A stretch of DNA of 64,000 nt from Bacteroidota bacterium (GTDB taxonomy: Bacteria > Bacteroidota > Bacteroidia > 2-12-FULL-35-15). The DNA lies in NCBI GenBank assembly GCA_016707685.1, contig JADJHE010000008.1:31300-95299 (forward strand), given 5' to 3'. Both the position numbers and the translations under genes were made by a program. Shown in pieces: positions 1 through 64,000 of the stretch (positions are counted from its first letter, which is position 1; every line of letters starts with the position of its first letter). The notes beneath the pieces are model-generated. The model saw only the letters and a program-made list of their open reading frames with translations. It was not told the origin of the DNA and searched no databases.

Positions 1-296
1 TTACGTTTCAAGCCTAAAACGTAAGCACTCATGTTATCCATTTTTATGTCTTTTTTATCGGTAAGTGTTACCTTTTCAACATAGTTTACTAAATTTTTTT
101 CCAGCTCTTCAATGGTGTATTTCTTTTTGTCTTTGCTCGTATATTCTCTAAGCGTTAACGACAAATAAATTTCGTCAGGAACAATTTCCATTTCAGCTGT
201 TCCAACAACATTGATGGATTTTTCTTTCGGTGTTTGTGCAAAGCTTGTTGTAACAAAAAGCAATGCTGCGGATAAAAATAAGATTGTTTTTTTCAT
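1..296 (-). CDS. small secreted protein of about 97 aa with a signal peptide. The N-terminal region resembles a SIMPL/DUF541-like fold. Hypothetical.
   Basis: My own minus-strand translation runs from ATG 296..294 to TAA at 3..1: MKKTILFLSAALLFVTTSFAQ... This is a typical Bacteroidetes signal peptide. The ORF track does not list it. Confidence 0.35.
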   Translation of the reverse strand, partial: MKKTILFLSAALLFVTTSFAQTPKEKSINVVGTAEMEIVPDEIYLSLTLREYTSKDKKKYTIEELEKNLVNYVEKVTLTDKKDIKMDNMSAYVLGLKR

Positions 297-320
297 ATGA
301 TTTGTTTTATAGTTAATTCG

Positions 321-1109
321 TTAATACCAATTTGTAATGTCATGTTGTGCTTCTAAATTGTTTTCGATTGCATCTGGAAGCAAAGGAAAAAAGTTAATTC
401 CTGTTAATTTTTCGACTGAATCGATGCTAACAACGAATTCAGAAAGTTCTTTTTTGGAACCTTCATTTGGTAAAACAAAAGCGATGGCTTTATAGTCTGG
501 TTTTTTAACATCCAAAATTACTTTGTAATAAAAATTTGGTATGCTTACCTTGTTTTCTCCAATGGTTTCGGGGCGGACATTCGTTAATACACCTGCTGTT
601 ACAATGTAAATTTCTTCATTTTTTTTAGCCCATTCACGGACTTCACCTTCTAGCTTTTTCCAGATACCACGATTAAATTTTGGTTCTTGTGGACTCATGT
701 TGCTCATGTAAAAAGATTCACTCATCGTAATCTCATTCCAAGCCATATCACCTGCTGGACAAAGGTGTCCTCGATCAAAATTTGTTTTTTTATAATCGTC
801 TGGTATTGCTGATTTTGTTTTTACAAGCGGATCTTCTCTAAAATTATCAGTTCGTTCTTCGTCATTGTTATTGCACATTTCGGAGCTTAATCGGTAAGCA
901 ACCCAAAGCGCTTGCTCGTGTTCTTCGGAATAGCAAAGTGCAAAAGCAGTATGCTTAATTAGTTGATCTTTTTTTGATGATTTTGGATAGAAGTTTGTTG
1001 CAAAATTTTTAGGAATCGCTTTTTCTTTCGGCTTTTCAATTGCATTTGGTGCTTGTATTCCTACAAGCATAAAACAAAGAATAGAAATAAGCAGTGTTCT
1101 TAAAAACAT
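321..1109 (-). CDS. secreted DNA/RNA non-specific endonuclease of the Serratia NUC / EndoG family
   Basis: The FDRGHLCPAGDM motif is the DRGH active-site signature of Endonuclease_NS. The internal Met MFLRTLLISILCF starts a signal peptide, so the start is probably at 1109, not 1172. Confidence 0.8.
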   Translation of the reverse strand: MFLRTLLISILCFMLVGIQAPNAIEKPKEKAIPKNFATNFYPKSSKKDQLIKHTAFALCYSEEHEQALWVAYRLSSEMCNNNDEERTDNFREDPLVKTKSAIPDDYKKTNFDRGHLCPAGDMAWNEITMSESFYMSNMSPQEPKFNRGIWKKLEGEVREWAKKNEEIYIVTAGVLTNVRPETIGENKVSIPNFYYKVILDVKKPDYKAIAFVLPNEGSKKELSEFVVSIDSVEKLTGINFFPLLPDAIENNLEAQHDITNWY

Positions 1110-1141
1110 AGTATCTTTATGAGAAGTAAATATAAAACAAA

Positions 1142-1636
1142 ATGAAGACACTTTTCCTTGTTCGTCATGCAAAATCGGAATGGGCTAACGAAAACCTTGC
1201 AGATATTGACCGTCCACTGAACGCTCGAGGTTATAAAGACGCTCATTTTATGAGCGAACAAATGAAAAAAAACAAATTGATTCCCGACTTAATGATTGCT
1301 AGTCCGGCAATACGTGCAACTAGTACAGCACTTATTTTTGCTCGAAATTTGAATTATGATTGTGCTGCAATACGGTTAAAAAAGATGCTCTATGAAACAA
1401 CTGAAAAAGAGTATTTGAAAATTATCTCGGAAACAGAGAACTCTAAAAATTCGTTGATGCTATTTGCACACAATCCCACACTAACCATGTTATCGAATCG
1501 TTTAACTAAACCGTTTACCGAAAATATTCCAACTTGTGGTATTGTGGGAATTAGATTTAAAATAAATGAATGGAAAGAAATAATGACAGCTACGGGAGAA
1601 TTGTTTCTGTATGATTTTCCTAAGAAAGGGGGCTAA
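1142..1636 (+). CDS. histidine phosphatase superfamily protein. SixA-like phosphohistidine phosphatase or PGAM-like.
   Basis: N-terminal LFLVRHAKSEW, a variant of the RHG catalytic motif. Length of about 164 aa is typical of SixA. Confidence 0.65.
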   Translation: MKTLFLVRHAKSEWANENLADIDRPLNARGYKDAHFMSEQMKKNKLIPDLMIASPAIRATSTALIFARNLNYDCAAIRLKKMLYETTEKEYLKIISETENSKNSLMLFAHNPTLTMLSNRLTKPFTENIPTCGIVGIRFKINEWKEIMTATGELFLYDFPKKGG

Positions 1637-2640
1637 CTATATTTTTCAATTGCTTCCCCAATCATTTTCCCTTCAATTAAAAAACCATCATGTCCGGACG
1701 GAGAATCAATTTCAATAAAGTGTGAATTAGGAATATGTGCCGCCATGAATTTTTGTTCCGCAACTGGGCAGAGGTGATCGCTACTGATTCCAATAATGAT
1801 TGTTTTTGTTTTAATGCTTGCCAAGGCTTCGACTACGCTTCCTCTGTTTCTTCCAACATTATGCGAGTCCATAGCTTTGGTTAAAATCCAATAGCTGTAT
1901 GCATTAAATCGTTTTACTAATTTTTCACCTTGGTAATTGATGTAGGAACTTGCTTTAAAATTATCGAGCTTATGCTCTTCATCCGTCTGGGTTTTCACAA
2001 ATGCATCGTATGTTCTATACGTTAACATGCCAATAGCGCGAGCAGCCTTTAAGCCAGTAGCACCAGCTGTTGGATGATGTTCTTTCCACGTTAAATCGGT
2101 TTCGATTGCTAAGCGTTGCGATGTGTGAATAGCAATTCCCCAAGCAGATTCTTGCGGGCTAGTAGCCACCAACACTTGTTTTTCGAAAATTGTTGGTTCC
2201 GCCAATACCCATTCCAAAGCTTGATAGCCACCCATTGAACCACCAACAATGGTATTCACTTTTTCTATTCCTAAATGTTTGCGAAGGATGATGTGAGCTT
2301 GTACCATATCGCGAATGGTAACATTCGGGAATGAACTAAAAAAAGGTTTTTGTGTTTCTGAATTGATGGTTAATGGTCCGCTAGAACCATAGCACGAACC
2401 AAGAATATTTGCACAAATAATAAAGTATTTTGTGGGATCGTATGTTTTTCCTTCACCAACCAATGAATCCCACCAATCGGCAACATCACTATTTGCGGTG
2501 AGTGCATGACAAAACCATACAACATTACTTTTGTCTGCATTTAATTTCCCATAGGTATGGTATACAATATCTAGCGAAGGAAGCGACTGCCCATTCTCAA
2601 GTTTTAATGCAAGACGATATGTAAAAAAGTGTTTGTTCAT
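1633..2640 (-). CDS. metX: homoserine O-acetyltransferase MetX, alpha/beta hydrolase fold
   Basis: The nucleophile-elbow motif GGSMGGYQALEW and the overall MetX-like sequence. The start was moved to the internal MNKHFF at 2640. The N-terminal 60 aa of the track ORF look non-coding. Confidence 0.8.
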   Translation of the reverse strand: MNKHFFTYRLALKLENGQSLPSLDIVYHTYGKLNADKSNVVWFCHALTANSDVADWWDSLVGEGKTYDPTKYFIICANILGSCYGSSGPLTINSETQKPFFSSFPNVTIRDMVQAHIILRKHLGIEKVNTIVGGSMGGYQALEWVLAEPTIFEKQVLVATSPQESAWGIAIHTSQRLAIETDLTWKEHHPTAGATGLKAARAIGMLTYRTYDAFVKTQTDEEHKLDNFKASSYINYQGEKLVKRFNAYSYWILTKAMDSHNVGRNRGSVVEALASIKTKTIIIGISSDHLCPVAEQKFMAAHIPNSHFIEIDSPSGHDGFLIEGKMIGEAIEKYS

Positions 2641-2747
2641 GTTAGCATTCTCAAATCTCCAGTAATAGCTATCAGTAAAGATTATCGTCACAAAACTAAA
2701 CAAAATTTCCTGCAATTGAGTACCTTTGAAATCTATAAAATAAAAAT

Positions 2748-3167
2748 ATGCGCATAGAACTAAAACGATTAGACGATGCTTTTCACTTTGAAGCAAAAAG
2801 TGAAACAGGAAACATTGCACACATGGATGCAGGTGAAAACATTGGTGGACACAACAAAGGTGTTCGTCCGATGCAAATGTTACTAATGGGAATAGGTGGT
2901 TGTAGCGCTATTGATATTGTATTGATTTTAAAAAAACAAAAACAAGTAATCGAAGATTTCGAAATTAGCATTGATGGTGAGCGTGAAGAAGGAAAGGAGC
3001 CATCGCTTTGGAAAACGGTTGTAGTTCATTTCAAATTAAAAGGTCAGATTGATAAAGAAAAAGCAGAGCGTGCTGTTCAATTATCGATGGAAAAATATTG
3101 CTCTGTTTCTAAAACATTAGAAATAGCAGGAGCAAACATTACGTATAAAGTTTCAGTTAACGAATAG
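2748..3167 (+). CDS. OsmC/Ohr family peroxiredoxin-like protein
   Basis: Length is 139 aa. The conserved GGCSAIDI cysteine region is typical of OsmC-like proteins. Confidence 0.7.
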   Translation: MRIELKRLDDAFHFEAKSETGNIAHMDAGENIGGHNKGVRPMQMLLMGIGGCSAIDIVLILKKQKQVIEDFEISIDGEREEGKEPSLWKTVVVHFKLKGQIDKEKAERAVQLSMEKYCSVSKTLEIAGANITYKVSVNE

Positions 3168-3173
3168 CAAATC

Positions 3174-4343
3174 ATGAAAAAATTTGAAACCAATGCGATT
3201 CGCACACAAGCGGATAGAACAGCTAACAGAGAGCATTCTGTTCCAATGTATCTAACATCGAGTTTTACATTTGATGATGCAGAACAAATGCGTGCCATGT
3301 TTGCTGATGAATTGGAAGGAAATATTTACAGTCGTTTTACGAACCCAAACTCAACAGAGTTGGTTGATAAAATGTGTTTATTAGAAGGTGCCGAAGCGGG
3401 TTATGCTACAGCGTCAGGTATGTCGGCTATTTTTGCAAGCTTTATGGCTTTGCTAAAAAGTGGAGATCACATTTTAGCATCAAGTTCTATTTTCGGATCA
3501 ACACATACCGTCCTTTCTAAAATATTACCGAAGTATGGTATTGAACATACCTATGCAGATGTGAATAAACCGGAAACATGGGAAGGTTTGATTCAGAAAA
3601 ACACAAAAATGATTTTTGTTGAAACACCTTCCAATCCAGGATTGGATATTATTGATTTGGATTGGTTAGGAAAATTAGCAAACAAACACAACGTCATTTT
3701 AAATGTTGACAATTGTTTTGCAACACCATTTATTCAACGTCCTATCGAGTTTGGAGCCCATCTGGTTACACATTCTGCTACCAAATACATTGATGGGCAG
3801 GGGCGCGTGTTGGGAGGATTGGTTTTAGGTAAAAAAGAATTGATAAAAGAAATTTATACCTTTTGTCGCAGTACAGGGCCTTCATTATCACCTTTTAATG
3901 CATGGACGCTATCAAAAAGTTTAGAGACTTTGGCTTTGCGTATGGAACGCCATTCACAAAATGCACACAAGCTGGCTATGCTATTGGAAAATCATCCTGA
4001 TGTAAAACAAGTGCGCTATCCTTTTTTATTATCACACCCTCAATTTGAAATAGCGAAAAAGCAAATGACTATGGGTGGAGGTATTGTTACCTTCGAAATA
4101 CAAGGAGGTATAGAACGGGGAAGAAGATTTTTAGACGCCTTACAAATGTGTTCTTTAACAGCAAATTTGGGAGATACACGAACACTTGCAACACATCCCG
4201 CATCAACAACACATGCAAAGCTTACCGAAGAAGAACGATTATCGGTAGGCATAACTGATGGCTTGGTCCGAATTTCGGTTGGACTTGAAAACATTATTGA
4301 TATTATTGCAGACATAGAGCAAGCATTAACTAAATCGAAATAA
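3174..4343 (+). CDS. Cys/Met-metabolism PLP-dependent enzyme. O-acetyl/succinyl-homoserine sulfhydrylase or cystathionine gamma-synthase family.
   Basis: The PLP-lysine motif [10 protein letters not shown] is present. Length is 389 aa. The gene is adjacent to metX. Confidence 0.8.
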
Positions 4344-4344
4344 G

Positions 4345-7300
4345 TTGAAACAACTATTGAAAATAAAAATAAAAAACATTGCAACAATTGTTGCAATGTT
4401 TTTTTGTTTTCAATTAAGCGCTCAACAAATTAAATTTAATAATATTTCTATTCTGCAAGGACTCTCGCAAAGCACTGTCAATTGTATTCTTCAGGATAAG
4501 AGTGGGTTTATGTGGATTGGCACGCAAGATGGCTTGAACAAATATGATGGCTATACATTCAAATATTATAAACACCTGCCATCCCAACAAAATTCTATTT
4601 CCGATAACTTTATCCAAGCATTGTGTGAAGACAAAAATGGAAACATTTGGATAGGAACTTATGGTGGAGGATTGGATAAATTTAATCCCGTATCTGGAAC
4701 ATTCACATCCTATAAAAATGATAGCAGCAACAAGCAATCGCTAAGCAACAATGTGATAATGAGCATTGCTTGTGACAATAAAAACAACTTGTGGGTTGGG
4801 ACACAAAATGGCCTAAACTATTTTGACACGAGAACAGGGATTGTTGAACGTTTTCAGTATTCAAACAACAATAAACAAAGTATTAGTAGTAACAAAATTA
4901 GTTGTGTTTACATCGATAAAAAAGAACGCGTGTGGGTTGGAACAGCAGATGCAGGCTTTAATTTGTTTGATTCGGATAGAAAACTAATTGCTAAATTTTT
5001 AAACAATCCCAACGATTTAAACTCGGTTGCGAAAAATGTAATTAAAACAATTGTTGAAGATCATAATGGTTCAATTTGGGTGGGTACAGGTGGTGCAGGA
5101 GTTGATTGTTTTAATCCAATCAATTTCAGATTTGAACATTTTCAGAAAGATGAAAAAAATAAAAATACTTTGTCTAGTAATGATGTATGGGTTGTATTTG
5201 AAGATGCCGATTACAATATGTGGTTTGGAACCTATGGCGATGGTCTTTGTAAATATAATACCAAAGAAAAAATATTTAGTCAGTATAAAAACAACGCATC
5301 ACTTTCTGGTTCTTTGAGCAACAACATTGTTATGTGTGCTTTTCAGGACTACAGAGGATTATTTTGGGTTGGAACCTTGGGTGGTGGAGTAGACGTGTTT
5401 GATCCCGTTAAGAAAGGTTTTTTACATTTTAAACATCGACAAGAAGATGAAAATGCATTAAGCGAAAACATGGTGATGTGTTTTTATGAAGATAAAAATA
5501 AAGTCATTTGGATTGGTACGTATGGTGGCGGCTTAAATTTATTTGATCCTAAAACGGAAGCATTTAAAAAATATGTTCACGATGACAAAAACAATAAATC
5601 GATTAGTTCAAACATAATTCGAAGTGTTTTTCGTGATTCGAAAAACAATTTGTGGATAGGGACTTACGGTGGCGGCTTAAATTTATTTAATGAGCAAACA
5701 CAAACATTTACAGCCTACAAACACGAGGATAAAAATTCAACAACAATCAGTAGTGATGATGTTTGGTGTATAAAGGAAGATGCAGATGGAAACCTTTGGT
5801 TGGGAACATGGGGTGGCGGCTTAAATAAGTTTAATGTTCAAACAAAAGAGTTTACTAGTTATAAAAACAATGCATCGAATTTAAATTCGATTAGCAATGA
5901 TCGAGTGATTTCATTGTTAGTTGACAAAGAAGAGAACCTTTGGGTTGGCACAAATGGTGGCGGACTAAATTTATACAACAAAGCAACAAATGCGTTTATA
6001 AAATTTAGATACACAGAAACCGATTCTCAATCAATTTCAAGTGATAGAATTCGATGCATTATTCAAGACAAAGAAAACAATATATGGATAGGAACTGATG
6101 GTGGTGGGTTTAATAAGTATGATTTGAAAACAAAAAAATTCACTCGTTACTCTGAAAAACAAGGGCTGTGCAACAATGTAGTATACGGAATTGTAGAAGA
6201 TGAATATGGTAATATTTGGTTAAGCACAAATGGTGGGGTATCAAAATTTAATAGCAAGAAAAATAATTTTCAAAACTTTGATGTTCGAGATGGCTTGCAG
6301 AGCAATGAGTTTAATCAGGGAGCGTATTTAAAAACAAAAGAAGGTAAAATATATTTTGGAGGCGTAAACGGCTTTAATTCCTTTGAACCATCTTCGATTC
6401 GAAAGAATCCAAATCGACCACCCGTTTATATCACTTCTATTAAATTGTTTAATAACGAAATTACGAAGGATACCGCATCGAGTTATATTAAGTCGCTTGA
6501 CTTAAATTATTCCGACAATTTTTTATCCTTTGAATTTGCAGCGCTTGATTATACAGCACCTGAAAAAAATCAGTATGCATGTAAAATGGAAGGCTTTGAT
6601 AAAGATTGGATAAGCCTTGGTGGCAGACGATTTATAAGTTATACCAATCTTGATCCAGGAAAATATATTTTTAGAGTAAAGGGATCGAATAATGATGGTG
6701 TTTGGAATGAGCAAGGTAATTACATTGTTATTTACATTGCTCCTCCATTTTGGAAAACGTACTGGTTTTATGTTAGTGTGATTTTTTTAATGGCGCTGTT
6801 GGTTTACATCTATATTCGTGTACGAACAAAAAAGCTACAACGCGATAAAGAAGAGCTGGAGCGTGAGGTAAAATCACGTACATCGGAAGTTGTTCTCCAA
6901 AAGGATATTATTGAACGCAAGAACAAAGACATTACCGACAGTATTACGTATGCGCAACGAATTCAGCAAGCAATATTACCAACCGAACAGGTTGTAAAAA
7001 AGTTTTTTCCAAATTCGTTTGTATTGTATAAGCCAAAAGATATTGTAAGTGGCGATTTTTATTGGATGGAGCAGGTGGGGTCACAAAATTTTGTTGCGGC
7101 AGTAGATTGTACTGGTCATGGTGTTCCAGGAGCTTTCATGAGTATTGTAGGATACAACTTACTAAATCAAGCGGTGAATGAACGGGGAATTTATGAGCCG
7201 GCAAAAATTTTGGATGAAATGAACAATGGCTTATCAAAACAGTTGCGTCAACAAGGAGACTCTATGACAGTGCGCGATGGAATGGATTTGTCTCTTTGTT

Positions 7301-7683
7301 CTTTTGATATCAAAACAAACGTTTTGCAATATGCTGGTGCGAATAATTCATTGTGGCTTGTTCGGAACAATGAATTACATATTGTAAAAGCAGATAAATG
7401 TCCGATTGGAACGTATGTAGGAGAAACATTGAAATCATTTACAAATCATTCTATACAACTTCAGGAAGGTGATTTAATCTATTTATTTACGGATGGTTAT
7501 GCAGACCAATTTGGAGGCAAGGATGGTAAAAAATTTAAATACAAACAACTACAGCAAGTAATACTTGAGATGAATGATAAACAAATGGATGTTCAGCTGC
7601 AAGTATTAGAAAATACAATTAATAATTGGAGAGGCGATTTAGAGCAGGTGGATGATATTTTAATTGTTGGCATTAAAGTTTGA
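4345..7683 (+). CDS. membrane sensor: signal peptide, two Reg_prop beta-propellers, Y_Y_Y domain, one TM helix, coiled coil, PP2C/SpoIIE-type Ser/Thr phosphatase domain
   Basis: About 14 repeats fit the W[IV]GT..GGL..[FY]D Reg_prop pattern. A TM helix YWFYVSVIFLMALLVYIYI is present. C-terminal motifs VSGDFYW, DCTGHGVPGAFMS, RDGMD and FTDGYADQFGG match the RsbU/SpoIIE PP2C fold. Confidence 0.85.
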   Translation: MKQLLKIKIKNIATIVAMFFCFQLSAQQIKFNNISILQGLSQSTVNCILQDKSGFMWIGTQDGLNKYDGYTFKYYKHLPSQQNSISDNFIQALCEDKNGNIWIGTYGGGLDKFNPVSGTFTSYKNDSSNKQSLSNNVIMSIACDNKNNLWVGTQNGLNYFDTRTGIVERFQYSNNNKQSISSNKISCVYIDKKERVWVGTADAGFNLFDSDRKLIAKFLNNPNDLNSVAKNVIKTIVEDHNGSIWVGTGGAGVDCFNPINFRFEHFQKDEKNKNTLSSNDVWVVFEDADYNMWFGTYGDGLCKYNTKEKIFSQYKNNASLSGSLSNNIVMCAFQDYRGLFWVGTLGGGVDVFDPVKKGFLHFKHRQEDENALSENMVMCFYEDKNKVIWIGTYGGGLNLFDPKTEAFKKYVHDDKNNKSISSNIIRSVFRDSKNNLWIGTYGGGLNLFNEQTQTFTAYKHEDKNSTTISSDDVWCIKEDADGNLWLGTWGGGLNKFNVQTKEFTSYKNNASNLNSISNDRVISLLVDKEENLWVGTNGGGLNLYNKATNAFIKFRYTETDSQSISSDRIRCIIQDKENNIWIGTDGGGFNKYDLKTKKFTRYSEKQGLCNNVVYGIVEDEYGNIWLSTNGGVSKFNSKKNNFQNFDVRDGLQSNEFNQGAYLKTKEGKIYFGGVNGFNSFEPSSIRKNPNRPPVYITSIKLFNNEITKDTASSYIKSLDLNYSDNFLSFEFAALDYTAPEKNQYACKMEGFDKDWISLGGRRFISYTNLDPGKYIFRVKGSNNDGVWNEQGNYIVIYIAPPFWKTYWFYVSVIFLMALLVYIYIRVRTKKLQRDKEELEREVKSRTSEVVLQKDIIERKNKDITDSITYAQRIQQAILPTEQVVKKFFPNSFVLYKPKDIVSGDFYWMEQVGSQNFVAAVDCTGHGVPGAFMSIVGYNLLNQAVNERGIYEPAKILDEMNNGLSKQLRQQGDSMTVRDGMDLSLCSFDIKTNVLQYAGANNSLWLVRNNELHIVKADKCPIGTYVGETLKSFTNHSIQLQEGDLIYLFTDGYADQFGGKDGKKFKYKQLQQVILEMNDKQMDVQLQVLENTINNWRGDLEQVDDILIVGIKV

Positions 7684-10600
7684 TACCCATAAAAAGTACG
7701 TCATCTATTTGATCGTTTCCTTCTTTCCAACGATTAAAAAAGCGATCAATAATCATACTTTGTTTTTCAATTGGTAATACTTTGATGTCTTCTAATAAAT
7801 CTCTTATTGCAGCAATTTTCAGCTTTTTCCCCGATTCTCCACCAAACTGATCGGGATAACCATCTGTGAAGAAATACAAGAGATCTCCTTGGGCTAATTG
7901 AATATCGGTTGTTTCATATTCATTGGTTTCAGAGACTTCCTTTTTTAAGAGTTTTAATTCATTGTTTTTTGAAACAAACACAGGTCGTTTTGTGGAGCAA
8001 ATTCTGACGAAATAGGTTTCAATGTCAATTTCACAAACAACCAAATCAATACTGTCATTTGTTTGGTCTGGGTCGTCATCGAACTGATGCAAAAGAATTT
8101 TTGTTTCCAACTCAAGCGCTGCTAATGCGTGTGCAGGTGATGTAACCTCAGAGCGGGAAGTAATATCTTTTAACAACGTATTTCCAATCATACTCATAAA
8201 TGCACCTGGAACACCATGACCAGTTGCATCGGCACAAGCAATAATCAATTTATTTCCATACAATTCAAACCAATAAAAATCACCACTCACAATATCTCGA
8301 GGCTGAAAGAAAATAAAGGATTCCGGAAAAACATCTTTTAGTTTATTGATACCAGGTAATATAGCATCTTGTATCCGTTTGGCGTATCGAATACTATCTG
8401 TAATGTCTTTGTTTTTCTTTACAATCTCATCTTTTTGTTCTATTACTTCTCTTGTTTTTTCGTTGATTGTTTTTTGTAATTGTGCTTGAAAAACACGGTG
8501 ATTACGTTCTCGAATTTTGATAATGATAAAAATACCATAAGCAAAAATAAGAATACATATGAGGATAAACCAAGTGCGTTTCCAAAATGGAGGGTTGATA
8601 GTAATATTAACAGCGAAAGGAATTTCCGATGAAACGCCATCATTGTTGTATGCCTTTACTAAAAAGGTATAATTGCCATCCGTGATTTTTCCATATTGCG
8701 CAAAGTTGTTATCACTTTTATCCGACCAGTCTTCATCGAAGCCCTCTAGTTTATACTGATAACTAACATTGGTATTTGCTTTAAAACTAATTCCAATAAA
8801 ATCGAAACGAATTTTATAATTATCGTAATCAAGTACAATGTTTTTTAAGCTGTCAACATCCTTATCATTTAACTTGATGCTACTGATGTTTACGATTGGT
8901 GGAATAAGATTTTTTTTGTCTTTGTGCGGGTCAAATTTTATAGCACCATGTGTTGTTCCAAACCAAGCATTGCCGTATGCGTCTTTCGTTAATGCGTTAT
9001 AGTTACAATCGCCATTTATTCCATCGTTTTTATCATAGCGACTAATCAATCTGTTGCCTGCTTTAACCTTGCTTAATCCGCCTCTGTGACCAATCCAAAT
9101 GTTATTGGATGCATCATTGGTAACGCTATAACAATAGTTTGATTTTAATCCATTTTCTGTAGTTAATCGCTCAATATCGCCCTTTTTATTTACTATAAAA
9201 ACACCACTACCAAAAGTAGGTAACCAAAACCGTCCTTCATAATCTTCAAGAATTCCTGTAATGTTTATTAAGTCATTTCCATAGTATATTTTTTTATTTT
9301 TTACGGCATCGTTTGTATCAATGCTGCTTATAAAATTACTATGGGTTGCTATCCACAAGCGTTTGCTTTTATCCAAATAAAGTTGATTGATATTGTTGTG
9401 TGGTAATCCATTTTCAGTTGTATAGTGTGTGGTTATCTTTTTATCCGAATCCAGCTTAAATACACCCGCTTTCGTTGCCCAAAAAGTAATTTTATCGTAC
9501 CCCGTTACATACGAAATAGAATTACTTAAAGCATCATCATTTAAAAATATTGAACTAAAACGGCCAGTGGTGATATCAAAAATGTAAGCGCCATTTTTTT
9601 CTGTTCCTAAATAAAGTGTATTGTTGTCTTTTTTATAAATAGTAGTTACACGGTCGTCAACAAAACCATTTTTTGAATTATAAAACAGCCACTTTTCTTT
9701 TGAATTCAAATCTATTTTAAGCAATCCATTTTCGGTTCCAAACCATTTAACATCATTAATAAAAATAGAAGTAATGTTATTGGTATAATTTGGGTTTGTG
9801 TGCGAATAGAATGTGAATAGGTTGTCGGTTAGCATCACAGCGCCAGAGCCAAATGTTCCTACCCAAATATTGTCCTCGTGATCGGAATAAATTGTTTTTG
9901 TATAATTATTTCCTAAGCCGTTTGCTTCATTAAAAACAGCAAATTCATTGTAAGATAAGGTGTTTTTAGAAAGTGTTAATTTAACAACACCACTACCAAA
10001 TGTTGCTATCCAAAGATTGGAAACCTTATCTTCAAAAACAGCCTGTATGTTTAAAAGATCGCAACCTTCGGGTGGGTTGATTTTTTTGGTTGTATAGCTA
10101 TGTGCTTTTTTTGCAGATGGGCTAATAAGCATCAATCCCAAATCTTGCGTACCAACCCAAAAACTGGTAGAGTTTATTTTTTTAACAATACAGTTAATTT
10201 TCGTGTTTTCTATTTCACTAAGTGCAGCAATAAATTTTGGTTTTCTATTCTCGCCAACAAGTTCATATATAATCAACCCTTCGGCAGTGCCAACGAGTAA
10301 ATCATTGTTTTTAGAGAGTGCAATCGAGAAAACGTTGTATTGATCAAATTCGATTTTAAAGACTTCTACCTCAAACGATTTGTTAATTCTAAAAATTCCG
10401 TCATTTTGTGTAGCACACCAAATAAAGCCTTTGTCATCGCCAATGATTTGTGTAACTGGGCTTTTAGCAAATCCACTCGTATTAATGGATTTAAAGGTTT
10501 TTCCATCAAAAAAAGTAACGCTACCTTGGTTGTGACCAATCCATAAATTCCTGTTTTTATCTTTATATGTGCTAGTAATGAAGTTGTCGCTTAATCCTTC

Positions 10601-10873
10601 TTTGGTATAAAACGTTTTAAAGGTAACGCCATCAAATTTGCAAAAGCCCTCTCCAGTTCCTATCCATAAATAGCCATTTTTATCTTGTACGATTGAGTAT
10701 ACATACGGTTGTGTGATACCGTTATCAACACTGTAATTTTTAAATTGATATGCTTGAGAAAAGCCCGAAAAGCTCGATAGCAGCAGTAGGATAAATGCAA
10801 CTAATTTTTTGAAAATGCTTTTCAAGTTTCTAAAAATTAAGATTAGTAAGTGGTTGTTTTTTTCTTTTGTCAA
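7673..10873 (-). CDS. paralogous propeller/Y_Y_Y-TM-PP2C sensor phosphatase
   Basis: Same architecture and PP2C motifs: DIVSGDFYW, DATGHGVPGAFMS, FTDGYPDQFGG. It is convergent with the previous gene and overlaps it by 11 bp. Its 5' end overlaps the next gene by 44 bp, so the true start may be downstream. Confidence 0.85.
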   Translation of the reverse strand: MTKEKNNHLLILIFRNLKSIFKKLVAFILLLLSSFSGFSQAYQFKNYSVDNGITQPYVYSIVQDKNGYLWIGTGEGFCKFDGVTFKTFYTKEGLSDNFITSTYKDKNRNLWIGHNQGSVTFFDGKTFKSINTSGFAKSPVTQIIGDDKGFIWCATQNDGIFRINKSFEVEVFKIEFDQYNVFSIALSKNNDLLVGTAEGLIIYELVGENRKPKFIAALSEIENTKINCIVKKINSTSFWVGTQDLGLMLISPSAKKAHSYTTKKINPPEGCDLLNIQAVFEDKVSNLWIATFGSGVVKLTLSKNTLSYNEFAVFNEANGLGNNYTKTIYSDHEDNIWVGTFGSGAVMLTDNLFTFYSHTNPNYTNNITSIFINDVKWFGTENGLLKIDLNSKEKWLFYNSKNGFVDDRVTTIYKKDNNTLYLGTEKNGAYIFDITTGRFSSIFLNDDALSNSISYVTGYDKITFWATKAGVFKLDSDKKITTHYTTENGLPHNNINQLYLDKSKRLWIATHSNFISSIDTNDAVKNKKIYYGNDLINITGILEDYEGRFWLPTFGSGVFIVNKKGDIERLTTENGLKSNYCYSVTNDASNNIWIGHRGGLSKVKAGNRLISRYDKNDGINGDCNYNALTKDAYGNAWFGTTHGAIKFDPHKDKKNLIPPIVNISSIKLNDKDVDSLKNIVLDYDNYKIRFDFIGISFKANTNVSYQYKLEGFDEDWSDKSDNNFAQYGKITDGNYTFLVKAYNNDGVSSEIPFAVNITINPPFWKRTWFILICILIFAYGIFIIIKIRERNHRVFQAQLQKTINEKTREVIEQKDEIVKKNKDITDSIRYAKRIQDAILPGINKLKDVFPESFIFFQPRDIVSGDFYWFELYGNKLIIACADATGHGVPGAFMSMIGNTLLKDITSRSEVTSPAHALAALELETKILLHQFDDDPDQTNDSIDLVVCEIDIETYFVRICSTKRPVFVSKNNELKLLKKEVSETNEYETTDIQLAQGDLLYFFTDGYPDQFGGESGKKLKIAAIRDLLEDIKVLPIEKQSMIIDRFFNRWKEGNDQIDDVLFMGIKL

Positions 10874-11825
10874 ACTGTATTTTATAGTTTTGACCAGGAC
10901 TCCCGCCTATAGGCACTGTAAAGATAGGCAATGCATTTCCGTATTGATTGAGTACATACAAAGATACATTGTTGTTTTTAACAAGTACTTTTTTGTTTTT
11001 GATGAACTGTACATCCAGCGTTGTTTTCTTTTCTTTTTCAACCACCTTGTGATTGCTTGTTGCCCAAATATTATCGCCCGAAGAAGAGCTTAGTTCGCCT
11101 TTTTTTGCCATTGAAATAATATTGATGTTTCCATCGCTATCAAAGTCGAAATTGGAAACACTTATGGAAATAACATTTTCTTCAATAAAAGGATAAATGT
11201 GTGCAACATTGCTTTGGTTGTCCGAAAGTCGAAACGAGTATTCAAATGTAAATGCATTGCTTCCTTCTACAGGTTTGTTTTCAACTGGCGAAGCACTTAA
11301 AAAATAACGATATAGATTTCCATCATCGCCACTGATGCCTTCACAAATAATTTTAAAAATGTATCCATTTTGTGCTGGCACCCACTCGCCTTCGCTTGGG
11401 TTAAAAGGCCCAAAGGTGTACCACTCTTCGTCATAAATGTCTTCGCCACCAAATGTTTTGGTATAAATTAAATTTCCGCTTTTGTAGTTGCCCACTGGAT
11501 TATTGTTGCGTACATCTTTTGCTGTGTAGCATGTTTTTCCACCGTAAACAGTAAATTTTGTTTTGGTATTGTAGTCGGTCTTTTTTTCATCGTTTGAGCC
11601 ACTAGTTTCTGGATCAAACACTCGGATGTAGAAAGGCTTTACCTGAAACTTGGGAATTACAAAAAAGAAGGTTTGCGAAAAATCATCATCGCCCCATGAT
11701 TTATCTGCACCTTTTCCGAATGTAACTAAGTAGGGAATATTTTCTTCAACTGCAGGAATTTGCTGTGAGAAAGCACTATTGGAAAGGATAAAAATAAATA
11801 AAAAGTTGAGTACTCGTTTTAACAT
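10830..11825 (-). CDS. secreted hypothetical protein of 331 aa
   Basis: The signal peptide is MLKRVLNFLFIFILSNSAFSQQ. I recognise no catalytic motif. It sits between the thioredoxin-like gene and sensor phosphatase B on the same strand. Confidence 0.5.
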   Translation of the reverse strand: MLKRVLNFLFIFILSNSAFSQQIPAVEENIPYLVTFGKGADKSWGDDDFSQTFFFVIPKFQVKPFYIRVFDPETSGSNDEKKTDYNTKTKFTVYGGKTCYTAKDVRNNNPVGNYKSGNLIYTKTFGGEDIYDEEWYTFGPFNPSEGEWVPAQNGYIFKIICEGISGDDGNLYRYFLSASPVENKPVEGSNAFTFEYSFRLSDNQSNVAHIYPFIEENVISISVSNFDFDSDGNINIISMAKKGELSSSSGDNIWATSNHKVVEKEKKTTLDVQFIKNKKVLVKNNNVSLYVLNQYGNALPIFTVPIGGSPGQNYKIQFDKRKKQPLTNLNF

Positions 11826-11924
11826 ATAAGCGAAAGATATTTAACTCAACAGCAATTACCAACAAATTTGGACAAGTATCTCAAATTCAACGACCAACGG
11901 CCTTGAATTCTCTCTTGCCGTGTA

Positions 11925-13109
11925 TTATTTCAAAGCGTTTATTTTTACTAATAATTCTTGTGTTTCTTTTGAGTCATCTCCGCTTTTTTTAGCCAATTCA
12001 ATCGCTTTTTCTGCAATTTCTTTTGCTTCGTTTTTCTTTCCTAGTTTGTATAAAACAGCAGCATAGGTGTCATTGTAAGGATAATTATCGTCCAATTGAG
12101 TTGCTTTTTTAGCCCATGTTGCAGCATTTTCTAACATTGCTTTATCATTAATTTGCTCATAAAATGTCCAAGCATAACTGTTTAATTCATTCGGACTGTC
12201 CATTAAATACTTTGAAACAAAGTCAGAAGCAGCTTTTGCGTATTTATCTAAATCGCCAGAGCGCTGGTATAATTTTATATCCGCTTGTGCAATAATTTTC
12301 TCTGCATCTTTTGTTTTTGAATCGCGCAATTTTGTTTTTAATTGTTCGTAAACAACCATGTCTTTGCTTTGAATGGATGAATACAAGCCACTGTTGTATA
12401 CTTGATTAATCAAATAGTCAACAGAATCGGGACTGTATAGTTTTGCAAAAACAGCTTTGTTTTTTTCAAAATTTTGAAAAACAGGCGAGTAATAATCTCC
12501 TACATATTTGTAGATAATTGCCCAATTTGCAGCAGAATGAAAATCTTGCTCGTTTACGTTTTTAAAGTACTCGCCAATTTCTTTGTTATAGGATTGACAA
12601 GCATTTTCTAGCATGGAGAAATAGTTGCTAGCATACGTTGCTGTTACTTTTCCACCGTTAAAATTTTTACTGAAGGTAGCCAATTGTTTTTCGGTCGACA
12701 AAGCCGCTTCACCCGTTTTAATGAACTCTTTTACTGGTGCCGATCCGCATACACGGTGTAATTGTGTTCCATCGCTGCTCAAATACAACATGGTTGGATA
12801 GGCTCTGATATCGTACTTTTTAGCAAGTTCAATGCCTTCGCCTTTTTCCATATCAATTTTTGCATTGATAAAATTTTTGTTGTAAAAATCAGCAACGGTA
12901 TCGTTCGTAAAAACATTTTTTGCCATCCATTTGCAGGGACCACACCAAACGGTAAAACAATCAATATAAATCATTTTATTTTCCTTTTTAGCTTGTGCTA
13001 AAATTTCGGAAAATGTACCATGGTTAAATTCAATGCTTCTGTTTTGTGCGACAGTATACGAGGCACTCATTGAAAAAATAAAAAGTAAGGCAAACAACTG
13101 TTTTTTCAT
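11925..13109 (-). CDS. secreted thioredoxin-fold protein with a helical TPR-like C-terminal half
   Basis: The signal peptide is followed by a WCGPCK active-site motif (CxxC). Confidence 0.65.
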   Translation of the reverse strand: MKKQLFALLFIFSMSASYTVAQNRSIEFNHGTFSEILAQAKKENKMIYIDCFTVWCGPCKWMAKNVFTNDTVADFYNKNFINAKIDMEKGEGIELAKKYDIRAYPTMLYLSSDGTQLHRVCGSAPVKEFIKTGEAALSTEKQLATFSKNFNGGKVTATYASNYFSMLENACQSYNKEIGEYFKNVNEQDFHSAANWAIIYKYVGDYYSPVFQNFEKNKAVFAKLYSPDSVDYLINQVYNSGLYSSIQSKDMVVYEQLKTKLRDSKTKDAEKIIAQADIKLYQRSGDLDKYAKAASDFVSKYLMDSPNELNSYAWTFYEQINDKAMLENAATWAKKATQLDDNYPYNDTYAAVLYKLGKKNEAKEIAEKAIELAKKSGDDSKETQELLVKINALK

Positions 13110-13129
13110 AGTATGATGTTAAAAAAAGG

Positions 13130-13696
13130 TTAACTCAAGTCCAAATCTAGCGAAAAATTTTCAGGGTTCTTCGCTTTTTTAGTTTTGTAAAAATCCATGA
13201 TTTCCTTCATGTCTTTTTTAAAATCTCCTGTTGGATAAATTACTTTATCTATTCCACAGGATTTTGTTCCGTAATCGATAAAAGCCAAAGCAATAGGAAC
13301 CTTGGCTTTAAGCGCTACATAATAAAAACCAGTGCGCCACTTTTCTACACGAGAACGTGTACCTTCGGGTGTAATTACCAAACGTAATTCATCGTGTTTT
13401 GAAAACAAATCGGCCATTGCATCAACAGTGCTTGTTTTTTCGCCATCCGTATTTTTTTTATTTCGGTCGATGGGCACTGCACCCAGTGGACCCATAACAA
13501 GGTTAAATGGAAAACGCATCCATTCTTTTTTAATAATAAATCGTTGTTTGAGTTTCATGGTTTGAACGGTTCCGATGCCGTAAATGAAATCCCAATTGCT
13601 GGTATGAGGCGCAACAATAATTACGCACTTTTTAATGTCATTAGATAAGTAATGAGTCACTTTCCAGCCGAGTAGCTTGTATATGAATTTAAACAT
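13130..13696 (-). CDS. lysophospholipid / 1-acyl-sn-glycerol-3-phosphate acyltransferase family protein, PlsC-like
   Basis: It carries the HX4D acyltransferase motif (HTSNWD) and a PEGTRS motif. Confidence 0.7.
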   Translation of the reverse strand: MFKFIYKLLGWKVTHYLSNDIKKCVIIVAPHTSNWDFIYGIGTVQTMKLKQRFIIKKEWMRFPFNLVMGPLGAVPIDRNKKNTDGEKTSTVDAMADLFSKHDELRLVITPEGTRSRVEKWRTGFYYVALKAKVPIALAFIDYGTKSCGIDKVIYPTGDFKKDMKEIMDFYKTKKAKNPENFSLDLDLS

Positions 13697-13785
13697 GTTT
13701 CCTTTATTCTGAGCGAATATAAGGTATTTGTAAAAACAAAAAAAGGCAAACCGACCAGTTTGCCTTTTCCAAGTATTAATTGAGC

Positions 13786-14353
13786 TTAAATAGAGCTGTA
13801 TTCTTTTTCGCTAGTAAGGTTTCCTTTTTCGTCCCACATCATCCATTTCCCTACTTTTTCGCCCATAGCATAGTTCATTTCATAACGTTTAGTGCCATTT
13901 ACATCCCATACTAACCATAAACCATCTTTTTTGCCTTCTTTGTAGAATGCTTGTGCAATTTTTTGTCCTTCTTCGCTCCAACGTAACCATTCTCCTGTTT
14001 TTTCTCCGTTTACAAAAGCTCCTTTTTCCATTACTTTGCCTGAAGCATAAAAATAGGTTACTACACCATGTGCTTTACCTTCTTTAATTTCTAAAGTCGA
14101 TTTTTTAGCACCGTTTTCATCCGTTGAAGTATATGTTCCAGTATATAGGTTGTTGTTTAAATAATAAACACCCTCTTTTTATAGTGATTGTACTAGTAGT
14201 ACTTTTTGTCGAAATAGTAGGGCTTAAATCTTGTGCCGATACATTGATTGCAGACATGCAGCAAACAACTGCAAATGCGATTAATTTTTCATGGCCTTTT
14301 GGATTTAGAGGTAAATAATAAACTTTACCCAAAGTTAAAGACAAAAACAACAA
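13786..14353 (-). pseudogene. MORN-repeat lipoprotein of the YwqK-antitoxin-like family, interrupted by a frameshift at a T5/A5 run. This may be a sequencing error.
   Basis: ORF 14117..14353 carries the signal peptide. ORF 13786..14031 carries the MORN-like repeats GEKTGEWLRW, GKKDGLWLVW and GEKVGKWMMW. My retranslation shows the repeat frame continues upstream to about 14175 in a different frame, with the shift at the T5 run 14176-14180. Confidence 0.5.
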
Positions 14354-14447
14354 TGTTTTTATTACACAGCCATAAATATTTTCTAATGTTAAGTTAATGT
14401 AAAATTAACATAGGGGTTTGATGTAAAGTTTGCCTGTTTTGAATTAA

Positions 14448-14479
14448 AAAGCCCTTGTAATAGCTATTACAAGGGCTTT
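14448..14479 (-). terminator. rho-independent terminator hairpin
   Basis: Perfect palindrome AAAGCCCTTGTAATA-GC-TATTACAAGGGCTTT. On the minus strand it is followed by TTTTTAATT. It sits 3' of the 14497..14820 gene. Confidence 0.7.
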
Positions 14480-14496
14480 AATGTCAATTGATTAAA

Positions 14497-14820
14497 CTAT
14501 TGTTGCTCCAATTCAATAACCAGTGGCGTGTATGAATAAGGATTGATGTTAATTTTAGTTTCAGCGTAAGAGATAAAACTGATTTGTGCTTCTGTTTTTG
14601 CAATGTTGATGCTTGCAGAAAAATTACCGTTTAAATCGCTATAAACGATTTGCTCACCAATTTTAATTTCAGCACCAGCAATTTCTTCACCACTAACTTT
14701 ATCAATGATTTTTCCAGAAACCAATTTAGTAGTGTTTTTTTCAGCATCATTATTTCCATTACCAGCAAAGGAAGCCGTTGCGATGATAAATGTAAAAACG
14801 ATTAAAAAGAAATTTTTCAT
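14497..14820 (-). CDS. small secreted protein with a carboxypeptidase-regulatory-like (CarboxypepD_reg) beta-sandwich
   Basis: Signal peptide present. The pattern GKIIDKVSGEEIAGAEIKIGEQIVYSDLNGNFS is typical of the CarboxypepD_reg fold. Confidence 0.45.
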   Translation of the reverse strand: MKNFFLIVFTFIIATASFAGNGNNDAEKNTTKLVSGKIIDKVSGEEIAGAEIKIGEQIVYSDLNGNFSASINIAKTEAQISFISYAETKININPYSYTPLVIELEQQ

Positions 14821-14971
14821 TGCTTAAATTTTGTGATACAAAAATAGCTTAGCTGCGCAAAAAGTGAGTGATGCAAAAATTAAGGATGTATGAACATTGT
14901 GTTAAGCAATGTAAAGTTTATGTTAATGAAAAATATACCTTATCTTCGTCTAAAATAAATTATAGTATACT

Positions 14972-16190
14972 TTGAAATTCAACGATTTTAATTTTGAGTC
15001 CAGCTTACAAGAAGGGCTTGATTCAATGGGCTTTGAAAACCCAACACCAATTCAGGAGCAAGCAATCCCAATTATATTAAGCAACAAAGACCTTATTGGT
15101 TGTGCGCAAACAGGAACGGGTAAAACAGCAGCATTCTTATTGCCTATTTTAAATAAGCTTACCGCTAATCCAACCGATTTAACCAATACGCTTATTATTG
15201 TACCAACACGTGAGTTGGCTTTACAAATAGATCATGCATTGCAAGGCTTCGTATTTTACATCGGTGAGCTCATTAGCCATTTATGGAGGTAGCGATGGAA
15301 GTGTGTTTGAACAAGAGAAAAAAGCATTAACACAAGGTGCCAATGTAATTATAGCAACACCAGGCCGATTGATGGCCCATTTAAACATGGGTTATGTGAA
15401 GCTGGATAACCTGCAACATTTAATATTGGACAGACTTGATCGTATGTTGGACATGGGCTTTGTGGATGACATTATTAAAATAACTACCTATTTGCCAAAA
15501 CCGACAAACATTGATGTTTTCGGCAACCATGGCACCACGCATTCGCACCTAGCAACCAAGTTGTTGAATGAGCCAGAACAAATTACCATATCACTTTCGA
15601 AACCTGCCGAAGGAGTGGTACAAGGAGCATATTTGGTGTACGATACACAAAAGAACAATTTGATAAAATCGCTTTTATCAGGCAAAGAAAAAGAGTTGAG
15701 TAGTGTCATCATCTTTTTATCGACTAAGATAAAGTAAAAAGAACTGGAACGCGATTTACAAAAGCAGGATTAAAAGCAAAAGCAATTCATTCCGATTTAG
15801 AACAAGGTGAAGCGCGAAGAAGTATTGCGAAACTTTAGAAGTAAACAATTACAAATATTGGTTGCAACCGATATTTTATCGAGAGGAATAGATATTGAAG
15901 ACATTGGATTGGTAATCAATTATGATGTGCCAGGCGATGCTGCGATTATATTCACCGTATTGGACGAACTGCACGCGCTGCTTCAACAGGTGTTGCATTA
16001 ACCTTTATTAATGAGTACGACCAACAAAAATTTGCACAAATAGAAACCTTGATTGCGGCAGAAGTAAAAAAATTACCATTGCCCGAAGGCTTTCAACCAG
16101 GCCCTGTGTATGCTCCCGAAGTAAAAGTGAAAAAACCTTTTGTAAAAGGTAAAAAGCCATTCAGAAAACCAAGACCACAAGGGAAGTAGC
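14972..16190 (+). pseudogene. decayed DEAD-box ATP-dependent RNA helicase
   Basis: Q-motif and motif I (AQTGTGKTAAF) and Ia (PTRELA) are intact. The DEAD box is replaced by DRLD at 15429-15440. At least four frame changes occur, near 15240, 15735, 15810 and 15960. The C-terminal HRTGRAGATG-like motif VI lies in yet another frame. Confidence 0.75.
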
Positions 16191-16240
16191 AGAATTTTTA
16201 TTGGGATTGCTTTATGTTTTCTGAAATCAATATTTTGTAA

Positions 16241-16640
16241 TTGTCATTTTTTCTTGATATAATATGTGTATGTTTTAGGAGAGTTCGGTGACTCTTCTAA
16301 TTCAACATAAAACCTTTTGCTGTCAAGCCATTTAATATTAAACGTTCTAGAGCCCTTTGAAATGTTTTGTTGATCGTTCCAATTAAGAATAAGGTTATTT
16401 TCCACTAATTTAAATTTTCCACTCCATTTTAATCTATCTTTTTCTGCATAAAAGTTCCAGATTTATCGAAACGATAGGTTAAATAACCTTTACTGCAATT
16501 AAAGTTTTTGAGAAGAGCGAATCTTCACAAACAATCCATTCGCCAATAATTGATTCAATTTGGCTAATATTAATATTGTTTTGTGAGAATGTTGAACTAC
16601 TTATGATTACGAATAAGGAAATGACTAAAAGGCTGTTTTT
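16241..16640 (-). pseudogene. small secreted or lipocalin-like hypothetical gene broken by two frameshifts
   Basis: Minus-strand translation starts MGKNSLLVISLFVIISSSTFSQ (signal peptide). It continues in two other frames (..KGYLTYRFDKSGTF.., ..LKWSGKFKLVENNLILNWNDQQ..). No intact ORF of 60 aa or more exists. Confidence 0.35.
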
Positions 16641-16801
16641 ACCCATATTTATTTTAAATTAATTGATTATTGTGTTTAAAACTGTTAATTTAATTCTAAC
16701 GAAAATTTAAAAGCTAGTATGCTTCATCACCGAAACAATTTATTAAAATTTATGAAGTTGTTACAAAGTAAAAATTATTTAAGGAGCGCCCCTATCTAAT
16801 T

Positions 16802-17497
16802 TTAAATTTTGTTAAGTGGTGTATTCTTTTTCTTTCCTATTAGATAAAATTTATTGATAGTTGAATTATCTTCAATTGTTTCAAACCTGTTTTTTATCTT
16901 TTCCCATTGCGTATTGCTATATAAGTTCTCTCTTGAATATGAAGTTTGTATGTTGTTTAGAACAGATATTAAAATAATACCATTCTTATTTAACATGTTA
17001 GAGCACATTTCAATTATCGAGTCAGCTTTTTTTGATTCTATAAAGTGCAAGATATCGGATAAAATGATAAAATCAAATTTAAGTGCTTTCTCATTCTTTT
17101 TGCAAAAGTCGTATGCATCTGTATTAAAGTTTTCAAGGTTAATTGAGTCATAAAATTCTGTTTCATCAATCGGATTGAATTTGTCTTCCTCACCAGTCAA
17201 GCAGTAGCTATTTATTCTCTTAATCCAATCTGTTTTAATAACAGTTTTGTCAATTATTTTGGAATCATCTACTTCTTCCCAAAAGATTGCATATGCAGGT
17301 TTTCTATCGACAGGGGTATAACCGAAATCAACATTATTAATCCTCTTATTCTTCAATAATTCTTGAAGTTGAGTAAAGATAAAATTGCTCCCAATGTCTA
17401 AAACATTGATTCTATTATTTGAAACACGCTTATTTAATTGTTGAATTATTTTTTTCCTCATTACATCCGTTTGGCTCAGTTCATGTTGTAGATTCAT
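16802..17497 (-). CDS. class I SAM-dependent methyltransferase (putative)
   Basis: The motif-I-like INVLDIGSN is followed by an acidic and hydrophobic motif-II/III-like FDFIILSDILHF. The gene is AT-rich. Confidence 0.5.
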   Translation of the reverse strand: MNLQHELSQTDVMRKKIIQQLNKRVSNNRINVLDIGSNFIFTQLQELLKNKRINNVDFGYTPVDRKPAYAIFWEEVDDSKIIDKTVIKTDWIKRINSYCLTGEEDKFNPIDETEFYDSINLENFNTDAYDFCKKNEKALKFDFIILSDILHFIESKKADSIIEMCSNMLNKNGIILISVLNNIQTSYSRENLYSNTQWEKIKNRFETIEDNSTINKFYLIGKKKNTPLNKI

Positions 17498-17609
17498 ATT
17501 ATTACTAAATCAGTATAAGACTTCTAAGAGTTTTTGTAATATCAAAATACAAAATCAAAAAGATAAAAGTGTTTTCGTTAATAAGTGGGGTGGAAGAAAA
17601 TTAGCCATT

Positions 17610-17627
17610 GCAGGTGTTATCACCTGC
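17610..17627 (-). terminator. intercistronic hairpin GCAGGTG-TTAT-CACCTGC between the two methyltransferase genes
   Basis: Perfect 7-bp inverted repeat immediately 3' of the 17640..18395 gene. Confidence 0.3.
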
Positions 17628-17639
17628 AAAATGGTATTG

Positions 17640-18395
17640 CTACTTATTTTTTATAATCATAGCACTTCCTTGCCAATCGGGAAGCTCAATTAACGATTCC
17701 GGAATAGTACTTATAAATTCATTTATCGCTTTTGGTATTCCATCCCAATTGTGATTGTAATCGTGAATAATAATAACCCCACCTTTTGCCATACGAGGAT
17801 AGAAAAATTTTAATGCTTCAATGGTAGGTGCATATAAATCGGCATCTATGTGTGCCAATGCAAATGTTTCGTTTTCTAATCCTACCGTTGTTATTGGAAA
17901 AAATCCAGGTTTATAGATGATGGAATCGTTTCCATTGATGTACTTTTTTACTTCTTCAATACTGGTGTCGGCAAACATATTCGTTGAAAAACGATTGTCT
18001 GTTTGTTGTTCTTGTTTTAAATCATTGCTGGTAAAGCCTTCGAAGGTATCAAACAAATAAAAGGTTCTGCTTTGATCCATATAATGTATTGCTTTTGCAG
18101 TTTCTCCGCGATGTACGCCTAGCTCCGCAAAAGCGCCTTTTACATTATTTTTTTTCAATTGCTCCACCTGAAACCATAAATTATAAAAACGAACTTTATC
18201 ACGATAACTCGCTTCTAGCTTAATGAGTTGTGTGGAAACGAGTTTGTTTTTTACAGCATTTTCCCATGCATAAGGCTTGCTAATTTTATACGACCAAGTG
18301 GTTTCTAAATATTTAAAGCCTAAAAAAAGTAAAATCACAACGAGCAAAATATTTGCCGTTTGAAAAAGAGAGAAACCTAGTAAAAGAAGAATCAT
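17640..18395 (-). CDS. TylF/MycF-family (macrocin-O-methyltransferase-like) SAM-dependent O-methyltransferase with an N-terminal TM helix
   Basis: FAELGVHRGETAKAIHY and IDADLYAPT..VIIIHDY match the Methyltransf_24/TylF signature. Confidence 0.7.
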   Translation of the reverse strand: MILLLLGFSLFQTANILLVVILLFLGFKYLETTWSYKISKPYAWENAVKNKLVSTQLIKLEASYRDKVRFYNLWFQVEQLKKNNVKGAFAELGVHRGETAKAIHYMDQSRTFYLFDTFEGFTSNDLKQEQQTDNRFSTNMFADTSIEEVKKYINGNDSIIYKPGFFPITTVGLENETFALAHIDADLYAPTIEALKFFYPRMAKGGVIIIHDYNHNWDGIPKAINEFISTIPESLIELPDWQGSAMIIKNK

Positions 18396-18508
18396 GCTTG
18401 CATTTTAATGTATTCAAATATACATATTTTGCAATTGCGTTTTGTAGTTGATATTGTTACAATGGTATTAAAGAACGAAATGATTATGAAAAATAAGTGC
18501 CATCTTTA

Positions 18509-18775
18509 ATTTCGCCTCTTCGCGACTTTGTATTATCAGGGCGATTTAGCTTTAGTAAGATTGTGCTCCTCTGGAGCAGTATTGAATTTTAGCTCCATCG
18601 GAGCGTAATAGCAATGGATAATAAAATAGGAAAAAACAATTTGTATCGTAGTGAAATGTTTTAGTTTTATTTCGCCCCTACGGGGCTTTGTATTATAAAG
18701 GCAGTTTAGTTTTAGTAAGATTGTGCTCCTCTGGAGCAGTATTGAATTTTAGCTCCATCGGAGCGTAATAGCAAT
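18509..18775. repeat. tandem direct repeat: two structured units of about 107 bp, period 160 bp, with an identical 65-bp core
   Basis: The core at 18551-18615 is identical to 18711-18775. Each core holds two small hairpins, TGCTCC-TCT-GGAGCA and GCTCC-ATC-GGAGC. The 5' parts differ but each forms its own hairpin: TCGC..GCGA in unit 1 and GCCCC..GGGGC in unit 2. Confidence 0.8.
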
Positions 18776-18916
18776 AGGGAATTAAAACAGAAATTAAGCA
18801 AGCTCTAGAAGAGCGAAATGGTTAATATAATAATAAGTCGATATATAATTATGATTTGTATCAGAGTTATCGCTGACATTATTGTTGATTATAGTACCAA
18901 CAATTATTAGAGAAAG

Positions 18917-18989
18917 AAAAATTAAAATTTATTTAAGGGTTGCTTCATCCGACACACAATTAACCACAAACACTACGGACGAAGCAACC
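18917..18989 (-). terminator. strong rho-independent terminator on the minus strand
   Basis: Stem of 14 bp, GGTTGCTTCATCCG / CGGACGAAGCAACC, with one A-C mismatch. On the minus strand it is followed by TTAAATAAATTTTAATTTTT. Confidence 0.6.
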
Positions 18990-19396
18990 ACCTAAATCCT
19001 CCCTACCCCAATAGGAGTTTTATTGCAACTAATCAGCCAGTAACAACCGCTACCATTGTAATTATTAGTCCCCAGCCTTGCATAAAGTTTGATCCGCTTT
19101 TTGAATTATTGTTATTTTCCATGTTGTTTTATTTTTAATATGAATGAAATTCCTTAGAGGAATAAAAATGAATGTTCCGCGATCTAATGTTATGACCGTG
19201 GAAATAAAATAAAAACAAGAGGAATCAAATTAATAACTGACGGAAGGCAATATAATGTGGAGAGGCCTCTGAGTGGGCCATTTTATTAGAGCTGTACGCT
19301 AGCAGCGAAGTGTTCGACACAAGCGTGAAACGAGAAGCATAAACGTGAAATAATCCTTTGTTATTGGAATGGTGTTGAAAGTTGGGGCGGTAATTT

Positions 19397-19606
19397 TCAG
19401 TGTTTCGAACGCTGGTGTGTAAAATCCCTTCCGAAGAAATAAGTTCTTGTTCGGCATTCGGACCAGGGGTGTTGTGAAATAGTTCCACAAAGCACTTCAC
19501 TTTGTTTTCCATCCTTTTGATGCGTAGACACAGCATTTCCTTTGCTGTATGTTGAGAACAAAACAAACAGCGAAAGTAAAAAAGTAAAAAGGTGTTTTTT
19601 ATGCAT
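19397..19606 (-). CDS. small hypothetical secreted protein of 69 aa
   Basis: The signal peptide is MHKKHLFTFLLSLFVLFSTYSKG. The mature part has two Cys. It lies in a locally GC-richer patch. Weak. Confidence 0.2.
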   Translation of the reverse strand: MHKKHLFTFLLSLFVLFSTYSKGNAVSTHQKDGKQSEVLCGTISQHPWSECRTRTYFFGRDFTHQRSKH

Positions 19607-19711
19607 TATTTCTTTTGCAAAGATAAGAAATTTTAGGAAACTGAATTGTTATTGAGGATCGGAGTCTTGTTGGCTTTATTGTTATTGATTTGTAGCACAA
19701 AGTATTTTTGT

Positions 19712-20173
19712 TTACAATACCATTTTAGTTAATTCAACTTCTAGTCGGTCAAAATTTTCTTCGTTTTTATCGACAACAAATTTTTTAAGCTTGTTGCAGG
19801 CATCTGCAGAATCGAAAATCATTCTAAAAATAATTTTTGTTTTGTTGCTCTCCACTTCTTCAAAAGTAAAAACTACTTGAAACAAAGGTTGTGAATAACG
19901 CTTCCAAGCAATAAGAGTAGGTTTTTCAATTTTTGTAAATTCGCATTCATTGGCATAATTCCCTTTATCTGGACCATGCATAACAAAGCTCCATTTGCCA
20001 CCTGGTTGGAAGTCGAATTCATTAAATGTATTTGTAAAACCAGCTGGTCCCCACCAGTTTTTTAAATGATTAGGATTTGCCCATGCTTCAAATACAAGTT
20101 CTATGGAAGCATTAACAATTCTTGTGCTTCTAATTTCACAGTCGGGTGTTGTTGAAAGATATTCAGTTGTCAT
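19712..20173 (-). CDS. SRPBCC superfamily protein, AHSA1 / polyketide-cyclase-like
   Basis: The pattern ELVFEAWANPNHLKNWWGP...GGKWSFVMHGPDKGNYANE is typical of Aha1-domain SRPBCC proteins. The start was set at MTTEYL. Confidence 0.6.
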   Translation of the reverse strand: MTTEYLSTTPDCEIRSTRIVNASIELVFEAWANPNHLKNWWGPAGFTNTFNEFDFQPGGKWSFVMHGPDKGNYANECEFTKIEKPTLIAWKRYSQPLFQVVFTFEEVESNKTKIIFRMIFDSADACNKLKKFVVDKNEENFDRLEVELTKMVL

Positions 20174-20222
20174 TTTAGCAATGATTTGTTGTATAATCCA
20201 AATATACAAAAATCAAAAAAGG

Positions 20223-20999
20223 TTAATTGAAAAAGTCTGGTTGAGAAAATTTATGGAGAGCAATTAAAAGCAGATTAAAATCAAAAAAATCTTTTGTAAG
20301 ATCATCTTTATTCACTTGATTTTTTTTAATTCTAAATTCAAAATGCTTTTTTCTTCCTTTCAGCATCAAAAACAATTTTCTCTTCTTTATTACAACGTTG
20401 ATTTTATTGTCTTTGTCCATCTCATCCAGAAAGCGGTTGATTTTTTCTATATCCTGATTTTCAATGACACTTTTAAATAATAGAACGCCAACAATGCCAT
20501 CAAAACTTCGACCTAGAGGAGAAACACTATGAAGTTCCGAAATTCGAAAGCGCATAGTATTTATTTTTCCAAATATTAAATCATCGCCATAGCAAAATTG
20601 CAATATGCCACTTTGTAATTCAAGATCTTTAATATCTTCATCGGGCAATATCCCTTTAAATGATAAATGAAAATCATTTGTATAATTATTCAAAACATTT
20701 TTTATAATGGAAGACTTAATTGACCATGTAATTCGCTGCATTATTCTATCGGCAAAGAATTGATACAATGGAATAAAAACGATAGAAGAGAATACTAAAA
20801 TCGCTACAATGATATCCCCTAAATATATTTCCCAATCGGGATAGTGGTATTTTCTTTGTGCGCCAAGTAATTTTATATGGACATATAGAACGCCAATGGC
20901 TCCCAAAAAGATCATTGTTTTCTTTGCCTTTAACAAAAAAGACTTTTGAGCATTGAATAGCTCTTCTACTTTTTGTATGTTATCTTCTAATGCTTCCAT
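20223..20999 (-). CDS. hypothetical membrane protein with two predicted TM helices near the N-terminus
   Basis: Hydrophobic stretches IFLGAIGVLYV and IIVAILVFSSIVFIPLY. No catalytic motifs. Its start adjoins the stop of the TauE gene. Confidence 0.45.
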   Translation of the reverse strand: MEALEDNIQKVEELFNAQKSFLLKAKKTMIFLGAIGVLYVHIKLLGAQRKYHYPDWEIYLGDIIVAILVFSSIVFIPLYQFFADRIMQRITWSIKSSIIKNVLNNYTNDFHLSFKGILPDEDIKDLELQSGILQFCYGDDLIFGKINTMRFRISELHSVSPLGRSFDGIVGVLLFKSVIENQDIEKINRFLDEMDKDNKINVVIKKRKLFLMLKGRKKHFEFRIKKNQVNKDDLTKDFFDFNLLLIALHKFSQPDFFN

Positions 21000-21797
21000 T
21001 TATGCTGCAATAAACACATCATACCCATAAAGGATAATCATCAAACTTACAATAACAAGAAAGAGTGTACGAACAAATCCATTTCCTTTTTTTAATGCAA
21101 TGCGCGTACCAATAAAACTTCCGGTAATGTTGAATACAGCCATTAATATTGCTAGTTCAATGATGTAGTTCCCTTGTTTTATAAACACCACCAAGGCGGC
21201 AATATTGGTCATGCAATTAATTACTTTGGAATAGGCCGATGCTTCGATAAATTCAAATCCAAGTATTACTACAAATCCTAAAACAAAAAAGCTTCCAGTG
21301 CCTGGACCAAAAAAGCCATCGTAAAACCCAACGATGGTTCCAAGTATTGAACCGTATAGCAATTGTTTATTGAAGCTTAAATTTTTTGTTTGAACAGCGC
21401 CTAAATCTTTTTTTATAAAAGTATAAATCGCAATTAGGATGAGGATGATTAAGATGAGTGGCTTTAGTGTTTTTACATCAATGGCGCTTACGGTTTTTGC
21501 TCCCAAAAAAGAAGCAAGTCCAGCGCAAGCGGCAACAGCTAATAATAATTTATAATTGAATTTTACACGTTTGGAATATTCAATAGCAGAAATGCTAGTG
21601 CCTGCTAAAGCAGCAATTTTGTTGGTGCCAAACAAGGTTGGCAAAGCCATTTGTGGAAAGTTGATGAGTAAAGTTGGAATGGAAATCAATCCACCACCAC
21701 CAACCACAGCATCAATGAATCCAGCTAAAAACGATAATGCAATTAAGGATGCAATTGCAATAGCACTGTAGTCGGATAGGATGGTTAAAAAACTCAT
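21000..21797 (-). CDS. TauE/SafE (DUF81) family sulfite/anion exporter membrane protein
   Basis: N-terminal LSFLAGFIDAVVGGGGLISIPTLL and a repeated internal half are typical of TauE/SafE. Confidence 0.75.
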   Translation of the reverse strand: MSFLTILSDYSAIAIASLIALSFLAGFIDAVVGGGGLISIPTLLINFPQMALPTLFGTNKIAALAGTSISAIEYSKRVKFNYKLLLAVAACAGLASFLGAKTVSAIDVKTLKPLILIILILIAIYTFIKKDLGAVQTKNLSFNKQLLYGSILGTIVGFYDGFFGPGTGSFFVLGFVVILGFEFIEASAYSKVINCMTNIAALVVFIKQGNYIIELAILMAVFNITGSFIGTRIALKKGNGFVRTLFLVIVSLMIILYGYDVFIAA

Positions 21798-21840
21798 TGA
21801 ATCATTTTTTAATAGAAATCAAATAGCCATCAACCAATAA

Positions 21841-23481
<1,641 letters not shown>

Positions 23482-23579
23482 TCAGAAATTTGAGGCTGCA
23501 AAAGTACGCTTTTTTATTGAAGAATTAATGCCCTTTAATGTGTTTCCTTATTGATTTTTGCTTTATTTTAGATGAATAT

Positions 23580-25709
23580 ATGAAGATAAATAAAAAATAT
23601 ACGATTCTACTGTTTGTTTTGATAGCTATTCATTCGCTGTTTGCACAAACACCTGTTGTGGATAGTTTGAAAAAATTATCGACCGCAAATGTGAACGATA
23701 CCTTGAAAATGCATGCTTATGCAGAATTGACGTATGAGTACTTATCTATTGATATTGATTCGGCAAAAATGTTTGCCAACTTGGGGATAAAAAAATATAG
23801 CAACAACAAAAATAAATTATTGCTTTCGGATTTGTATGCAGCTTTGGGTACAGCTTATGGCTATGAACGTGATTTTGATAATAGTCTTGTCAATTTTAAT
23901 AAATCACTAGCCATTTTAAAAACAACAAAAGATAAAACGGCTATTTCAAAAACCTATTTCAATATCGGTTTGATATACTACTATACTGCTAAATACGATT
24001 TAGCAATTCAGCAATACATTGAAGCATTAAAATTATTAGAATCAATAAAAGACACGCAAACACTTCCTAATATTTACAATGGCTTGAGTGGTATGTACAA
24101 AGAGATTCGCAACTATGACGAAGCACTTAATTATGGACAAAAAGCCTTAAAATTATTTAGTCAGAATAAAGATTCAGTTGGCATGGCATCGGCATTAAAC
24201 AATGTTGGAAATGTATACGATTATCAGAATAAATTGGATGAGGCACTAGATAATTATCGCAAATCGATGCGAATGAAAGAGCTTATAAAAATGGAAAGAG
24301 GGATGTCTAGTACACTCAACAACATTGGAATTATATTATCAAAAAAAGATAGTGTGTTGCAAGCCTTGGAATATTACAACAAAGCATTAAGCTTTTCGTC
24401 TGTTAACTCCGATAAGATAAGTCAGGCTGTTTCCTATGATGGAATAGGAATGGTGTATTACAAAATGAAACAATACGATAAAGCGCTTTCGTTTTTAGAA
24501 AAAAGCATCGCTATATCTACCGATATTGATTCAAAATTGGATATTGTAAGTACGTATGAAAAAATTGCTTTATGTTATGCAGCTAAAGGGAATTACAAAA
24601 AAGCATTTGATTACCAGCAGTTATTATTTGCAACAAAAGATTCTATTTTTAATGTGGAAAGTTCGAGACAAGTTAACGAGTTGGCTACACAATACGAAAC
24701 AGAAAAAAAACAATTGTTGATTGATAATTTGAATAAGGACAATGCTTTAAAGCAAGAAGAGTTGGCAAAATCCGAATTGCAAGTGAAGCAACAAAACATG
24801 CAAATCATGTTTTTTATTTTAGCGGTATTATTGCTCTCGATATTGTCGTTTTTCATTTTTAGAAGCTACAAACAAAAGAAACAATCGGCAGAAATTATTC
24901 TTTCTCAAAAAGAAGAAGTTGAGCGCCAGCGTGATTTAGTAGAAGAAAAAAGCAAAGAAATTACAGATAGTATTCATTATGCAAAGCGCATTCAGCAAGC
25001 ATTGTTGGCATCCGATACATTTCTAAAAAAGCACATTGCCGATTATTTTATTTTTTACAAACCAAAGGACATTGTGAGTGGCGATTTTTATTGGGCAAAT
25101 GTGATTGATGGTAAATTTGTATTGATAACAGCCGATTGCACAGGACATGGAGTTCCGGGTGCATTCATGAGTTTGTTAAACATTTCATATTTAAACGAAG
25201 CAATTATTGAAAAAAGAATGGATGCTCCGGATAAAATTTTGGATTATGTTCGTTCGCAAATTATTCAATCATTAAATCCAGAAGGCTCAGAAAATGAAGG
25301 AAGAGATGGTATGGATGCTACACTTTGTATTTATGATTTTAAAGGAATGTGGTTGCGTTTTTCTGCAGCAAACAATCCTTTGTGGTTGTATCGTAACAAT
25401 GAAATAAAAGAATTTTCGGCCGATAAAATGCCTGTTGGAATGTATCATGGCGAACAAAAACCCTTTACACAACAAACAATTGGATTAAGAAAGGATGATA
25501 TCGTTTATACATTTACAGATGGATTTGCGGATCAATTTGGAGGCGAAAAAGGCAAAAAATTTAAATATAAAAATCTTCAGCAATTGTTGCTCAGCAATGC
25601 CAGTAAGCCAATGGCAGAGCAAAAACAAATCCTTGAAAAAACATTAAGAGATTGGCAAGGCAATATGGAGCAAGTGGATGATATTCTTATAGTTGGAATT
25701 CGGTTTTAA
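23580..25709 (+). CDS. signal peptide, TPR-repeat periplasmic domain, TM helix, coiled coil, PP2C/SpoIIE phosphatase
   Basis: About eight TPR-like repeats (..A..Y..A...Y....). TM helix IMFFILAVLLLSILSFFIF. Phosphatase motifs DIVSGDFYW, DCTGHGVPGAFMS, RDGMD and FTDGFADQFGG. The start was set at MKINKKY, which gives a proper signal peptide. Confidence 0.85.
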   Translation: MKINKKYTILLFVLIAIHSLFAQTPVVDSLKKLSTANVNDTLKMHAYAELTYEYLSIDIDSAKMFANLGIKKYSNNKNKLLLSDLYAALGTAYGYERDFDNSLVNFNKSLAILKTTKDKTAISKTYFNIGLIYYYTAKYDLAIQQYIEALKLLESIKDTQTLPNIYNGLSGMYKEIRNYDEALNYGQKALKLFSQNKDSVGMASALNNVGNVYDYQNKLDEALDNYRKSMRMKELIKMERGMSSTLNNIGIILSKKDSVLQALEYYNKALSFSSVNSDKISQAVSYDGIGMVYYKMKQYDKALSFLEKSIAISTDIDSKLDIVSTYEKIALCYAAKGNYKKAFDYQQLLFATKDSIFNVESSRQVNELATQYETEKKQLLIDNLNKDNALKQEELAKSELQVKQQNMQIMFFILAVLLLSILSFFIFRSYKQKKQSAEIILSQKEEVERQRDLVEEKSKEITDSIHYAKRIQQALLASDTFLKKHIADYFIFYKPKDIVSGDFYWANVIDGKFVLITADCTGHGVPGAFMSLLNISYLNEAIIEKRMDAPDKILDYVRSQIIQSLNPEGSENEGRDGMDATLCIYDFKGMWLRFSAANNPLWLYRNNEIKEFSADKMPVGMYHGEQKPFTQQTIGLRKDDIVYTFTDGFADQFGGEKGKKFKYKNLQQLLLSNASKPMAEQKQILEKTLRDWQGNMEQVDDILIVGIRF

Positions 25710-25746
25710 TTCCTATTAATTTTATAAGCATTTTTATCTTGCACAT

Positions 25747-28700
25747 GTGCCGTTTTTTCTTTTATTTAGTAGTGTTTTTAACGATTTTATTGTGCCCACA
25801 ACAGTACTAAAAAAATATTTTTTATTCGTAGTTGTTTTTTTGTTCGTGCTTTTTTCGAAAGCACAACAAATGAACTTCAAAAACTTTTCTATTGAGGATG
25901 GTCTTCCTCAGTCTCAAATTATTGATATCTGTCAAGACAATACGGGTGTTATTTGGTTTGCTACCAATGGTGGTGGTGTGAGTAGATACAATGGGAATAA
26001 ATTTCTAAACTACAATACAAAAGATGGTTTAAGGAATAACCGTGTTTACGATATTTTCCAAGATTCAAAAAATACCATTTGGATAGGAACAGGCAAAGGG
26101 CTGAATAAATTTCACAATAATAAACTTGTTCATATTAGTGATGCGCAACTTGATCAGAAATCGATTCACAAAATTTATGAAAACACGAATGGTGAAATTT
26201 GGGTAGGTACGAGCGATGGAATTTTTATTTACAACGGTAAAAATTTTAGACCTTTTGTTGGTAACGATTCTATTGGTGCTTTTCAAGTATGGTCTATTCA
26301 GCAAGATAAGGCTGGAAATACGTGGATAGGAACATTGATGAATGGCGTTTTCTGTTATGATGGGAAACAAATGATTCATTTTACAAAAGAAAATGGATTG
26401 ATTGATTCAAAAAACAGAGATATTCTAATCAAAGGAAATCAGGTTTGGATTTCTACTTACAGAGGAATTAATATTTATGATTTATCAAAATCTTATTCGG
26501 GGAATCGTAAACTTGACACATTAAAATTTAATGGCAAACCATATCTTGAAACCGTTTATCGTTTTTACAAAGACACGAGTGGCGCGATATGGGCAGGAGT
26601 TGGTTCGGGGGTTGTGAAAATTACTTATGGGAACATTAAACATATTACAAAGCAAAACGGACTTTGTAGTAATATGATTTGTGGCATTACACAAGATAAA
26701 GAGGGAAATTTGTGGTTTGGTTCATTTGGAGGCGGTGTTAGTAAATACAGAAATGAATTATTTGAGAACATCAATGAAAATCAAGGATTAGCAAACAATA
26801 CGGTTATGTCTTTTTTCAAAGACAGTAAAAACAATATGTGGATTGGTACTTGGGGAGGTGGTGTTTCCAAATTAGATTTAACAACACTAGAAAAACACGA
26901 CTCTATTTCAATTCAAAATTTTATTCAATCAAAAAATGGTTTGGCATTTAACAATGTTTGGAGTATTTGCGAAGACAAGGCAGGAAAAATTTGGCTAGGG
27001 ACTTCAGCTCAAGGTGTAAGTGTATACGATGGGAAAGATTTTAAAAACTATCATATCAAAGATGGTTTGCATGGTATTCGAATTCAAACAATATTGTGCG
27101 ATAAAAAAGGAAATATTTGGATGGCCAATGAAAACGGCTTAGATAAATTTGATGGTAAAACATTTACATATTACGGTGAAAAGGAAGGAATGTCGGCAGA
27201 AGGAGTAAATGCTATTTATGAAGACAACGTTGGAAACCTTTGGTTTGGTTCACCCGATCGAATTATAAAATACGATGGTAAAATTTTTACCACCTTACTT
27301 CGACCAGGCGGTTTCCCTAAAATACGAAATATTATTCGAGACAAGTTTGGTTACATGTGGTTTAGTACAGATGCAGGTGCATGTGTTTATACGGGAAGTA
27401 AATTTTATTTGGTTTCAGAGTCGGATGGTTTAAGTTCAAATACAGTTTATTATGTAAAACCCGATGAAGATGGGAATTTGTGGTTGGGAACAAATAACGG
27501 GATTGATAAGCTCGACCTTTATAAATTTGTAAACAACAATGAAGTAGAGATAAAACATTATGGTAAGGAAGAAGGTTTTATGGGAGTTGAATGCAACCAA
27601 AATGCTTTTTATAAAAACGATGACGGAAAGCTGTGGATAGGAACAATTGGTGGTGTTACCATTTACAATCCTAAAGAAGAACGAATTAATAAAATCGAAC
27701 CCCAAACACACATTACAGGAATTCGTTTATTTTTAGAGGATACAAATTTTAAAAAGTATTCGGATAGTATATTAGATGGACTTCCGATTAATCTTGTTCT
27801 TCCATACGATAAAAATCACATTACGTTTGACTTTATAGGAATATCACATACAATTCCAAACAAAGTAAAATACCAGTTTATGCTGGAAGGAGCCGATCAA
27901 AATTGGTTGCCTGAAGGGAAAGAAATAAGTGCTACGTATTCAAATTTGCCTCCTGGTAAATACACGTTTGTATTAATTGCAAAAAACAATGATGGTATCT
28001 GGAATAAAAACCCTGTTCGTTTTTCTTTCGAAATAGTTCCTCCTTTTTGGCGTCAGTCTTGGTTTTATCTATTGTCGGGTGCAATTGGGATAACAGCAAT
28101 TTATCTTTTTGTTAAAATGCGTGAGCATAGTTTGCAAAGAAGTAGAATGCGTTTAAAAGAAGAAGTAGCAAACAGAACAAAAGAATTGGAAGAAGAGAAA
28201 GAAAAATTGCAAGAAGCATATTCTGAAATTGATGAAAAAAACAAAGACATTACCGATAGTATAAAGTATGCGAAACGAATCCAAGAAGCAATTTTGCCTG
28301 CCGATTCAATTTTTAAACAACACTTGCCAAATTCGTTTGTGTTGTATAAACCAAAAGATATTGTAAGTGGAGACTTTTACTGGTTAGAAAAATGGGGACA
28401 TCAAATTTTGATAGCAGCAGTTGATTGCACTGGACATGGCGTTCCTGGTGCCTTTATGAGTATTGTTGGGCACAACTTGTTAACTCAAACAGTAAATGCA
28501 TTGGGGTTATCGAAACCCGCTTTGGTATTAAATGAAGTAAACCAACAACTCTCCAAAAAACTAAATCAAAATCCAGAAGAAGCAACCGTTCGCGATGGAA
28601 TGGACATTGCTCTGTGTGGAATTAATTACGTTAAAAAAACAATTGAATTTGCGGGAGCCAATAATCCCGTTTGGATTATTAAAAATGGGAAGGAGTTGGT

Positions 28701-29002
28701 TCAACTAAATGGAGACAAATTTCCAATAGGCGCTTTTGTTGGAGAAGAGCTTCAGCAATTTACCAATCATGAATGGCAATTACAAGAAGGTGATATCATT
28801 TATTTGTTTACTGATGGTTATGCCGATCAGTTTGGTGGACCTAAAGGAAAAATTCAAATACAAACAATTCGAAGAGTTGCTATTGTCTGTTTGCAATAAA
28901 CCATTTGCAGAACAAAAAGAACGATTAGAAAAAACAATAGAAGAGTGGCGAGGAGAGTTGGAGCAGGTAGATGATATATTGGTTATTGGAATAAAGATAT
29001 AA
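25747..29002 (+). CDS. propeller/Y_Y_Y-TM-PP2C sensor phosphatase. The C-terminal end is frameshifted at an A5 run (28848-28852).
   Basis: ORF 25747..28899 ends FTDGYADQFGGPKGKIQIQ*. The conserved tail (K)FKYKQ...EQVDDILVIGIKI continues in ORF 28736..29002 in the +1 frame. The paralogs read this region uninterrupted. Confidence 0.75.
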
Positions 29003-29005
29003 AAG

Positions 29006-32000
29006 TTGAAACTACTAAAAAAATACTACTACTACTTTTGTTTTTTGTTGTTAGCGCCACGAAGGCGCAATACAATGGCTTTCCTATTCGAAACTACTCC
29101 CAAAAGGAATACAATGCATTTATGCAAAATTGGTATTGTGTTCAAGATAAACGTGGTGTTTTATATTTTGGAAATAGTAGTAATGTATTGGAATACGATG
29201 GAAAAAACTGGCGTAAAATTCCAATTGTTAAAGGAGTTGCTGTTCGCTCACTATACATAAATAGTCAAGGGACCATATTTGTTGGAACGGTTGGTGATTT
29301 TGGTTATTTAGCACCTCAAAAAAATGGAGATTTAATTTATCAATCATTAAGCTCCTTGTTACCTGCTGAAAAAAGAACATTTTCAGATGTGTGGCACATA
29401 CAAGAATTGAATGGTGCAATTCATTTTCAAACGAGTGAAAATATATTTGTTTATGAAAAGAATAAACTAAAAGTTGTTGCACCAACGCAAAACACATTTG
29501 CTTCCATCTCGTTTAAAATAAACGATCTTCTATTGCTTCGTGAGCGTAAAATTGGATTGATGAAGTGGGACGGCAAATCTTTGTCATTGTTTCCGGGTGG
29601 AGCTTTTTTGCAGAACACTGCAGTTGTAGGGATGATTAATTTTCCAACCCAACACAGCAAGAATATTTTAACAATCTCAGTTGATGAAGGATTTGCCTTC
29701 ATCGATACTGAAAAAGGAAAAATTACAAAATACAATGCTCCTTCCGAAAACGAATTAAATACGATTGGCGTTTTAGGAATGCAGTGGTTTAATGATTCAA
29801 CAATAATTTTAAATACACGCTCAGGTGTTTATTTTTTAGATAACAAACTAAACATCATTCGAACAATAACCAAAGCAGATGGATTGGTAGATGAATCGGT
29901 AGCAGACATTTTTTTTGATTTGCAAAAAGAAATGTGGCTAAGCACAAATAATGGAATTAGTAAAGTATCGGTAAATTCTCCCTTTTATTATTACAATGCT
30001 ACAGCAGGATTAAATGGAAATATTGAAGCTATTACAACACTTGGAAATACAATTTACGTTGGAACAACATCTGGAATGTATGTTGCAGAATTAGGAACAA
30101 ACAATAGAAGTGGCGCTCCTCAAAAATTAGTTTTTAATCAAGTTGAAGGCACTTATTTTGAGACATGGAATTTTAGAGTGGCAGAGAACAGGGTATATGG
30201 AGCAACAAGTGATGGGGTTTTCGAAATTGTAAACAAAAAAGTGGCTCGTCTTACGAAGGCATATTCGAACACAATTTATATTCACGAAAACAACCGAATG
30301 TTTATCGGTGAAAAAGATGGTTTACGAGTTTTAGATAAAAAGGGAGAAAAATGGATTGAATCGCACTTTTTTAGTATTCCAACAAGCGATATTATGAACT
30401 TTGTATTGGAGGGAATAAATGAGAAGAGTGAGTCTTTCGTCTGGTTTAGCACTCGAAACAGTGGTGTATATAAAATGATCATACAACCGGATTATAATTA
30501 TGCACTAACACATTTTGATACAACAAATGGATTGCCGAATGAACAGGTATTTATATTTAAAAAAAATCAGGAGGTATACTTCAATGGAAATCATTTTGTT
30601 TATCAATTTGATAAAAAGGCATCGAACCCAAAGAAAAAATTTGTTGTTGTCAATAAAAATGCATCAGCTTATAACCATAATGCAGAACCAATTCCACTTT
30701 TAAATATTGAAAATCCGAACACCCAAAAAACAGTTAAAGCAATAGCGGCAATCGAAGACCAAGGTTATACCTATTACCAATCCGATTCGTCTATTTTGTG
30801 GATAGGTTTAACAGATGTACTCACGCGCTATGATGCAACAGTTCAAAAGGAATATTCACCCGTATATACTACACTTATCAGAAAGGTTACTATTGCAAAC
30901 GATTCAACTGTTTTTGCAGGGACATTTTCTGTTCCTTTTGAAAACGGCTATGTGGTTGTTGATACACAAACCACGAACTTTATTCCAGAAATTGCTTATA
31001 AATACAACACATTGGATTTTAACTATTCAGCAGCATTTTATGATCGAGAGGATAAAATAAATTTTAGTTATAAATTAGTTGGTTTTGATACGGCTTGGAG
31101 TGAGTGGTCTAGCTTGAATTATAAACAATACACCAATTTGTATGAAGGCGAATACTCCTTTGAAGTAAAAGCAAAAAACATTTATGGACATGAAAGTAAA
31201 ATAGCAAACTATCGTTTTGTTATTCTACCTCCTTGGTATAGATCTTTCATTGCTTATATCATCTATTTTATTGCATTTATTATTTTGATTATCATAATTG
31301 TTCGCATAAGTGTTTGGCGATTAAGAAAAGCGAAAATAAAACTTGAAAAGATTGTTGACGAAAGAACCGCAGAAGTTGTAAAACAAAAAGAAGAACTACA
31401 GCAAAAAAGCGAAATTATTGAAGTTGCATACAATGATATCAAATCAAGTATTAATTATGCAAAACGAATTCAAGAAGCAATTCTTCCTTTGAATGAAGAA
31501 ATAAAAAAATCTTTCCCAGAATCATTCATTTTGTTTAAACCAAGAGATGTTGTAAGTGGAGATTTTTATTGGTTTACGAAAACCGCAGGAAAAACAATTA
31601 TTGCATGCGTTGATTGCACAGGCCATGGCGTACCTGGTGCTTTTATGAGTATGATTGGCAATACGCTATTAAACGAAATTGTGGTCGAAAAAAATATTAC
31701 ACAACCCAATCAAATACTTAACTTACTTCATGAGCGTGTTCGACAATCGTTAAAGCAGGATATGGAAAACACAGAGACACGCGATGGAATGGACATTGCT
31801 ATTTGTGTAATTGATGATGCGAAAGAGCAATTGCACTATGCAGGTGCAAATCGCTCCTTGGTAATTATTCGCGACAAGTCCTTAATTGAACTAAAAGCAG
31901 ACAAACAGCCTATAGGTGGTGATCAAATGGAGCAAGACCGTGTTTTCAAAAACATCGAATTTAAGCTTCATAAAAACGATGTTATTTACATGACAACAGA

Positions 32001-32193
32001 TGGTTATGCGGATCAATTTGGAGGAGAAAAAGGGAAAAAATTTATGGTAAAACGCCTACATCAGCTATTGATAGATTTGAATGATAAAAAAATGGATGTA
32101 CAAAGCATGCTGTTAAAAAATACTATTGAAGACTGGCAAGGGAATCTGGAACAAGTAGATGATATATTGGTAATTGGAATAAAAATCTCATGA
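29006..32193 (+). CDS. divergent-propeller/Y_Y_Y-TM-PP2C sensor phosphatase. The 5' end is probably frameshifted at an A7 run.
   Basis: The PP2C motifs VVSGDFYW, DCTGHGVPGAFMS, RDGMD and TTDGYADQFGG are intact. If the A7 run at 29017-29023 is read as A8, the TTG/ATG at 29006 gives MKLLKKILLLLLFFVVSATKAQ, a canonical signal peptide. As given, the signal peptide is split between two frames. Confidence 0.75.
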
Positions 32194-34283
32194 AAAAAAT
32201 AATCGGAATTCTATTTCTTTCAATTTTGACAAACAGTTTTATGTTTGCTCAAAAAAGTAAAGTTGTAGTTGATAGTATACAAAAGCTATTGACTGTTACA
32301 AACGATGATGCCTTGATTGTTGAATACAAAAATCAACTAGCCTATGAATATGTTATTGACGATGCTGTTAAAGCAAAAAAAACTGCAACAGAAGCACTTT
32401 CCTTGGCAACAAAAATTAATAATCAGTTAGGAATTTTAAATGCGAATAACAATCTTGGTCTTGCTTGTTATTATACAAACGACTATGACCAAGCATTAAA
32501 GCATTATTATATTTCTCGAGATATTGCTAAGGAATTAAAAAACAATTCGAAATTGGCCGTTGCTTTAAATAACATAGGTTTAGTATACGATGACAAAGCA
32601 GATTATAATAATGCATTAACGTATTATTTGCAATCGTTAAAGCTGGTGGAAGGCACAGGTGAAAGTAAGTCTCAGCTAGCGAGTACATTAAATAACATTG
32701 CATTAATATATCAAACACAAGGAAAATACGAAGAAGCATTATCGTTTCACAACCGAGCATTAAAAATAAAAAGGGAGATTGGAAACAAGCGAGGTGAAGG
32801 AAGCTCTCTACACAATATCGGTTTAGTATATAAACTAAAAGGAGAGTATGATAAAAGTTTAGAGTTCTATCATCGAGCACTTGAACTTCGTAAGTTAATT
32901 AATGATGAGTCGGGAGTTGGACTAACACTCAATAATATTGGGAGTGTATATGATTCAAGAGGAGAATACGATAAGGCACTTCGTTATTTTGAAGAAGCAT
33001 TGGTTATACGTGAAAAATCGCAAGATAAATACGGATTAGCAATTACCTTGTTTAGTATGGGAAGTGCTTATTGTGAACGTAAAGAGTATAAAAAGGGAAA
33101 CGAATTCATAGAACGAGCAATGAACATTGCAAAGGAGATAGGTGCAAAAGAGCTATTAAAGCATGGCTATGAAACCTATGCACTTATTTATGCAGCCCAA
33201 GGCGATTACAAACATGCATACGAAAATCAGAAAGAATACATTGCTGTTAAGGATTCTATTTTAAATGAAACTACAATTCAGCAGTTGAATGAATTGCAAA
33301 CAAAATATGAAAGCGAAAAGAAGCAAAAAGAATTAGAGTTGGTTACCAAGGAAAGCAAAATTCAAGCGCTCGAGTTGAATAAAAATAAATTATGGATGTA
33401 TGTAATGGTTATTGCAATTCTTTTAGTAATAAGTCTTGCCGTACTTTTATTTAATCGCTATAACCTTAAACAAAAAGCAAACGAATTATTAGCACATCAA
33501 AATGCTGAAATAACACAACAGAAAAAGGAAATTACGGATAGTATTAATTATGCTAAACGTATTCAAGAATCTATTTTACCACCTCAAGATCATTGGAAAA
33601 AATTATTACCGAACAGTTTTATTTTTTATCGCCCGAAAGACATTGTAAGTGGCGATTTTTATTGGATAGAGCAAAAACAAAACATTGTTTGCTTTGCAGC
33701 TGTAGATTGTACTGGACATGGGGTCCCAGGGGCTTTGATGAGTGTAGTAGGCTTTAATTTACTGACACAAGCGGTGAATGAAGTGGGTTTAACAAAACCT
33801 TCTGAAATATTAGAACATTTAGATGCAGGTGTTACAAAAACATTGCGACAAACAGAACATGGTAAAGGAGTAAAAGATGGAATGGATTTATCTTTGTGTT
33901 CGTTTGATACAACAACGAATTTGCTGCAATATGCAGGCGCATTTAATGCGTTGTATTACGTTAGAGAAAATACGTTACACGAAATAAAAGCAGATAAATT
34001 TCCAATTGGAGTAAATTTAGATGGCATTGTAGATAATTATAAAAATCATACGATTCAATTACAAAAAGGAGATTGTGTGTATTTGTTTTCGGATGGATAT
34101 GCTGATCAGTTTGGTGGTTCAAAAGGAAAAAAATTCAAATACAATCAATTGAAAAATCTATTTATAGAGATTGCTAAACAGCCAGTTGATGAGCAAAAAC
34201 AAATTATTGCTGATGCTTTTGATGTGTGGAAAGGTGGTTTAGAGCAAGTGGATGATGTTGTAGTAATAGGATTGAAAATCTAA
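32190..34283 (+). CDS. signal peptide, TPR domain, TM helix, PP2C/SpoIIE phosphatase
   Basis: TPR repeats. TM helix LWMYVMVIAILLVISLAVLLF. Phosphatase motifs DIVSGDFYW, DCTGHGVPGALMS, KDGMD and FSDGYADQFGG. The start overlaps the upstream stop by 4 nt (ATGA). Confidence 0.85.
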   Translation: MKKIIGILFLSILTNSFMFAQKSKVVVDSIQKLLTVTNDDALIVEYKNQLAYEYVIDDAVKAKKTATEALSLATKINNQLGILNANNNLGLACYYTNDYDQALKHYYISRDIAKELKNNSKLAVALNNIGLVYDDKADYNNALTYYLQSLKLVEGTGESKSQLASTLNNIALIYQTQGKYEEALSFHNRALKIKREIGNKRGEGSSLHNIGLVYKLKGEYDKSLEFYHRALELRKLINDESGVGLTLNNIGSVYDSRGEYDKALRYFEEALVIREKSQDKYGLAITLFSMGSAYCERKEYKKGNEFIERAMNIAKEIGAKELLKHGYETYALIYAAQGDYKHAYENQKEYIAVKDSILNETTIQQLNELQTKYESEKKQKELELVTKESKIQALELNKNKLWMYVMVIAILLVISLAVLLFNRYNLKQKANELLAHQNAEITQQKKEITDSINYAKRIQESILPPQDHWKKLLPNSFIFYRPKDIVSGDFYWIEQKQNIVCFAAVDCTGHGVPGALMSVVGFNLLTQAVNEVGLTKPSEILEHLDAGVTKTLRQTEHGKGVKDGMDLSLCSFDTTTNLLQYAGAFNALYYVRENTLHEIKADKFPIGVNLDGIVDNYKNHTIQLQKGDCVYLFSDGYADQFGGSKGKKFKYNQLKNLFIEIAKQPVDEQKQIIADAFDVWKGGLEQVDDVVVIGLKI

Positions 34284-35008
34284 TTGTTGATTTCCAGTTT
34301 TGTACAAGCATCTTCTGAAGCCAATTGTTCTGCACGTTTTTTAGAAAAGTGTTGTGCTATTCCAACAACTTCATTGTCGACAAGTAAGTGTATTAAAAAC
34401 ATTTTATCTGCGGAGTTTGCAGCATCAATAATTATACTGAACACAAATTCCTTTTTTTCTTTTTGTGCCCACTCAATAAATTTACTCTTAAAATCTACTT
34501 CTTTTGTTTCTAATTCATCAATATCCATATGCACATTGATAATTCGTTTTAGAATATATTCTTTCGTTGCATTATACCCTTTGTCGAGATAGATAGCGCC
34601 AATTAATGCTTCGTAAGCATCGCCATTGATTGAGCTTGGTTTGCTGCCACGATCGTTATTCGTTTCAATGAATTTGTTCAAACCAAGCTTTAATGCAATT
34701 TGGTTGTGTTGGTTGCGGCTCACCATTTTAGAACGCATCTTGGTCAAGAAGCCTTCGTCTTTGTAAGGAAATTTTTTGAATAGATATTCTGCTATCACAG
34801 TACCAATAATGGAATCGCCTAAAAATTCTAGGCGTTCATTACTGTCTTTAATTCCTTTTTGTAAATGTTGTGCAGCAGAGCTATGGCGGAAAGCCAATTT
34901 GTACAAATCAATATTGGTTGGATAAAATCCAAGGATATTGCGTAATGATTCGTGCAGTTTTTTTTCAGGAGAAAAATAAACGCGTATTGGCTTTTGAAAA
35001 ACGCTCAA
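34280..35008 (-). CDS. rnc: ribonuclease III
   Basis: The RNase III signature ERLEFLGDSIIG is followed by a C-terminal dsRBD-like region. Confidence 0.9.
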   Translation of the reverse strand: MSVFQKPIRVYFSPEKKLHESLRNILGFYPTNIDLYKLAFRHSSAAQHLQKGIKDSNERLEFLGDSIIGTVIAEYLFKKFPYKDEGFLTKMRSKMVSRNQHNQIALKLGLNKFIETNNDRGSKPSSINGDAYEALIGAIYLDKGYNATKEYILKRIINVHMDIDELETKEVDFKSKFIEWAQKEKKEFVFSIIIDAANSADKMFLIHLLVDNEVVGIAQHFSKKRAEQLASEDACTKLEINN

Positions 35009-35023
35009 TCGGGAAACGATTAG

Positions 35024-36280
35024 TTAGGCTTTGTATTTTTTTACAATAACAGAAGCATTGTGTCCACCAAATCCAAATGTGTTGCTTAATGCAGCACGAA
35101 CTTCGCGTTTTTGAGCTTTGTTAAATGTAAAATTTAATTTGTTGTCCAATGCTGGATCATCTGTAAAGTGATTGATTGTTGGAGGAACAATATCATTCTG
35201 AACAGATAAAACACAAGCAATCGCCTCAATAGCACCAGCAGCACCTAATAAGTGACCAGTCATTGATTTGGTTGAGCTAATGTTTAGTTTGTAAGCATGT
35301 TCACCAAAAACACCAAGGATGGCTTTTGATTCGGCAACATCACCAAGTGGAGTAGATGTTCCGTGAACATTTACATAATCAATATCTTCAGCTTTCATTT
35401 CTGCATCTTCTAATGCAAGGCGCATTACATTACGTGCTCCTAATCCTTCTGGATGAGGCGCTGTAATGTGATTTGCATCGGCAGTCATTCCACCACCTAC
35501 AACTTCAGCATAAATTTTAGCACCACGCTTTAATGCGTGTTCAAGTTCTTCAAGAATTAAAGCACCAGCTCCTTCACCCAATACAAAACCATCACGGTTT
35601 GCATCAAATGGACGAGATGCTGTTTCAGGAGATTCGTTGTTTGTAGACAATGCATGCATTGCGTTGAATCCACCGATACCTGCTTCGCATACTGCAGCTT
35701 CTGATCCACCAGTAACAATAATGTCTGCTTTGCCCAATTTAATGTACATAGCAGCATCAATTAATGCGTTGGTTGATGAAGCACAAGCTGAAACGGTTGT
35801 GAAATTTGGTCCGCGCATACCATACATGATGGAAATGTGTCCAGAACAAATATCAGCAATCATTTTCGGAATAAAGAATGGATTAAAACGAGGAGTTCCA
35901 TCACCTTTTGCATAGCCAAAACATTCGTCTTGGAAGGTTTGTAAACCACCTATTCCTGAACCCCAGATTACTCCAGTTCTATCAGGATCAAAAGCGCCTT
36001 CTTTGTCCAATCCAGCATCTTTTACTGCTTGCATTGCTGAAACTAAACCATATTGAGAAAATGGATCTAGCTTACGAGCTTCTTTTCTGTCTAAGAAGTC
36101 TTCAGGATTAAATCCTTTAACTTCACAGGCAAAACGAGTTTTAAACTTTGAAGCATCGAAACGAGTAATAGGTGCAGCTCCGCTAACACCATTTAATAGG
36201 TTATTCCAATAATCGGTAACCGTATTACCAAGTGGCGTAATTGCGCCTAGGCCTGTAACTACTACTCGTCTCAACTTCAT
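35024..36280 (-). CDS. fabF: beta-ketoacyl-ACP synthase II
   Basis: The KAS active-site context (..SACASS.., HGTSTPLGD, GHLLGAAG) is present. It lies next to acpP. Confidence 0.9.
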   Translation of the reverse strand: MKLRRVVVTGLGAITPLGNTVTDYWNNLLNGVSGAAPITRFDASKFKTRFACEVKGFNPEDFLDRKEARKLDPFSQYGLVSAMQAVKDAGLDKEGAFDPDRTGVIWGSGIGGLQTFQDECFGYAKGDGTPRFNPFFIPKMIADICSGHISIMYGMRGPNFTTVSACASSTNALIDAAMYIKLGKADIIVTGGSEAAVCEAGIGGFNAMHALSTNNESPETASRPFDANRDGFVLGEGAGALILEELEHALKRGAKIYAEVVGGGMTADANHITAPHPEGLGARNVMRLALEDAEMKAEDIDYVNVHGTSTPLGDVAESKAILGVFGEHAYKLNISSTKSMTGHLLGAAGAIEAIACVLSVQNDIVPPTINHFTDDPALDNKLNFTFNKAQKREVRAALSNTFGFGGHNASVIVKKYKA

Positions 36281-36300
36281 TCAAATAAATCTTTTAAGGA

Positions 36301-36537
36301 TTATTTTGCGTTTGCTTCAATGTAAGAAATTGCGTCACCTACTGTACCAATTTTTTCAGCTTGGTCATCAGGGATAGCGATGTTAAATTCTTTTTCAAAC
36401 TCCATGATTAGTTCTACAGTGTCTAATGAGTCTGCTCCTAAATCATTTGTAAAGCTAGCTGTTGGTGTTACTTCTTTTTCGTCAACACCTAATTTATCAA
36501 CGATGATAGCTTTTACTTTTGTTGCAATGTCTGACAT
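36301..36537 (-). CDS. acpP: acyl carrier protein
   Basis: The phosphopantetheine attachment motif [13 protein letters not shown] is present. Length is 78 aa. Confidence 0.9.
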
Positions 36538-36610
36538 TTTTAAAATGTTTTATTGGTTAATTTGGGTGCAAAGATATAGTTATATGCATAATTACAAAAA
36601 AAAAGGGGAA

Positions 36611-37282
36611 TTATTCATAAAAAATCGCAATATCATTTATGTTTTTTCTCTGTAAATCAGGAACTTGTGTTTTTTCTAGTGGGTAACCAACTGGTATTAA
36701 AAGAAAAGGACGCTCGTTTTCGGGGCGTTCTAGTAATTTTGTCAAAAAATTCATTGGACTTGGTGTATGGGTTAAAGCAACCAATCCTGCGTTATGGATA
36801 GCTGTTAGCAAAAATCCACTTGCCAAACCAACTGATTCAGCAACATAATAATTGTTCCTTTTATCATTATTCACAAGTTCATAGACCCTTTTGAAGACAA
36901 TAATTAGAGCTGGAGCGATTTCTAAAAAGGGTTTGTTCCAATCGGTTCCTAAAGGAGCCAAATCTTCAAGCCATTCTTTCGACATTCTTCCATTATAACT
37001 TTCTTGCTCTTCTTTTTCAGCAGCAATTCTAATCTCTTTTTTTAGTATAGGATTTGTTACAACACAAAATGTCCACGGTTGTTTGTGTGCACCTGAAGGA
37101 GCTGTTGATGCTGATAGCAGGATGTTTTCAAGGATGTTTTTATCAATCTTTTTTTCTGAAAATTCCCTAACCGTTCTTCTTTTATCAAGCCAATTATAAA
37201 AGTCGGAGCTTCGTTGAAGTGTTTCTTCTGGTCCGTAAGTTTCTTTTGTATAGTTAATGTATGGAAAGGGGTTGTTCATCAT
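36611..37282 (-). CDS. nitroreductase-family flavoprotein resembling iodotyrosine deiodinase (IYD)
   Basis: RRTVREFS...SASTAPSGAHKQPWTF is a nitroreductase FMN-binding signature. The start was set at the internal MMNNPF at 37282. Confidence 0.7.
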   Translation of the reverse strand: MMNNPFPYINYTKETYGPEETLQRSSDFYNWLDKRRTVREFSEKKIDKNILENILLSASTAPSGAHKQPWTFCVVTNPILKKEIRIAAEKEEQESYNGRMSKEWLEDLAPLGTDWNKPFLEIAPALIIVFKRVYELVNNDKRNNYYVAESVGLASGFLLTAIHNAGLVALTHTPSPMNFLTKLLERPENERPFLLIPVGYPLEKTQVPDLQRKNINDIAIFYE

Positions 37283-37318
37283 AAAAATTGCTTTCCGTAA
37301 AAATACTACTTTTGCAGT

Positions 37319-37894
37319 ATGATTTCTAAAAACATAGCCATTTTTGCTTCGGGTGAAGGAACCAATGCACAGCGTATCATCGACTATTTTAAAAACTCCG
37401 AAAAGATACATGTAGCACTGGTAGTTTCGAATAAAGAAACAGCCAATGTTTTAAATCGTGCAAAAGCAGCTTCCATCGAGACCTACTTGTTAAGCAAGGC
37501 CGATTTTGTGGAGAATGATACGACTATTCGTTTTTTAAAATCGAAAAATATCGATTTAATTGTGCTAGCTGGCTTTTTATGGATGATTCCTGAAAATTTG
37601 GTGAAAGCATTTCCCAATAAAATAATTAACATTCATCCTGCATTATTGCCCAAATTTGGCGGTAAAGGGATGTATGGCATGAATGTACATAATGCGGTAA
37701 TTCAGGCGAAGGAACAACAAAGTGGAATTTCTATTCATTTTGTGAACGAACATTACGATGAAGGAGAAATCATTTCGCAACATACATGTACTGTTTCTGA
37801 AAATGATACGCCCGAAAGCTTGGCAATAAAAATTCATGAATTGGAGTACGAATTTTTCCCAAAAGCAATTGAAAAAGTGCTTTCAACAAATTGA
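37319..37894 (+). CDS. purN: phosphoribosylglycinamide formyltransferase
   Basis: AIFASGEGTN, NIHPALLPKFGG and the Formyl_trans_N fold in 191 aa. Confidence 0.85.
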   Translation: MISKNIAIFASGEGTNAQRIIDYFKNSEKIHVALVVSNKETANVLNRAKAASIETYLLSKADFVENDTTIRFLKSKNIDLIVLAGFLWMIPENLVKAFPNKIINIHPALLPKFGGKGMYGMNVHNAVIQAKEQQSGISIHFVNEHYDEGEIISQHTCTVSENDTPESLAIKIHELEYEFFPKAIEKVLSTN

Positions 37895-37959
37895 TTCAAC
37901 TAAATAGTTGATATTCGTATATTCTAAATTAACTCGTGTAAAATTAAAAAAGCCTAAAA

Positions 37960-38526
37960 ATGGAATTTAACTTTAAAGAAATAGCCACCATCAGCATGAT
38001 TTTATTTGCGGTGATTGATGTAGTAGGTTCCTTACCTGTTTTGCTTGATCTACAACAAAAAGTAGGAAAAATTCAATCCGAAAAAGCAACCTTGGTTTCG
38101 GGTGTTATTATGATTGCTTTTATGTTTGTAGGCGAACAAATTTTAAGTTTAATTGGCATTGATGTTAGTTCGTTTGCCATTGCAGGTTCGTTCATCATTT
38201 TCTTTTTAGCATTGGAAATGATTTTAGGCGTTAAGTTTTACAAAGAAGAAACTGCAGCTACCGCATCGGTGGTTCCTATTGCTTTTCCTTTGATTGCTGG
38301 AACGGGAACATTAACAACCTTACTTTCCTTACGCGCAGAGTATCACCTCGAAAATTTAATTGTAGCAATCCTTATTAATTTAGTTTTTGTATACATCGTT
38401 TTGCGAAACACTTATCGCTTGGAACATATTTTAGGTCCAGGTGGAATTAATATTTTGAGAAAAGTATTTGGTGTAATTCTTTTAGCAATTGCAGTAAAAT
38501 TGTTTAGAACACACGCGGGATTGTAA
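37960..38526 (+). CDS. MarC family (UPF0056) integral membrane protein
   Basis: Six-TM profile. The N-terminus ISMILFAVIDVVGSLPV is typical of MarC. Confidence 0.75.
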   Translation: MEFNFKEIATISMILFAVIDVVGSLPVLLDLQQKVGKIQSEKATLVSGVIMIAFMFVGEQILSLIGIDVSSFAIAGSFIIFFLALEMILGVKFYKEETAATASVVPIAFPLIAGTGTLTTLLSLRAEYHLENLIVAILINLVFVYIVLRNTYRLEHILGPGGINILRKVFGVILLAIAVKLFRTHAGL

Positions 38527-38530
38527 AATT

Positions 38531-38607
38531 AGACATAAGAAGATAGACAATTTAAAGTAGTAGACAAAGGACAAGATAAAAAGTAGACAAATAAACAGTG
38601 GACAAGA
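38531..38607 (+). repeat. array of TAGACAA/GGACAAG heptamer repeats upstream of the four-helix-bundle gene
   Basis: agacata, tagacaa three times, ggacaag twice within 77 bp. Confidence 0.7.
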
Positions 38608-39014
38608 AAATTGATATTGATAAAAAAACTGAAAAAGCAAAAACCGCTTTTAAGTTTAAGGATCTTACTGTTTATAAAAAAGCATTTTCTCTCGCAATGG
38701 AGATTTTTCATGTTTCAAAGCATTTTCCTGAAAATGAGAAATATGGTCTGACTAGCCAGATAAGACGCTCATCCCGTTCAGTTTGTTCTTCAATAGGTGA
38801 AGGTTATCGAAAAAGAAGATATGAGGCACATTTTATCAGCAAAACAAGTGATGCGGATATGGAAAATAGTGAAACAAGTGTTTGGATTGATTTTGCTTTT
38901 GAATGTGGTTATATTGATGAGGACTCAAAAGAAAAGTTAAACGATAAAGCAGCTGAAATAGGGAGGTTACTAAATCACATGATTGAAAATCCAGAAAAGT
39001 ATAATAGAAATTAA
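38598..39014 (+). CDS. four-helix-bundle protein of the '23S rRNA-intervening-sequence protein' family
   Basis: FKDLTVYKKAFSLAMEIF...IGEGYRKR signature. It has a GTG start. Inverted GTAGACAA arrays flank it. Confidence 0.75.
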   Translation: MDKKIDIDKKTEKAKTAFKFKDLTVYKKAFSLAMEIFHVSKHFPENEKYGLTSQIRRSSRSVCSSIGEGYRKRRYEAHFISKTSDADMENSETSVWIDFAFECGYIDEDSKEKLNDKAAEIGRLLNHMIENPEKYNRN

Positions 39015-39058
39015 TTGCACCAATTGTGAAGTTTAAAACAATTGCAAATTGATTTTAT

Positions 39059-39094
39059 TTTGTCTACTGTCTATTTTTTTCAAATTGTCTACTT
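39059..39094 (+). repeat. inverted copies (TTGTCTAC) of the upstream repeat, downstream of the four-helix-bundle gene
   Basis: ttgtctactgtctat and ttgtctactt are the reverse complement of gtagacaa/atagaca. Confidence 0.7.
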
Positions 39095-39111
39095 ATAATT
39101 AAGCATAAAAC

Positions 39112-39588
39112 ATGATAAAAATATACACTGATGGTGCATCAAGAGGAAACCCGGGTCCAGGCGGATTTGGTGTGGTAATGATTTATGGTGCATTGCGGAA
39201 AGAAATTTCAGAAGGTTTTCGATACACCACCAATAACCGTATGGAGTTATTGAGTGTGATTGTTGCACTTGAAAGTTTAAAAAAAGAAGGAACAACCGTT
39301 ACCATTTATTCCGATTCAAAATATGTGGTAGATTCTGTTGAGCAAAAGTGGGTGTTCGGTTGGGAGAAAAAATATTTTAAGGATAAAAAGAACGAAGATT
39401 TGTGGAAACGGTTTTTACGTATTTACCGAAAACACAATGTAAAATTTGTTTGGGTAAAAGGGCATGCATCTAATAAAGAAAACAACCGTTGCGATGAATT
39501 AGCCGTTGCCGCAGCATTGGGTGGTCATTTAAAAATTGATCATGGCTACGAAGAAGAAAACAAAAAGGCAGACTCTAAACTTTTATAA
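39112..39588 (+). CDS. rnhA: ribonuclease HI
   Basis: TDGASRGNPGPGG, NNRMEL, YSDSKYV and KGHA..NNRCDELA contain the RNase H catalytic DEDD residues. Confidence 0.9.
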   Translation: MIKIYTDGASRGNPGPGGFGVVMIYGALRKEISEGFRYTTNNRMELLSVIVALESLKKEGTTVTIYSDSKYVVDSVEQKWVFGWEKKYFKDKKNEDLWKRFLRIYRKHNVKFVWVKGHASNKENNRCDELAVAAALGGHLKIDHGYEEENKKADSKLL

Positions 39589-39606
39589 ATAAACCGCCCA
39601 AATTTC

Positions 39607-39649
39607 GGGAGGTTTTTTAAAATATTACCCCCTCTCCTTAGGAGAGGGG
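39607..39649. terminator. bidirectional terminator region between the convergent rnhA and SDR genes
   Basis: GGGAGG followed by TTTTTT, then a 9-bp GC-rich hairpin CCCCTCTCC-TTA-GGAGAGGGG. Confidence 0.55.
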
Positions 39650-39665
39650 ATGAAGGGGAGAGGTG

Positions 39666-40454
39666 TTACAAACATCCCGTTCTTCCACCATCCACAGGAA
39701 CATTAATTCCTGTAATGTAGGATGCTGCAGGCGATGCTAAAAACGCAACTGCATTTGCAATTTCAGATGCCTCAGCAAATCGTCCCAATGGAATTTCACT
39801 TTCCATTTCATTTTTAATTTCATTTAAGGATTCACCTGTGTTTTTTGATTTGTTTTCAATAATGGTGCTTAATCGTCCGGTTAATGTTGCACCTGGCAAC
39901 ACATTGTTTACGGTGATTCCAAACGAAGCAACTTCATTGGATAAGGTCTTACTCCAGTTAGCAACAGCTGCACGAATGGTATTGGAAACACCTAAGTTTT
40001 TCAATGGCATTTTAACAGAGGTGCTAATGATGTTAATTACACGTCCGTATTGTTCTTTTTTCATTCCTTCAATTAATGCTTGCACCAAAATATGGTTACA
40101 AACTAAATGATTGTTGAATGCTTGAATGAACTCATCCACTTTTGCATTTTGAATAAGTCCGCTTGGCGGACCACCCGTATTATTTACCAAAATATGTACG
40201 TTGCCATGTGTTGCAACGTGGTTGTCAACTTTCTCTTTTAAAATTTTTGGTGTTTGAAAATCAACTGCTAAGTATTCGTGCTTTTGACCTTTCGAAACAT
40301 CTAAATCTTTGATGGCTTCTTTCAGCGATTCTTCATTACGAGCAATCAAAACAATATTTGCTCCTAATAATGCTAATTCAATAGCAGATGCTTTTCCGAT
40401 TCCTTGTGTACTACCGCAAACCATTGCGGTTTTTCCTGTTAAGTCTAAATTCAT
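39666..40454 (-). CDS. SDR family oxidoreductase, FabG-like 3-oxoacyl-ACP reductase family
   Basis: The N-terminal GKTAMVCGSTQGIG Rossmann motif. About 260 aa. Confidence 0.8.
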   Translation of the reverse strand: MNLDLTGKTAMVCGSTQGIGKASAIELALLGANIVLIARNEESLKEAIKDLDVSKGQKHEYLAVDFQTPKILKEKVDNHVATHGNVHILVNNTGGPPSGLIQNAKVDEFIQAFNNHLVCNHILVQALIEGMKKEQYGRVINIISTSVKMPLKNLGVSNTIRAAVANWSKTLSNEVASFGITVNNVLPGATLTGRLSTIIENKSKNTGESLNEIKNEMESEIPLGRFAEASEIANAVAFLASPAASYITGINVPVDGGRTGCL

Positions 40455-40558
40455 GCTGTAAAAGTAGCAAATTCAAAGCAAACCTTTGTTGTTTGACATA
40501 AAATTAAAATACTTTTATATCTTTATAAGACAATAAACACTTAAACTAAAATCCTCCT

Positions 40559-41815
40559 ATGAAAAAGCAATTAATAGCCATGCTCTCCATTTTCCTATTT
40601 ATTGGGATTATACAAAATTCGAATGCTCAACAAATGAAAACAGATAAAGAGTTTTTTACTGTAGAGGGAGCATATAATTTTATCATTCTTAAGAAAGACA
40701 TTAAAACGCAAAAGGTGATTTCTAAGGTGGAAACAAAAATCCCTGATAAAAGTCAAAAAGAAATGTTTTATCCAGGCTCAAACTTTGCCAACTTCGAGTT
40801 GATAGGGAATGAAATTGTAATTGTTTACGATATATGGCAAAAGTCAACTGGAACAAAAGATTGTTCTATTAAAACATTAAACATAAAAACAAACAAATTC
40901 AGCATTCCAAAATTAATTTATTCTACAAAGGTAAATTCTGTTTACAGTTCAAATGAAATCATTTACAAACCTGTTTATTCTCCTGATAGAACCAAGCTCG
41001 CTATTTTAAAAGATAATCTTTCTCCAAGTTATGATATTGAACCAGAAATTAATATTTATGACACAAAGACGCTGAATGTACTTTCTACAAAAAAAATGAG
41101 CTCGAAATACGAAGGTCAAAAAAGAGTTATCAATCAAAATTATACAATGGACGATAACGGAAATATTGCCCTTACATTTAGTCTTTTGAATGAGAAAACA
41201 AAAATGACTACAAAGACATTTTCGGCAGAAATTCCTTTTAAAGATACGGATATGAAAAATATAAAGGAGGGATCAGGAGCAGTGTCTAGTGAAGGTGGTG
41301 TTGATCAAAAGGCACATGGAAATTTTTATAAATCGCTCGAAGATTATCTTAATAACAAGCCGGTTGCAGGGACAAGAATGAAAAATGGAAGTTTTAGCTG
41401 GACAATGATTGGCGGTACAGATTATAAGCTCATTGACGATGACGGGAATATTAAAAAAGAAGATGCTAAAAATCTTCCTGCTGAATTGTTTACCTATAAA
41501 AGAGACAATTATTCTACACCAATGCTTATAAGACTTATTGAAGATAAACCATATATTGTATTGGTAGCTGGTAAGCTGTGTTACTACTCTTTATATTTAG
41601 AACAAGGAAGTCGTTTTTATGCAGAAGGATGGGACGGTAAGCTGAAAAAATTTAAAGAGGATGAATTTGAAGCGTATTTAGCGAAATACAATTTGTTAGA
41701 AGACTACAAAAAGGACAGACCCAAAAGAGAATTTAAAGATGATGTAAATGGTTATTTTAATAAGGTTATTAGTTGGGAAATAAAATACTTTAATTTATTA
41801 AATGAAAAAATGTAA
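40559..41815 (+). CDS. secreted hypothetical protein of 418 aa
   Basis: Signal peptide MKKQLIAMLSIFLFIGIIQNSNAQQ. No motifs I recognise. Confidence 0.5.
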   Translation: MKKQLIAMLSIFLFIGIIQNSNAQQMKTDKEFFTVEGAYNFIILKKDIKTQKVISKVETKIPDKSQKEMFYPGSNFANFELIGNEIVIVYDIWQKSTGTKDCSIKTLNIKTNKFSIPKLIYSTKVNSVYSSNEIIYKPVYSPDRTKLAILKDNLSPSYDIEPEINIYDTKTLNVLSTKKMSSKYEGQKRVINQNYTMDDNGNIALTFSLLNEKTKMTTKTFSAEIPFKDTDMKNIKEGSGAVSSEGGVDQKAHGNFYKSLEDYLNNKPVAGTRMKNGSFSWTMIGGTDYKLIDDDGNIKKEDAKNLPAELFTYKRDNYSTPMLIRLIEDKPYIVLVAGKLCYYSLYLEQGSRFYAEGWDGKLKKFKEDEFEAYLAKYNLLEDYKKDRPKREFKDDVNGYFNKVISWEIKYFNLLNEKM

Positions 41816-41832
41816 TTGTAATTGAAGACAAT

Positions 41833-41867
41833 AAAAAAAGGCGAAGAATTTTTCTTCGCCTTTTTTT
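41833..41867. terminator. bidirectional rho-independent terminator
   Basis: AAAAAAA-GGCGAAGAA-TTT-TTCTTCGCC-TTTTTTT between two convergent genes. Confidence 0.75.
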
Positions 41868-42543
41868 ATTGAGAAACTACTTCACCATCGCTTAGTGTAA
41901 TAATACGATCGGTTCGCTCGGCAAAGCTCATATCGTGTGTTACAACCACAATCGATTGATTGTATTTTTCTTTTAATTCTTTAAAAATCTCAAAAACATT
42001 TTCCGAATTTTTTGAATCCAAATTCCCCGTGGGTTCATCCCCAAAAATAATTTTTGGATCATTAATTAAGGCACGAGCAATAGCCACGCGTTGTTGCTGA
42101 CCACCCGAAAGTTTGTTTGCTTTTTTTAATGCTTGATCACGTAGCCCTAATAAATCTAGTTTTTGGTAGGCGCGTTCTCTGATTTCTGCTTCCGAATATT
42201 TTGCAAGCTTTAATGCAGGTAAACAAACATTTTCTAGTACGGTAAATTCTGGAAGTAAATAGTGAAACTGAAAAACAAAACCAATTTTTTCATTTCGGAT
42301 TTCAGCCAAATCGTTTTTTGATTTTAAACTTAAATCATCACCATCAAAAAAGATATGGCCAGTATAGTCGGTATCTAAAGTACTCAGTACATAAAGAAGT
42401 GTAGATTTTCCACTTCCCGAAGAACCAACAATAGCTGCAAATTCTCCTTGTTTAATAGAAACATTGATGTTTTTCAATGCCTGAAATTCAACAGGATCGT
42501 GAAACGATTTACTTAAATTTTTTGTTTCTATTATATTGCCCAT
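41866..42543 (-). CDS. ABC transporter ATP-binding protein of the LolD/MacB/FtsE type
   Basis: Walker A GSSGSGKST, signature LSGGQQQRVAIARAL and Walker B IIFGDEPTGNLD. Confidence 0.9.
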   Translation of the reverse strand: MGNIIETKNLSKSFHDPVEFQALKNINVSIKQGEFAAIVGSSGSGKSTLLYVLSTLDTDYTGHIFFDGDDLSLKSKNDLAEIRNEKIGFVFQFHYLLPEFTVLENVCLPALKLAKYSEAEIRERAYQKLDLLGLRDQALKKANKLSGGQQQRVAIARALINDPKIIFGDEPTGNLDSKNSENVFEIFKELKEKYNQSIVVVTHDMSFAERTDRIITLSDGEVVSQ

Positions 42544-42545
42544 GC

Positions 42546-43808
42546 TTACTTACTTCTAATAATATCAATTGCATCCATTTTGGCTGCTTTACGCGCTGGA
42601 ATATACCCTGCAATACTTGTTGCGACTAATCCAAAAATATAAGCAAACAAATAAAATGCAGGCGATGTGTTGAATCGCAAATATTCCATGGATACAAATC
42701 CTTTGATATCCATTCGGATGCTACCTGCAATTTTTTGCATTAAAAAACCAATGATTAAACCTAGTAATCCACCCAACACACCAATGATTAACGATTCGGT
42801 CAAAAATATTTTTTTGATATCACTGTCTTTGTATCCGATGGCTTTTAAAATAGCAATGTCAGGCATTTTCTCATAAATAATCATCATAAGGATATTAAAA
42901 ATCCCAAATCCAGAAACGATTAGGATAGAGGCAATAATTAAATAAGTAACCATGTTTTGGATTTTGAAAACACTAAACACACTCGCATTTGCTTCTTTCC
43001 AGTCTACTGTTTTAAACCCAAATTTTTGATGATAAAATTTTGCTAACTCTTCGGCTTGATTAAAATCTTTTAATTTGATATTGATGTCGGTAATATAAGA
43101 ACCATCCACTTTTAAGAGTTTTTGTGCGTTGCGAATATTGATGTAGGCTCTGCTTTTATCAACTTCTGTTAAACCACTGTGGTTGATTCCAACAATTTTC
43201 ATTTCTAAAGTAACACCTAGTGGCGAGGTAATAGAAATGTTATCATGCATTTTAGCACCAAGTAAATCTGCAAGTCCATCACCAAGAATAATTCCATTGG
43301 GAATTGTTTGTAGTTTGGTAATATCACCTTGGCGCATGTTTTTAGAAACGTCAAACAAGATGTTTTCTTTGATGATGTCAACACCCGAAACTCTGCCGGC
43401 TATTTGTGCAATACCAACTTTAAAGATGGCTTGTGAACCTAAAAAGGGTGATACACCCGATACGCGAGAATCTTTTTCGAGTGCTGCAATTATTTGATAG
43501 CCATTTTTAACTTTGTTGAGTTCGTCTTTTGGTTTTTGATTTTGAACAACAATCCATTTGCTACTAGCTGTATCGCGTTTTGCTAAAATACTTTTTCTGT
43601 TTTTTTCCGCTTCATTGTAGATGCGAATGTTGGCAGTAGTATTTACTGTTTCATCAATAAAGTATGCTTGAAATCCTGACATTAATCCTGCTTGAAAAAT
43701 AAAAATAGCAATACCAAATGTTACTCCTAACATGGCAACAATTGTTTGCCTTTTTTTAGCAAGCAAATGCGTTAACGCAATTCTTATGACAGGTGTTTTT
43801 TGAATCAT
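42546..43808 (-). CDS. ABC transporter permease, FtsX-like / MacB-LolCE family
   Basis: About 420 aa with an N-terminal TM helix, a large periplasmic loop and three C-terminal TM helices. Confidence 0.8.
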   Translation of the reverse strand: MIQKTPVIRIALTHLLAKKRQTIVAMLGVTFGIAIFIFQAGLMSGFQAYFIDETVNTTANIRIYNEAEKNRKSILAKRDTASSKWIVVQNQKPKDELNKVKNGYQIIAALEKDSRVSGVSPFLGSQAIFKVGIAQIAGRVSGVDIIKENILFDVSKNMRQGDITKLQTIPNGIILGDGLADLLGAKMHDNISITSPLGVTLEMKIVGINHSGLTEVDKSRAYINIRNAQKLLKVDGSYITDINIKLKDFNQAEELAKFYHQKFGFKTVDWKEANASVFSVFKIQNMVTYLIIASILIVSGFGIFNILMMIIYEKMPDIAILKAIGYKDSDIKKIFLTESLIIGVLGGLLGLIIGFLMQKIAGSIRMDIKGFVSMEYLRFNTSPAFYLFAYIFGLVATSIAGYIPARKAAKMDAIDIIRSK

Positions 43809-44896
43809 TAGGGTAAAATAATTTCAGTGTCTTTTGTTATTCCTTCTAATACTTCAATAAATTCAAGGTCTTCGGCACCTTTTTTAATCGTGGTCAATTG
43901 TTCCGAACCGTTAATTTTAACTTTTGTTCCTTCAATTAAATATTCTCTTGGAATCACCAATGCATTTTTTCGTTCAGCAATAATAATATTTGCTTCTACC
44001 GACATGCCTGAATAAATTTCAAATCCTTTTTCTAATTTAATAGAAGAAATAATTTTTGCTGTTTTATTGTTTTGATTGATTCGTGGATACGTTTCAACAA
44101 TAGTACCGTTGAACGCTTGTCCTTTGTAAGCATCAATTTCATAAACAATTTGTTGGTCTCTTTTTAGAAGCGAAACATCTGTTTCGTCTACACTTAATTC
44201 AACTTCAAAATGGCTTCCATCACCAATTTCCATCAATACAATTTGTGTGGTTACCAATTCACCTTCTTTAGGAATGATATCGTATATTTTCCCATTTACA
44301 GCAGAGGTGAGTGTATAATCGTTTTTATTAGACGTTTGTGCTTCATATTGTATTTGCGCATTTTCCAATTCAATTCTTACTTTGTCTCTGGTGTTATTTA
44401 ATGAGCTTAGTGCTTTCAAATAATTTTGTTTAGAAATATCAAATTGAGTTCTGGATTGATCCAATTGCATGGTTGAAGTTGCATTTTGTTTAGACAGTGA
44501 TTCGAAGCGTTTGTAATTAGTTGAATCTAATTCATACTTCGATTTTGCAGAAGCAACATCTTGTTTTAAAGTATTGATTAAACCCGAATTTTCATTCGCA
44601 TTTTTTTGTGCTAAGGACAATAAATTTTTAGCGGTAGTTACATTGAGGTCACTTACTTCACTTTTGATGGTAATAATTGGGTCGCCTACCTTTACGCTAT
44701 CACCCACATGCACGTGAATTTTTTCGACATAACCAGGAAGCTTGCTGTATACTTTGTAATTGTTGATTGGATAAATTTTCCCAGAAGCATAAACTGCTTG
44801 CGTTATATCTTTTTGTTGAGGTGTTGTTGAATTGCTTTCGTTTTTGCAGCTAGCAAAAATCAAAATGCAAGTACCTAAAAAAATGAACTTTTTCAT
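43808..44896 (-). CDS. HlyD-family periplasmic adaptor (membrane fusion protein) lipoprotein
   Basis: Lipoprotein signal FLGTCILIFASC, a coiled-coil middle and biotinyl-like lipoyl motifs (VHVGDSVKVGDPI). Confidence 0.8.
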   Translation of the reverse strand: MKKFIFLGTCILIFASCKNESNSTTPQQKDITQAVYASGKIYPINNYKVYSKLPGYVEKIHVHVGDSVKVGDPIITIKSEVSDLNVTTAKNLLSLAQKNANENSGLINTLKQDVASAKSKYELDSTNYKRFESLSKQNATSTMQLDQSRTQFDISKQNYLKALSSLNNTRDKVRIELENAQIQYEAQTSNKNDYTLTSAVNGKIYDIIPKEGELVTTQIVLMEIGDGSHFEVELSVDETDVSLLKRDQQIVYEIDAYKGQAFNGTIVETYPRINQNNKTAKIISSIKLEKGFEIYSGMSVEANIIIAERKNALVIPREYLIEGTKVKINGSEQLTTIKKGAEDLEFIEVLEGITKDTEIILP

Positions 44897-45247
44897 TTTA
44901 TATTGTTTTTTTGATGACCAATTATTCCTAAATGCGTATCGCTAAAGCTCGTAATGTATTTTAATCCATATCCAAAAACGCGATCCATGCTCGAATGTGC
45001 AAAAAGAATAATACCCGATAATAATAGATATTGATTGTTCATATAAAATCCTAATCCCACAATTATCAAAGCCAATGCTTTATGGTGTACAAAGTTATAA
45101 CAATAAGCACCAATTTGGGTATTTATTAAATAACCAATCATGCTAAATCGGGTAGGAGTAATAACGCTGGAAACCACCACCAATCGAATTGTAGTTGATT
45201 GAAAGCGACTATAGCGATTAAGAACATTACGAGTTCTTCTAGTTGTA
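44893..45247 (-). CDS. small membrane protein (DUF4260-like, tentative). Its N-terminus is frameshifted at an A3/T3 run.
   Basis: My translation of 45184-45247 gives MKQLLQLEELVMFLIAIVAFNQLQFDWWWFPALLLLPD, which then joins ..SMIGYLINTQ.. of the track ORF in another frame. The shift is at 45145-45147. Confidence 0.4.
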
Positions 45248-45260
45248 AAAGTTGTTTCAT

Positions 45261-45663
45261 TTAAGAGTGCTCTATTGTATTAACTAATTTTTGATGTGCT
45301 TTTTTTAAAATGGATTGAAAGATTCCTTTTATAATAAAAGGTGCTTTCACATCTACAACTTCTTTTATGGTGGTCATTTGTCCATCCGAATGCAGCATAA
45401 AATCAAGTGTTAGATGAACACCCTTTTTTAACAGGAGAATACATTTTTACATGTTCGTTTTCCTTGTAATCTAATATATAAACAATGTATTTGAATTTAA
45501 AAGGAATGCCTATAAATTTAATACTCTCATAAAATTTATACTCATTTTTATTTAGTTGCTCTGCTTTGTAAATTACAGGATGATGATCCGCAAATTTCTG
45601 CATGTCCGACAAACATGCATACACTTCGTTGATTGGTTTTTTAATCGTGTAATTTAGAATCAT
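45261..45663 (-). CDS. SRPBCC-like small protein, frameshifted at the T6 run 45424-45429
   Basis: The track ORF (86 aa) ends ..MYSPVKKG. After a -1 shift the frame continues VHLTLDFMLHSDGQMTTIKEVVDVKAPFIIKGIFQSILKKAHQKLVNTIEHS. Confidence 0.4.
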
Positions 45664-45711
45664 TTTAATTGTATAAAAAAAGCGCCCTACAATTGTAGAG
45701 CGCTTTTGGTT

Positions 45712-48700
45712 TTAGTAATCTAGATTTCCGTAATCTAATTTTTTGCCTTTAAGATATAATACCACTCTTAAAATTCCGACAAAGAATGGAATATACATTA
45801 AGGCGTTTGACATGCCAAAGTGTTTCAACACAATCTCTGATTTACGTTTTAAGCGTTCAGACATTAAGTACATTGCAGGAACCAATAATAAGGTTAAGAA
45901 GGTAGCGAATGACAATCCAAATATCATTGTCCATGATAAAGGACCCCAGAATACCACGTTATCACCACCAAAGTATAAGTTCGCATCGCCAGTAGCAAAC
46001 AATGTTTGAAAATCTAAATTCAAACCAACTGCTAATGGAATCAATCCTAAAATGGCAGCCATTGCTGTTAAGATAACTGGTGTCATACGCGTTTTTCCTG
46101 CTTCAACTGTTGCATCCCATAAGCTCATTCCTTCTTTACGCGACATTTCGGCAAACTCGATGAGCAAGATTCCATTTCGTACAACTACACCACCTAAGGC
46201 AATAATACCAACACCTGTCATTACAATACTCATGTCCATTTTGAACAATGCTGTACCAATTAATACCCCAATGATACTAAACAAGATTTCGGACAAGATG
46301 ATTAATGGTTTACCAATAGCATTGAATTGCAATACTAAAATTAAGAGCATCAATGCAACAGAATAACCCAATGCTTTACCTAAGAACGCACCTGTTTCAG
46401 CTTGTTCTTCTTGCTGACCGGTCATTACCGCTTCAATTTTTCCTGTAGGTGTAAATCCTGCAATTGCTTTTTTAACAGTATTAGCAACTTCATTTTCGTT
46501 ATAACCTTGGGTTACATTGGAAGAAATAGTAATCACACGTTTCTGCATTTTACGTTTAATCCCACCATAGGTATTAGTATATTCTACATTACAAAATGCC
46601 GATAGTGGAACACTTCTTAAAATACCTCCCATGTTCATATCGCGGAATGTGATTTTTAAATTGCGCAATGCTTCAATGTTATTACGTTGTTCATATTTGT
46701 AACGTAACTGAATTGGATACTGGTCGTTTTCATCTCGGAACTTACTTACTTCAGCTCCAAATACCGCATTTCTGATTTCTGATGCAATTTGTCCTGTAGA
46801 AATCCCTTCTCTATTTGCACGTTCTCTGTCGATATTAAAAACAATTTCTGGTTTAATAGTTTCAAAATCCGATTTAAGATTTTCTACACCTGAAATTTTT
46901 TGTTGCGTAAGAAATAATTTTAAACGATTTGCATTGTTTACTAATTCATCAAAATTATCGCCTCGAACTTCAATGTTGATTGGTTTAGAAACAGGAGGGC
47001 CAGCTTGTTCTGGCGAAACACTTACTTCGGCTCCTGGAATATTCCAATTTAATTTTTGTAATTGCTCCAAATATTTTGAAGTTGATTGTCCATCACGATC
47101 CTTAAAATCTACGAAAGCAATGGCAATTTTTCCTCTATTAGGATAATCACTTTGATCTTGATCTTTAGGATCGGTTGTTCCTTTTGTAACATTTGTAATA
47201 ACAGATTTTACAATTTTGTTGGAATCACCGATAACACTGTTTACGCGTTGTTCTGCTAATAGCATTACTGTGTTTGTTTTTGCAGGGTCTGTTCCAACTG
47301 GTAATTTAACATACACGTATACAAAGTTTGGATCTCCTTGTGGGAAGAAAACTACTTTTGGACTACGTGCTGCAAAAAACATGAGCGATGCAATAAATAA
47401 TACAACAACACCAAGTAAAGCCAATGCTGGGCGTTTTAAGAAACGTAATAATAACTTTGTGTAACGCGCTTGGAATGCAGGCCAAATTTTAGTTTGGAAC
47501 GCTTCAATAATTTTGTGCAACCAAAAACGGTGCAACACCATAAAGAAAGCAAAGAATATAACCAAGTTTCCAAATGCATGGTGACCACCAATATGAGCAA
47601 TTATTGCTGCCACAATGTACAATACCAATTGTAATTTTGCCAATGGAGTTAATTTTCCATACTTCGCTTTTTCTTCATGATGTGGTTTCATAAAGTCAAC
47701 CGCAAAAACAGGATTAACAATATAGGCAACAATTAATGATGCAAGCAATGTAATGATGAGTGTAATAGGGAGGTAGAACATAAATTTACCAATAATACCA
47801 TTCCAGAAAAGTAAAGGAACGAATGGAGCAAGTGTGGTTAATGTTCCACTCAATACTGGTAAAAACACTTCACCTGCCGCCATTTTAGCTGCGGTAACAA
47901 TGTCACGTTTTCCATTGTCAAAAATACGATGGGTGTTTTCAATAACCACAATTGCATCATCCACCACAATACCCAAGGCGAGTAAGAAGGCGAAGAGTAC
48001 AATCATATTCATGGTATAGCTGAAATCGAATGCCCCACCAATTGCAGGCATTATCCAGAATGCGATGAACATTGATAGAGGTACGGATGCTGCTACAAAC
48101 AAGGCATTTGTTACGCCCATAAAGAACATCAAGATAAAGGTTACTAAAATAAAACCAATAATGATGGTGTTAATCAAATCATGCAATGTACTTCTTGTTT
48201 TTTCTGATTGATCGCCAGTAACAGTAATTTTTAAATCCTTTGGCAATTCATCCGCTTTCATTTTTTCAATCAATGCATATATTTTGTCTGATGCATCAAT
48301 TAAATTTTCACCACTACGTTTGATAATATTTAATGTGATTACATTTTTACCTTCCAATCGTGCGTAGCTTTCTTGTTCTTTATTGCTGTCAATTACTTCG
48401 GCAATGTCTTTTAAATATACTTTTGAGCCAGCTCCAGATGTAACAACTAAGTTCTTAATTTCTTCAACTGTTTTAAATTCCCCTTTTATTGTTAAGTTAC
48501 GCTTCATTCCATCCATTGGAACTAAACCTCCTGACATATTTAAGTTTTCGTATTGAACAGCATTTTGGATATCACGTAAAGAAAAATTAGCTGCTTGTAG
48601 CTTGTACATGTCTACATTGATTTGTATTTCGCGTTCTAAATCACCAACCATTTGTACACGTGAAATTTCTTTCAATGCTTCAATTTTATCTTTTACATCA

Positions 48701-49188
48701 TCACCATATTTTTTCAATTTATTCAAATCCATATTACCAGCAATGTTTACATACATAATCGGTAATTCAGAAAAGCTTACTTCCATTACGTTTGGCTGGC
48801 GTGTAAGATCTTTTGGTAAATCAGTTGCTGCTTTATCTACCGCATCTTTAACTTTTTGTTTTGATTCAGCAACATTCATGTCGGTATTAAACTCAACCAT
48901 AATCACTGAAACATCTTGTAAGGAAGTAGAGTTTAATTTTTTAACTCCTGCAATACCCTTCAATTGTTTTTCGATGGGTTTGGTTACCAAATTTTCGATA
49001 TTGGTAGGCGAGTTTCCAAAGTAAACGGTATTGATATAAATAGTGGGAACCACAATGTCTGGAAAGCTTTCTTTCGGTAAACTTTGGTAGGAAAAAATCC
49101 CTGCAAGTGCAATAAAAGCGGTAAGTATGTAAATACTTATCTTATTATCGATTGCCCAACTCGATGGTTTAAATTCTTTAAATTTCAT
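45712..49188 (-). CDS. RND efflux transporter permease of the AcrB/CzcA family
   Basis: 1158 aa with a 12-TM topology and two large periplasmic loops. It shows the typical HAE1 conservation (..VVDDAIVVIEN..). Confidence 0.9.
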   Translation of the reverse strand: MKFKEFKPSSWAIDNKISIYILTAFIALAGIFSYQSLPKESFPDIVVPTIYINTVYFGNSPTNIENLVTKPIEKQLKGIAGVKKLNSTSLQDVSVIMVEFNTDMNVAESKQKVKDAVDKAATDLPKDLTRQPNVMEVSFSELPIMYVNIAGNMDLNKLKKYGDDVKDKIEALKEISRVQMVGDLEREIQINVDMYKLQAANFSLRDIQNAVQYENLNMSGGLVPMDGMKRNLTIKGEFKTVEEIKNLVVTSGAGSKVYLKDIAEVIDSNKEQESYARLEGKNVITLNIIKRSGENLIDASDKIYALIEKMKADELPKDLKITVTGDQSEKTRSTLHDLINTIIIGFILVTFILMFFMGVTNALFVAASVPLSMFIAFWIMPAIGGAFDFSYTMNMIVLFAFLLALGIVVDDAIVVIENTHRIFDNGKRDIVTAAKMAAGEVFLPVLSGTLTTLAPFVPLLFWNGIIGKFMFYLPITLIITLLASLIVAYIVNPVFAVDFMKPHHEEKAKYGKLTPLAKLQLVLYIVAAIIAHIGGHHAFGNLVIFFAFFMVLHRFWLHKIIEAFQTKIWPAFQARYTKLLLRFLKRPALALLGVVVLFIASLMFFAARSPKVVFFPQGDPNFVYVYVKLPVGTDPAKTNTVMLLAEQRVNSVIGDSNKIVKSVITNVTKGTTDPKDQDQSDYPNRGKIAIAFVDFKDRDGQSTSKYLEQLQKLNWNIPGAEVSVSPEQAGPPVSKPINIEVRGDNFDELVNNANRLKLFLTQQKISGVENLKSDFETIKPEIVFNIDRERANREGISTGQIASEIRNAVFGAEVSKFRDENDQYPIQLRYKYEQRNNIEALRNLKITFRDMNMGGILRSVPLSAFCNVEYTNTYGGIKRKMQKRVITISSNVTQGYNENEVANTVKKAIAGFTPTGKIEAVMTGQQEEQAETGAFLGKALGYSVALMLLILVLQFNAIGKPLIILSEILFSIIGVLIGTALFKMDMSIVMTGVGIIALGGVVVRNGILLIEFAEMSRKEGMSLWDATVEAGKTRMTPVILTAMAAILGLIPLAVGLNLDFQTLFATGDANLYFGGDNVVFWGPLSWTMIFGLSFATFLTLLLVPAMYLMSERLKRKSEIVLKHFGMSNALMYIPFFVGILRVVLYLKGKKLDYGNLDY

Positions 49189-49263
49189 AGTTCTATTTTT
49201 TTACCTACGCATGCAAAAAGCAGGAAGGCGTGTTAACATTTCAGCATTAATAATTATCGAAGT

Positions 49264-50370
49264 TTATTTTTTGTAGGCAATTGCATCGCCTTCATTCACT
49301 ACATCGTATCCAAGTGTAACCAACAAATCGTTTTCATTTAAACCTGCAATTACTTCTACTTTTCCATTGTATTCTTTTCCAAGTGTGATGATGTGTTTTT
49401 TTGCAACACCATTGTCAGCCACATAAACAAAAGATGCATTGTTTTCGTCTTTTTGGATGGTACGTACAGGGATAATAATGATTGGTTGTGCCGACATGTA
49501 ATCATTAACATTTAAACGAGCAACCATGTTTGGGTGATATTCTTTTTTGTTATCCAGCAACACCTCTACTAAAAATGTACGAGATGCAGGGTTGATTGCA
49601 CGAGCAACAAAATTTACTTTTGATATAACTGAATCATTCATGTCAGGGAAGTACACAACTACTTCGCTTCCTTTTTTAATTTTAGAAGCATATGTTTCAG
49701 CAACATCTGCTTTTACTTTTAAATTAGAATAATTAATAACGCGAATTGCTGGCATTCCTGGTGCTGCAGCTTGTCCAATTTTAACATCAACTGCATCAAC
49801 CGTTCCATTAATTGGAGAGATAATTTTTGTCATGCGCAATTGTTCTTGCAATGCCCCCATTTTTTTCTCCATACTTTCTTTGTTAGTTTTTGCTTGTAAA
49901 AATTGAACCTCCGTTCCAATTTTTTGTTCCCAAAGATTTTTTTGTTTTTCATAAATTTGATTTACCAAATCCATGTTGGTTTGTAAATCAGAAACTTGTT
50001 GGTTGATTGCTTTTGCGTCAGTCTCAGCTAACACTTGTCCAGTATGAACTTCATCTCCAACTTTAACATTTATTTTTGTAATGGTGCCTGGAATTTCAGT
50101 GCTTAATGCAACATTTTCGTCAGCATCCACTCTTCCTTGTACATCAATGTAGTTTTTAAATACCGACAATTTTAATTGTTCAACAGCAACCGCAATTCCT
50201 TTTTGAGTGGTATCGCTTGCGCTTAATTCTGCTTCAAGAGCAGCAATTTTTGATTTTATTTCTGCTTCTTGTTTTTTTAAATTATCAAGTTCCACTTGTT
50301 TGTCGCCACCACCCGAATTACACGCGATAATTGAAATTGCAAGGATTGGGATTATAAATAATTTTTTCAT
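49264..50370 (-). CDS. RND efflux periplasmic adaptor (membrane fusion protein) lipoprotein
   Basis: Lipobox IIAC, a coiled coil and lipoyl-like hairpins (VKVGDEVHTGQVLA). Confidence 0.85.
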   Translation of the reverse strand: MKKLFIIPILAISIIACNSGGGDKQVELDNLKKQEAEIKSKIAALEAELSASDTTQKGIAVAVEQLKLSVFKNYIDVQGRVDADENVALSTEIPGTITKINVKVGDEVHTGQVLAETDAKAINQQVSDLQTNMDLVNQIYEKQKNLWEQKIGTEVQFLQAKTNKESMEKKMGALQEQLRMTKIISPINGTVDAVDVKIGQAAAPGMPAIRVINYSNLKVKADVAETYASKIKKGSEVVVYFPDMNDSVISKVNFVARAINPASRTFLVEVLLDNKKEYHPNMVARLNVNDYMSAQPIIIIPVRTIQKDENNASFVYVADNGVAKKHIITLGKEYNGKVEVIAGLNENDLLVTLGYDVVNEGDAIAYKK

Positions 50371-50414
50371 AATATATAGTGTTGTTTGTATTGTTTGGAT
50401 GTTATTTTTATCTA

Positions 50415-51761
50415 TTATTTTAAAGTACCTGTTGCTTTGTCAAAGTCTATTTTTGCTACCAATGCATCAAATAGTGCATTGAAGTAATTTGTTTGCGCTT
50501 CTTTTAAAGCAGTTTCAGCAGTCACCATTTCAAGTGTTGAGCCTACTCCTTGTTCTTGTTTTAACTTTGTTACACGGTATACCTCTTGTGCAGTTTCAAT
50601 ATTTTTCTTTTGAATACTTAAGGTTTGTGAAGTGTTTTTTAATAGGGTTGTAGTAGAAGCTATTTCTAAATCAATAGATTTCTGCATAAAATTCATATTG
50701 TTTTCTGCTTGATCAAGTTTCAATTTAGCTTGTTGTGTTTTGTAGTAGCGTTGTCCACCAGTAAAAATTGGCAATGTAATTTTTGCTCCCACTAGAGCAG
50801 TTGGGTACCAACTTTTCTTTGTATCGAAAATATCGAACTCATTACGTTGTGCTGCACCACTTAAGCTTCCGTATGCAAAAGCTTGAGGTAAGAATGAGAA
50901 TTTGTTTCTTTTCAAATCCAACTGTGCTAAATCGCGTTGTGTTTCAAATAAACTGTATTCAACACGTTTTGTATAATCGAATTTTTCTGCAGAAACTTTT
51001 TCGGTAATATCAAATTTTACATCTTCCAATTTATCTGTAAGTGTTAGGTTGGCATTGATATCCATTCCCATTTGATATTTCAACAAATAAACACCTAGTT
51101 CTAAAAGGCGGTTTACTTTTTCTTGTTCAACCAATAAGTTATTGTATGCAACACTTAAACGATCGTAATCAATTTTTTCTACAAAACCATTGTCTAATAA
51201 AGCTTTTGTATCATCCATTGCTTTTTTAATACGAATAACATTCGCATCCATTAATTTAATACGTTCTTGGTTTACCAAAACAGTATAGTATGCTTTACTT
51301 ACTGTAGCAGATGTTTCAATTTTGGTACGTTGCGTAGCTTTTTGAGAAAGCTCAACAAAAACTTTTGAAGCTTTTAATCCTAAAAAGTAATCACCACTAA
51401 AAATTAACTGACTTGCATCCAATCCAGCTGTTGCTTGGTATTGGGTTCCGAATTTAACAGCAGCATAAGAACCTGGAGGACCTCCAAAAATTTCAGCAGG
51501 AATTAATGATGTTGGAATTTCAACAAAATCTTTCAAGTCGAAACTTGCATTGATTTGTGGTAAGCCCATACCAGTAATTTCTCTAACTTTTGCTTTTGCA
51601 ATTTGTTCGTCAATCATTGCATTTTTGATGTTGTTTTGATTTTGCAATGAAAAATCGATGGCTTGTTGCAATGAAAAGGAATAGCTATTATTATCTTTTG
51701 TTTGTGCAAAAGAGTTTGAAATAAAAGCGAGCAATCCGATTGCTATTATTATTTTTCTCAT
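50415..51761 (-). CDS. TolC-family outer membrane efflux protein
   Basis: Signal peptide and a duplicated OEP repeat structure. Its position in the operon supports the call. Confidence 0.8.
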   Translation of the reverse strand: MRKIIIAIGLLAFISNSFAQTKDNNSYSFSLQQAIDFSLQNQNNIKNAMIDEQIAKAKVREITGMGLPQINASFDLKDFVEIPTSLIPAEIFGGPPGSYAAVKFGTQYQATAGLDASQLIFSGDYFLGLKASKVFVELSQKATQRTKIETSATVSKAYYTVLVNQERIKLMDANVIRIKKAMDDTKALLDNGFVEKIDYDRLSVAYNNLLVEQEKVNRLLELGVYLLKYQMGMDINANLTLTDKLEDVKFDITEKVSAEKFDYTKRVEYSLFETQRDLAQLDLKRNKFSFLPQAFAYGSLSGAAQRNEFDIFDTKKSWYPTALVGAKITLPIFTGGQRYYKTQQAKLKLDQAENNMNFMQKSIDLEIASTTTLLKNTSQTLSIQKKNIETAQEVYRVTKLKQEQGVGSTLEMVTAETALKEAQTNYFNALFDALVAKIDFDKATGTLK

Positions 51762-51774
51762 AATTGTTTGTGTT

Positions 51775-52389
51775 TTATTCTTCCTCTATTAATTGTTTGT
51801 ATTTGTTAATTAGTTTATGTCCTTTTAAAGTACAAATGCCATGTAAAAAATGATCGAGCATACTTAGTTGTATTTCAACAATCTTAAATTTGTCGGGCGG
51901 GAAAACATCTAGATTAAGTCCCATTTCAACTTGTTCGATTCGCATTCGGGAAAGCACTTTTGAATTTATATCTTCACGAACCAATCCCTCCTTTTTACCT
52001 CTTTCGATAGATCGCTCTACCATTTGTGCCATGCAATCATTTTTGAATGCTTTAAAATGGCTCCAAGCTTTTGGATGATATTTTTGTAAATCGTAAAAAA
52101 TATTGGGATTGGTTTTGGAGAACATGACACTAATGTGTTTCATCATGTGCATTACTTCTTCAATCATATTTTCGGCAGCAGCTTGAATTTCTTGAAACTC
52201 GCACTCATCCTGCTGTAATGTTGCTTGCATTAATGTTTCAACAATTTCATTTTTATCAGCGTAAAATTGATAAATCGTCTTTTTGGAAATCGCAAGATGT
52301 TTAGCAATATCATCCATTGTAACACTCTTAATTCCATACTTAAAAAACAGTTCTTCGGCTCCTTTGAGTATACGTTCTTTTGGTTCCAT
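51775..52389 (-). CDS. TetR/AcrR family transcriptional regulator
   Basis: The N-terminal HTH GIKSVTMDDIAKHLAISKKTIYQFYADK. The gene lies upstream of the RND operon. Confidence 0.85.
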   Translation of the reverse strand: MEPKERILKGAEELFFKYGIKSVTMDDIAKHLAISKKTIYQFYADKNEIVETLMQATLQQDECEFQEIQAAAENMIEEVMHMMKHISVMFSKTNPNIFYDLQKYHPKAWSHFKAFKNDCMAQMVERSIERGKKEGLVREDINSKVLSRMRIEQVEMGLNLDVFPPDKFKIVEIQLSMLDHFLHGICTLKGHKLINKYKQLIEEE

Positions 52390-52538
52390 TTTTTGTAGCT
52401 GTTAAATTTCGAGCGCAAAACTATGGAAACATTTTTTATTTCCGAAGTTTCCGGCTTGTTTAATTTGTTCAAAAGAGGTAATTGGCTGTAAATCAACACT
52501 AAAAAATAAACAAAATAAACAAAAAATGTTTCCATGGC
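52381..52538. promoter_or_regulatory. candidate operator and promoter region of the tetR-RND operon, divergent from the T9SS cargo gene
   Basis: A 15-bp perfect inverted repeat: ATGGAAACATTTTTT at 52423-52437 and AAAAAATGTTTCCAT at 52521-52535. A third related copy, TGGTTCCATTTTTT, overlaps the tetR start codon at 52381-52394. Confidence 0.35.
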
Positions 52539-52630
52539 GAAAATAATCCAAGATTTTGCTTTTTCGTTTCGGAAAAAAAGTTTTTGTGGTTTGATAAAAT
52601 GGACTATTTTAGCATGCTTAATTTTAAAAC

Positions 52631-55600
52631 ATGAAAAAACATATACTTTCTTTAGCATTTGCTATTCTGAGCAGTGCTTTTATTTTTGGTCAAGACAGTT
52701 GGACGAATGTCGTTAAGGGTGGTCTGAATGGATCTGGCAATCGTTATCTTAATAGTTTTCACATATTTAATGGTGAATTATATGTTGCGGGTGGTTCTAA
52801 CATGGGTTATATAAATAAAACTTCAACTGGAAATCCAAACGACTGGGCTCAAGTACTTTATGGGGATAGTATCACGATGTTTTCTGGATTAAACTCTACG
52901 ACTGAAGGTGGTGGTAAAATGTTTGCAATTGCTAAGGGTGGCCCAGGGCTACCTTCTATTTATCAAACGACAGATGGGAGCAATTGGAATCTATTTTACA
53001 AACATTCAAGCTACGATGAAATTGAATATGTTTTCCCTTTTAAAGGTCAAGGTGCCGTTGATTCAATCTATGCAGGAATATTTGCTTGGCCAAACAGTTT
53101 AATTCTTAGAGCGGCTTATAATACATTGGATACTACAGGTTTTAGCGGAAGTTGGGATACTGTGCTTGATTTTAGCGCTGTTGCTTATGGAACACGCATT
53201 ACTAGCATACAAGAGCACAATGGAAAAATATTTTTGGGTACAAACCTATCAACCTTATGGAGTTCATCAGATGGTGTTAACTGGGTTCAAAACGCGAATG
53301 TTGGCAATGGTTTTGGTAATGGAAACAATTATCAAATTACAGCGTTGGCATCTTTTGGCGGTTATTTATATGTTGGAACAGAAAATGGTACTGATGGGGC
53401 GCAATTATGGCGTTCAAATGATGAAACGACATGGACACTGGTGCAGCAATTTCCAACAGCTTTGGTTGAAATTTCAAGTTTGGCTAATGAAGATGGAAAG
53501 CTTTGGGTAGCTCTTAGACCGGGGAATTTTAATTATGGTGTTGATTTGTATAAATCAACAGATGGAACAACATTTACGGTTTCTGTAACGAATGGTTTTG
53601 GTGACTATAATAACAATGGTTATGATACTTACATAAAAGCATTTGGGAATAATATTTATTGGACAGGGGAGAATTACTATGCTGGAAGAGGGAATGTTTC
53701 TTTGAAACAATATGGAAGCAGAGGAGGTCCAATGAGTGCCGGTTCAGAAATCTGGAGATTGTGTATCACCACACCTCCAACAGTAAATCTAGGTTCTGAT
53801 CAGACAGTATGCGCTGGAACCACAGTAAATTTAGATGCAGGAACAGCAGTTTCGTACCTTTGGAATGATACAACAACAAACCAAACTTTAAATGCATTAT
53901 ATCCAGGTCAATATTGGGTAAGTATTGTGGGTGCAAATGGATGTTCAGCTGCAGATACATTTAATTTAAATAACACAACTTCACCTACTGCTTATATTAC
54001 TAGTCCTCAATTTGGTCCTACTACAGTTTGCGCTGGTGCTCAATTAAATATGACAGCTTCAGCGAATTCGAATCTTATTATTCCCTCTGCTCCTATTCAT
54101 AAACCAACCAGCAATCTTATCACAGATTATTTTTATTCATATGATACAATTGCGGTTTCTGGAATTGTTGATTCTGCCGATGTCTCCTTATATTCGGTAA
54201 CAATAGATAGTTTAGAACACACTTATGTCAATGATGTTGAATTGCGTTTGTATGCACCCAATGGGTCTTCTACCAAATTGTATTTTGGTTATGCTGGTGG
54301 AGGTCAGAATATGATGGGTGCTGAATTTAATATGATGGCAACAAATACAATAAATTCAGGAGCCGGACCTTTCACAGGAGCTTGGTTGCCTGAAGAACCT
54401 TTTAACTGGTTGAATGGAAATTCAAATGGAAATTGGTATCTAGAAATTTATGACCATTATTCAGGTGATACGGGTATTTTAAAAGGTTGGAGCATACGTT
54501 TTGCAGATAGAGATACTGTTATGACTTACGCTTGGACACCAGCAGCTGGTTTGACATCATCAAATACATTGAATACACAATTAACGGCAAGTGTTTCACA
54601 AGATTATATTTTTACTGCAACGAATGCATTAGGTTGCTCTTCTTCTGACACAACAAGCATTTTTGTTCCAACATTAGACATTTTTGTTTCGAACGATTCA
54701 TTGTGTTTTGGTGATTCAGCTACACTTTCTGCTGTTGGTCAAAATATAATTTGGTCGCCTGGTACAACTTTAAGTGGTACCGCAGGACCATTCGTCACAG
54801 CATACCCAGTTACGAATACCATGTATTATGCGCAAGATACTGTTATGGGATGTTTTGTTCAAGACTCTGCTTTAGTTTCAGTTAGTCCTACTTTTTCTAT
54901 AACAACATCAACTCCTACAATTTGTGCAACAGATGTTGCTTTGGCTTATGGAATGGCAAGCGGTGGAATTGCGCCCTATTCTTTTAATTGGATAGATGGT
55001 ACAAATTCTTATAGCAACGATTCGATTTTGGTTACTCTTTCTACTACAACAAGTTATACTGTTACTGCATCGGATGCATTTGGTTGTGTTGCAATTGACC
55101 TCACTACAATTAATGTAACACCAAGTACAGCTATTTTTGGTAATGTAACCTATTCTGGAGGAGTATTATCTAATGGAGGAACAGCTGTATTGTATAACTC
55201 ATACCCATTCTTTATTTCATTTGATACTGTTCAAACTGCATCTATTGATGGGTCTGGAAATTACTTATTCACAGCAGTCCCTTTTGGTGATTACATTGTA
55301 AAAGTGTTTCCAAATGCAACATATCCAACAACAATTCCAACATATTCGAATAATACCTATCTGTGGGATGCAGCAAATGTTATTGTGCATGGTTGTAATC
55401 AATCCGATACTGCAAATGTTTTAATGGTAGAACAAGTTGCACCAGTTGCAGGACCAGGATTATTGGGCGGTAGAATTGTTGAGGGGAATGGATTTGGCCG
55501 TTTAGAAGGCGATCCAATTCCGGGTATTGACGTTAAATTAGGTAGAAATCCAGGTGGAGCACTAGTGGTTAACACAACTACAGATAACAATGGAGAATAC

Positions 55601-56071
55601 GTTTTCACGAGCTTACCTTTAAACGATGGTGGAGCAAATGGAGTAAGTTATACCGTTTATGTTGATATCCCAGGTTTAGGCAGAGACTCATCCTATACTG
55701 TTGCTATTGATGCAACGACTCCTATATTGGATAGTTTGAACTATTTGGTTGATTCAACAACAGTTTACATCGTTCCTAGTTCATCAACAGGAATTAGTAA
55801 TCCAACGATTGCAAAAGAAAATAAATTTAATGTATATCCGAATCCTTTTAATGAAAACACAACAATAGCTTATACATTAAATGCTGATGCGGAAGTTCGT
55901 TTAGAAATTTATAATGTGTTAGGAATAAAAATTGAAAGCATTGTAAACACAAAACAACAAGCAGGCGAATTCAAGTATTTAATGGACAACAAAATGAATG
56001 CTGGGGTGTATTTTATCAGCTTAACAATTAATGATAAAACAGCAACTCAGCGAGTTGTAAAAATGAAATAA
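52631..56071 (+). CDS. large T9SS-secreted cargo protein: beta-propeller-like N-terminal region, Ig-like repeats, proprotein-convertase P-domain, CarboxypepD_reg-like domain, T9SS C-terminal sorting domain
   Basis: Signal peptide. P-domain-like segment (..VNDVELRLYAPNGSSTKLYFGYAGGG...NWYLEIYDHYSGDTGILKGWSIRF). C-terminal FNVYPNPFNENTTIAYTL...VRLEIYNVLGIKI...GVYFISLTINDKTATQRVVKM matches the Por/T9SS CTD. Confidence 0.8.
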   Translation: MKKHILSLAFAILSSAFIFGQDSWTNVVKGGLNGSGNRYLNSFHIFNGELYVAGGSNMGYINKTSTGNPNDWAQVLYGDSITMFSGLNSTTEGGGKMFAIAKGGPGLPSIYQTTDGSNWNLFYKHSSYDEIEYVFPFKGQGAVDSIYAGIFAWPNSLILRAAYNTLDTTGFSGSWDTVLDFSAVAYGTRITSIQEHNGKIFLGTNLSTLWSSSDGVNWVQNANVGNGFGNGNNYQITALASFGGYLYVGTENGTDGAQLWRSNDETTWTLVQQFPTALVEISSLANEDGKLWVALRPGNFNYGVDLYKSTDGTTFTVSVTNGFGDYNNNGYDTYIKAFGNNIYWTGENYYAGRGNVSLKQYGSRGGPMSAGSEIWRLCITTPPTVNLGSDQTVCAGTTVNLDAGTAVSYLWNDTTTNQTLNALYPGQYWVSIVGANGCSAADTFNLNNTTSPTAYITSPQFGPTTVCAGAQLNMTASANSNLIIPSAPIHKPTSNLITDYFYSYDTIAVSGIVDSADVSLYSVTIDSLEHTYVNDVELRLYAPNGSSTKLYFGYAGGGQNMMGAEFNMMATNTINSGAGPFTGAWLPEEPFNWLNGNSNGNWYLEIYDHYSGDTGILKGWSIRFADRDTVMTYAWTPAAGLTSSNTLNTQLTASVSQDYIFTATNALGCSSSDTTSIFVPTLDIFVSNDSLCFGDSATLSAVGQNIIWSPGTTLSGTAGPFVTAYPVTNTMYYAQDTVMGCFVQDSALVSVSPTFSITTSTPTICATDVALAYGMASGGIAPYSFNWIDGTNSYSNDSILVTLSTTTSYTVTASDAFGCVAIDLTTINVTPSTAIFGNVTYSGGVLSNGGTAVLYNSYPFFISFDTVQTASIDGSGNYLFTAVPFGDYIVKVFPNATYPTTIPTYSNNTYLWDAANVIVHGCNQSDTANVLMVEQVAPVAGPGLLGGRIVEGNGFGRLEGDPIPGIDVKLGRNPGGALVVNTTTDNNGEYVFTSLPLNDGGANGVSYTVYVDIPGLGRDSSYTVAIDATTPILDSLNYLVDSTTVYIVPSSSTGISNPTIAKENKFNVYPNPFNENTTIAYTLNADAEVRLEIYNVLGIKIESIVNTKQQAGEFKYLMDNKMNAGVYFISLTINDKTATQRVVKMK

Positions 56072-56074
56072 TAA

Positions 56075-58338
56075 ATGAGAAAAAATTTAAAAATAAATAC
56101 AATGACAAAAGCCTTTAAGGCTTTTGTTGTTTTTGGACTTTTAATTTCTGCAAATAAAATAATTGCTCAACCGCTTACAGCAAATGCAGGACCAGATCAA
56201 AATATTTGCGATGGTGCAGGTGGCGTAACAATTGGAGGAGCTCCAACAGCTACATTTGGTACACCTCCTTATACCTATTCCTGGGCTCCAGCTTTTGGTT
56301 TAAGTTCTACCACTGTTGCAAATCCAGTTGCTACACCAAACTCAAATGTAACCTACACGCTTACTGTAACCGATGCAGTAGCAGCCACTTCGTCTGATGG
56401 TATTTATGTTGGGGTTACTTATCCAGCAAGTGCTTTTGCTGGTGGAAATATGACTATATGTGCTGGTACAACAACTGTAAATTTATCTGCTTCAATGGGT
56501 GGTTCTGCTTCTTCGTTAACATGGACAACATCAGGAACGGGAAGTTTTTCTAGTCCTACATCCATGGTTACAACCTACACTCCTTCACCTGCAGATGAGC
56601 TTGCTGGAAGTGTTTTTTTAACCATGACAACAAATGACCCTGCAGGACCTTGTCCTGCAGCTACAAGTTCGTTAACATTAACAATAAACCCTATTCCTGT
56701 AGCAACAATTAATGGAGGCACATCCTTCTGCGATGGTGGTCCTATTTCTTATATAGCAGATCCAGTTGCAGGTGCTACTTATAGTTGGTCAGGACCAAAC
56801 GGATTTTCTTCCACAGATCAAAATCCAATAATCAATCCAGCTTCAGCAATTAATTCAGGACTTTATACACTAATTGTTGCTGTTGGTGCTTGTGCAGATA
56901 CAGCTGATATTACAGCTGTTGTAAATCCAACGCCATCGTCTTCAATAACAGGCTTGACAGATGTTATCTGTAACGGGCAAAGTAATGGAACGGCAACAGT
57001 TACGGCAACAGGCGGACTCCTCCTTATTTATATTTTTGGGACGATCCAATGAACCAAACAACTGCTACTGCAATTAATTTGAGTGTTGGAAATTATAATG
57101 TCTCAGTCTCGGATGCAAATGGTTGCAATGCCAACAATGCAAGTGTAGGCATTAATGAACCTACTGCGATGTTTACCAATGTGTTTTCTCCAACAATTTG
57201 TTTAGGCGATTCAGTTACTATTAATCCAATTGTTGCGGGTGGCGTTCCTCCTTATTCGTATGTGTGGGATCAAGGCGGTACGTATTATTACACACCTACT
57301 TTACCACTTGCGCCAACAAGTTCAGTTACATTCACATTAACAGTTACCGATGCAAATGGTTGTTATTCTACTAGTAATCCAGGAATAACGGTTAGCCCTT
57401 TAACAGAGATGTATGGTTCAATTGATTATTCAGGTGGTCCTTTGGTAAATGGCGGAACAGCAGTTTTGCTAAATTGGTATCCTACATTTACAACATTTGA
57501 TACCATTCAAACTTATGCAATCAATGCTGCTGGAACGTATTTCTTTTCGGCTGTACCAGCAGGAAATTAGTTAATAAAAGTATTTCCTGATACATTGTTA
57601 TATCCTTCTACAGTGCCAACCTATTTTGGAGATCAGTATTTGTGGACTTTGGCCCAGGTTAAAAATCACGGTTGTGTTGATGTGGATACAGCAAATATAT
57701 TTATGGTTGAAGGTGTTACAGGTGTTGGACCAGGAATGTTGCAAGGAACGGTATTGGAAGGGCCAGGTTTTGGACGTTTAGAAGGAGATCCCATACCCGG
57801 AATTGATATTAAATTGGGACGAAACCCTGGCGGAGCATTGGTAACGCAAACAACAACAAATGCTACCGGACAATTTACATTTGATAATATTGACATAAAT
57901 ACTCCGGGCGAATATTATACGGTATATGTTGATTTACCTGGACGAGAGAGAGACTCAACATACAATGTAATTGTTACCGCAAGTAACACAACATTTAATC
58001 AGTTGGATTATGCAGTTGACAGCAATTCAGTTTATCCAATAAATCCGATTGTTACAAGTATAGGTTATTATAATTTTGCAAACGAAAACAAATTCAGTGT
58101 TTATCCAAATCCATTTAATGAAAATACAACAATAGCATATACCCTTTCTGCCGATGCTGAGGTTCGATTAGAAATTTATAATGTATTAGGAGTTAAAATT
58201 CAAAATATCCTTAGCACAAAACAACAAGCAGGTGAATTCAAGTATGTATTAGATAACAAAATAAATGCTGGTGTGTATTTTATTAGCCTAACAATTAATA
58301 ATAAAACAGCAACTCAACGAGTTGTAAAAATGAAATAA
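56075..58338 (+). pseudogene. inactivated tandem paralog of the T9SS cargo gene, with one frameshift at 57014-57018 and one in-frame TAG at 57568-57570
   Basis: Three ORF pieces (56075..57052, 57049..57570, 57595..58338) are collinear with the intact downstream paralog. The N-terminus MRKNLKINTMTKAFKAF is nearly identical to the next gene. The TAG replaces the TAT (Tyr) of the paralog. Confidence 0.7.
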
Positions 58339-58340
58339 AA

Positions 58341-60329
58341 ATGAGAAAAAATTTAAAAATAAACATGACAACAAAAGCCTTTAAGGCTTTTGCTGTATTA
58401 GGATTGTTGCTTTGTACATTTAATAATGTGCAATCGCAAACAGCTGATGCTGGATTTGACCAAACAATTTGTGAAGGATCGTCTACTTCAATTGGTGGAT
58501 CTCCAACTGCATCAGGTGGACTCGCTCCATACACATATTCTTGGGCTCCATCAACCGGCTTGAACTCCCCGGTTGTTGCTAATCCAATTGCAAACCCAAC
58601 TGTTACAACAACTTATACGGTGACCGTTATTGATGCAAATGCTACAGCAACCTCGGATGTAATTACCGTTACAGTTAATCCTTTGCCATCTTCAGTTACG
58701 GCTAACTCAAACACTCCTGTTTGTGATGGTAGTCAATTGTTTTTATCGGGATCAGCAGCAGGAGGCACAACATTTAGCTGGGCTGGACCAAATGGTTTCA
58801 CGTCAACGCTGCAAAATGCACAAATTAATCCAGTATCAACTTTAGCTGCTGGAACCTATACTTTTACAGCTGTTTCTGCTTTTGGTTGTGCAACTAGTGC
58901 AACTACCAATGTTTTTGTTTCAGCATTGCCTGTTGTAACAATAGCATCAACCACAAATGTAACATGTAATGGTTTGTCAGATGGAACAGCTACCGCAAAT
59001 GCAACAGGTGGTGTTGGTCCATATACTTATTCTTGGTCTCCATCTGCAAATACGACTCAAGTTGCAGTTGGCTTAGCTGCGGGAGCTTACACTGTTTATG
59101 CAACTGATTTAAATGGATGTTCATCGCTAGCAAATACAACCATTACTGAACCAACAGCGATTAATTTAAGTGCACCTTATCCAACAGCTTGTTTAGGAGA
59201 TTCAACTCTTATCAATTCTTCAATTAGTGGTGGTATTCCTCCTTATACCTATGTATGGGATCAGGGAGGATTTTATTACTACACACCTTCAATAAATATT
59301 GCTCCTGCTAGTTCGGTTACATTTACACTTACAGCTACTGATGCAAATGGATGTACAGCATATACCTACACAGGTCTTACTGTTAATCCTTTAAAAGATA
59401 TAGATGGAACAATCGATTATTCTGGAGGAGCTCTAATAAATGGCGGAACAGCAGTATTGTTTAATTGGTATCCAAATTTTACAATATTCGACACGGTTCA
59501 GACTTATCCAATAAACGCTGCTGGAGCATATATTTTTTCAGCAGTGTCATCAGGAAATTATTTAATAAAAATATTCCCAGATACATTGTTATATCCTTCC
59601 ACAGTACCAACCTATTTTGGAGATCAATATTTATGGACCTTGGCACAAGTTAAAAATCATGGTTGTGTTACAAATGATACTGCAAATATATTTATGGTTG
59701 AAGGCGTTACAGGTGTTGGTCCAGGAATGTTGCAAGGTACGGTATTAGAAGGTCCTGGTTTTGGTCGTTTAGAAGGAGATCCAATACCAGGAATTGATAT
59801 TAAATTGGGACGAAATCCAGGTGGAGCATTGGTAGCACAAACAACAACCAATGCTACAGGACAATTTACATTTGATAATATTGATGTAAATGCTGCAGGC
59901 GAATACTATACAGTATATGTTGATTTACCCGGAAGAGAAAGAGATTCTACCTACAATGTAACTATTACAGCAATCGATACAACATTTAACCAATTGGATT
60001 ATGCGGTGGATAGCAATTCGGTATATCCGCTTAATCCTGTTAATGTGGGAATTAGTAATAGCGATCTTGCAAAAGAAAACAAATTTAACGTTTATCCAAA
60101 TCCGTTTAAAGGAACAACAACTGTTGCATACACTTTAAATACCGATGCTGATGTGCGTTTGGATGTTTATAATGTATTGGGTGTAAAGGTTCAATCCATT
60201 GTAAATACAAATCAACAAAAAGGCGAATTCAACTATAACCTGGATACTAATTTTAATTCGGGAATTTATTTTGTGAGTTTGACGATTAATGGTAAAACAA
60301 GCACACAAAGAGTCATAAAGATGGATTAG
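58341..60329 (+). CDS. T9SS-secreted cargo protein paralog with Ig-like repeats, a CarboxypepD_reg-like domain and a T9SS CTD
   Basis: It shares near-identical N-terminal and C-terminal regions with the upstream copies. The CTD reads FNVYPNPFKGTTTVAYTL..VRLDVYNVLGVKV..GIYFVSLTINGKTSTQRVIKM. Confidence 0.8.
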   Translation: MRKNLKINMTTKAFKAFAVLGLLLCTFNNVQSQTADAGFDQTICEGSSTSIGGSPTASGGLAPYTYSWAPSTGLNSPVVANPIANPTVTTTYTVTVIDANATATSDVITVTVNPLPSSVTANSNTPVCDGSQLFLSGSAAGGTTFSWAGPNGFTSTLQNAQINPVSTLAAGTYTFTAVSAFGCATSATTNVFVSALPVVTIASTTNVTCNGLSDGTATANATGGVGPYTYSWSPSANTTQVAVGLAAGAYTVYATDLNGCSSLANTTITEPTAINLSAPYPTACLGDSTLINSSISGGIPPYTYVWDQGGFYYYTPSINIAPASSVTFTLTATDANGCTAYTYTGLTVNPLKDIDGTIDYSGGALINGGTAVLFNWYPNFTIFDTVQTYPINAAGAYIFSAVSSGNYLIKIFPDTLLYPSTVPTYFGDQYLWTLAQVKNHGCVTNDTANIFMVEGVTGVGPGMLQGTVLEGPGFGRLEGDPIPGIDIKLGRNPGGALVAQTTTNATGQFTFDNIDVNAAGEYYTVYVDLPGRERDSTYNVTITAIDTTFNQLDYAVDSNSVYPLNPVNVGISNSDLAKENKFNVYPNPFKGTTTVAYTLNTDADVRLDVYNVLGVKVQSIVNTNQQKGEFNYNLDTNFNSGIYFVSLTINGKTSTQRVIKMD

Positions 60330-60345
60330 TTTTCATAAAAAAAAG

Positions 60346-60386
60346 AAAAGCCCAATCCATCATTTGGATTGGGCTTTTCTTTTTTA
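60346..60386 (+). terminator. rho-independent terminator
   Basis: A 14-bp stem AAAAGCCCAATCCA / TGGATTGGGCTTTT with loop TCATT, followed by TTTTTT. Confidence 0.8.
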
Positions 60387-60436
60387 TCTAAAATCCATTA
60401 AAAAATATAATTTTGTACTCGAATAAAAAATACATA

Positions 60437-61879
60437 ATGGAAACCTTAAAAAGAACAAAAGTGAAAGAGCTGTTAGATTCAACAGCATTTGGAAGCACAG
60501 TAACAGTGAAAGGATGGGTACGAACTTTTCGTAACAATCAATTTATTGCTATTAATGATGGTTCTACCATAAATAATATTCAAGCTGTTGTTGATTTTGA
60601 AAACACAGATGAAACACTTTTAAAACGCCTTACTACTGGTGCAGCAATTAGCATTACTGGAGAGTTAATTGAATCGTTGGGGAAAGGACAAAAAGTGGAG
60701 GTGAAAGTAAAACACCTGGAAATATTGGGGGATAGTGATGCCGAAAAATTTCCATTGCAACCGAAAAAACACAGCTTAGAGTTTTTGCGCGAAATAGCAC
60801 ATTTACGTTTTCGTACAAACACATTTAATGCAGTATTTAAAGTGCGCCATTCATTAGCATTTGCAATACATCAATTTTTTAATGAAAGAGGATTTGTATA
60901 CATGCATACGCCTATTATTACAGCTTCGGATGCAGAAGGTGCTGGTGAAATGTTCCGCGTAACTACCTTGGATTTTGATAATCCTCCTCGCACGGAAGAA
61001 GGACAAATTGATTTTAAACAAGATTTTTTTGGTAGATCAACCAATCTTACTGTTAGTGGTCAGTTAGAGGGAGAACTTGCTGCAATGGCATTTGGTGATA
61101 TATACACCTTTGGACCAACATTCCGTGCCGAAAATTCAAATACAACGCGTCACTTGGCAGAGTTTTGGATGATAGAGCCAGAGATGGCGTTCTATGATTT
61201 AAAAGACAACATGCAACTTGCAGAAGATTTGTTGAAGTATGTTATAAAACATGCAATGGCAACTTGTGCAGATGAAATTGAATTTTTGAAAAACAGATTG
61301 CTAGAAGAAGAAAAACAAAAACCTCAAGATGAACGTTCCGAGCTAGATTTAGTTTCTAAATTAAATTTTTGTTTAGATAACAACTTTGAACGTTTAACCT
61401 ATACCGAAGCAATTGAAATTTTAAAAAATTCAACACCTAACAAAAAGAAAAAATTTAAATACTTAATTGAGTCTTGGGGTGCTGATTTACAAAGTGAACA
61501 CGAGCGTTATTTAGTTGAAAAGCATTTCAAAAAACCTGTAATTCTTACAGATTATCCAAAGGACATAAAATCGTTTTACATGCGTCAAAATGAGGATGGA
61601 AAAACAGTTGCTGCCATGGATATATTATTCCCAGGTATTGGTGAAATAATAGGAGGCTCTCAGCGTGAGGAGCGTTTAGACTTATTGGAAAAACGTATGC
61701 ATGAAATGCACATCCCAACAGAAGAATTGTATTGGTATTTAGATACGCGTAGATTTGGAACAGCGCCACATGCGGGATTTGGATTAGGTTTTGAGCGCTT
61801 GGTTTTATTTGTAACGGGCATGACTAACATTCGTGACGTAATTGCTTTTCCTCGCGCACCTAAAACAGCTGAATTCTAA
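60437..61879 (+). CDS. asnS: asparagine--tRNA ligase
   Basis: Class IIb aaRS: an OB-fold N-terminus (VKGWVRTFR), motif 2 ([17 protein letters not shown]) and motif 3 ([10 protein letters not shown]). The start was set at METLKR. The upstream in-frame ATG at 60413 is also possible. Confidence 0.9.
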
Positions 61880-61905
61880 AAAAAACAATCTAATATTTGA
61901 CAAAT

Positions 61906-61945
61906 AAAGCCCCTTTAAAAAAATTAGAGGGGCTTTTTTCTTTTT
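61906..61945 (+). terminator. rho-independent terminator downstream of asnS
   Basis: AAAGCCCCTTTAA-AAAA-TTAGAGGGGCTTT followed by TTTCTTTTTC. Confidence 0.7.
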
Positions 61946-61974
61946 CTTATCTTTATTCGTTCTTAAAAAATAGC

Positions 61975-64000
61975 CTTGAAGCAAATTAGTAAAATAATAT
62001 CCCTTTTTCTTTTATTCACAAACATTTTTTTTGTGAATGCACAAACATTCGACTTTCGTAATTTCAATGTAGAAGATGGTTTGGCGCAGTCGCAAGTTTT
62101 GTCGATGTGCCAAGATCGTCATGGGAACATCTGGTTTGGAACAAATAGTGGAGGTGTAAGTAAGTATGATGGAAACAAGTTCACAAATTATACTGAAAAC
62201 GATAGCCTTGTAAACAACGTTGTTTTTTCAATTGCCGAAATAAAAAATGGAAATATTCTTTTTGGTACCAATGGTGGCTTAAGTGTATTCAATGGGAAAA
62301 CATTTAAAAATTATACCGACAAAACAGGCTTGCCACATAGTCGCGTATTTAAAATAATGCAAGATAACAATGGTACAGTTTGGCTGGGGACAAGCAAAGG
62401 TGTTTGCAATTATATAAATGGCAAAATAGTCCCGTTTACAATGGATACACTCTTATCCAAATCAAACATTTTTACTATTTATTGTGACCAATCAAATAAC
62501 ATTTGGTTTGGAACCATTGAAAATGGATTGATTAAATACAATGCAACTACTAAGCGTTTTTCTTATTTCACAAAAGAAACAGGATTGAGAAATAATTTTG
62601 TTCGTTCAATAGGTGAAGATATTCAAGGGAACATATATGTGGGAACTGTTTCTGGTATAAATAAAATAAATGGACCTGGCGTGGTTCAAAAAGTAAATAT
62701 TCCAGGAGAAGAAAATGTGGCATTCACTTCTATTATTTCCGATAACAAAAACAATTTATGGTTTGCTACGAACGAAGGAATTTATAAATACAATGGTGTT
62801 GCACATCGTAAGTACAAGGATAAAAATGGCTTGGCAAGCAATAATTTATTGTGTGGTTTTAAAGACAGAGAAGGCAACTTTTGGTTTGGAACAGATGGCT
62901 TTGGCGTGTCAAAGTTTAGTTCTGAGGCATTTACATCCTACAGCGTAAAAGACAGCTTGCCCGGTGATTACATTTCAACAATCTTTCAGGATAGCAAAAA
63001 GAATATATGGCTAGGCGTTAAAAATTTTGGAGTGGTTAAATTTCAGGATGGGAAGCACATCAATTATAAAATTGATGTAAAGCAATTAAAAAATTCATTG
63101 AAGGACAATCATGTTCAGGCAATTGCAGAAGACAAAAATGGAGTCATTTACTTTGGTACCAAAACAGGATTAAGTGTTTTTGATGGTGCCAATTTTAAAA
63201 ATTACAATATTAAAGATGGTGTTTCGGACGATGATAATATTTATTCAATTATTATTGATAAGCAAAATCGCATTTGGATTGGAACAGGAAATGGAGTACA
63301 TAATTTTGTAAATGACAAATTTGTTCCAGTTGAAATTATTAATAAAGTAAAAACGGATAGAGGAAATTTACCAGTTTATTCAATACTTGAAGATAGAAGT
63401 GGTAATATTTGGTTTGCTAGTGAGAATGGTGCAATCAAGTACAACGGAAAATCTGTTGAGCGTTATAATAAAGCAAATGGGTTAATTGATAAGCGTGTTA
63501 CAACAATTGTTCAAGATAAAAAAGGTCACCTTTGGTTTGGAACGGATGAAGGTGTTTTCGAATATAATTATACTTCTTTTCAGCAAATTGGTGAAAATGA
63601 AGGCTTGGCTTCCAATAAAGTGTACTTGATGTTGCTTGATGGAAACAACCTTTGGGTTGGTACTAACAAAGGCTTAGATAAAGTTGATTTGGATGTTTAT
63701 TATTCAGCAAATAAATTTGAAATTAAACATTATGGAAAAGAAGAAGGCTTAAATGGTGTAGAATGTAATTCGAACTCTACTTTTAAAGATGCAGATGGAA
63801 ATTTGTGGTTTGGTACAATCAAAGGAACTACCGTTTATAATCCACGATTTGATAAAACGAACAGGGAAGAAGCCTTAACGCGCATTACTGGTATTCGATT
63901 ATTTTTCCAAAATGCAGAAGCAGACCTCGAAAAATATGCCGAATCAATCGATAGCATTAATCACTTGCCCTATAATTTAGTTTTACCATACGATAAAAAT
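61975..64000 (+). CDS. partial beta-propeller (Reg_prop)/Y_Y_Y sensor protein, running off the window. The C-terminal output domain is unseen. There is a probable homopolymer indel (GG) at codon 3.
   Basis: NAQTFDFRNFNVEDGLAQSQVL..HGNIWFGT..GGVSKYDG and many further Reg_prop repeats. ..ITGIRLFFQNAE..LPYNLVLPYDKN matches the Y_Y_Y entry region of the paralogs. The signal peptide MKQISKIISLFLLFTNIFFVNAQ is only obtained if GG at 61980-61981 is read as G. Confidence 0.65.

Follow-up and report, generated by a model that had tools for sequence, protein, structure and literature searches.

A four-helix-bundle gene framed by inverted heptamer arrays is inserted at the marC-rnhA junction in a member of the Bacteroidota

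The block at positions 38527..39111 (+ strand; 585 bp, from the marC stop to the rnhA start) of the Bacteroidota window analysed here, by which we mean the whole stretch of 64 kb, is an insertion relative to syntenic relatives that have the same gene order without the gene it carries. That gene encodes a four-helix-bundle (4HB) protein of the PF05635 family, and it is enclosed by two arrays of a degenerate heptamer that point inwards from either side. The same architecture recurs around homologous genes in a wide range of operon junctions, and the composition of the arrays is coupled both between the two arms of a locus and with the phylogeny of the encoded protein.

Results

Repeat arrays

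The upstream array (38527..38607, + strand) is composed of (A/G)TAGACA and GGACAAG heptamers, with units at 38530, 38544, 38561, 38569, 38584 and 38600. On the + strand, the hexamer TAGACA is found at 38530, 38544, 38561 and 38584, its copies at 38561 and 38584 reading GTAGACAA, and GGACAAG is found at 38569 and 38600; the final unit overlaps the GTG start codon of the 4HB gene. The downstream array (39057..39094, − strand) is the reverse complement of these units and sits 20 nt ahead of the rnhA start codon. It holds TTGTCTAC at 39060-39067 and 39085-39092 and a truncated copy, TGTCTAT, at 39068-39074, the − strand hexamers starting at 39061, 39068 and 39086. A reading of the sequence alone had counted three downstream copies of an octamer. 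Two of those copies are exact and the third is only the partial TGTCTAT, and the repeat unit is not an octamer but the degenerate heptamer (A/G)TAGACA. The units of the window are degenerate and lie 7-23 nt apart, whereas those of relatives are contiguous and strictly tandem at a period of 7, as in locus L015, where ATAGACA is repeated four times. One extra GTAGACAA at 35643, inside fabF, looks like a chance occurrence.

Over the 64-kb window, TAGACA/TGTCTA shows no overall excess (19 observed against 22.6 expected). Seven of these 19 hexamers are packed into 562 bp around the 4HB gene, and they follow a strict polarity, with four on the + strand before the ORF and three on the − strand after it, all of them pointing inwards. 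First-order Markov simulations of the window (n=2000) gave a maximum cluster of 5 per 600 bp and never reached 7. The inverted repeat arrays around the 4HB ORF, as first noticed in the sequence, are thus real.

Insertion site

At this point of the window, purN, marC, 4HB and rnhA succeed one another on the + strand, and the next gene, which encodes a short-chain dehydrogenase (sdr), is convergent with them. Both host genes are identified by their domains and by synteny with empty sites: upstream, a marC-family transporter gene (37960..38526, +; PF01914) and, downstream, the RNase HI gene rnhA (39112..39588, +; PF00075, NF001236). A metagenome scan with the RNase HI of the window yielded 80 loci; marC lies upstream of rnhA in 23 of them, mostly directly adjoining it, and none of these 23 marC-rnhA loci holds a 4HB gene. 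The nearest empty sites (L091, L092 and L093) share the purN and sdr neighbours and show 84-89% identity in marC and 83-89% in rnhA. Here the two genes are separated by 1 nt, overlap by 4 nt (ATGA) or are spaced by 32 nt, and heptamer arrays are absent from the empty junctions. In two other loci (L010 and L015), whose host divergence is similar to that of the three empty ones, the cassette occupies precisely the marC-rnhA junction. Hence, loci with and without the cassette are intermingled at equal host distance, which implies its repeated gain or clean loss. No target-site duplication is seen at the junctions when these are compared with the empty sites. The existence of empty sites in relatives, together with the presence of the same arrays around 4HB homologues elsewhere (see below), lends support to the small mobile cassette suggested by the sequence-only reading; its other suggestion, that the arrays bind a regulator of the gene, was neither supported nor excluded, and pairing of the arms in the transcript, after the manner of rRNA intervening sequences, did not figure in that reading.

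The only exact Bacteroidetes-type -7 box (TAnnTTTG) in 37200-39200 is TACTTTTG (37307..37314, +), which lies just before purN and represents, as a consensus match, a candidate promoter for a purN-marC-4HB-rnhA unit. Inside the insert, sigma-70-type and Bacteroidetes-type scans based on consensus matching returned no convincing promoter signal, and a terminator scan found no terminator-like hairpin between marC, 4HB and rnhA. A sole -7 box before purN and no internal terminator are consistent with co-transcription of these genes.

The encoded protein

The 4HB gene (38598..39014, + strand) encodes 138 aa. GTG at 38598 is its only canonical start, with no in-frame ATG in the ORF ahead of the conserved domain. 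Its product is a member of the family according to both PF05635 (112.1 bits, for a cut-off of 33.8) and TIGR02436 (100.2 bits, for a cut-off of 24), and more than 7,900 significant matches were scored for it as a query. Its PDB relatives by sequence similarity are 2RLD (2e-9) and 2GSC (6e-8), both of them solved and uncharacterised. There is no second 4HB gene in the 64-kb window, no PADLOC defence model matches the locus and no 4HB homologue is found in the phage collection, which gives no sign of a phage vector.

The 4HB protein is under strong purifying selection. Against TAGACA-type homologues, dN/dS takes values of 0.03-0.10 with synonymous sites saturated, and two strains, the contigs of which were retrieved by exact protein identity, present no non-synonymous changes at a dS of 0.11. 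Both arrays also retain the same unit, among close strains as well as among homologues of 80-84% identity, despite the saturation of synonymous sites. Since non-coding arrays keep their unit across such distances, they are either constrained or actively homogenised.

Family survey

Beyond the window's own species, the closest homologues (P0010 and P0003, with 79-84% identity) reside in a second context, between a nucleotidyltransferase gene and radA, and are flanked by TAGACA/TAAACA upstream and by TGTCTA/TGTTTA downstream. Throughout this nucleotidyltransferase-4HB-radA context (L008/L012, L009 and L011), TAGACA arrays are arranged in the identical inverted layout. A broader family scan took one genome per species and the best 80 matches to one query (L010-L089), most of these loci coming from metagenome-assembled genomes, and it spans the Bacteroidota, Ignavibacteriota, Cloacimonadota, Calditrichaceae, Balneolaceae and one Thermodesulfobacteriota single-cell genome. 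In almost all scanned loci the upstream units conform to A(G/A)TNNNC and the downstream ones to its reverse complement, with AGTAGGC, AGTTGGC, AGTCGGC, AATTGAC and AGTAGAC as typical instances.

A strict test, which required two or more upstream copies of one exact 6-mer and two or more downstream copies of its complement, was passed by 49 of 79 loci, as compared to 7 of 284 shifted control positions and to 14 of 79 loci in the direct-orientation control. Among the chosen units, 252 lie upstream on the + strand and 207 downstream as the reverse complement, with 12 and 11 in the wrong orientation. With flanks chosen independently, two units of the generic A[GA]TNNNC pattern are found on both flanks in 70 of 79 loci. 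Repeat clusters hence flank other 4HB genes, both in the radA context and in these 70 homologous loci. Turning to the arrays themselves, 57 of the 79 heptamer-periodic arrays detected in these loci fall within 250 nt of a 4HB gene, and 22 are solo arrays away from one.

The position of the cassette relative to its host genes is equally regular. With neighbouring genes and strands called by a simple ORF heuristic, 70 of the 78 cassettes for which both neighbours were called are co-directional with both of them; most of the exceptions concern ORFs that are short and doubtful. Median distances are 4 nt from the upstream stop codon to the beginning of the 5' array, which often contains that stop, and 38 nt from the end of the 3' array to the following start codon; the median cassette span is 541 bp. 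Six cyanobacterial plasmid copies (from Nostoc, Leptolyngbya, Brasilonema and Oscillatoria) were also inspected, and in five of them the same plan is built from G-rich units, such as GCAGGGGA, in the upstream array and from their C-rich complement in the downstream one. The exception is the Oscillatoria copy (L173), in which the arrays are in direct orientation.

Arm covariation and cassette exchange

The variable triplet of the heptamer differs among loci and agrees between the two arms of one locus. Cognate arms score 4.04 matches over the six positions that vary, permuted partners 2.62, and the observed value was not reached in any of 5000 permutations; in the same vein, duplexes of cognate arms are stabler than those of non-cognate arms (p=1e-8). 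The match is often partial, being confined at many loci to the CAGT core and some of the triplet, which leaves the stems interrupted, and the constant core recurs every 7 nt even with non-matching triplets. A CAGT core is shared by the cyanobacterial heptamer repeats STRR1 (CCCCAGT) and STRR3 (CAACAGT). Irregular sequence can also be perfectly mirrored between arms, as in the 29-bp helix of L012, which includes the spacer, and along 31 nt in L067. Single arrays often mix several triplets (e.g. L022, L076, L086).

Protein clades coincide with heptamer types, and protein identity tracks the type of heptamer, not the host or the genomic site. TAGGC-type proteins of the Cyclobacteriaceae are 73.7% identical to TAGGC-type proteins of the Ignavibacteria, as opposed to 69.9% with the TTGAC-type proteins found in their own family at the same fadB-like/thiolase junction, and within the Ignavibacteria the TAGGC-type and TCNNC-type proteins of the same ferredoxin/reductase junction share 67.5% identity. 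Two loci (L038 and L076) possess chimeric 5' arrays, in which TAGGC units are followed by TTGAC units; a tandem remnant persists in L009, where a second 5' array is followed by a duplicate of the final 21 nt of the ORF; and gene-less array pairs stand back to back in L037 and L059. We read these arrangements as signs of cassette gain, replacement and decay at shared junctions. In L036/L038/L045, several junctions of one operon have been colonised.

Predicted stem

RNA minimum-free-energy folding and pair probabilities predict a closing stem in which 38544..38577 (+) provides the 5' strand and 39057..39091 (+) the 3' strand. The predicted stem comprises 31 bp in four helices of 10, 4, 8 and 9 bp, with probabilities mostly of at least 0.9, and weaker predicted pairs reach the marC stop codon and come within 7 nt of the rnhA start; the z-score of the overall minimum-free-energy fold is -2.8. 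An equivalent closing stem is predicted for all TAGACA-type relatives, and in L012 it is a perfect helix. The window also encodes RNase III (rnc; 34280-35008, − strand), 3.5 kb from the cassette.

Wobble asymmetry provides no decisive signature of a helix of sense RNA. The mismatches in the best ungapped alignments of the arms include 116 G-U and 114 A-C pairs. A duplex energy advantage of sense over antisense was significant at first and was lost after composition control (p=0.14). Independently chosen arm segments yield 37 G-U against 18 A-C pairs, but also 31 G-A. A G-U excess with G-A equally common points to a C-poor sense strand, and not to selection for wobble pairs. Arm identity could equally be maintained at the DNA level, through template switching in quasi-palindromes, or by a protein reading both arms.

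Discussion

Comparison with known elements

The nearest parallel to the cassette is the intervening sequence (IVS) of 23S rRNA, the element after which the protein family was named. In Coxiella, this element carries an S23p ORF in sense within the rRNA precursor, inside a 28-bp terminal stem that is cut by RNase III, and two to three tandem GACAGAT heptamers, in strain-variable copy number, precede the ORF; the 23S IVS is considered to be selfish and possibly mobile (PMC4990558). With the 23S rRNA IVS of Leptospira, Coxiella burnetii and others, the window cassette has in common the PF05635 family of its ORF, the sense orientation of that ORF, which lies on the same strand as purN, marC and rnhA, and inverted repeats forming a stem that encloses it (31 bp predicted here, 28 bp in Coxiella). 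The five to six degenerate heptamers upstream of the window ORF (38530-38606) are likewise reminiscent of the Coxiella element. Unlike the 23S IVS, the cassette is hosted by an mRNA operon junction (marC/rnhA), not by helix 25/45 of 23S rRNA, and its arms are degenerate heptamer arrays instead of a unique stem. Moreover, its ORF is under strong purifying selection, whereas that of the Coxiella IVS shows decay and is apparently not translated. We reject a strict 23S IVS here, for the flanks are marC and rnhA and there is no rRNA in the window; Rfam gave no match with E<=10 at the locus and none reaching the gathering score across the 64-kb window, rRNA included.

A homologous four-helix-bundle fold is found in the DGR protein Avd, to which the window protein shows weak matches (3e-10 to the PHROG 'Avd protein of DGR' and, below their respective cut-offs of 40 and 80, 33.3 bits to PF22296 and 27 bits to NF033474). 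Avd, which forms a basic pentamer, binds stem-loops of RNA adjoining the template repeat, and a distal duplex closes the template RNA (preprint 10.1101/2023.10.23.563531). Because Avd binds RNA stem-loops, RNA binding by the stand-alone 4HB protein is a reasonable lead. Its identity with DGR Avd is rejected, given that the scores fall under the cut-offs and that a reverse transcriptase is not nearby. The neighbourhood of the 4HB gene contains no reverse transcriptase, template repeat or variable repeat, and no RVT domain appears among the called genes with precomputed Pfam matches in up to 10 kb of related contigs.

The arrays, in turn, resemble the heptamer tandem repeats reported, with no assigned function, beside start codons in the Beggiatoaceae (TAACTGA), the Cyanobacteria and some Bacteroidetes (PMC4679880; 10.1101/2022.06.06.494920). 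Both consist of 7-base units in short intergenic arrays that abut start or stop codons, those of the cassette being contiguous in relatives but degenerate and spaced 7-23 nt apart in the window, and both are scattered over Cyanobacteria and Bacteroidetes in a patchy way suggestive of horizontal spread. The STRR and TAACTGA repeats have been described, however, as solo direct arrays without a gene, while the cassette arrays are inverted pairs set around one gene family, with covarying triplets.

Other mobile units offer partial likenesses. Like integron gene cassettes and REP/RAYT modules, the window cassette is a small promoterless unit with a single ORF, co-directional with a candidate promoter upstream, and it belongs to a stackable kind (as in the L009 remnant and the L036/L038/L045 junctions). 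Its bounding imperfect inverted repeats are, as in attC and REP/RAYT modules, able to form hairpins, and, as in RAYT genes, the short inverted repeat flanking the ORF also occurs gene-less. In contrast to both systems, the window cassette has no integrase, attI or HUH transposase, and the 4HB protein has no known catalytic motif. Furthermore, 4HB cassettes occupy many unrelated operon junctions, and heptamer repeats are present on both sides of the ORF instead of the single 3' attC. The window cassette does not match an integron gene cassette, its neighbouring genes including no integrase and its repeats lying on both sides of the ORF, nor does it match an insertion sequence or MITE, as the 4HB gene is the only substantial ORF in the insert and a target-site duplication is not visible.

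Nature of the cassette

We favour an IVS-type selfish cassette that would be read through from the host operon, with arms that would pair and form a likely substrate for RNase III, because the window cassette shares the anatomy of the S23p-carrying 23S rRNA IVS. We regard the case for this explanation as evenly balanced. In its favour we count the clustering and polarity of the repeats, the filled and empty sites at equal host divergence, the TAGACA cassettes of the radA context, the family-wide inverted arrays with their covarying arms, the co-directional placement between host genes, the start of the 5' array close to the upstream stop codon, the predicted closing stems, the lack of a consensus promoter or terminator inside the insert, the presence of rnc in the window, the retention of the arrays alongside a low dN/dS, and the parallels offered by the Coxiella IVS and by Avd. 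According to this explanation, a promoterless S23p/PF05635 gene with its inverted heptamer arrays was inserted in sense, exactly at the marC-rnhA junction of a purN-marC-rnhA operon, and would be transcribed by read-through from that operon. The 5' and 3' arrays would then pair in the transcript, giving rise to a stem of some 31 bp from which the 4HB gene is looped out, with the marC stop and the rnhA start drawn near each other. By likeness to the rRNA IVS with the same ORF, for which such cleavage has been demonstrated by experiment, the host RNase III may cut this stem, and the cleavage would free the 4HB mRNA and leave the flanking genes expressed. The 4HB protein, a putative pentamer, probably binds this structured RNA, by analogy with the stem-loop binding of its DGR homologue Avd, and the arrays would mark the ends of the unit that genomes acquire, lose and exchange through a mechanism that is presumably not encoded in the insert. 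Several points weigh against the IVS-type reading. Cleavage would leave an mRNA cut between marC and rnhA without the ribosome scaffold that rRNA enjoys, no wobble signature supports a helix of sense RNA, and the stems are interrupted at many loci.

Other explanations place the role of the arrays elsewhere. They might serve as binding sites, on dsDNA or RNA, for the putative pentamer encoded between them, which would recognise the heptamer of its own cassette lineage, either to regulate its own gene or to label the ends of the element; the arms would then be complementary only because they bear the same site in opposite orientations. This is a tentative possibility, compatible with the IVS-type reading, and it would fit the observation that protein identity follows heptamer type and not host or site (73.7% vs 69.9%), the recurrence of the CAGT core every 7 nt even where triplets mismatch, and the overlap of the last window unit with the 4HB start codon. 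The DGR homologue Avd binds nucleic acid, and a binding protein has been postulated by the authors working on cyanobacterial heptamer repeats (10.1101/2022.06.06.494920). Yet co-inheritance alone would explain the link between clade and heptamer, the mixture of triplets within one array (L022, L076, L086) opposes a tight recognition of the triplet, and mirrored spacers (29 bp in L012, 31 nt in L067) are not required by motif binding. It is also conceivable, if decidedly doubtful, that the arrays act at the DNA level as transposon-like ends, either TIRs of sub-terminal repeats or ssDNA hairpin sites, for a recombinase encoded elsewhere, in which case pairing in RNA would be a side effect, with the 4HB gene as cargo or an accessory factor. 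Such ends would account for gain/loss polymorphism at one site, for different cassette lineages at the same site and chimeric 5' arrays (L038, L076), and for the tandem cassette remnant of L009; the gene-less array pairs of L037 and L059 resemble MITE-like derivatives, and the wobble signature of RNA selection is not seen. The near-universal sense orientation, on the other hand, is unexpected for an element with symmetric ends, unless read-through expression matters, and there is neither a transposase or integrase in or beside the insert, nor a visible target-site duplication, nor more than a single copy in the 64-kb window.

Heptamer direct repeats beside start codons are documented in the Beggiatoaceae, the Cyanobacteria and some Bacteroidetes (PMC4679880; 10.1101/2022.06.06.494920), rnhA starts 20 nt past the 3' array and 22 of the 79 detected arrays are solo, all of which would agree with generic heptamer tandem repeats that tune the translation or transcription of rnhA and 4HB and have no special tie to a cassette. 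We deem this very improbable, inasmuch as 57 of the 79 detected arrays are no further than 250 nt from a 4HB gene and the arrays form inverted pairs with covarying triplets, are missing from the empty marC-rnhA junctions and travel with the 4HB gene into other contexts. Chance clustering of an A/T-rich word in a genome of 34% G+C merits virtually no credence. It would tally with a TAGACA total that is not above expectation (19 vs 22.6), but it has to contend with the strict polarity of the arrays, with their conservation across lineages in which synonymous sites are saturated and with the recurrence of the layout around homologues, and it is rejected in view of the 0 of 2000 simulations with 7 copies in 600 bp and of the 49 of 79 loci against 7 of 284 shifted controls.

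Conclusions

We found no literature linking PF05635 outside rRNA to flanking heptamer arrays, nor any on IVS-like cassettes in mRNA operons, in searches of a literature with few subscription-journal papers. Going beyond the IVS-type reading of the window, we put forward a conjecture that we ourselves hold to be rather unlikely, namely that PF05635 proteins are the partners hitherto lacking for the STRR-like heptamer tandem repeats, the pentamer of each cassette lineage recognising the structured RNA or DNA of its own arrays. Protein and arrays would then make up an autonomous, mobile module, present in at least five phyla at the stop/start junctions of operons and in rRNA helices, where it has been seen as IVS, and this module would move by a hairpin or RNA intermediate and not by a transposase. 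Cultivable carriers are available in Ignavibacterium album, the species of the metagenome-assembled L069 genome, and in the pNPUN02 plasmid of Nostoc punctiforme PCC 73102 (L174); the cassette is also seen in a metagenome-assembled genome of Croceimicrobium (L062). For genome annotation, the cassette accounts for the appearance of PF05635 genes as lone inserts within conserved operons, and it may also account for repeat finders flagging the flanks of these genes. On the view taken here, the 23S rRNA IVS would be but one habitat of a broader class of elements, a class that colonises ordinary operon junctions without inactivating them, and the conserved small proteins of a very large family devoid of assigned function would be linked with heptamer repeats that have been noticed for decades in cyanobacteria and other bacteria.

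Multiplied cassettes, and apparent stacked and gene-less ones

Several related loci carry arrangements that depart from a single four-helix-bundle gene set between a 5' array of heptamer units and a 3' array of their reverse complements. In locus L009 (3390-3450), the stop codon of the four-helix-bundle gene is directly followed by a second array of the 5' type (CAGACAATGGGCAATAGACAGTAGACAAG). After this array come a near-copy of the ORF's final 21 nt and, last, the 3' array. The segment looks like what remains of a second, tandemly stacked cassette. Additional four-helix-bundle genes, full or partial, are found at neighbouring junctions of the fadB-like/thiolase operon in the Cyclobacteriaceae (L045, 114-476; L036, 2503-2718; L038, 4725-4874), so that a single operon can be colonised at several of its junctions.

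Arrays are also encountered with no gene between them. Both L037 (4026-4088) and L059 (3953-4040) present a 5'-type array running directly into a 3'-type array, with a stop codon immediately preceding the pair, and these back-to-back arrangements resemble cassettes that have lost their ORF. The arms of the L037 pair consist of three copies of AGTTGGC and three of TTAACTG, and it is only G-U pairing in the sense RNA that makes them complementary.

The cyanobacterial copies from plasmids of Nostoc, Leptolyngbya, Brasilonema and Oscillatoria (L170-L175) have G-rich units of 7-8 nt (GCAGGGGA, GCAGAGGA) that extend up to the ATG of a gene of the four-helix-bundle family, and the C-rich complement of these units past the stop codon. 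In Oscillatoria (L173), by contrast, both flanks carry long G-rich arrays in direct orientation, and the genes next to this copy are encoded on the opposite strand.

Possible allelic variation, and other inserts at the marC-rnhA junction

A 2.2-kb metagenome contig (L004) is identical to the window in the four-helix-bundle gene, the 3' array and rnhA. Its sequence upstream of the last heptamer (1-174, corresponding to the region upstream of window position 38589) is unrelated and contains neither marC nor a 5' array. This is either a chimera formed during assembly at the repeat or an allele that has been rearranged. The close strain L001, with neighbouring proteins 98-99% identical and an rnhA called 6 residues shorter, has an additional 211-aa ORF without Pfam match between rnhA and the dehydrogenase gene (5357-5992) that is missing from the window.

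In other lineages the marC-rnhA junction holds different co-directional inserts which, as judged from their translations, encode a multi-pass membrane protein of 256-257 aa (L107, 1261-2034; L098, 398-2435), accompanied in the L098 interval by a 417-aa protein, an ion-channel-like protein of 272 aa (L117, 1680-2498), and a pair of 76-aa and 100-aa genes (L134, 1908-2440) that looks like a toxin-antitoxin module. Gene insertion in general seems to be tolerated at this junction.

RNase III and the repeats

The RNase III gene (rnc; window 34280-35008, reverse strand) adjoins fabF and acpP, 3.5 kb upstream of the cassette. Its product is a candidate processing enzyme for the cassette, and the closeness of the two is probably coincidental. 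The short repeats beside genes of the four-helix-bundle family might contribute to the association described in a figure legend of PMC10910872.

Follow-up and report, generated by a model that had tools for sequence, protein, structure and literature searches.

An apparently old array of T9SS type A cargo paralogues with a disrupted middle gene in an uncultured freshwater Bacteroidia lineage

Type A cargo proteins of the T9SS, among them gingipains and adhesins of Porphyromonas gingivalis and secreted proteins of Flavobacterium johnsoniae, combine a Sec signal with a C-terminal domain (CTD) of about 75 aa. They are recognized by the secretion system, lose their CTD and are attached to the cell surface or released (PMC9143113, PMC10202324); the first of these sources, where it deals with anchoring, describes a covalent linkage to anionic LPS. 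A different group of surface proteins, represented by SprB of F. johnsoniae and GhpA of Aureispira (PDB 9flp and related; deposited sequence of 5898 aa), has SprB repeats and Ig-like domains in a beads-on-a-string fold. The surface virulence factors of P. gingivalis are also known to undergo allelic exchange and domain rearrangement (Dashper et al. 2017, PMC5266723). Here, we compare with these systems a locus of three consecutive plus-strand genes, g1, g2 and g3, in a 64,000-nt stretch of DNA (the window) from an uncultured bacterium. With a probability of roughly 0.8, we read this locus as an old array of T9SS type A cargo paralogues that share a C-terminal module and differ in their heads, in which g2 is privately broken and g1 and g2 are mosaic.

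Gene g1 (52631-56071, plus strand) encodes a T9SS type A cargo protein of 1146 aa and g3 (58341-60329, plus strand) an intact one of 662 aa. The disrupted paralogue between them, g2 (56075-58338, plus strand), would encode 754 aa if repaired and appears in the ORF list as three plus-strand pieces (56075-57052, 57049-57570 and 57595-58338). The spacers measure 3 nt (g1-g2) and 2 nt (g2-g3). Upstream lies a divergent intergenic region (52390-52630) between g1 and a minus-strand TetR-family gene that starts at 52389; this region contains GGAAAC/GTTTCC motifs conserved in the related loci L007, L009, L011 and L020, as well as a 19-nt inverted repeat (52423-52441 and 52517-52535). The promoter of g1-g3 is presumed to be located here, and a sigma-70 scan for it performed no better than on shuffled sequences. 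A bidirectional hairpin resembling an intrinsic terminator, AAAAAAAAGAAAAGCCCAATCCA tcattt TGGATTGGGCTTTTCTTTTTT, follows g3 at 60339-60385 and probably marks the end of the transcription unit; a strong terminator is found only after g3, not after g1 or g2. Because of the tight spacing and this terminator, the three genes may form an operon.

As the initial annotation had noticed, all three genes end in the same sorting domain. TIGR04183 matches g1, g2 and g3 with 46.4, 47.1 and 46.0 bits (cutoff 23; model positions 1-71/72) and PF18962 with 38.6-43.4 bits (cutoff 27), each match ending 2-3 residues short of the stop. The CTDs occupy aa 1068-1143 of g1 (nt 55832-56059, plus strand), nt 58099-58326 of g2 and aa 584-659 of g3 (nt 60090-60317, plus strand). 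By inspection, each N-terminus has a K-rich n-region, a hydrophobic h-region and a Q at the predicted +1 position: cleavage is expected before Q21 in g1 (between FG and QDSW), between QS and QTAD in g2 and between IA and QPLT in g3, in keeping with the Q-rule described for Bacteroidetes signal peptides (PMC5837995). Secretion is predicted from the sorting domain, and by analogy with known type A cargo the same working is expected. The proteins would be exported by Sec and their signal peptides cut before glutamine; the T9SS would recognize them via the CTD and move them across the outer membrane, and the sorting domain would be removed, leaving proteins that are surface-attached or released. 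No T9SS machinery genes were seen among the window ORFs scanned.

The common C-terminal module, whose presence in these tandem genes bears out the earlier description, spans about 330 aa. It comprises Ig-like domains (just ahead of the CTD, as in known type A cargo), a CarboxypepD_reg/SdrD_B-like beta-sandwich with the invariant loop EGDPIPGID(I/V)KLGRNPGG, and the type A sorting domain; by sequence, the module with this loop has no solved relative outside Ig repeats. A motif quoted as common to all copies, VPTYFGDQYLWTLAQVKNHGCV, is exact in g2 and g3, whereas g1 reads IPTYSNNTYLWDAANVIVHGCN. Opposite the conserved beta-sandwich block of g1 runs a minus-strand ORF of 69 aa (55399-55608) with counterparts in g2 (57666-57896) and g3 (59657-59851). 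These antisense ORFs, previously called identical, are similar rather than identical, and we agree that they are likely by-products of the conserved sense sequence, which has domain matches and a dN/dS of 0.07-0.1 at these positions.

The N-terminal heads differ. That of g1 consists of a predicted beta-propeller (about aa 40-345) and a proprotein-convertase P-domain (aa 527-624; PF01483, 29.6 bits, cutoff 21); g1 also has Ig-like/SprB-like repeats, and its beta-sandwich lies at aa 952-1026. The P-domain is what g1 has in common with subtilisin-like proprotein convertases, the JGI name of its orthologue P0084. However, a domain search found neither a peptidase S8 domain (at E up to 0.01), the neighbour expected next to the P-domain, nor any other catalytic domain in g1, and the N-terminal part models as a beta-propeller; the convertase name is therefore misleading. 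In g2 and g3, the signal peptide is followed by a PKD/Ig/SprB-repeat chain: a PKD-like domain, an Ig_7 (g3) or Ig_7-like (g2) domain and SprB repeats (two in g3; PF13573, 64.4 bits, cutoff 28). An extra domain of roughly 90 aa in g2 is missing from g3. In the AlphaFold2 model of g3 (pLDDT 82.6), Ig-like domains form an all-beta chain, preceded by a low-confidence helix at residues 6-27. The best fold and sequence matches of g3 are the grappling-hook repeats of GhpA, with E 4.5e-168 over 24 stretches by sequence and a target-normalised TM of up to 0.68 against GhpA fragments by fold. This likeness holds at the level of the repeat domains only. Unlike the filament proteins, g2 and g3 carry a type A CTD, and at 754 and 662 aa would form short chains rather than filaments of several thousand residues. 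In contrast to the familiar type A cargo, none of the three proteins has a detectable catalytic domain. For this reason, and because the predicted folds are Ig-like chains akin to GhpA repeats (plus the propeller in g1), the products are most likely surface binding or adhesin-like proteins.

How old this array is can be judged from the similarity between its members. Blocks of about 700 bp had been described as nearly identical and the array as a recent triplication of one gene. Yet these blocks share only 68% (g1/g2), 65% (g1/g3) and 79% (g2/g3) of their nucleotides, with no exact match run longer than 26 nt. The best blastn segments reach 79% over 1072 nt (g2/g3) and 85% over 329 nt; the latter pairs 55809-56137 with 58076-58403, that is, the 3' end of a gene, the spacer and the start of the next gene at the g1/g2 and g2/g3 junctions. 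Copies 2 and 3 do share the reported N-terminus (MRKNLKIN..TKAFKAF), but g1 has a different architecture: only its C-terminal roughly 500-700 aa correspond to g2/g3, at 43-50% amino-acid identity, and its N-terminal 630 aa are different. Synonymous divergence is substantial. For g2/g3, dS is about 1.0 with an overall dN/dS of 0.26 (0.55-0.6 and 0.07 in the best-conserved block), and between g1 and either of the others dS is 1.3-1.4. The genes are true paralogues, judging from a sequence similarity that is far above chance, yet not high. Using AsnRS as a yardstick, dS between the window and its relatives is 0.53 for L007, 1.15 for L011 and saturated for L009, so that the g2/g3 split equals or exceeds in age the separation from relatives with an AsnRS dS of 0.5 to more than 1.

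The relatives themselves point in the same direction. Orthologues of g1 occur in L001, L002, L007, L009, L010, L011 and L020, and an identical g3 protein is found on 6 public contigs. The order g1-g2-g3 recurs in four independent assemblies, namely L001 (205-kb contig), L002 (same contig as L016), L007 (243 kb) and L020 (1.04 Mb), which rules out the copy-number artefact considered by the initial annotation. The arrays of diverged relatives vary: L007 has g1-g2-g3-g4, L009 g1-g3, L011 g1-g2-g4 and L010 g1-g3-gX-gY. In trees of the N-terminal segment, which pair orthologues and not paralogues, g2 (window, L007, L011) and g3 (window, L007, L009) form separate groups; the duplication therefore predates these lineages. 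In the tree of the C-terminal block, however, the g2 and g3 copies from the window, L007 and L009 fall together, away from L011 g2. We propose that g2 and g3 duplicated before the sampled relatives diverged, that their C-terminal halves were later partly homogenised, and that array members were lost or kept differentially across lineages.

Inactivation of the middle copy, by a frameshift and an in-frame TAG, had been reported before and is borne out in the window sequence. The reading frame of g2 is disrupted relative to its intact orthologues. At 57013-57015 (plus strand), one G is lost from GGCGGGACT (GGG to GG), causing a -1 frameshift within a SprB repeat, between ATGG and TPPYLYFWDD; the extra base is present in L001, L002 and L005. 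At 57568-57570 (plus strand), TAT (Tyr) has become TAG, where L001, L002, L005 and the paralogue g3 all read TAT. Intact g2 genes encode 754 aa in L001, L002, L007 and L020 and 752 aa in L011, and that of L005 is partial. The broken product has no record in the public collection. Because near-identical relatives (L001, L002 and L005, 98.9-99.7% identical to the window) keep g2 undisrupted, the lesions are either private to the window and young, or else consensus errors. The low dN/dS of g2 (0.07-0.26 against g3, 0.07-0.17 against its own orthologues) indicates that the gene was under selection almost until now. As we see it, g2 would have been knocked out in the window by the two young lesions, and neither fragment would be secretable, the 325-aa piece having a signal peptide without the sorting domain and the 247-aa piece the reverse.

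It is possible, though we consider it unlikely, that g2 is intact in the organism and that both lesions are consensus errors, arising for instance from the mixing of co-occurring strain alleles. Short G runs such as the one affected here are typical sites of such errors, the locus is strain-variable with four metagenome contigs breaking in it, and every other assembly has the intact gene. Lesions aside, the window-private changes in g2 (four synonymous and one V-to-I) fit a normal functional allele. This explanation would need two independent lesions 555 nt apart, one of which, a T-to-G substitution, is atypical of homopolymer errors. Moreover, apart from the G deletion no indel separates the window from L016 across 18.3 kb, and the other long ORFs of the window (up to 1158 aa) are unbroken, which speaks against a generally error-prone assembly.

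The suggestion that the locus is prone to recombination agrees with the pattern of strain differences, which are nearly confined to g1, g2 and the spacer ahead of g1, with identical flanks; an exception is the TetR gene, with 31 differences between the window and L002. The expected fragility of the assembly is seen in that four short metagenome contigs end at or within g2, while a collapse of copies is unlikely, because they share no exact run above 26 nt. The divergent g1 tract of L001 is closest to the g1 allele of L007 (91.5%, against 86.5% for the window), and among the paralogues it matches only a 41-nt stretch of g3. Allelic differences are mostly synonymous (dN/dS about 0.07-0.11 against L001), a sign of imported diverged alleles rather than diversifying mutation. 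We therefore favor mosaicism of g1 and g2 among co-occurring strains, which would arise by allelic homologous recombination at a surface-protein locus. Part of the pattern could be an assembly effect, as the comparison sequences are metagenome assemblies or MAGs and possibly strain chimeras. The surface virulence factors of P. gingivalis show a comparable picture, with mosaic strain-specific variants that depart from the background phylogeny and near-identical flanks in both systems. The present case differs in that it concerns an environmental bacterium and metagenome assemblies rather than isolates; a dprA gene, which would bear on natural competence, is located about 8 kb downstream in related loci.

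A dedicated surface-variation system, with ectopic gene conversion donors, an invertible promoter or a diversity-generating retroelement, could also produce strong clustering in g1 and g2 between identical flanks, and past conversion between g2 and g3 did occur in the C-terminal block. We regard such a system as very unlikely. At the variable sites, variant alleles from the relatives disagree with the paralogues inside the window, the L001 tract matches an orthologous allele and not g2 or g3, and both the short exact runs between copies and the mostly synonymous differences are at odds with it. The segment between the 19-nt repeats is not inverted in L001 (61/75 identical directly, 20/75 as reverse complement). 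Least credible of all is a recent tandem triplication with near-identical, collapse-prone copies and a redundant, decaying middle gene: the shared module, the head-to-tail arrangement with 2-3-nt spacers, the broken g2 and the 85% repeat, as a footprint of unequal crossover between CTDs, would suit it, but the divergence of the copies, the different head of g1, the separate g2 and g3 orthologues in diverged lineages, the recent selection on g2 and the repeated copy number all contradict it.

Another feature of the locus is a palindrome of 23-29 nt, ACA(ACA)AAAGCCTTTAAGGCTTTTGT(TGT), in the part of g2 and g3 that encodes the signal peptide. In g2 it covers codons 11-18 (TKAFKAF) at 56105-56127 (plus strand, ACAAAAGCCTTTAAGGCTTTTGT) and as RNA would fold into a stem of 11 bp closed by a 3-nt loop, with GUUGUUUUUGG directly after it; in g3 it lies in the 5' coding region at 58368-58396 (plus strand, ACAACAAAAGCCTTTAAGGCTTTTGCTGT). 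Overall, the RNA form is a hairpin of 11-14 bp with a U-rich tract behind it. Across lineages that are saturated at synonymous sites elsewhere, no other part of the gene is as well conserved at the nucleotide level, and the single change in the 23-nt core of the palindrome falls in the loop. On this conservation, we tentatively raise, as the less probable option, that the palindrome acts in cis as a conserved element and does not simply follow from encoding TKAFKAF. It would then most likely serve as an attenuator, in the form of a partial intrinsic terminator, or as a hairpin that stabilises the mRNA.

The main value of this analysis is a correction: the apparent fresh triplication turns out to be an old array of paralogues. 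Bacteroidota usually diversify their T9SS surface proteome by placing modular heads on a shared C-terminal stalk and sorting signal, and this uncultured freshwater Bacteroidia lineage offers a clean example of how array members are lost differentially between lineages, how the C-terminal modules of g2 and g3 were partly homogenised long ago, and how allelic mosaicism among strains is confined to genes for surface proteins. The knockout of g2, private to this strain, suggests that individual array members are dispensable. The locus is ordinary apart from the conserved palindrome at the start of g2 and g3. Gene expression signals are poorly known in the phylum Bacteroidota; if functional, a hairpin where the cistrons begin would add a small new element to operon regulation there, and either of its proposed roles would imply that expression is graded from gene to gene in a tandem operon of T9SS cargo.

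Three consecutive genes on the + strand, g1 (52631-56071; 1146 aa), g2 (56075-58338; split into ORFs of 325, 173 and 247 aa) and g3 (58341-60329; 662 aa), fill the interval 52631-60329 and are separated by spacers of 3 and 2 nt. All three end in a type A T9SS C-terminal sorting domain (CTD), with PF18962 scoring 38.6-43.4 bits (cutoff 27) and TIGR04183 scoring 46-47 bits (cutoff 23) over the full length of the model. The initial annotation recognized this arrangement correctly, together with the N-terminus shared by g2 and g3. It also described blocks of about 700 bp in near identity and attributed them to a recent triplication, which is contradicted by our data. Nucleotide alignment of the three blocks gave pairwise identities of 68%, 65% and 79%, and the longest exact run between array copies is 26 nt.

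The array is old. Self-blastn aligned g2 and g3 at 79% over 1072 nt, and their Nei-Gojobori dS is 1.02 (dN/dS 0.26), falling to 0.55-0.6 (dN/dS 0.07-0.08) in the best-conserved block. The g1 gene is alignable to g2 and g3 over its C-terminal 500-700 residues only (43-50% identity), with dS of 1.3-1.4 to either. For comparison, the dS of the asparaginyl-tRNA synthetase (AsnRS) between the window and related loci from public metagenome assemblies is 0.53 for L007, 1.15 for L011 and saturated for L009; the divergence of g2 and g3 therefore goes back at least as far as the splits of these lineages. Trees of the N-terminal half agree with this order of events, since the g2 copies of the window, L007 and L011 cluster and have a 90-aa insert in common, while the g3 copies of the window, L007 and L009 stand separate from them. 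The conserved C-terminal block instead places g2 and g3 of the window, L007 and L009 together, against g2 of L011, a pattern that would indicate either old partial homogenization by gene conversion or strong shared constraint. The 3′ end of g1 with the following spacer and g2 start matches the corresponding g2-g3 junction at 85% over 329 nt, the footprint that would be expected had g2 and g3 arisen by unequal crossing-over between neighboring sorting domains.

Arrays of this kind recur among relatives. Those that are named are all MAGs of an uncultured “Bacteroidia bacterium”, and one carries the label of a lake time series. The exact g3 protein was found on six public contigs. The closest relatives, L001 (a 205-kb contig) and L002 (on the same contig as L016), are 98.9% and 99.7% identical to the window over 15.7 kb and carry g1, an intact g2 and g3. 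The same three genes are present in L020 (1.04-Mb contig; amino acid identity 89% for g1 and 90% for g2), and L007 (g3 83% identical) has the order g1-g2-g3-g4-AsnRS. L009 (g3 74% identical) has g1-g3 and L011 (g2 65% identical) has g1-g2-g4; in L010 (g3 54% identical) an array of g1-g3 with two further members, gX and gY, occupies another genomic site. The additional gene g4 (584-585 aa; L007 11991-13748, L011 12260-14014) joins a Choice_anch_L head to the common C-terminal module and CTD of the array; it is not in the window, and was either lost in the window lineage or gained by L007 and L011. In L001 (GCA_964268675.1) a Y_Y_Y/SpoIIE gene, a TonB-dependent receptor and dprA are split (13693-16890, 17474-19798, 19874-20975) and are whole in L003 and L007. 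This suggests that the L001 assembly is indel-prone, and broken genes in assemblies of this population consequently call for read-level checks.

The two lesions reported in g2 are both present in the sequence. The reading frame slips within a SprB repeat, between ...TATVTATGG and TPPYLYFWDDPMNQ... in three-frame translation, owing to a 1-nt deletion (GGC-GGACT in the window, GGCGGGACT in near-identical public contigs), and an in-frame TAG stands in place of the TAT found in relatives and in its paralogue g3. With both lesions repaired, g2 encodes 754 aa, colinear with g3 except for an additional ~90-aa domain. Its changes private to the window are four synonymous, one Val-to-Ile, one nonsense and one frameshift; since they are mostly synonymous or conservative, the allele was functional until very recently. 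We favor a real knockout, at a probability of about 65%, because two independent lesions fall in one gene. The claim that the middle copy is inactivated therefore stands with a qualification, namely an error in the consensus, which we consider a plausible though less likely explanation. Such an error would fit a deletion in a short G run at a strain-variable locus; against it, besides the presence of two lesions, the deletion is the sole indel between the window and L016 across 18.3 kb, and other long ORFs of the window are unbroken. Programmed frameshifting or readthrough can be dismissed, as the ORF is simply uninterrupted in near-identical relatives. Whether or not the lesions are real, neither fragment should be secretable, because one has no sorting domain and the other no signal peptide.

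Sequence differences from the closest relatives of the window lie almost entirely in g1, g2 and the spacer that precedes g1, with g3, AsnRS and the efflux genes identical. They fall in g2 in 24 of 25 cases against L005, in all 27 against L003 and in all 32 against L004; against L002, g2 holds 16 of 48 and the TetR-family gene another 31. Compared with L001, tracts at 55483-56032 and 56527-57021 are 10-14% divergent. The bases at strain-variable sites are not those of the in-window paralogues. The L001 g1 tract is nearest the L007 g1 allele (91.5%, versus 86.5% for g1 of the window) and has a 41-nt stretch of g3 as its sole paralogue match. Ectopic conversion from the in-window paralogues was accordingly rejected as the source of this variation. 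We read the pattern as pointing to allelic homologous recombination among co-occurring lineages, with the caveat that the loci compared are metagenome assemblies and may themselves be strain chimeras. Allelic recombination among surface proteins has been described in P. gingivalis (PMC5266723). All 31 differences counted to the TetR-family gene (52006-52389) in L002/L016 lie in the bin 52006-52499, the remainder of the efflux operon being essentially identical to the window; they resemble a second short recombination-like tract adjoining the array. Four short contigs terminate at or inside g2, so the locus does break assemblies. The proposal of a recombination- and collapse-prone array thus survives in the strain tracts of g1 and g2 and in these contig ends, but not as a collapse of copy number: four independent assemblies have the same g1-g2-g3 order, and exact runs between copies do not exceed the 26 nt already noted.

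The N-terminus shared by g2 and g3 contains a palindrome, ACAAAAGCCTT-T-AAGGCTTTTGT, in the signal-peptide coding region (TKAFKAF) at 56105-56127 and 58371-58393 (58368-58396 with flanks), perfect save for the last base of the g3 copy. It folds into a terminator-like 11-14-bp hairpin with a U-rich tail, GUUGUUUUUGG, and its design (A-tract, AAAAGCC...GGCTTTT stem, T-tract) is that of the strong terminator-like hairpin directly 3′ of g3 (60339-60385). The same nucleotides occur in g2 of L007, L011 and L020 and in g3 of L009 and L020, lineages between which synonymous sites are saturated. The sole change inside the 23-nt core affects the loop, and the invariance of the core pairs leaves no covariation in the stem; the flanking stem extension varies (ATG for ACA in g2 of the window, GCT GTA for GTT GTT in g3 of the window). 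No other 9-codon stretch of the gene is as conserved in a codon alignment of six sequences: six of nine columns are identical here, against at most three of nine elsewhere and 9% overall. The palindrome is missing from g1 and g4, and from g3 of L007 and L010. Apart from the orthologous array in L020, a metagenome scan returned just three intergenic hairpins, all unrelated; the palindrome is thus not a repeat element of wide distribution. It is a candidate attenuator, mRNA stabilizer or operator.

Upstream of the array, on the minus strand, lie the TetR-family gene and an OEP/MFP/RND efflux operon; AsnRS lies downstream. The TetR-g1 intergenic region carries GGAAAC/GTTTCC motifs (ATGGAAACATTTTTTATTTCC....GTTTCC; 52417-52470) immediately upstream of the TetR-family gene start, with a 19-nt inverted partner 75 nt off (52517-52535). 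These motifs are kept in L007, L009, L011 and L020 and are probably a TetR operator. An invertible promoter between the repeats 52423-52441 and 52517-52535 was rejected, since the inner segment of L001 matches at 61 of 75 positions directly and 20 of 75 as reverse complement. No known RNA families or tRNAs were found in the window, and a sigma-70 scan gave 30 sites versus 33 expected from shuffles, the Bacteroidota consensus differing from sigma-70. The 64 kb also hold an unusual local concentration of one signaling architecture, six to seven paralogous sensor-phosphatase genes: 4345-7683(+), 7673-10873(-), 23538-25709(+), 25747-28899(+), 29038-32193(+), 32190-34283(+), and a further Reg_prop/Y_Y_Y/SpoIIE gene that begins after AsnRS (~61.97 kb to the window end). 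Four of them combine a Reg_prop beta-propeller with Y_Y_Y and SpoIIE (PP2C), and two others combine TPR with SpoIIE.

AlphaFold2 predicts g3 (mean pLDDT 82.6) to be an all-beta string of Ig-like domains that closes with the CTD sandwich. When this model was compared with the PDB by Foldseek, fragments of the Aureispira grappling-hook protein GhpA ranked first, ahead of eukaryotic adhesion molecules built as Ig chains; a sequence search likewise matched GhpA, over 24 repeat stretches. Confidence is lower for the g1 model (pLDDT 64), which combines an N-terminal beta-propeller (residues ~40-345), matched in fold by SorCS2 and BT4663, with a P-domain sandwich and a chain of Ig domains; a sequence search of the PDB with g1 gave no match. 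No catalytic domain was found in g1, g2 or g3. At the predicted signal-peptidase +1 site each of the three proteins has Q, in keeping with the Bacteroidetes Q-rule (PMC5837995). By analogy with the type A cargo route described in PMC9143113 and PMC10202324, the products would most likely be exported by Sec and then recognized by the T9SS via the CTD, which would be removed before the protein is attached to the surface or released. Reaching, like this route, beyond domain content, we propose a putative binding or adhesin-like function for the three proteins.
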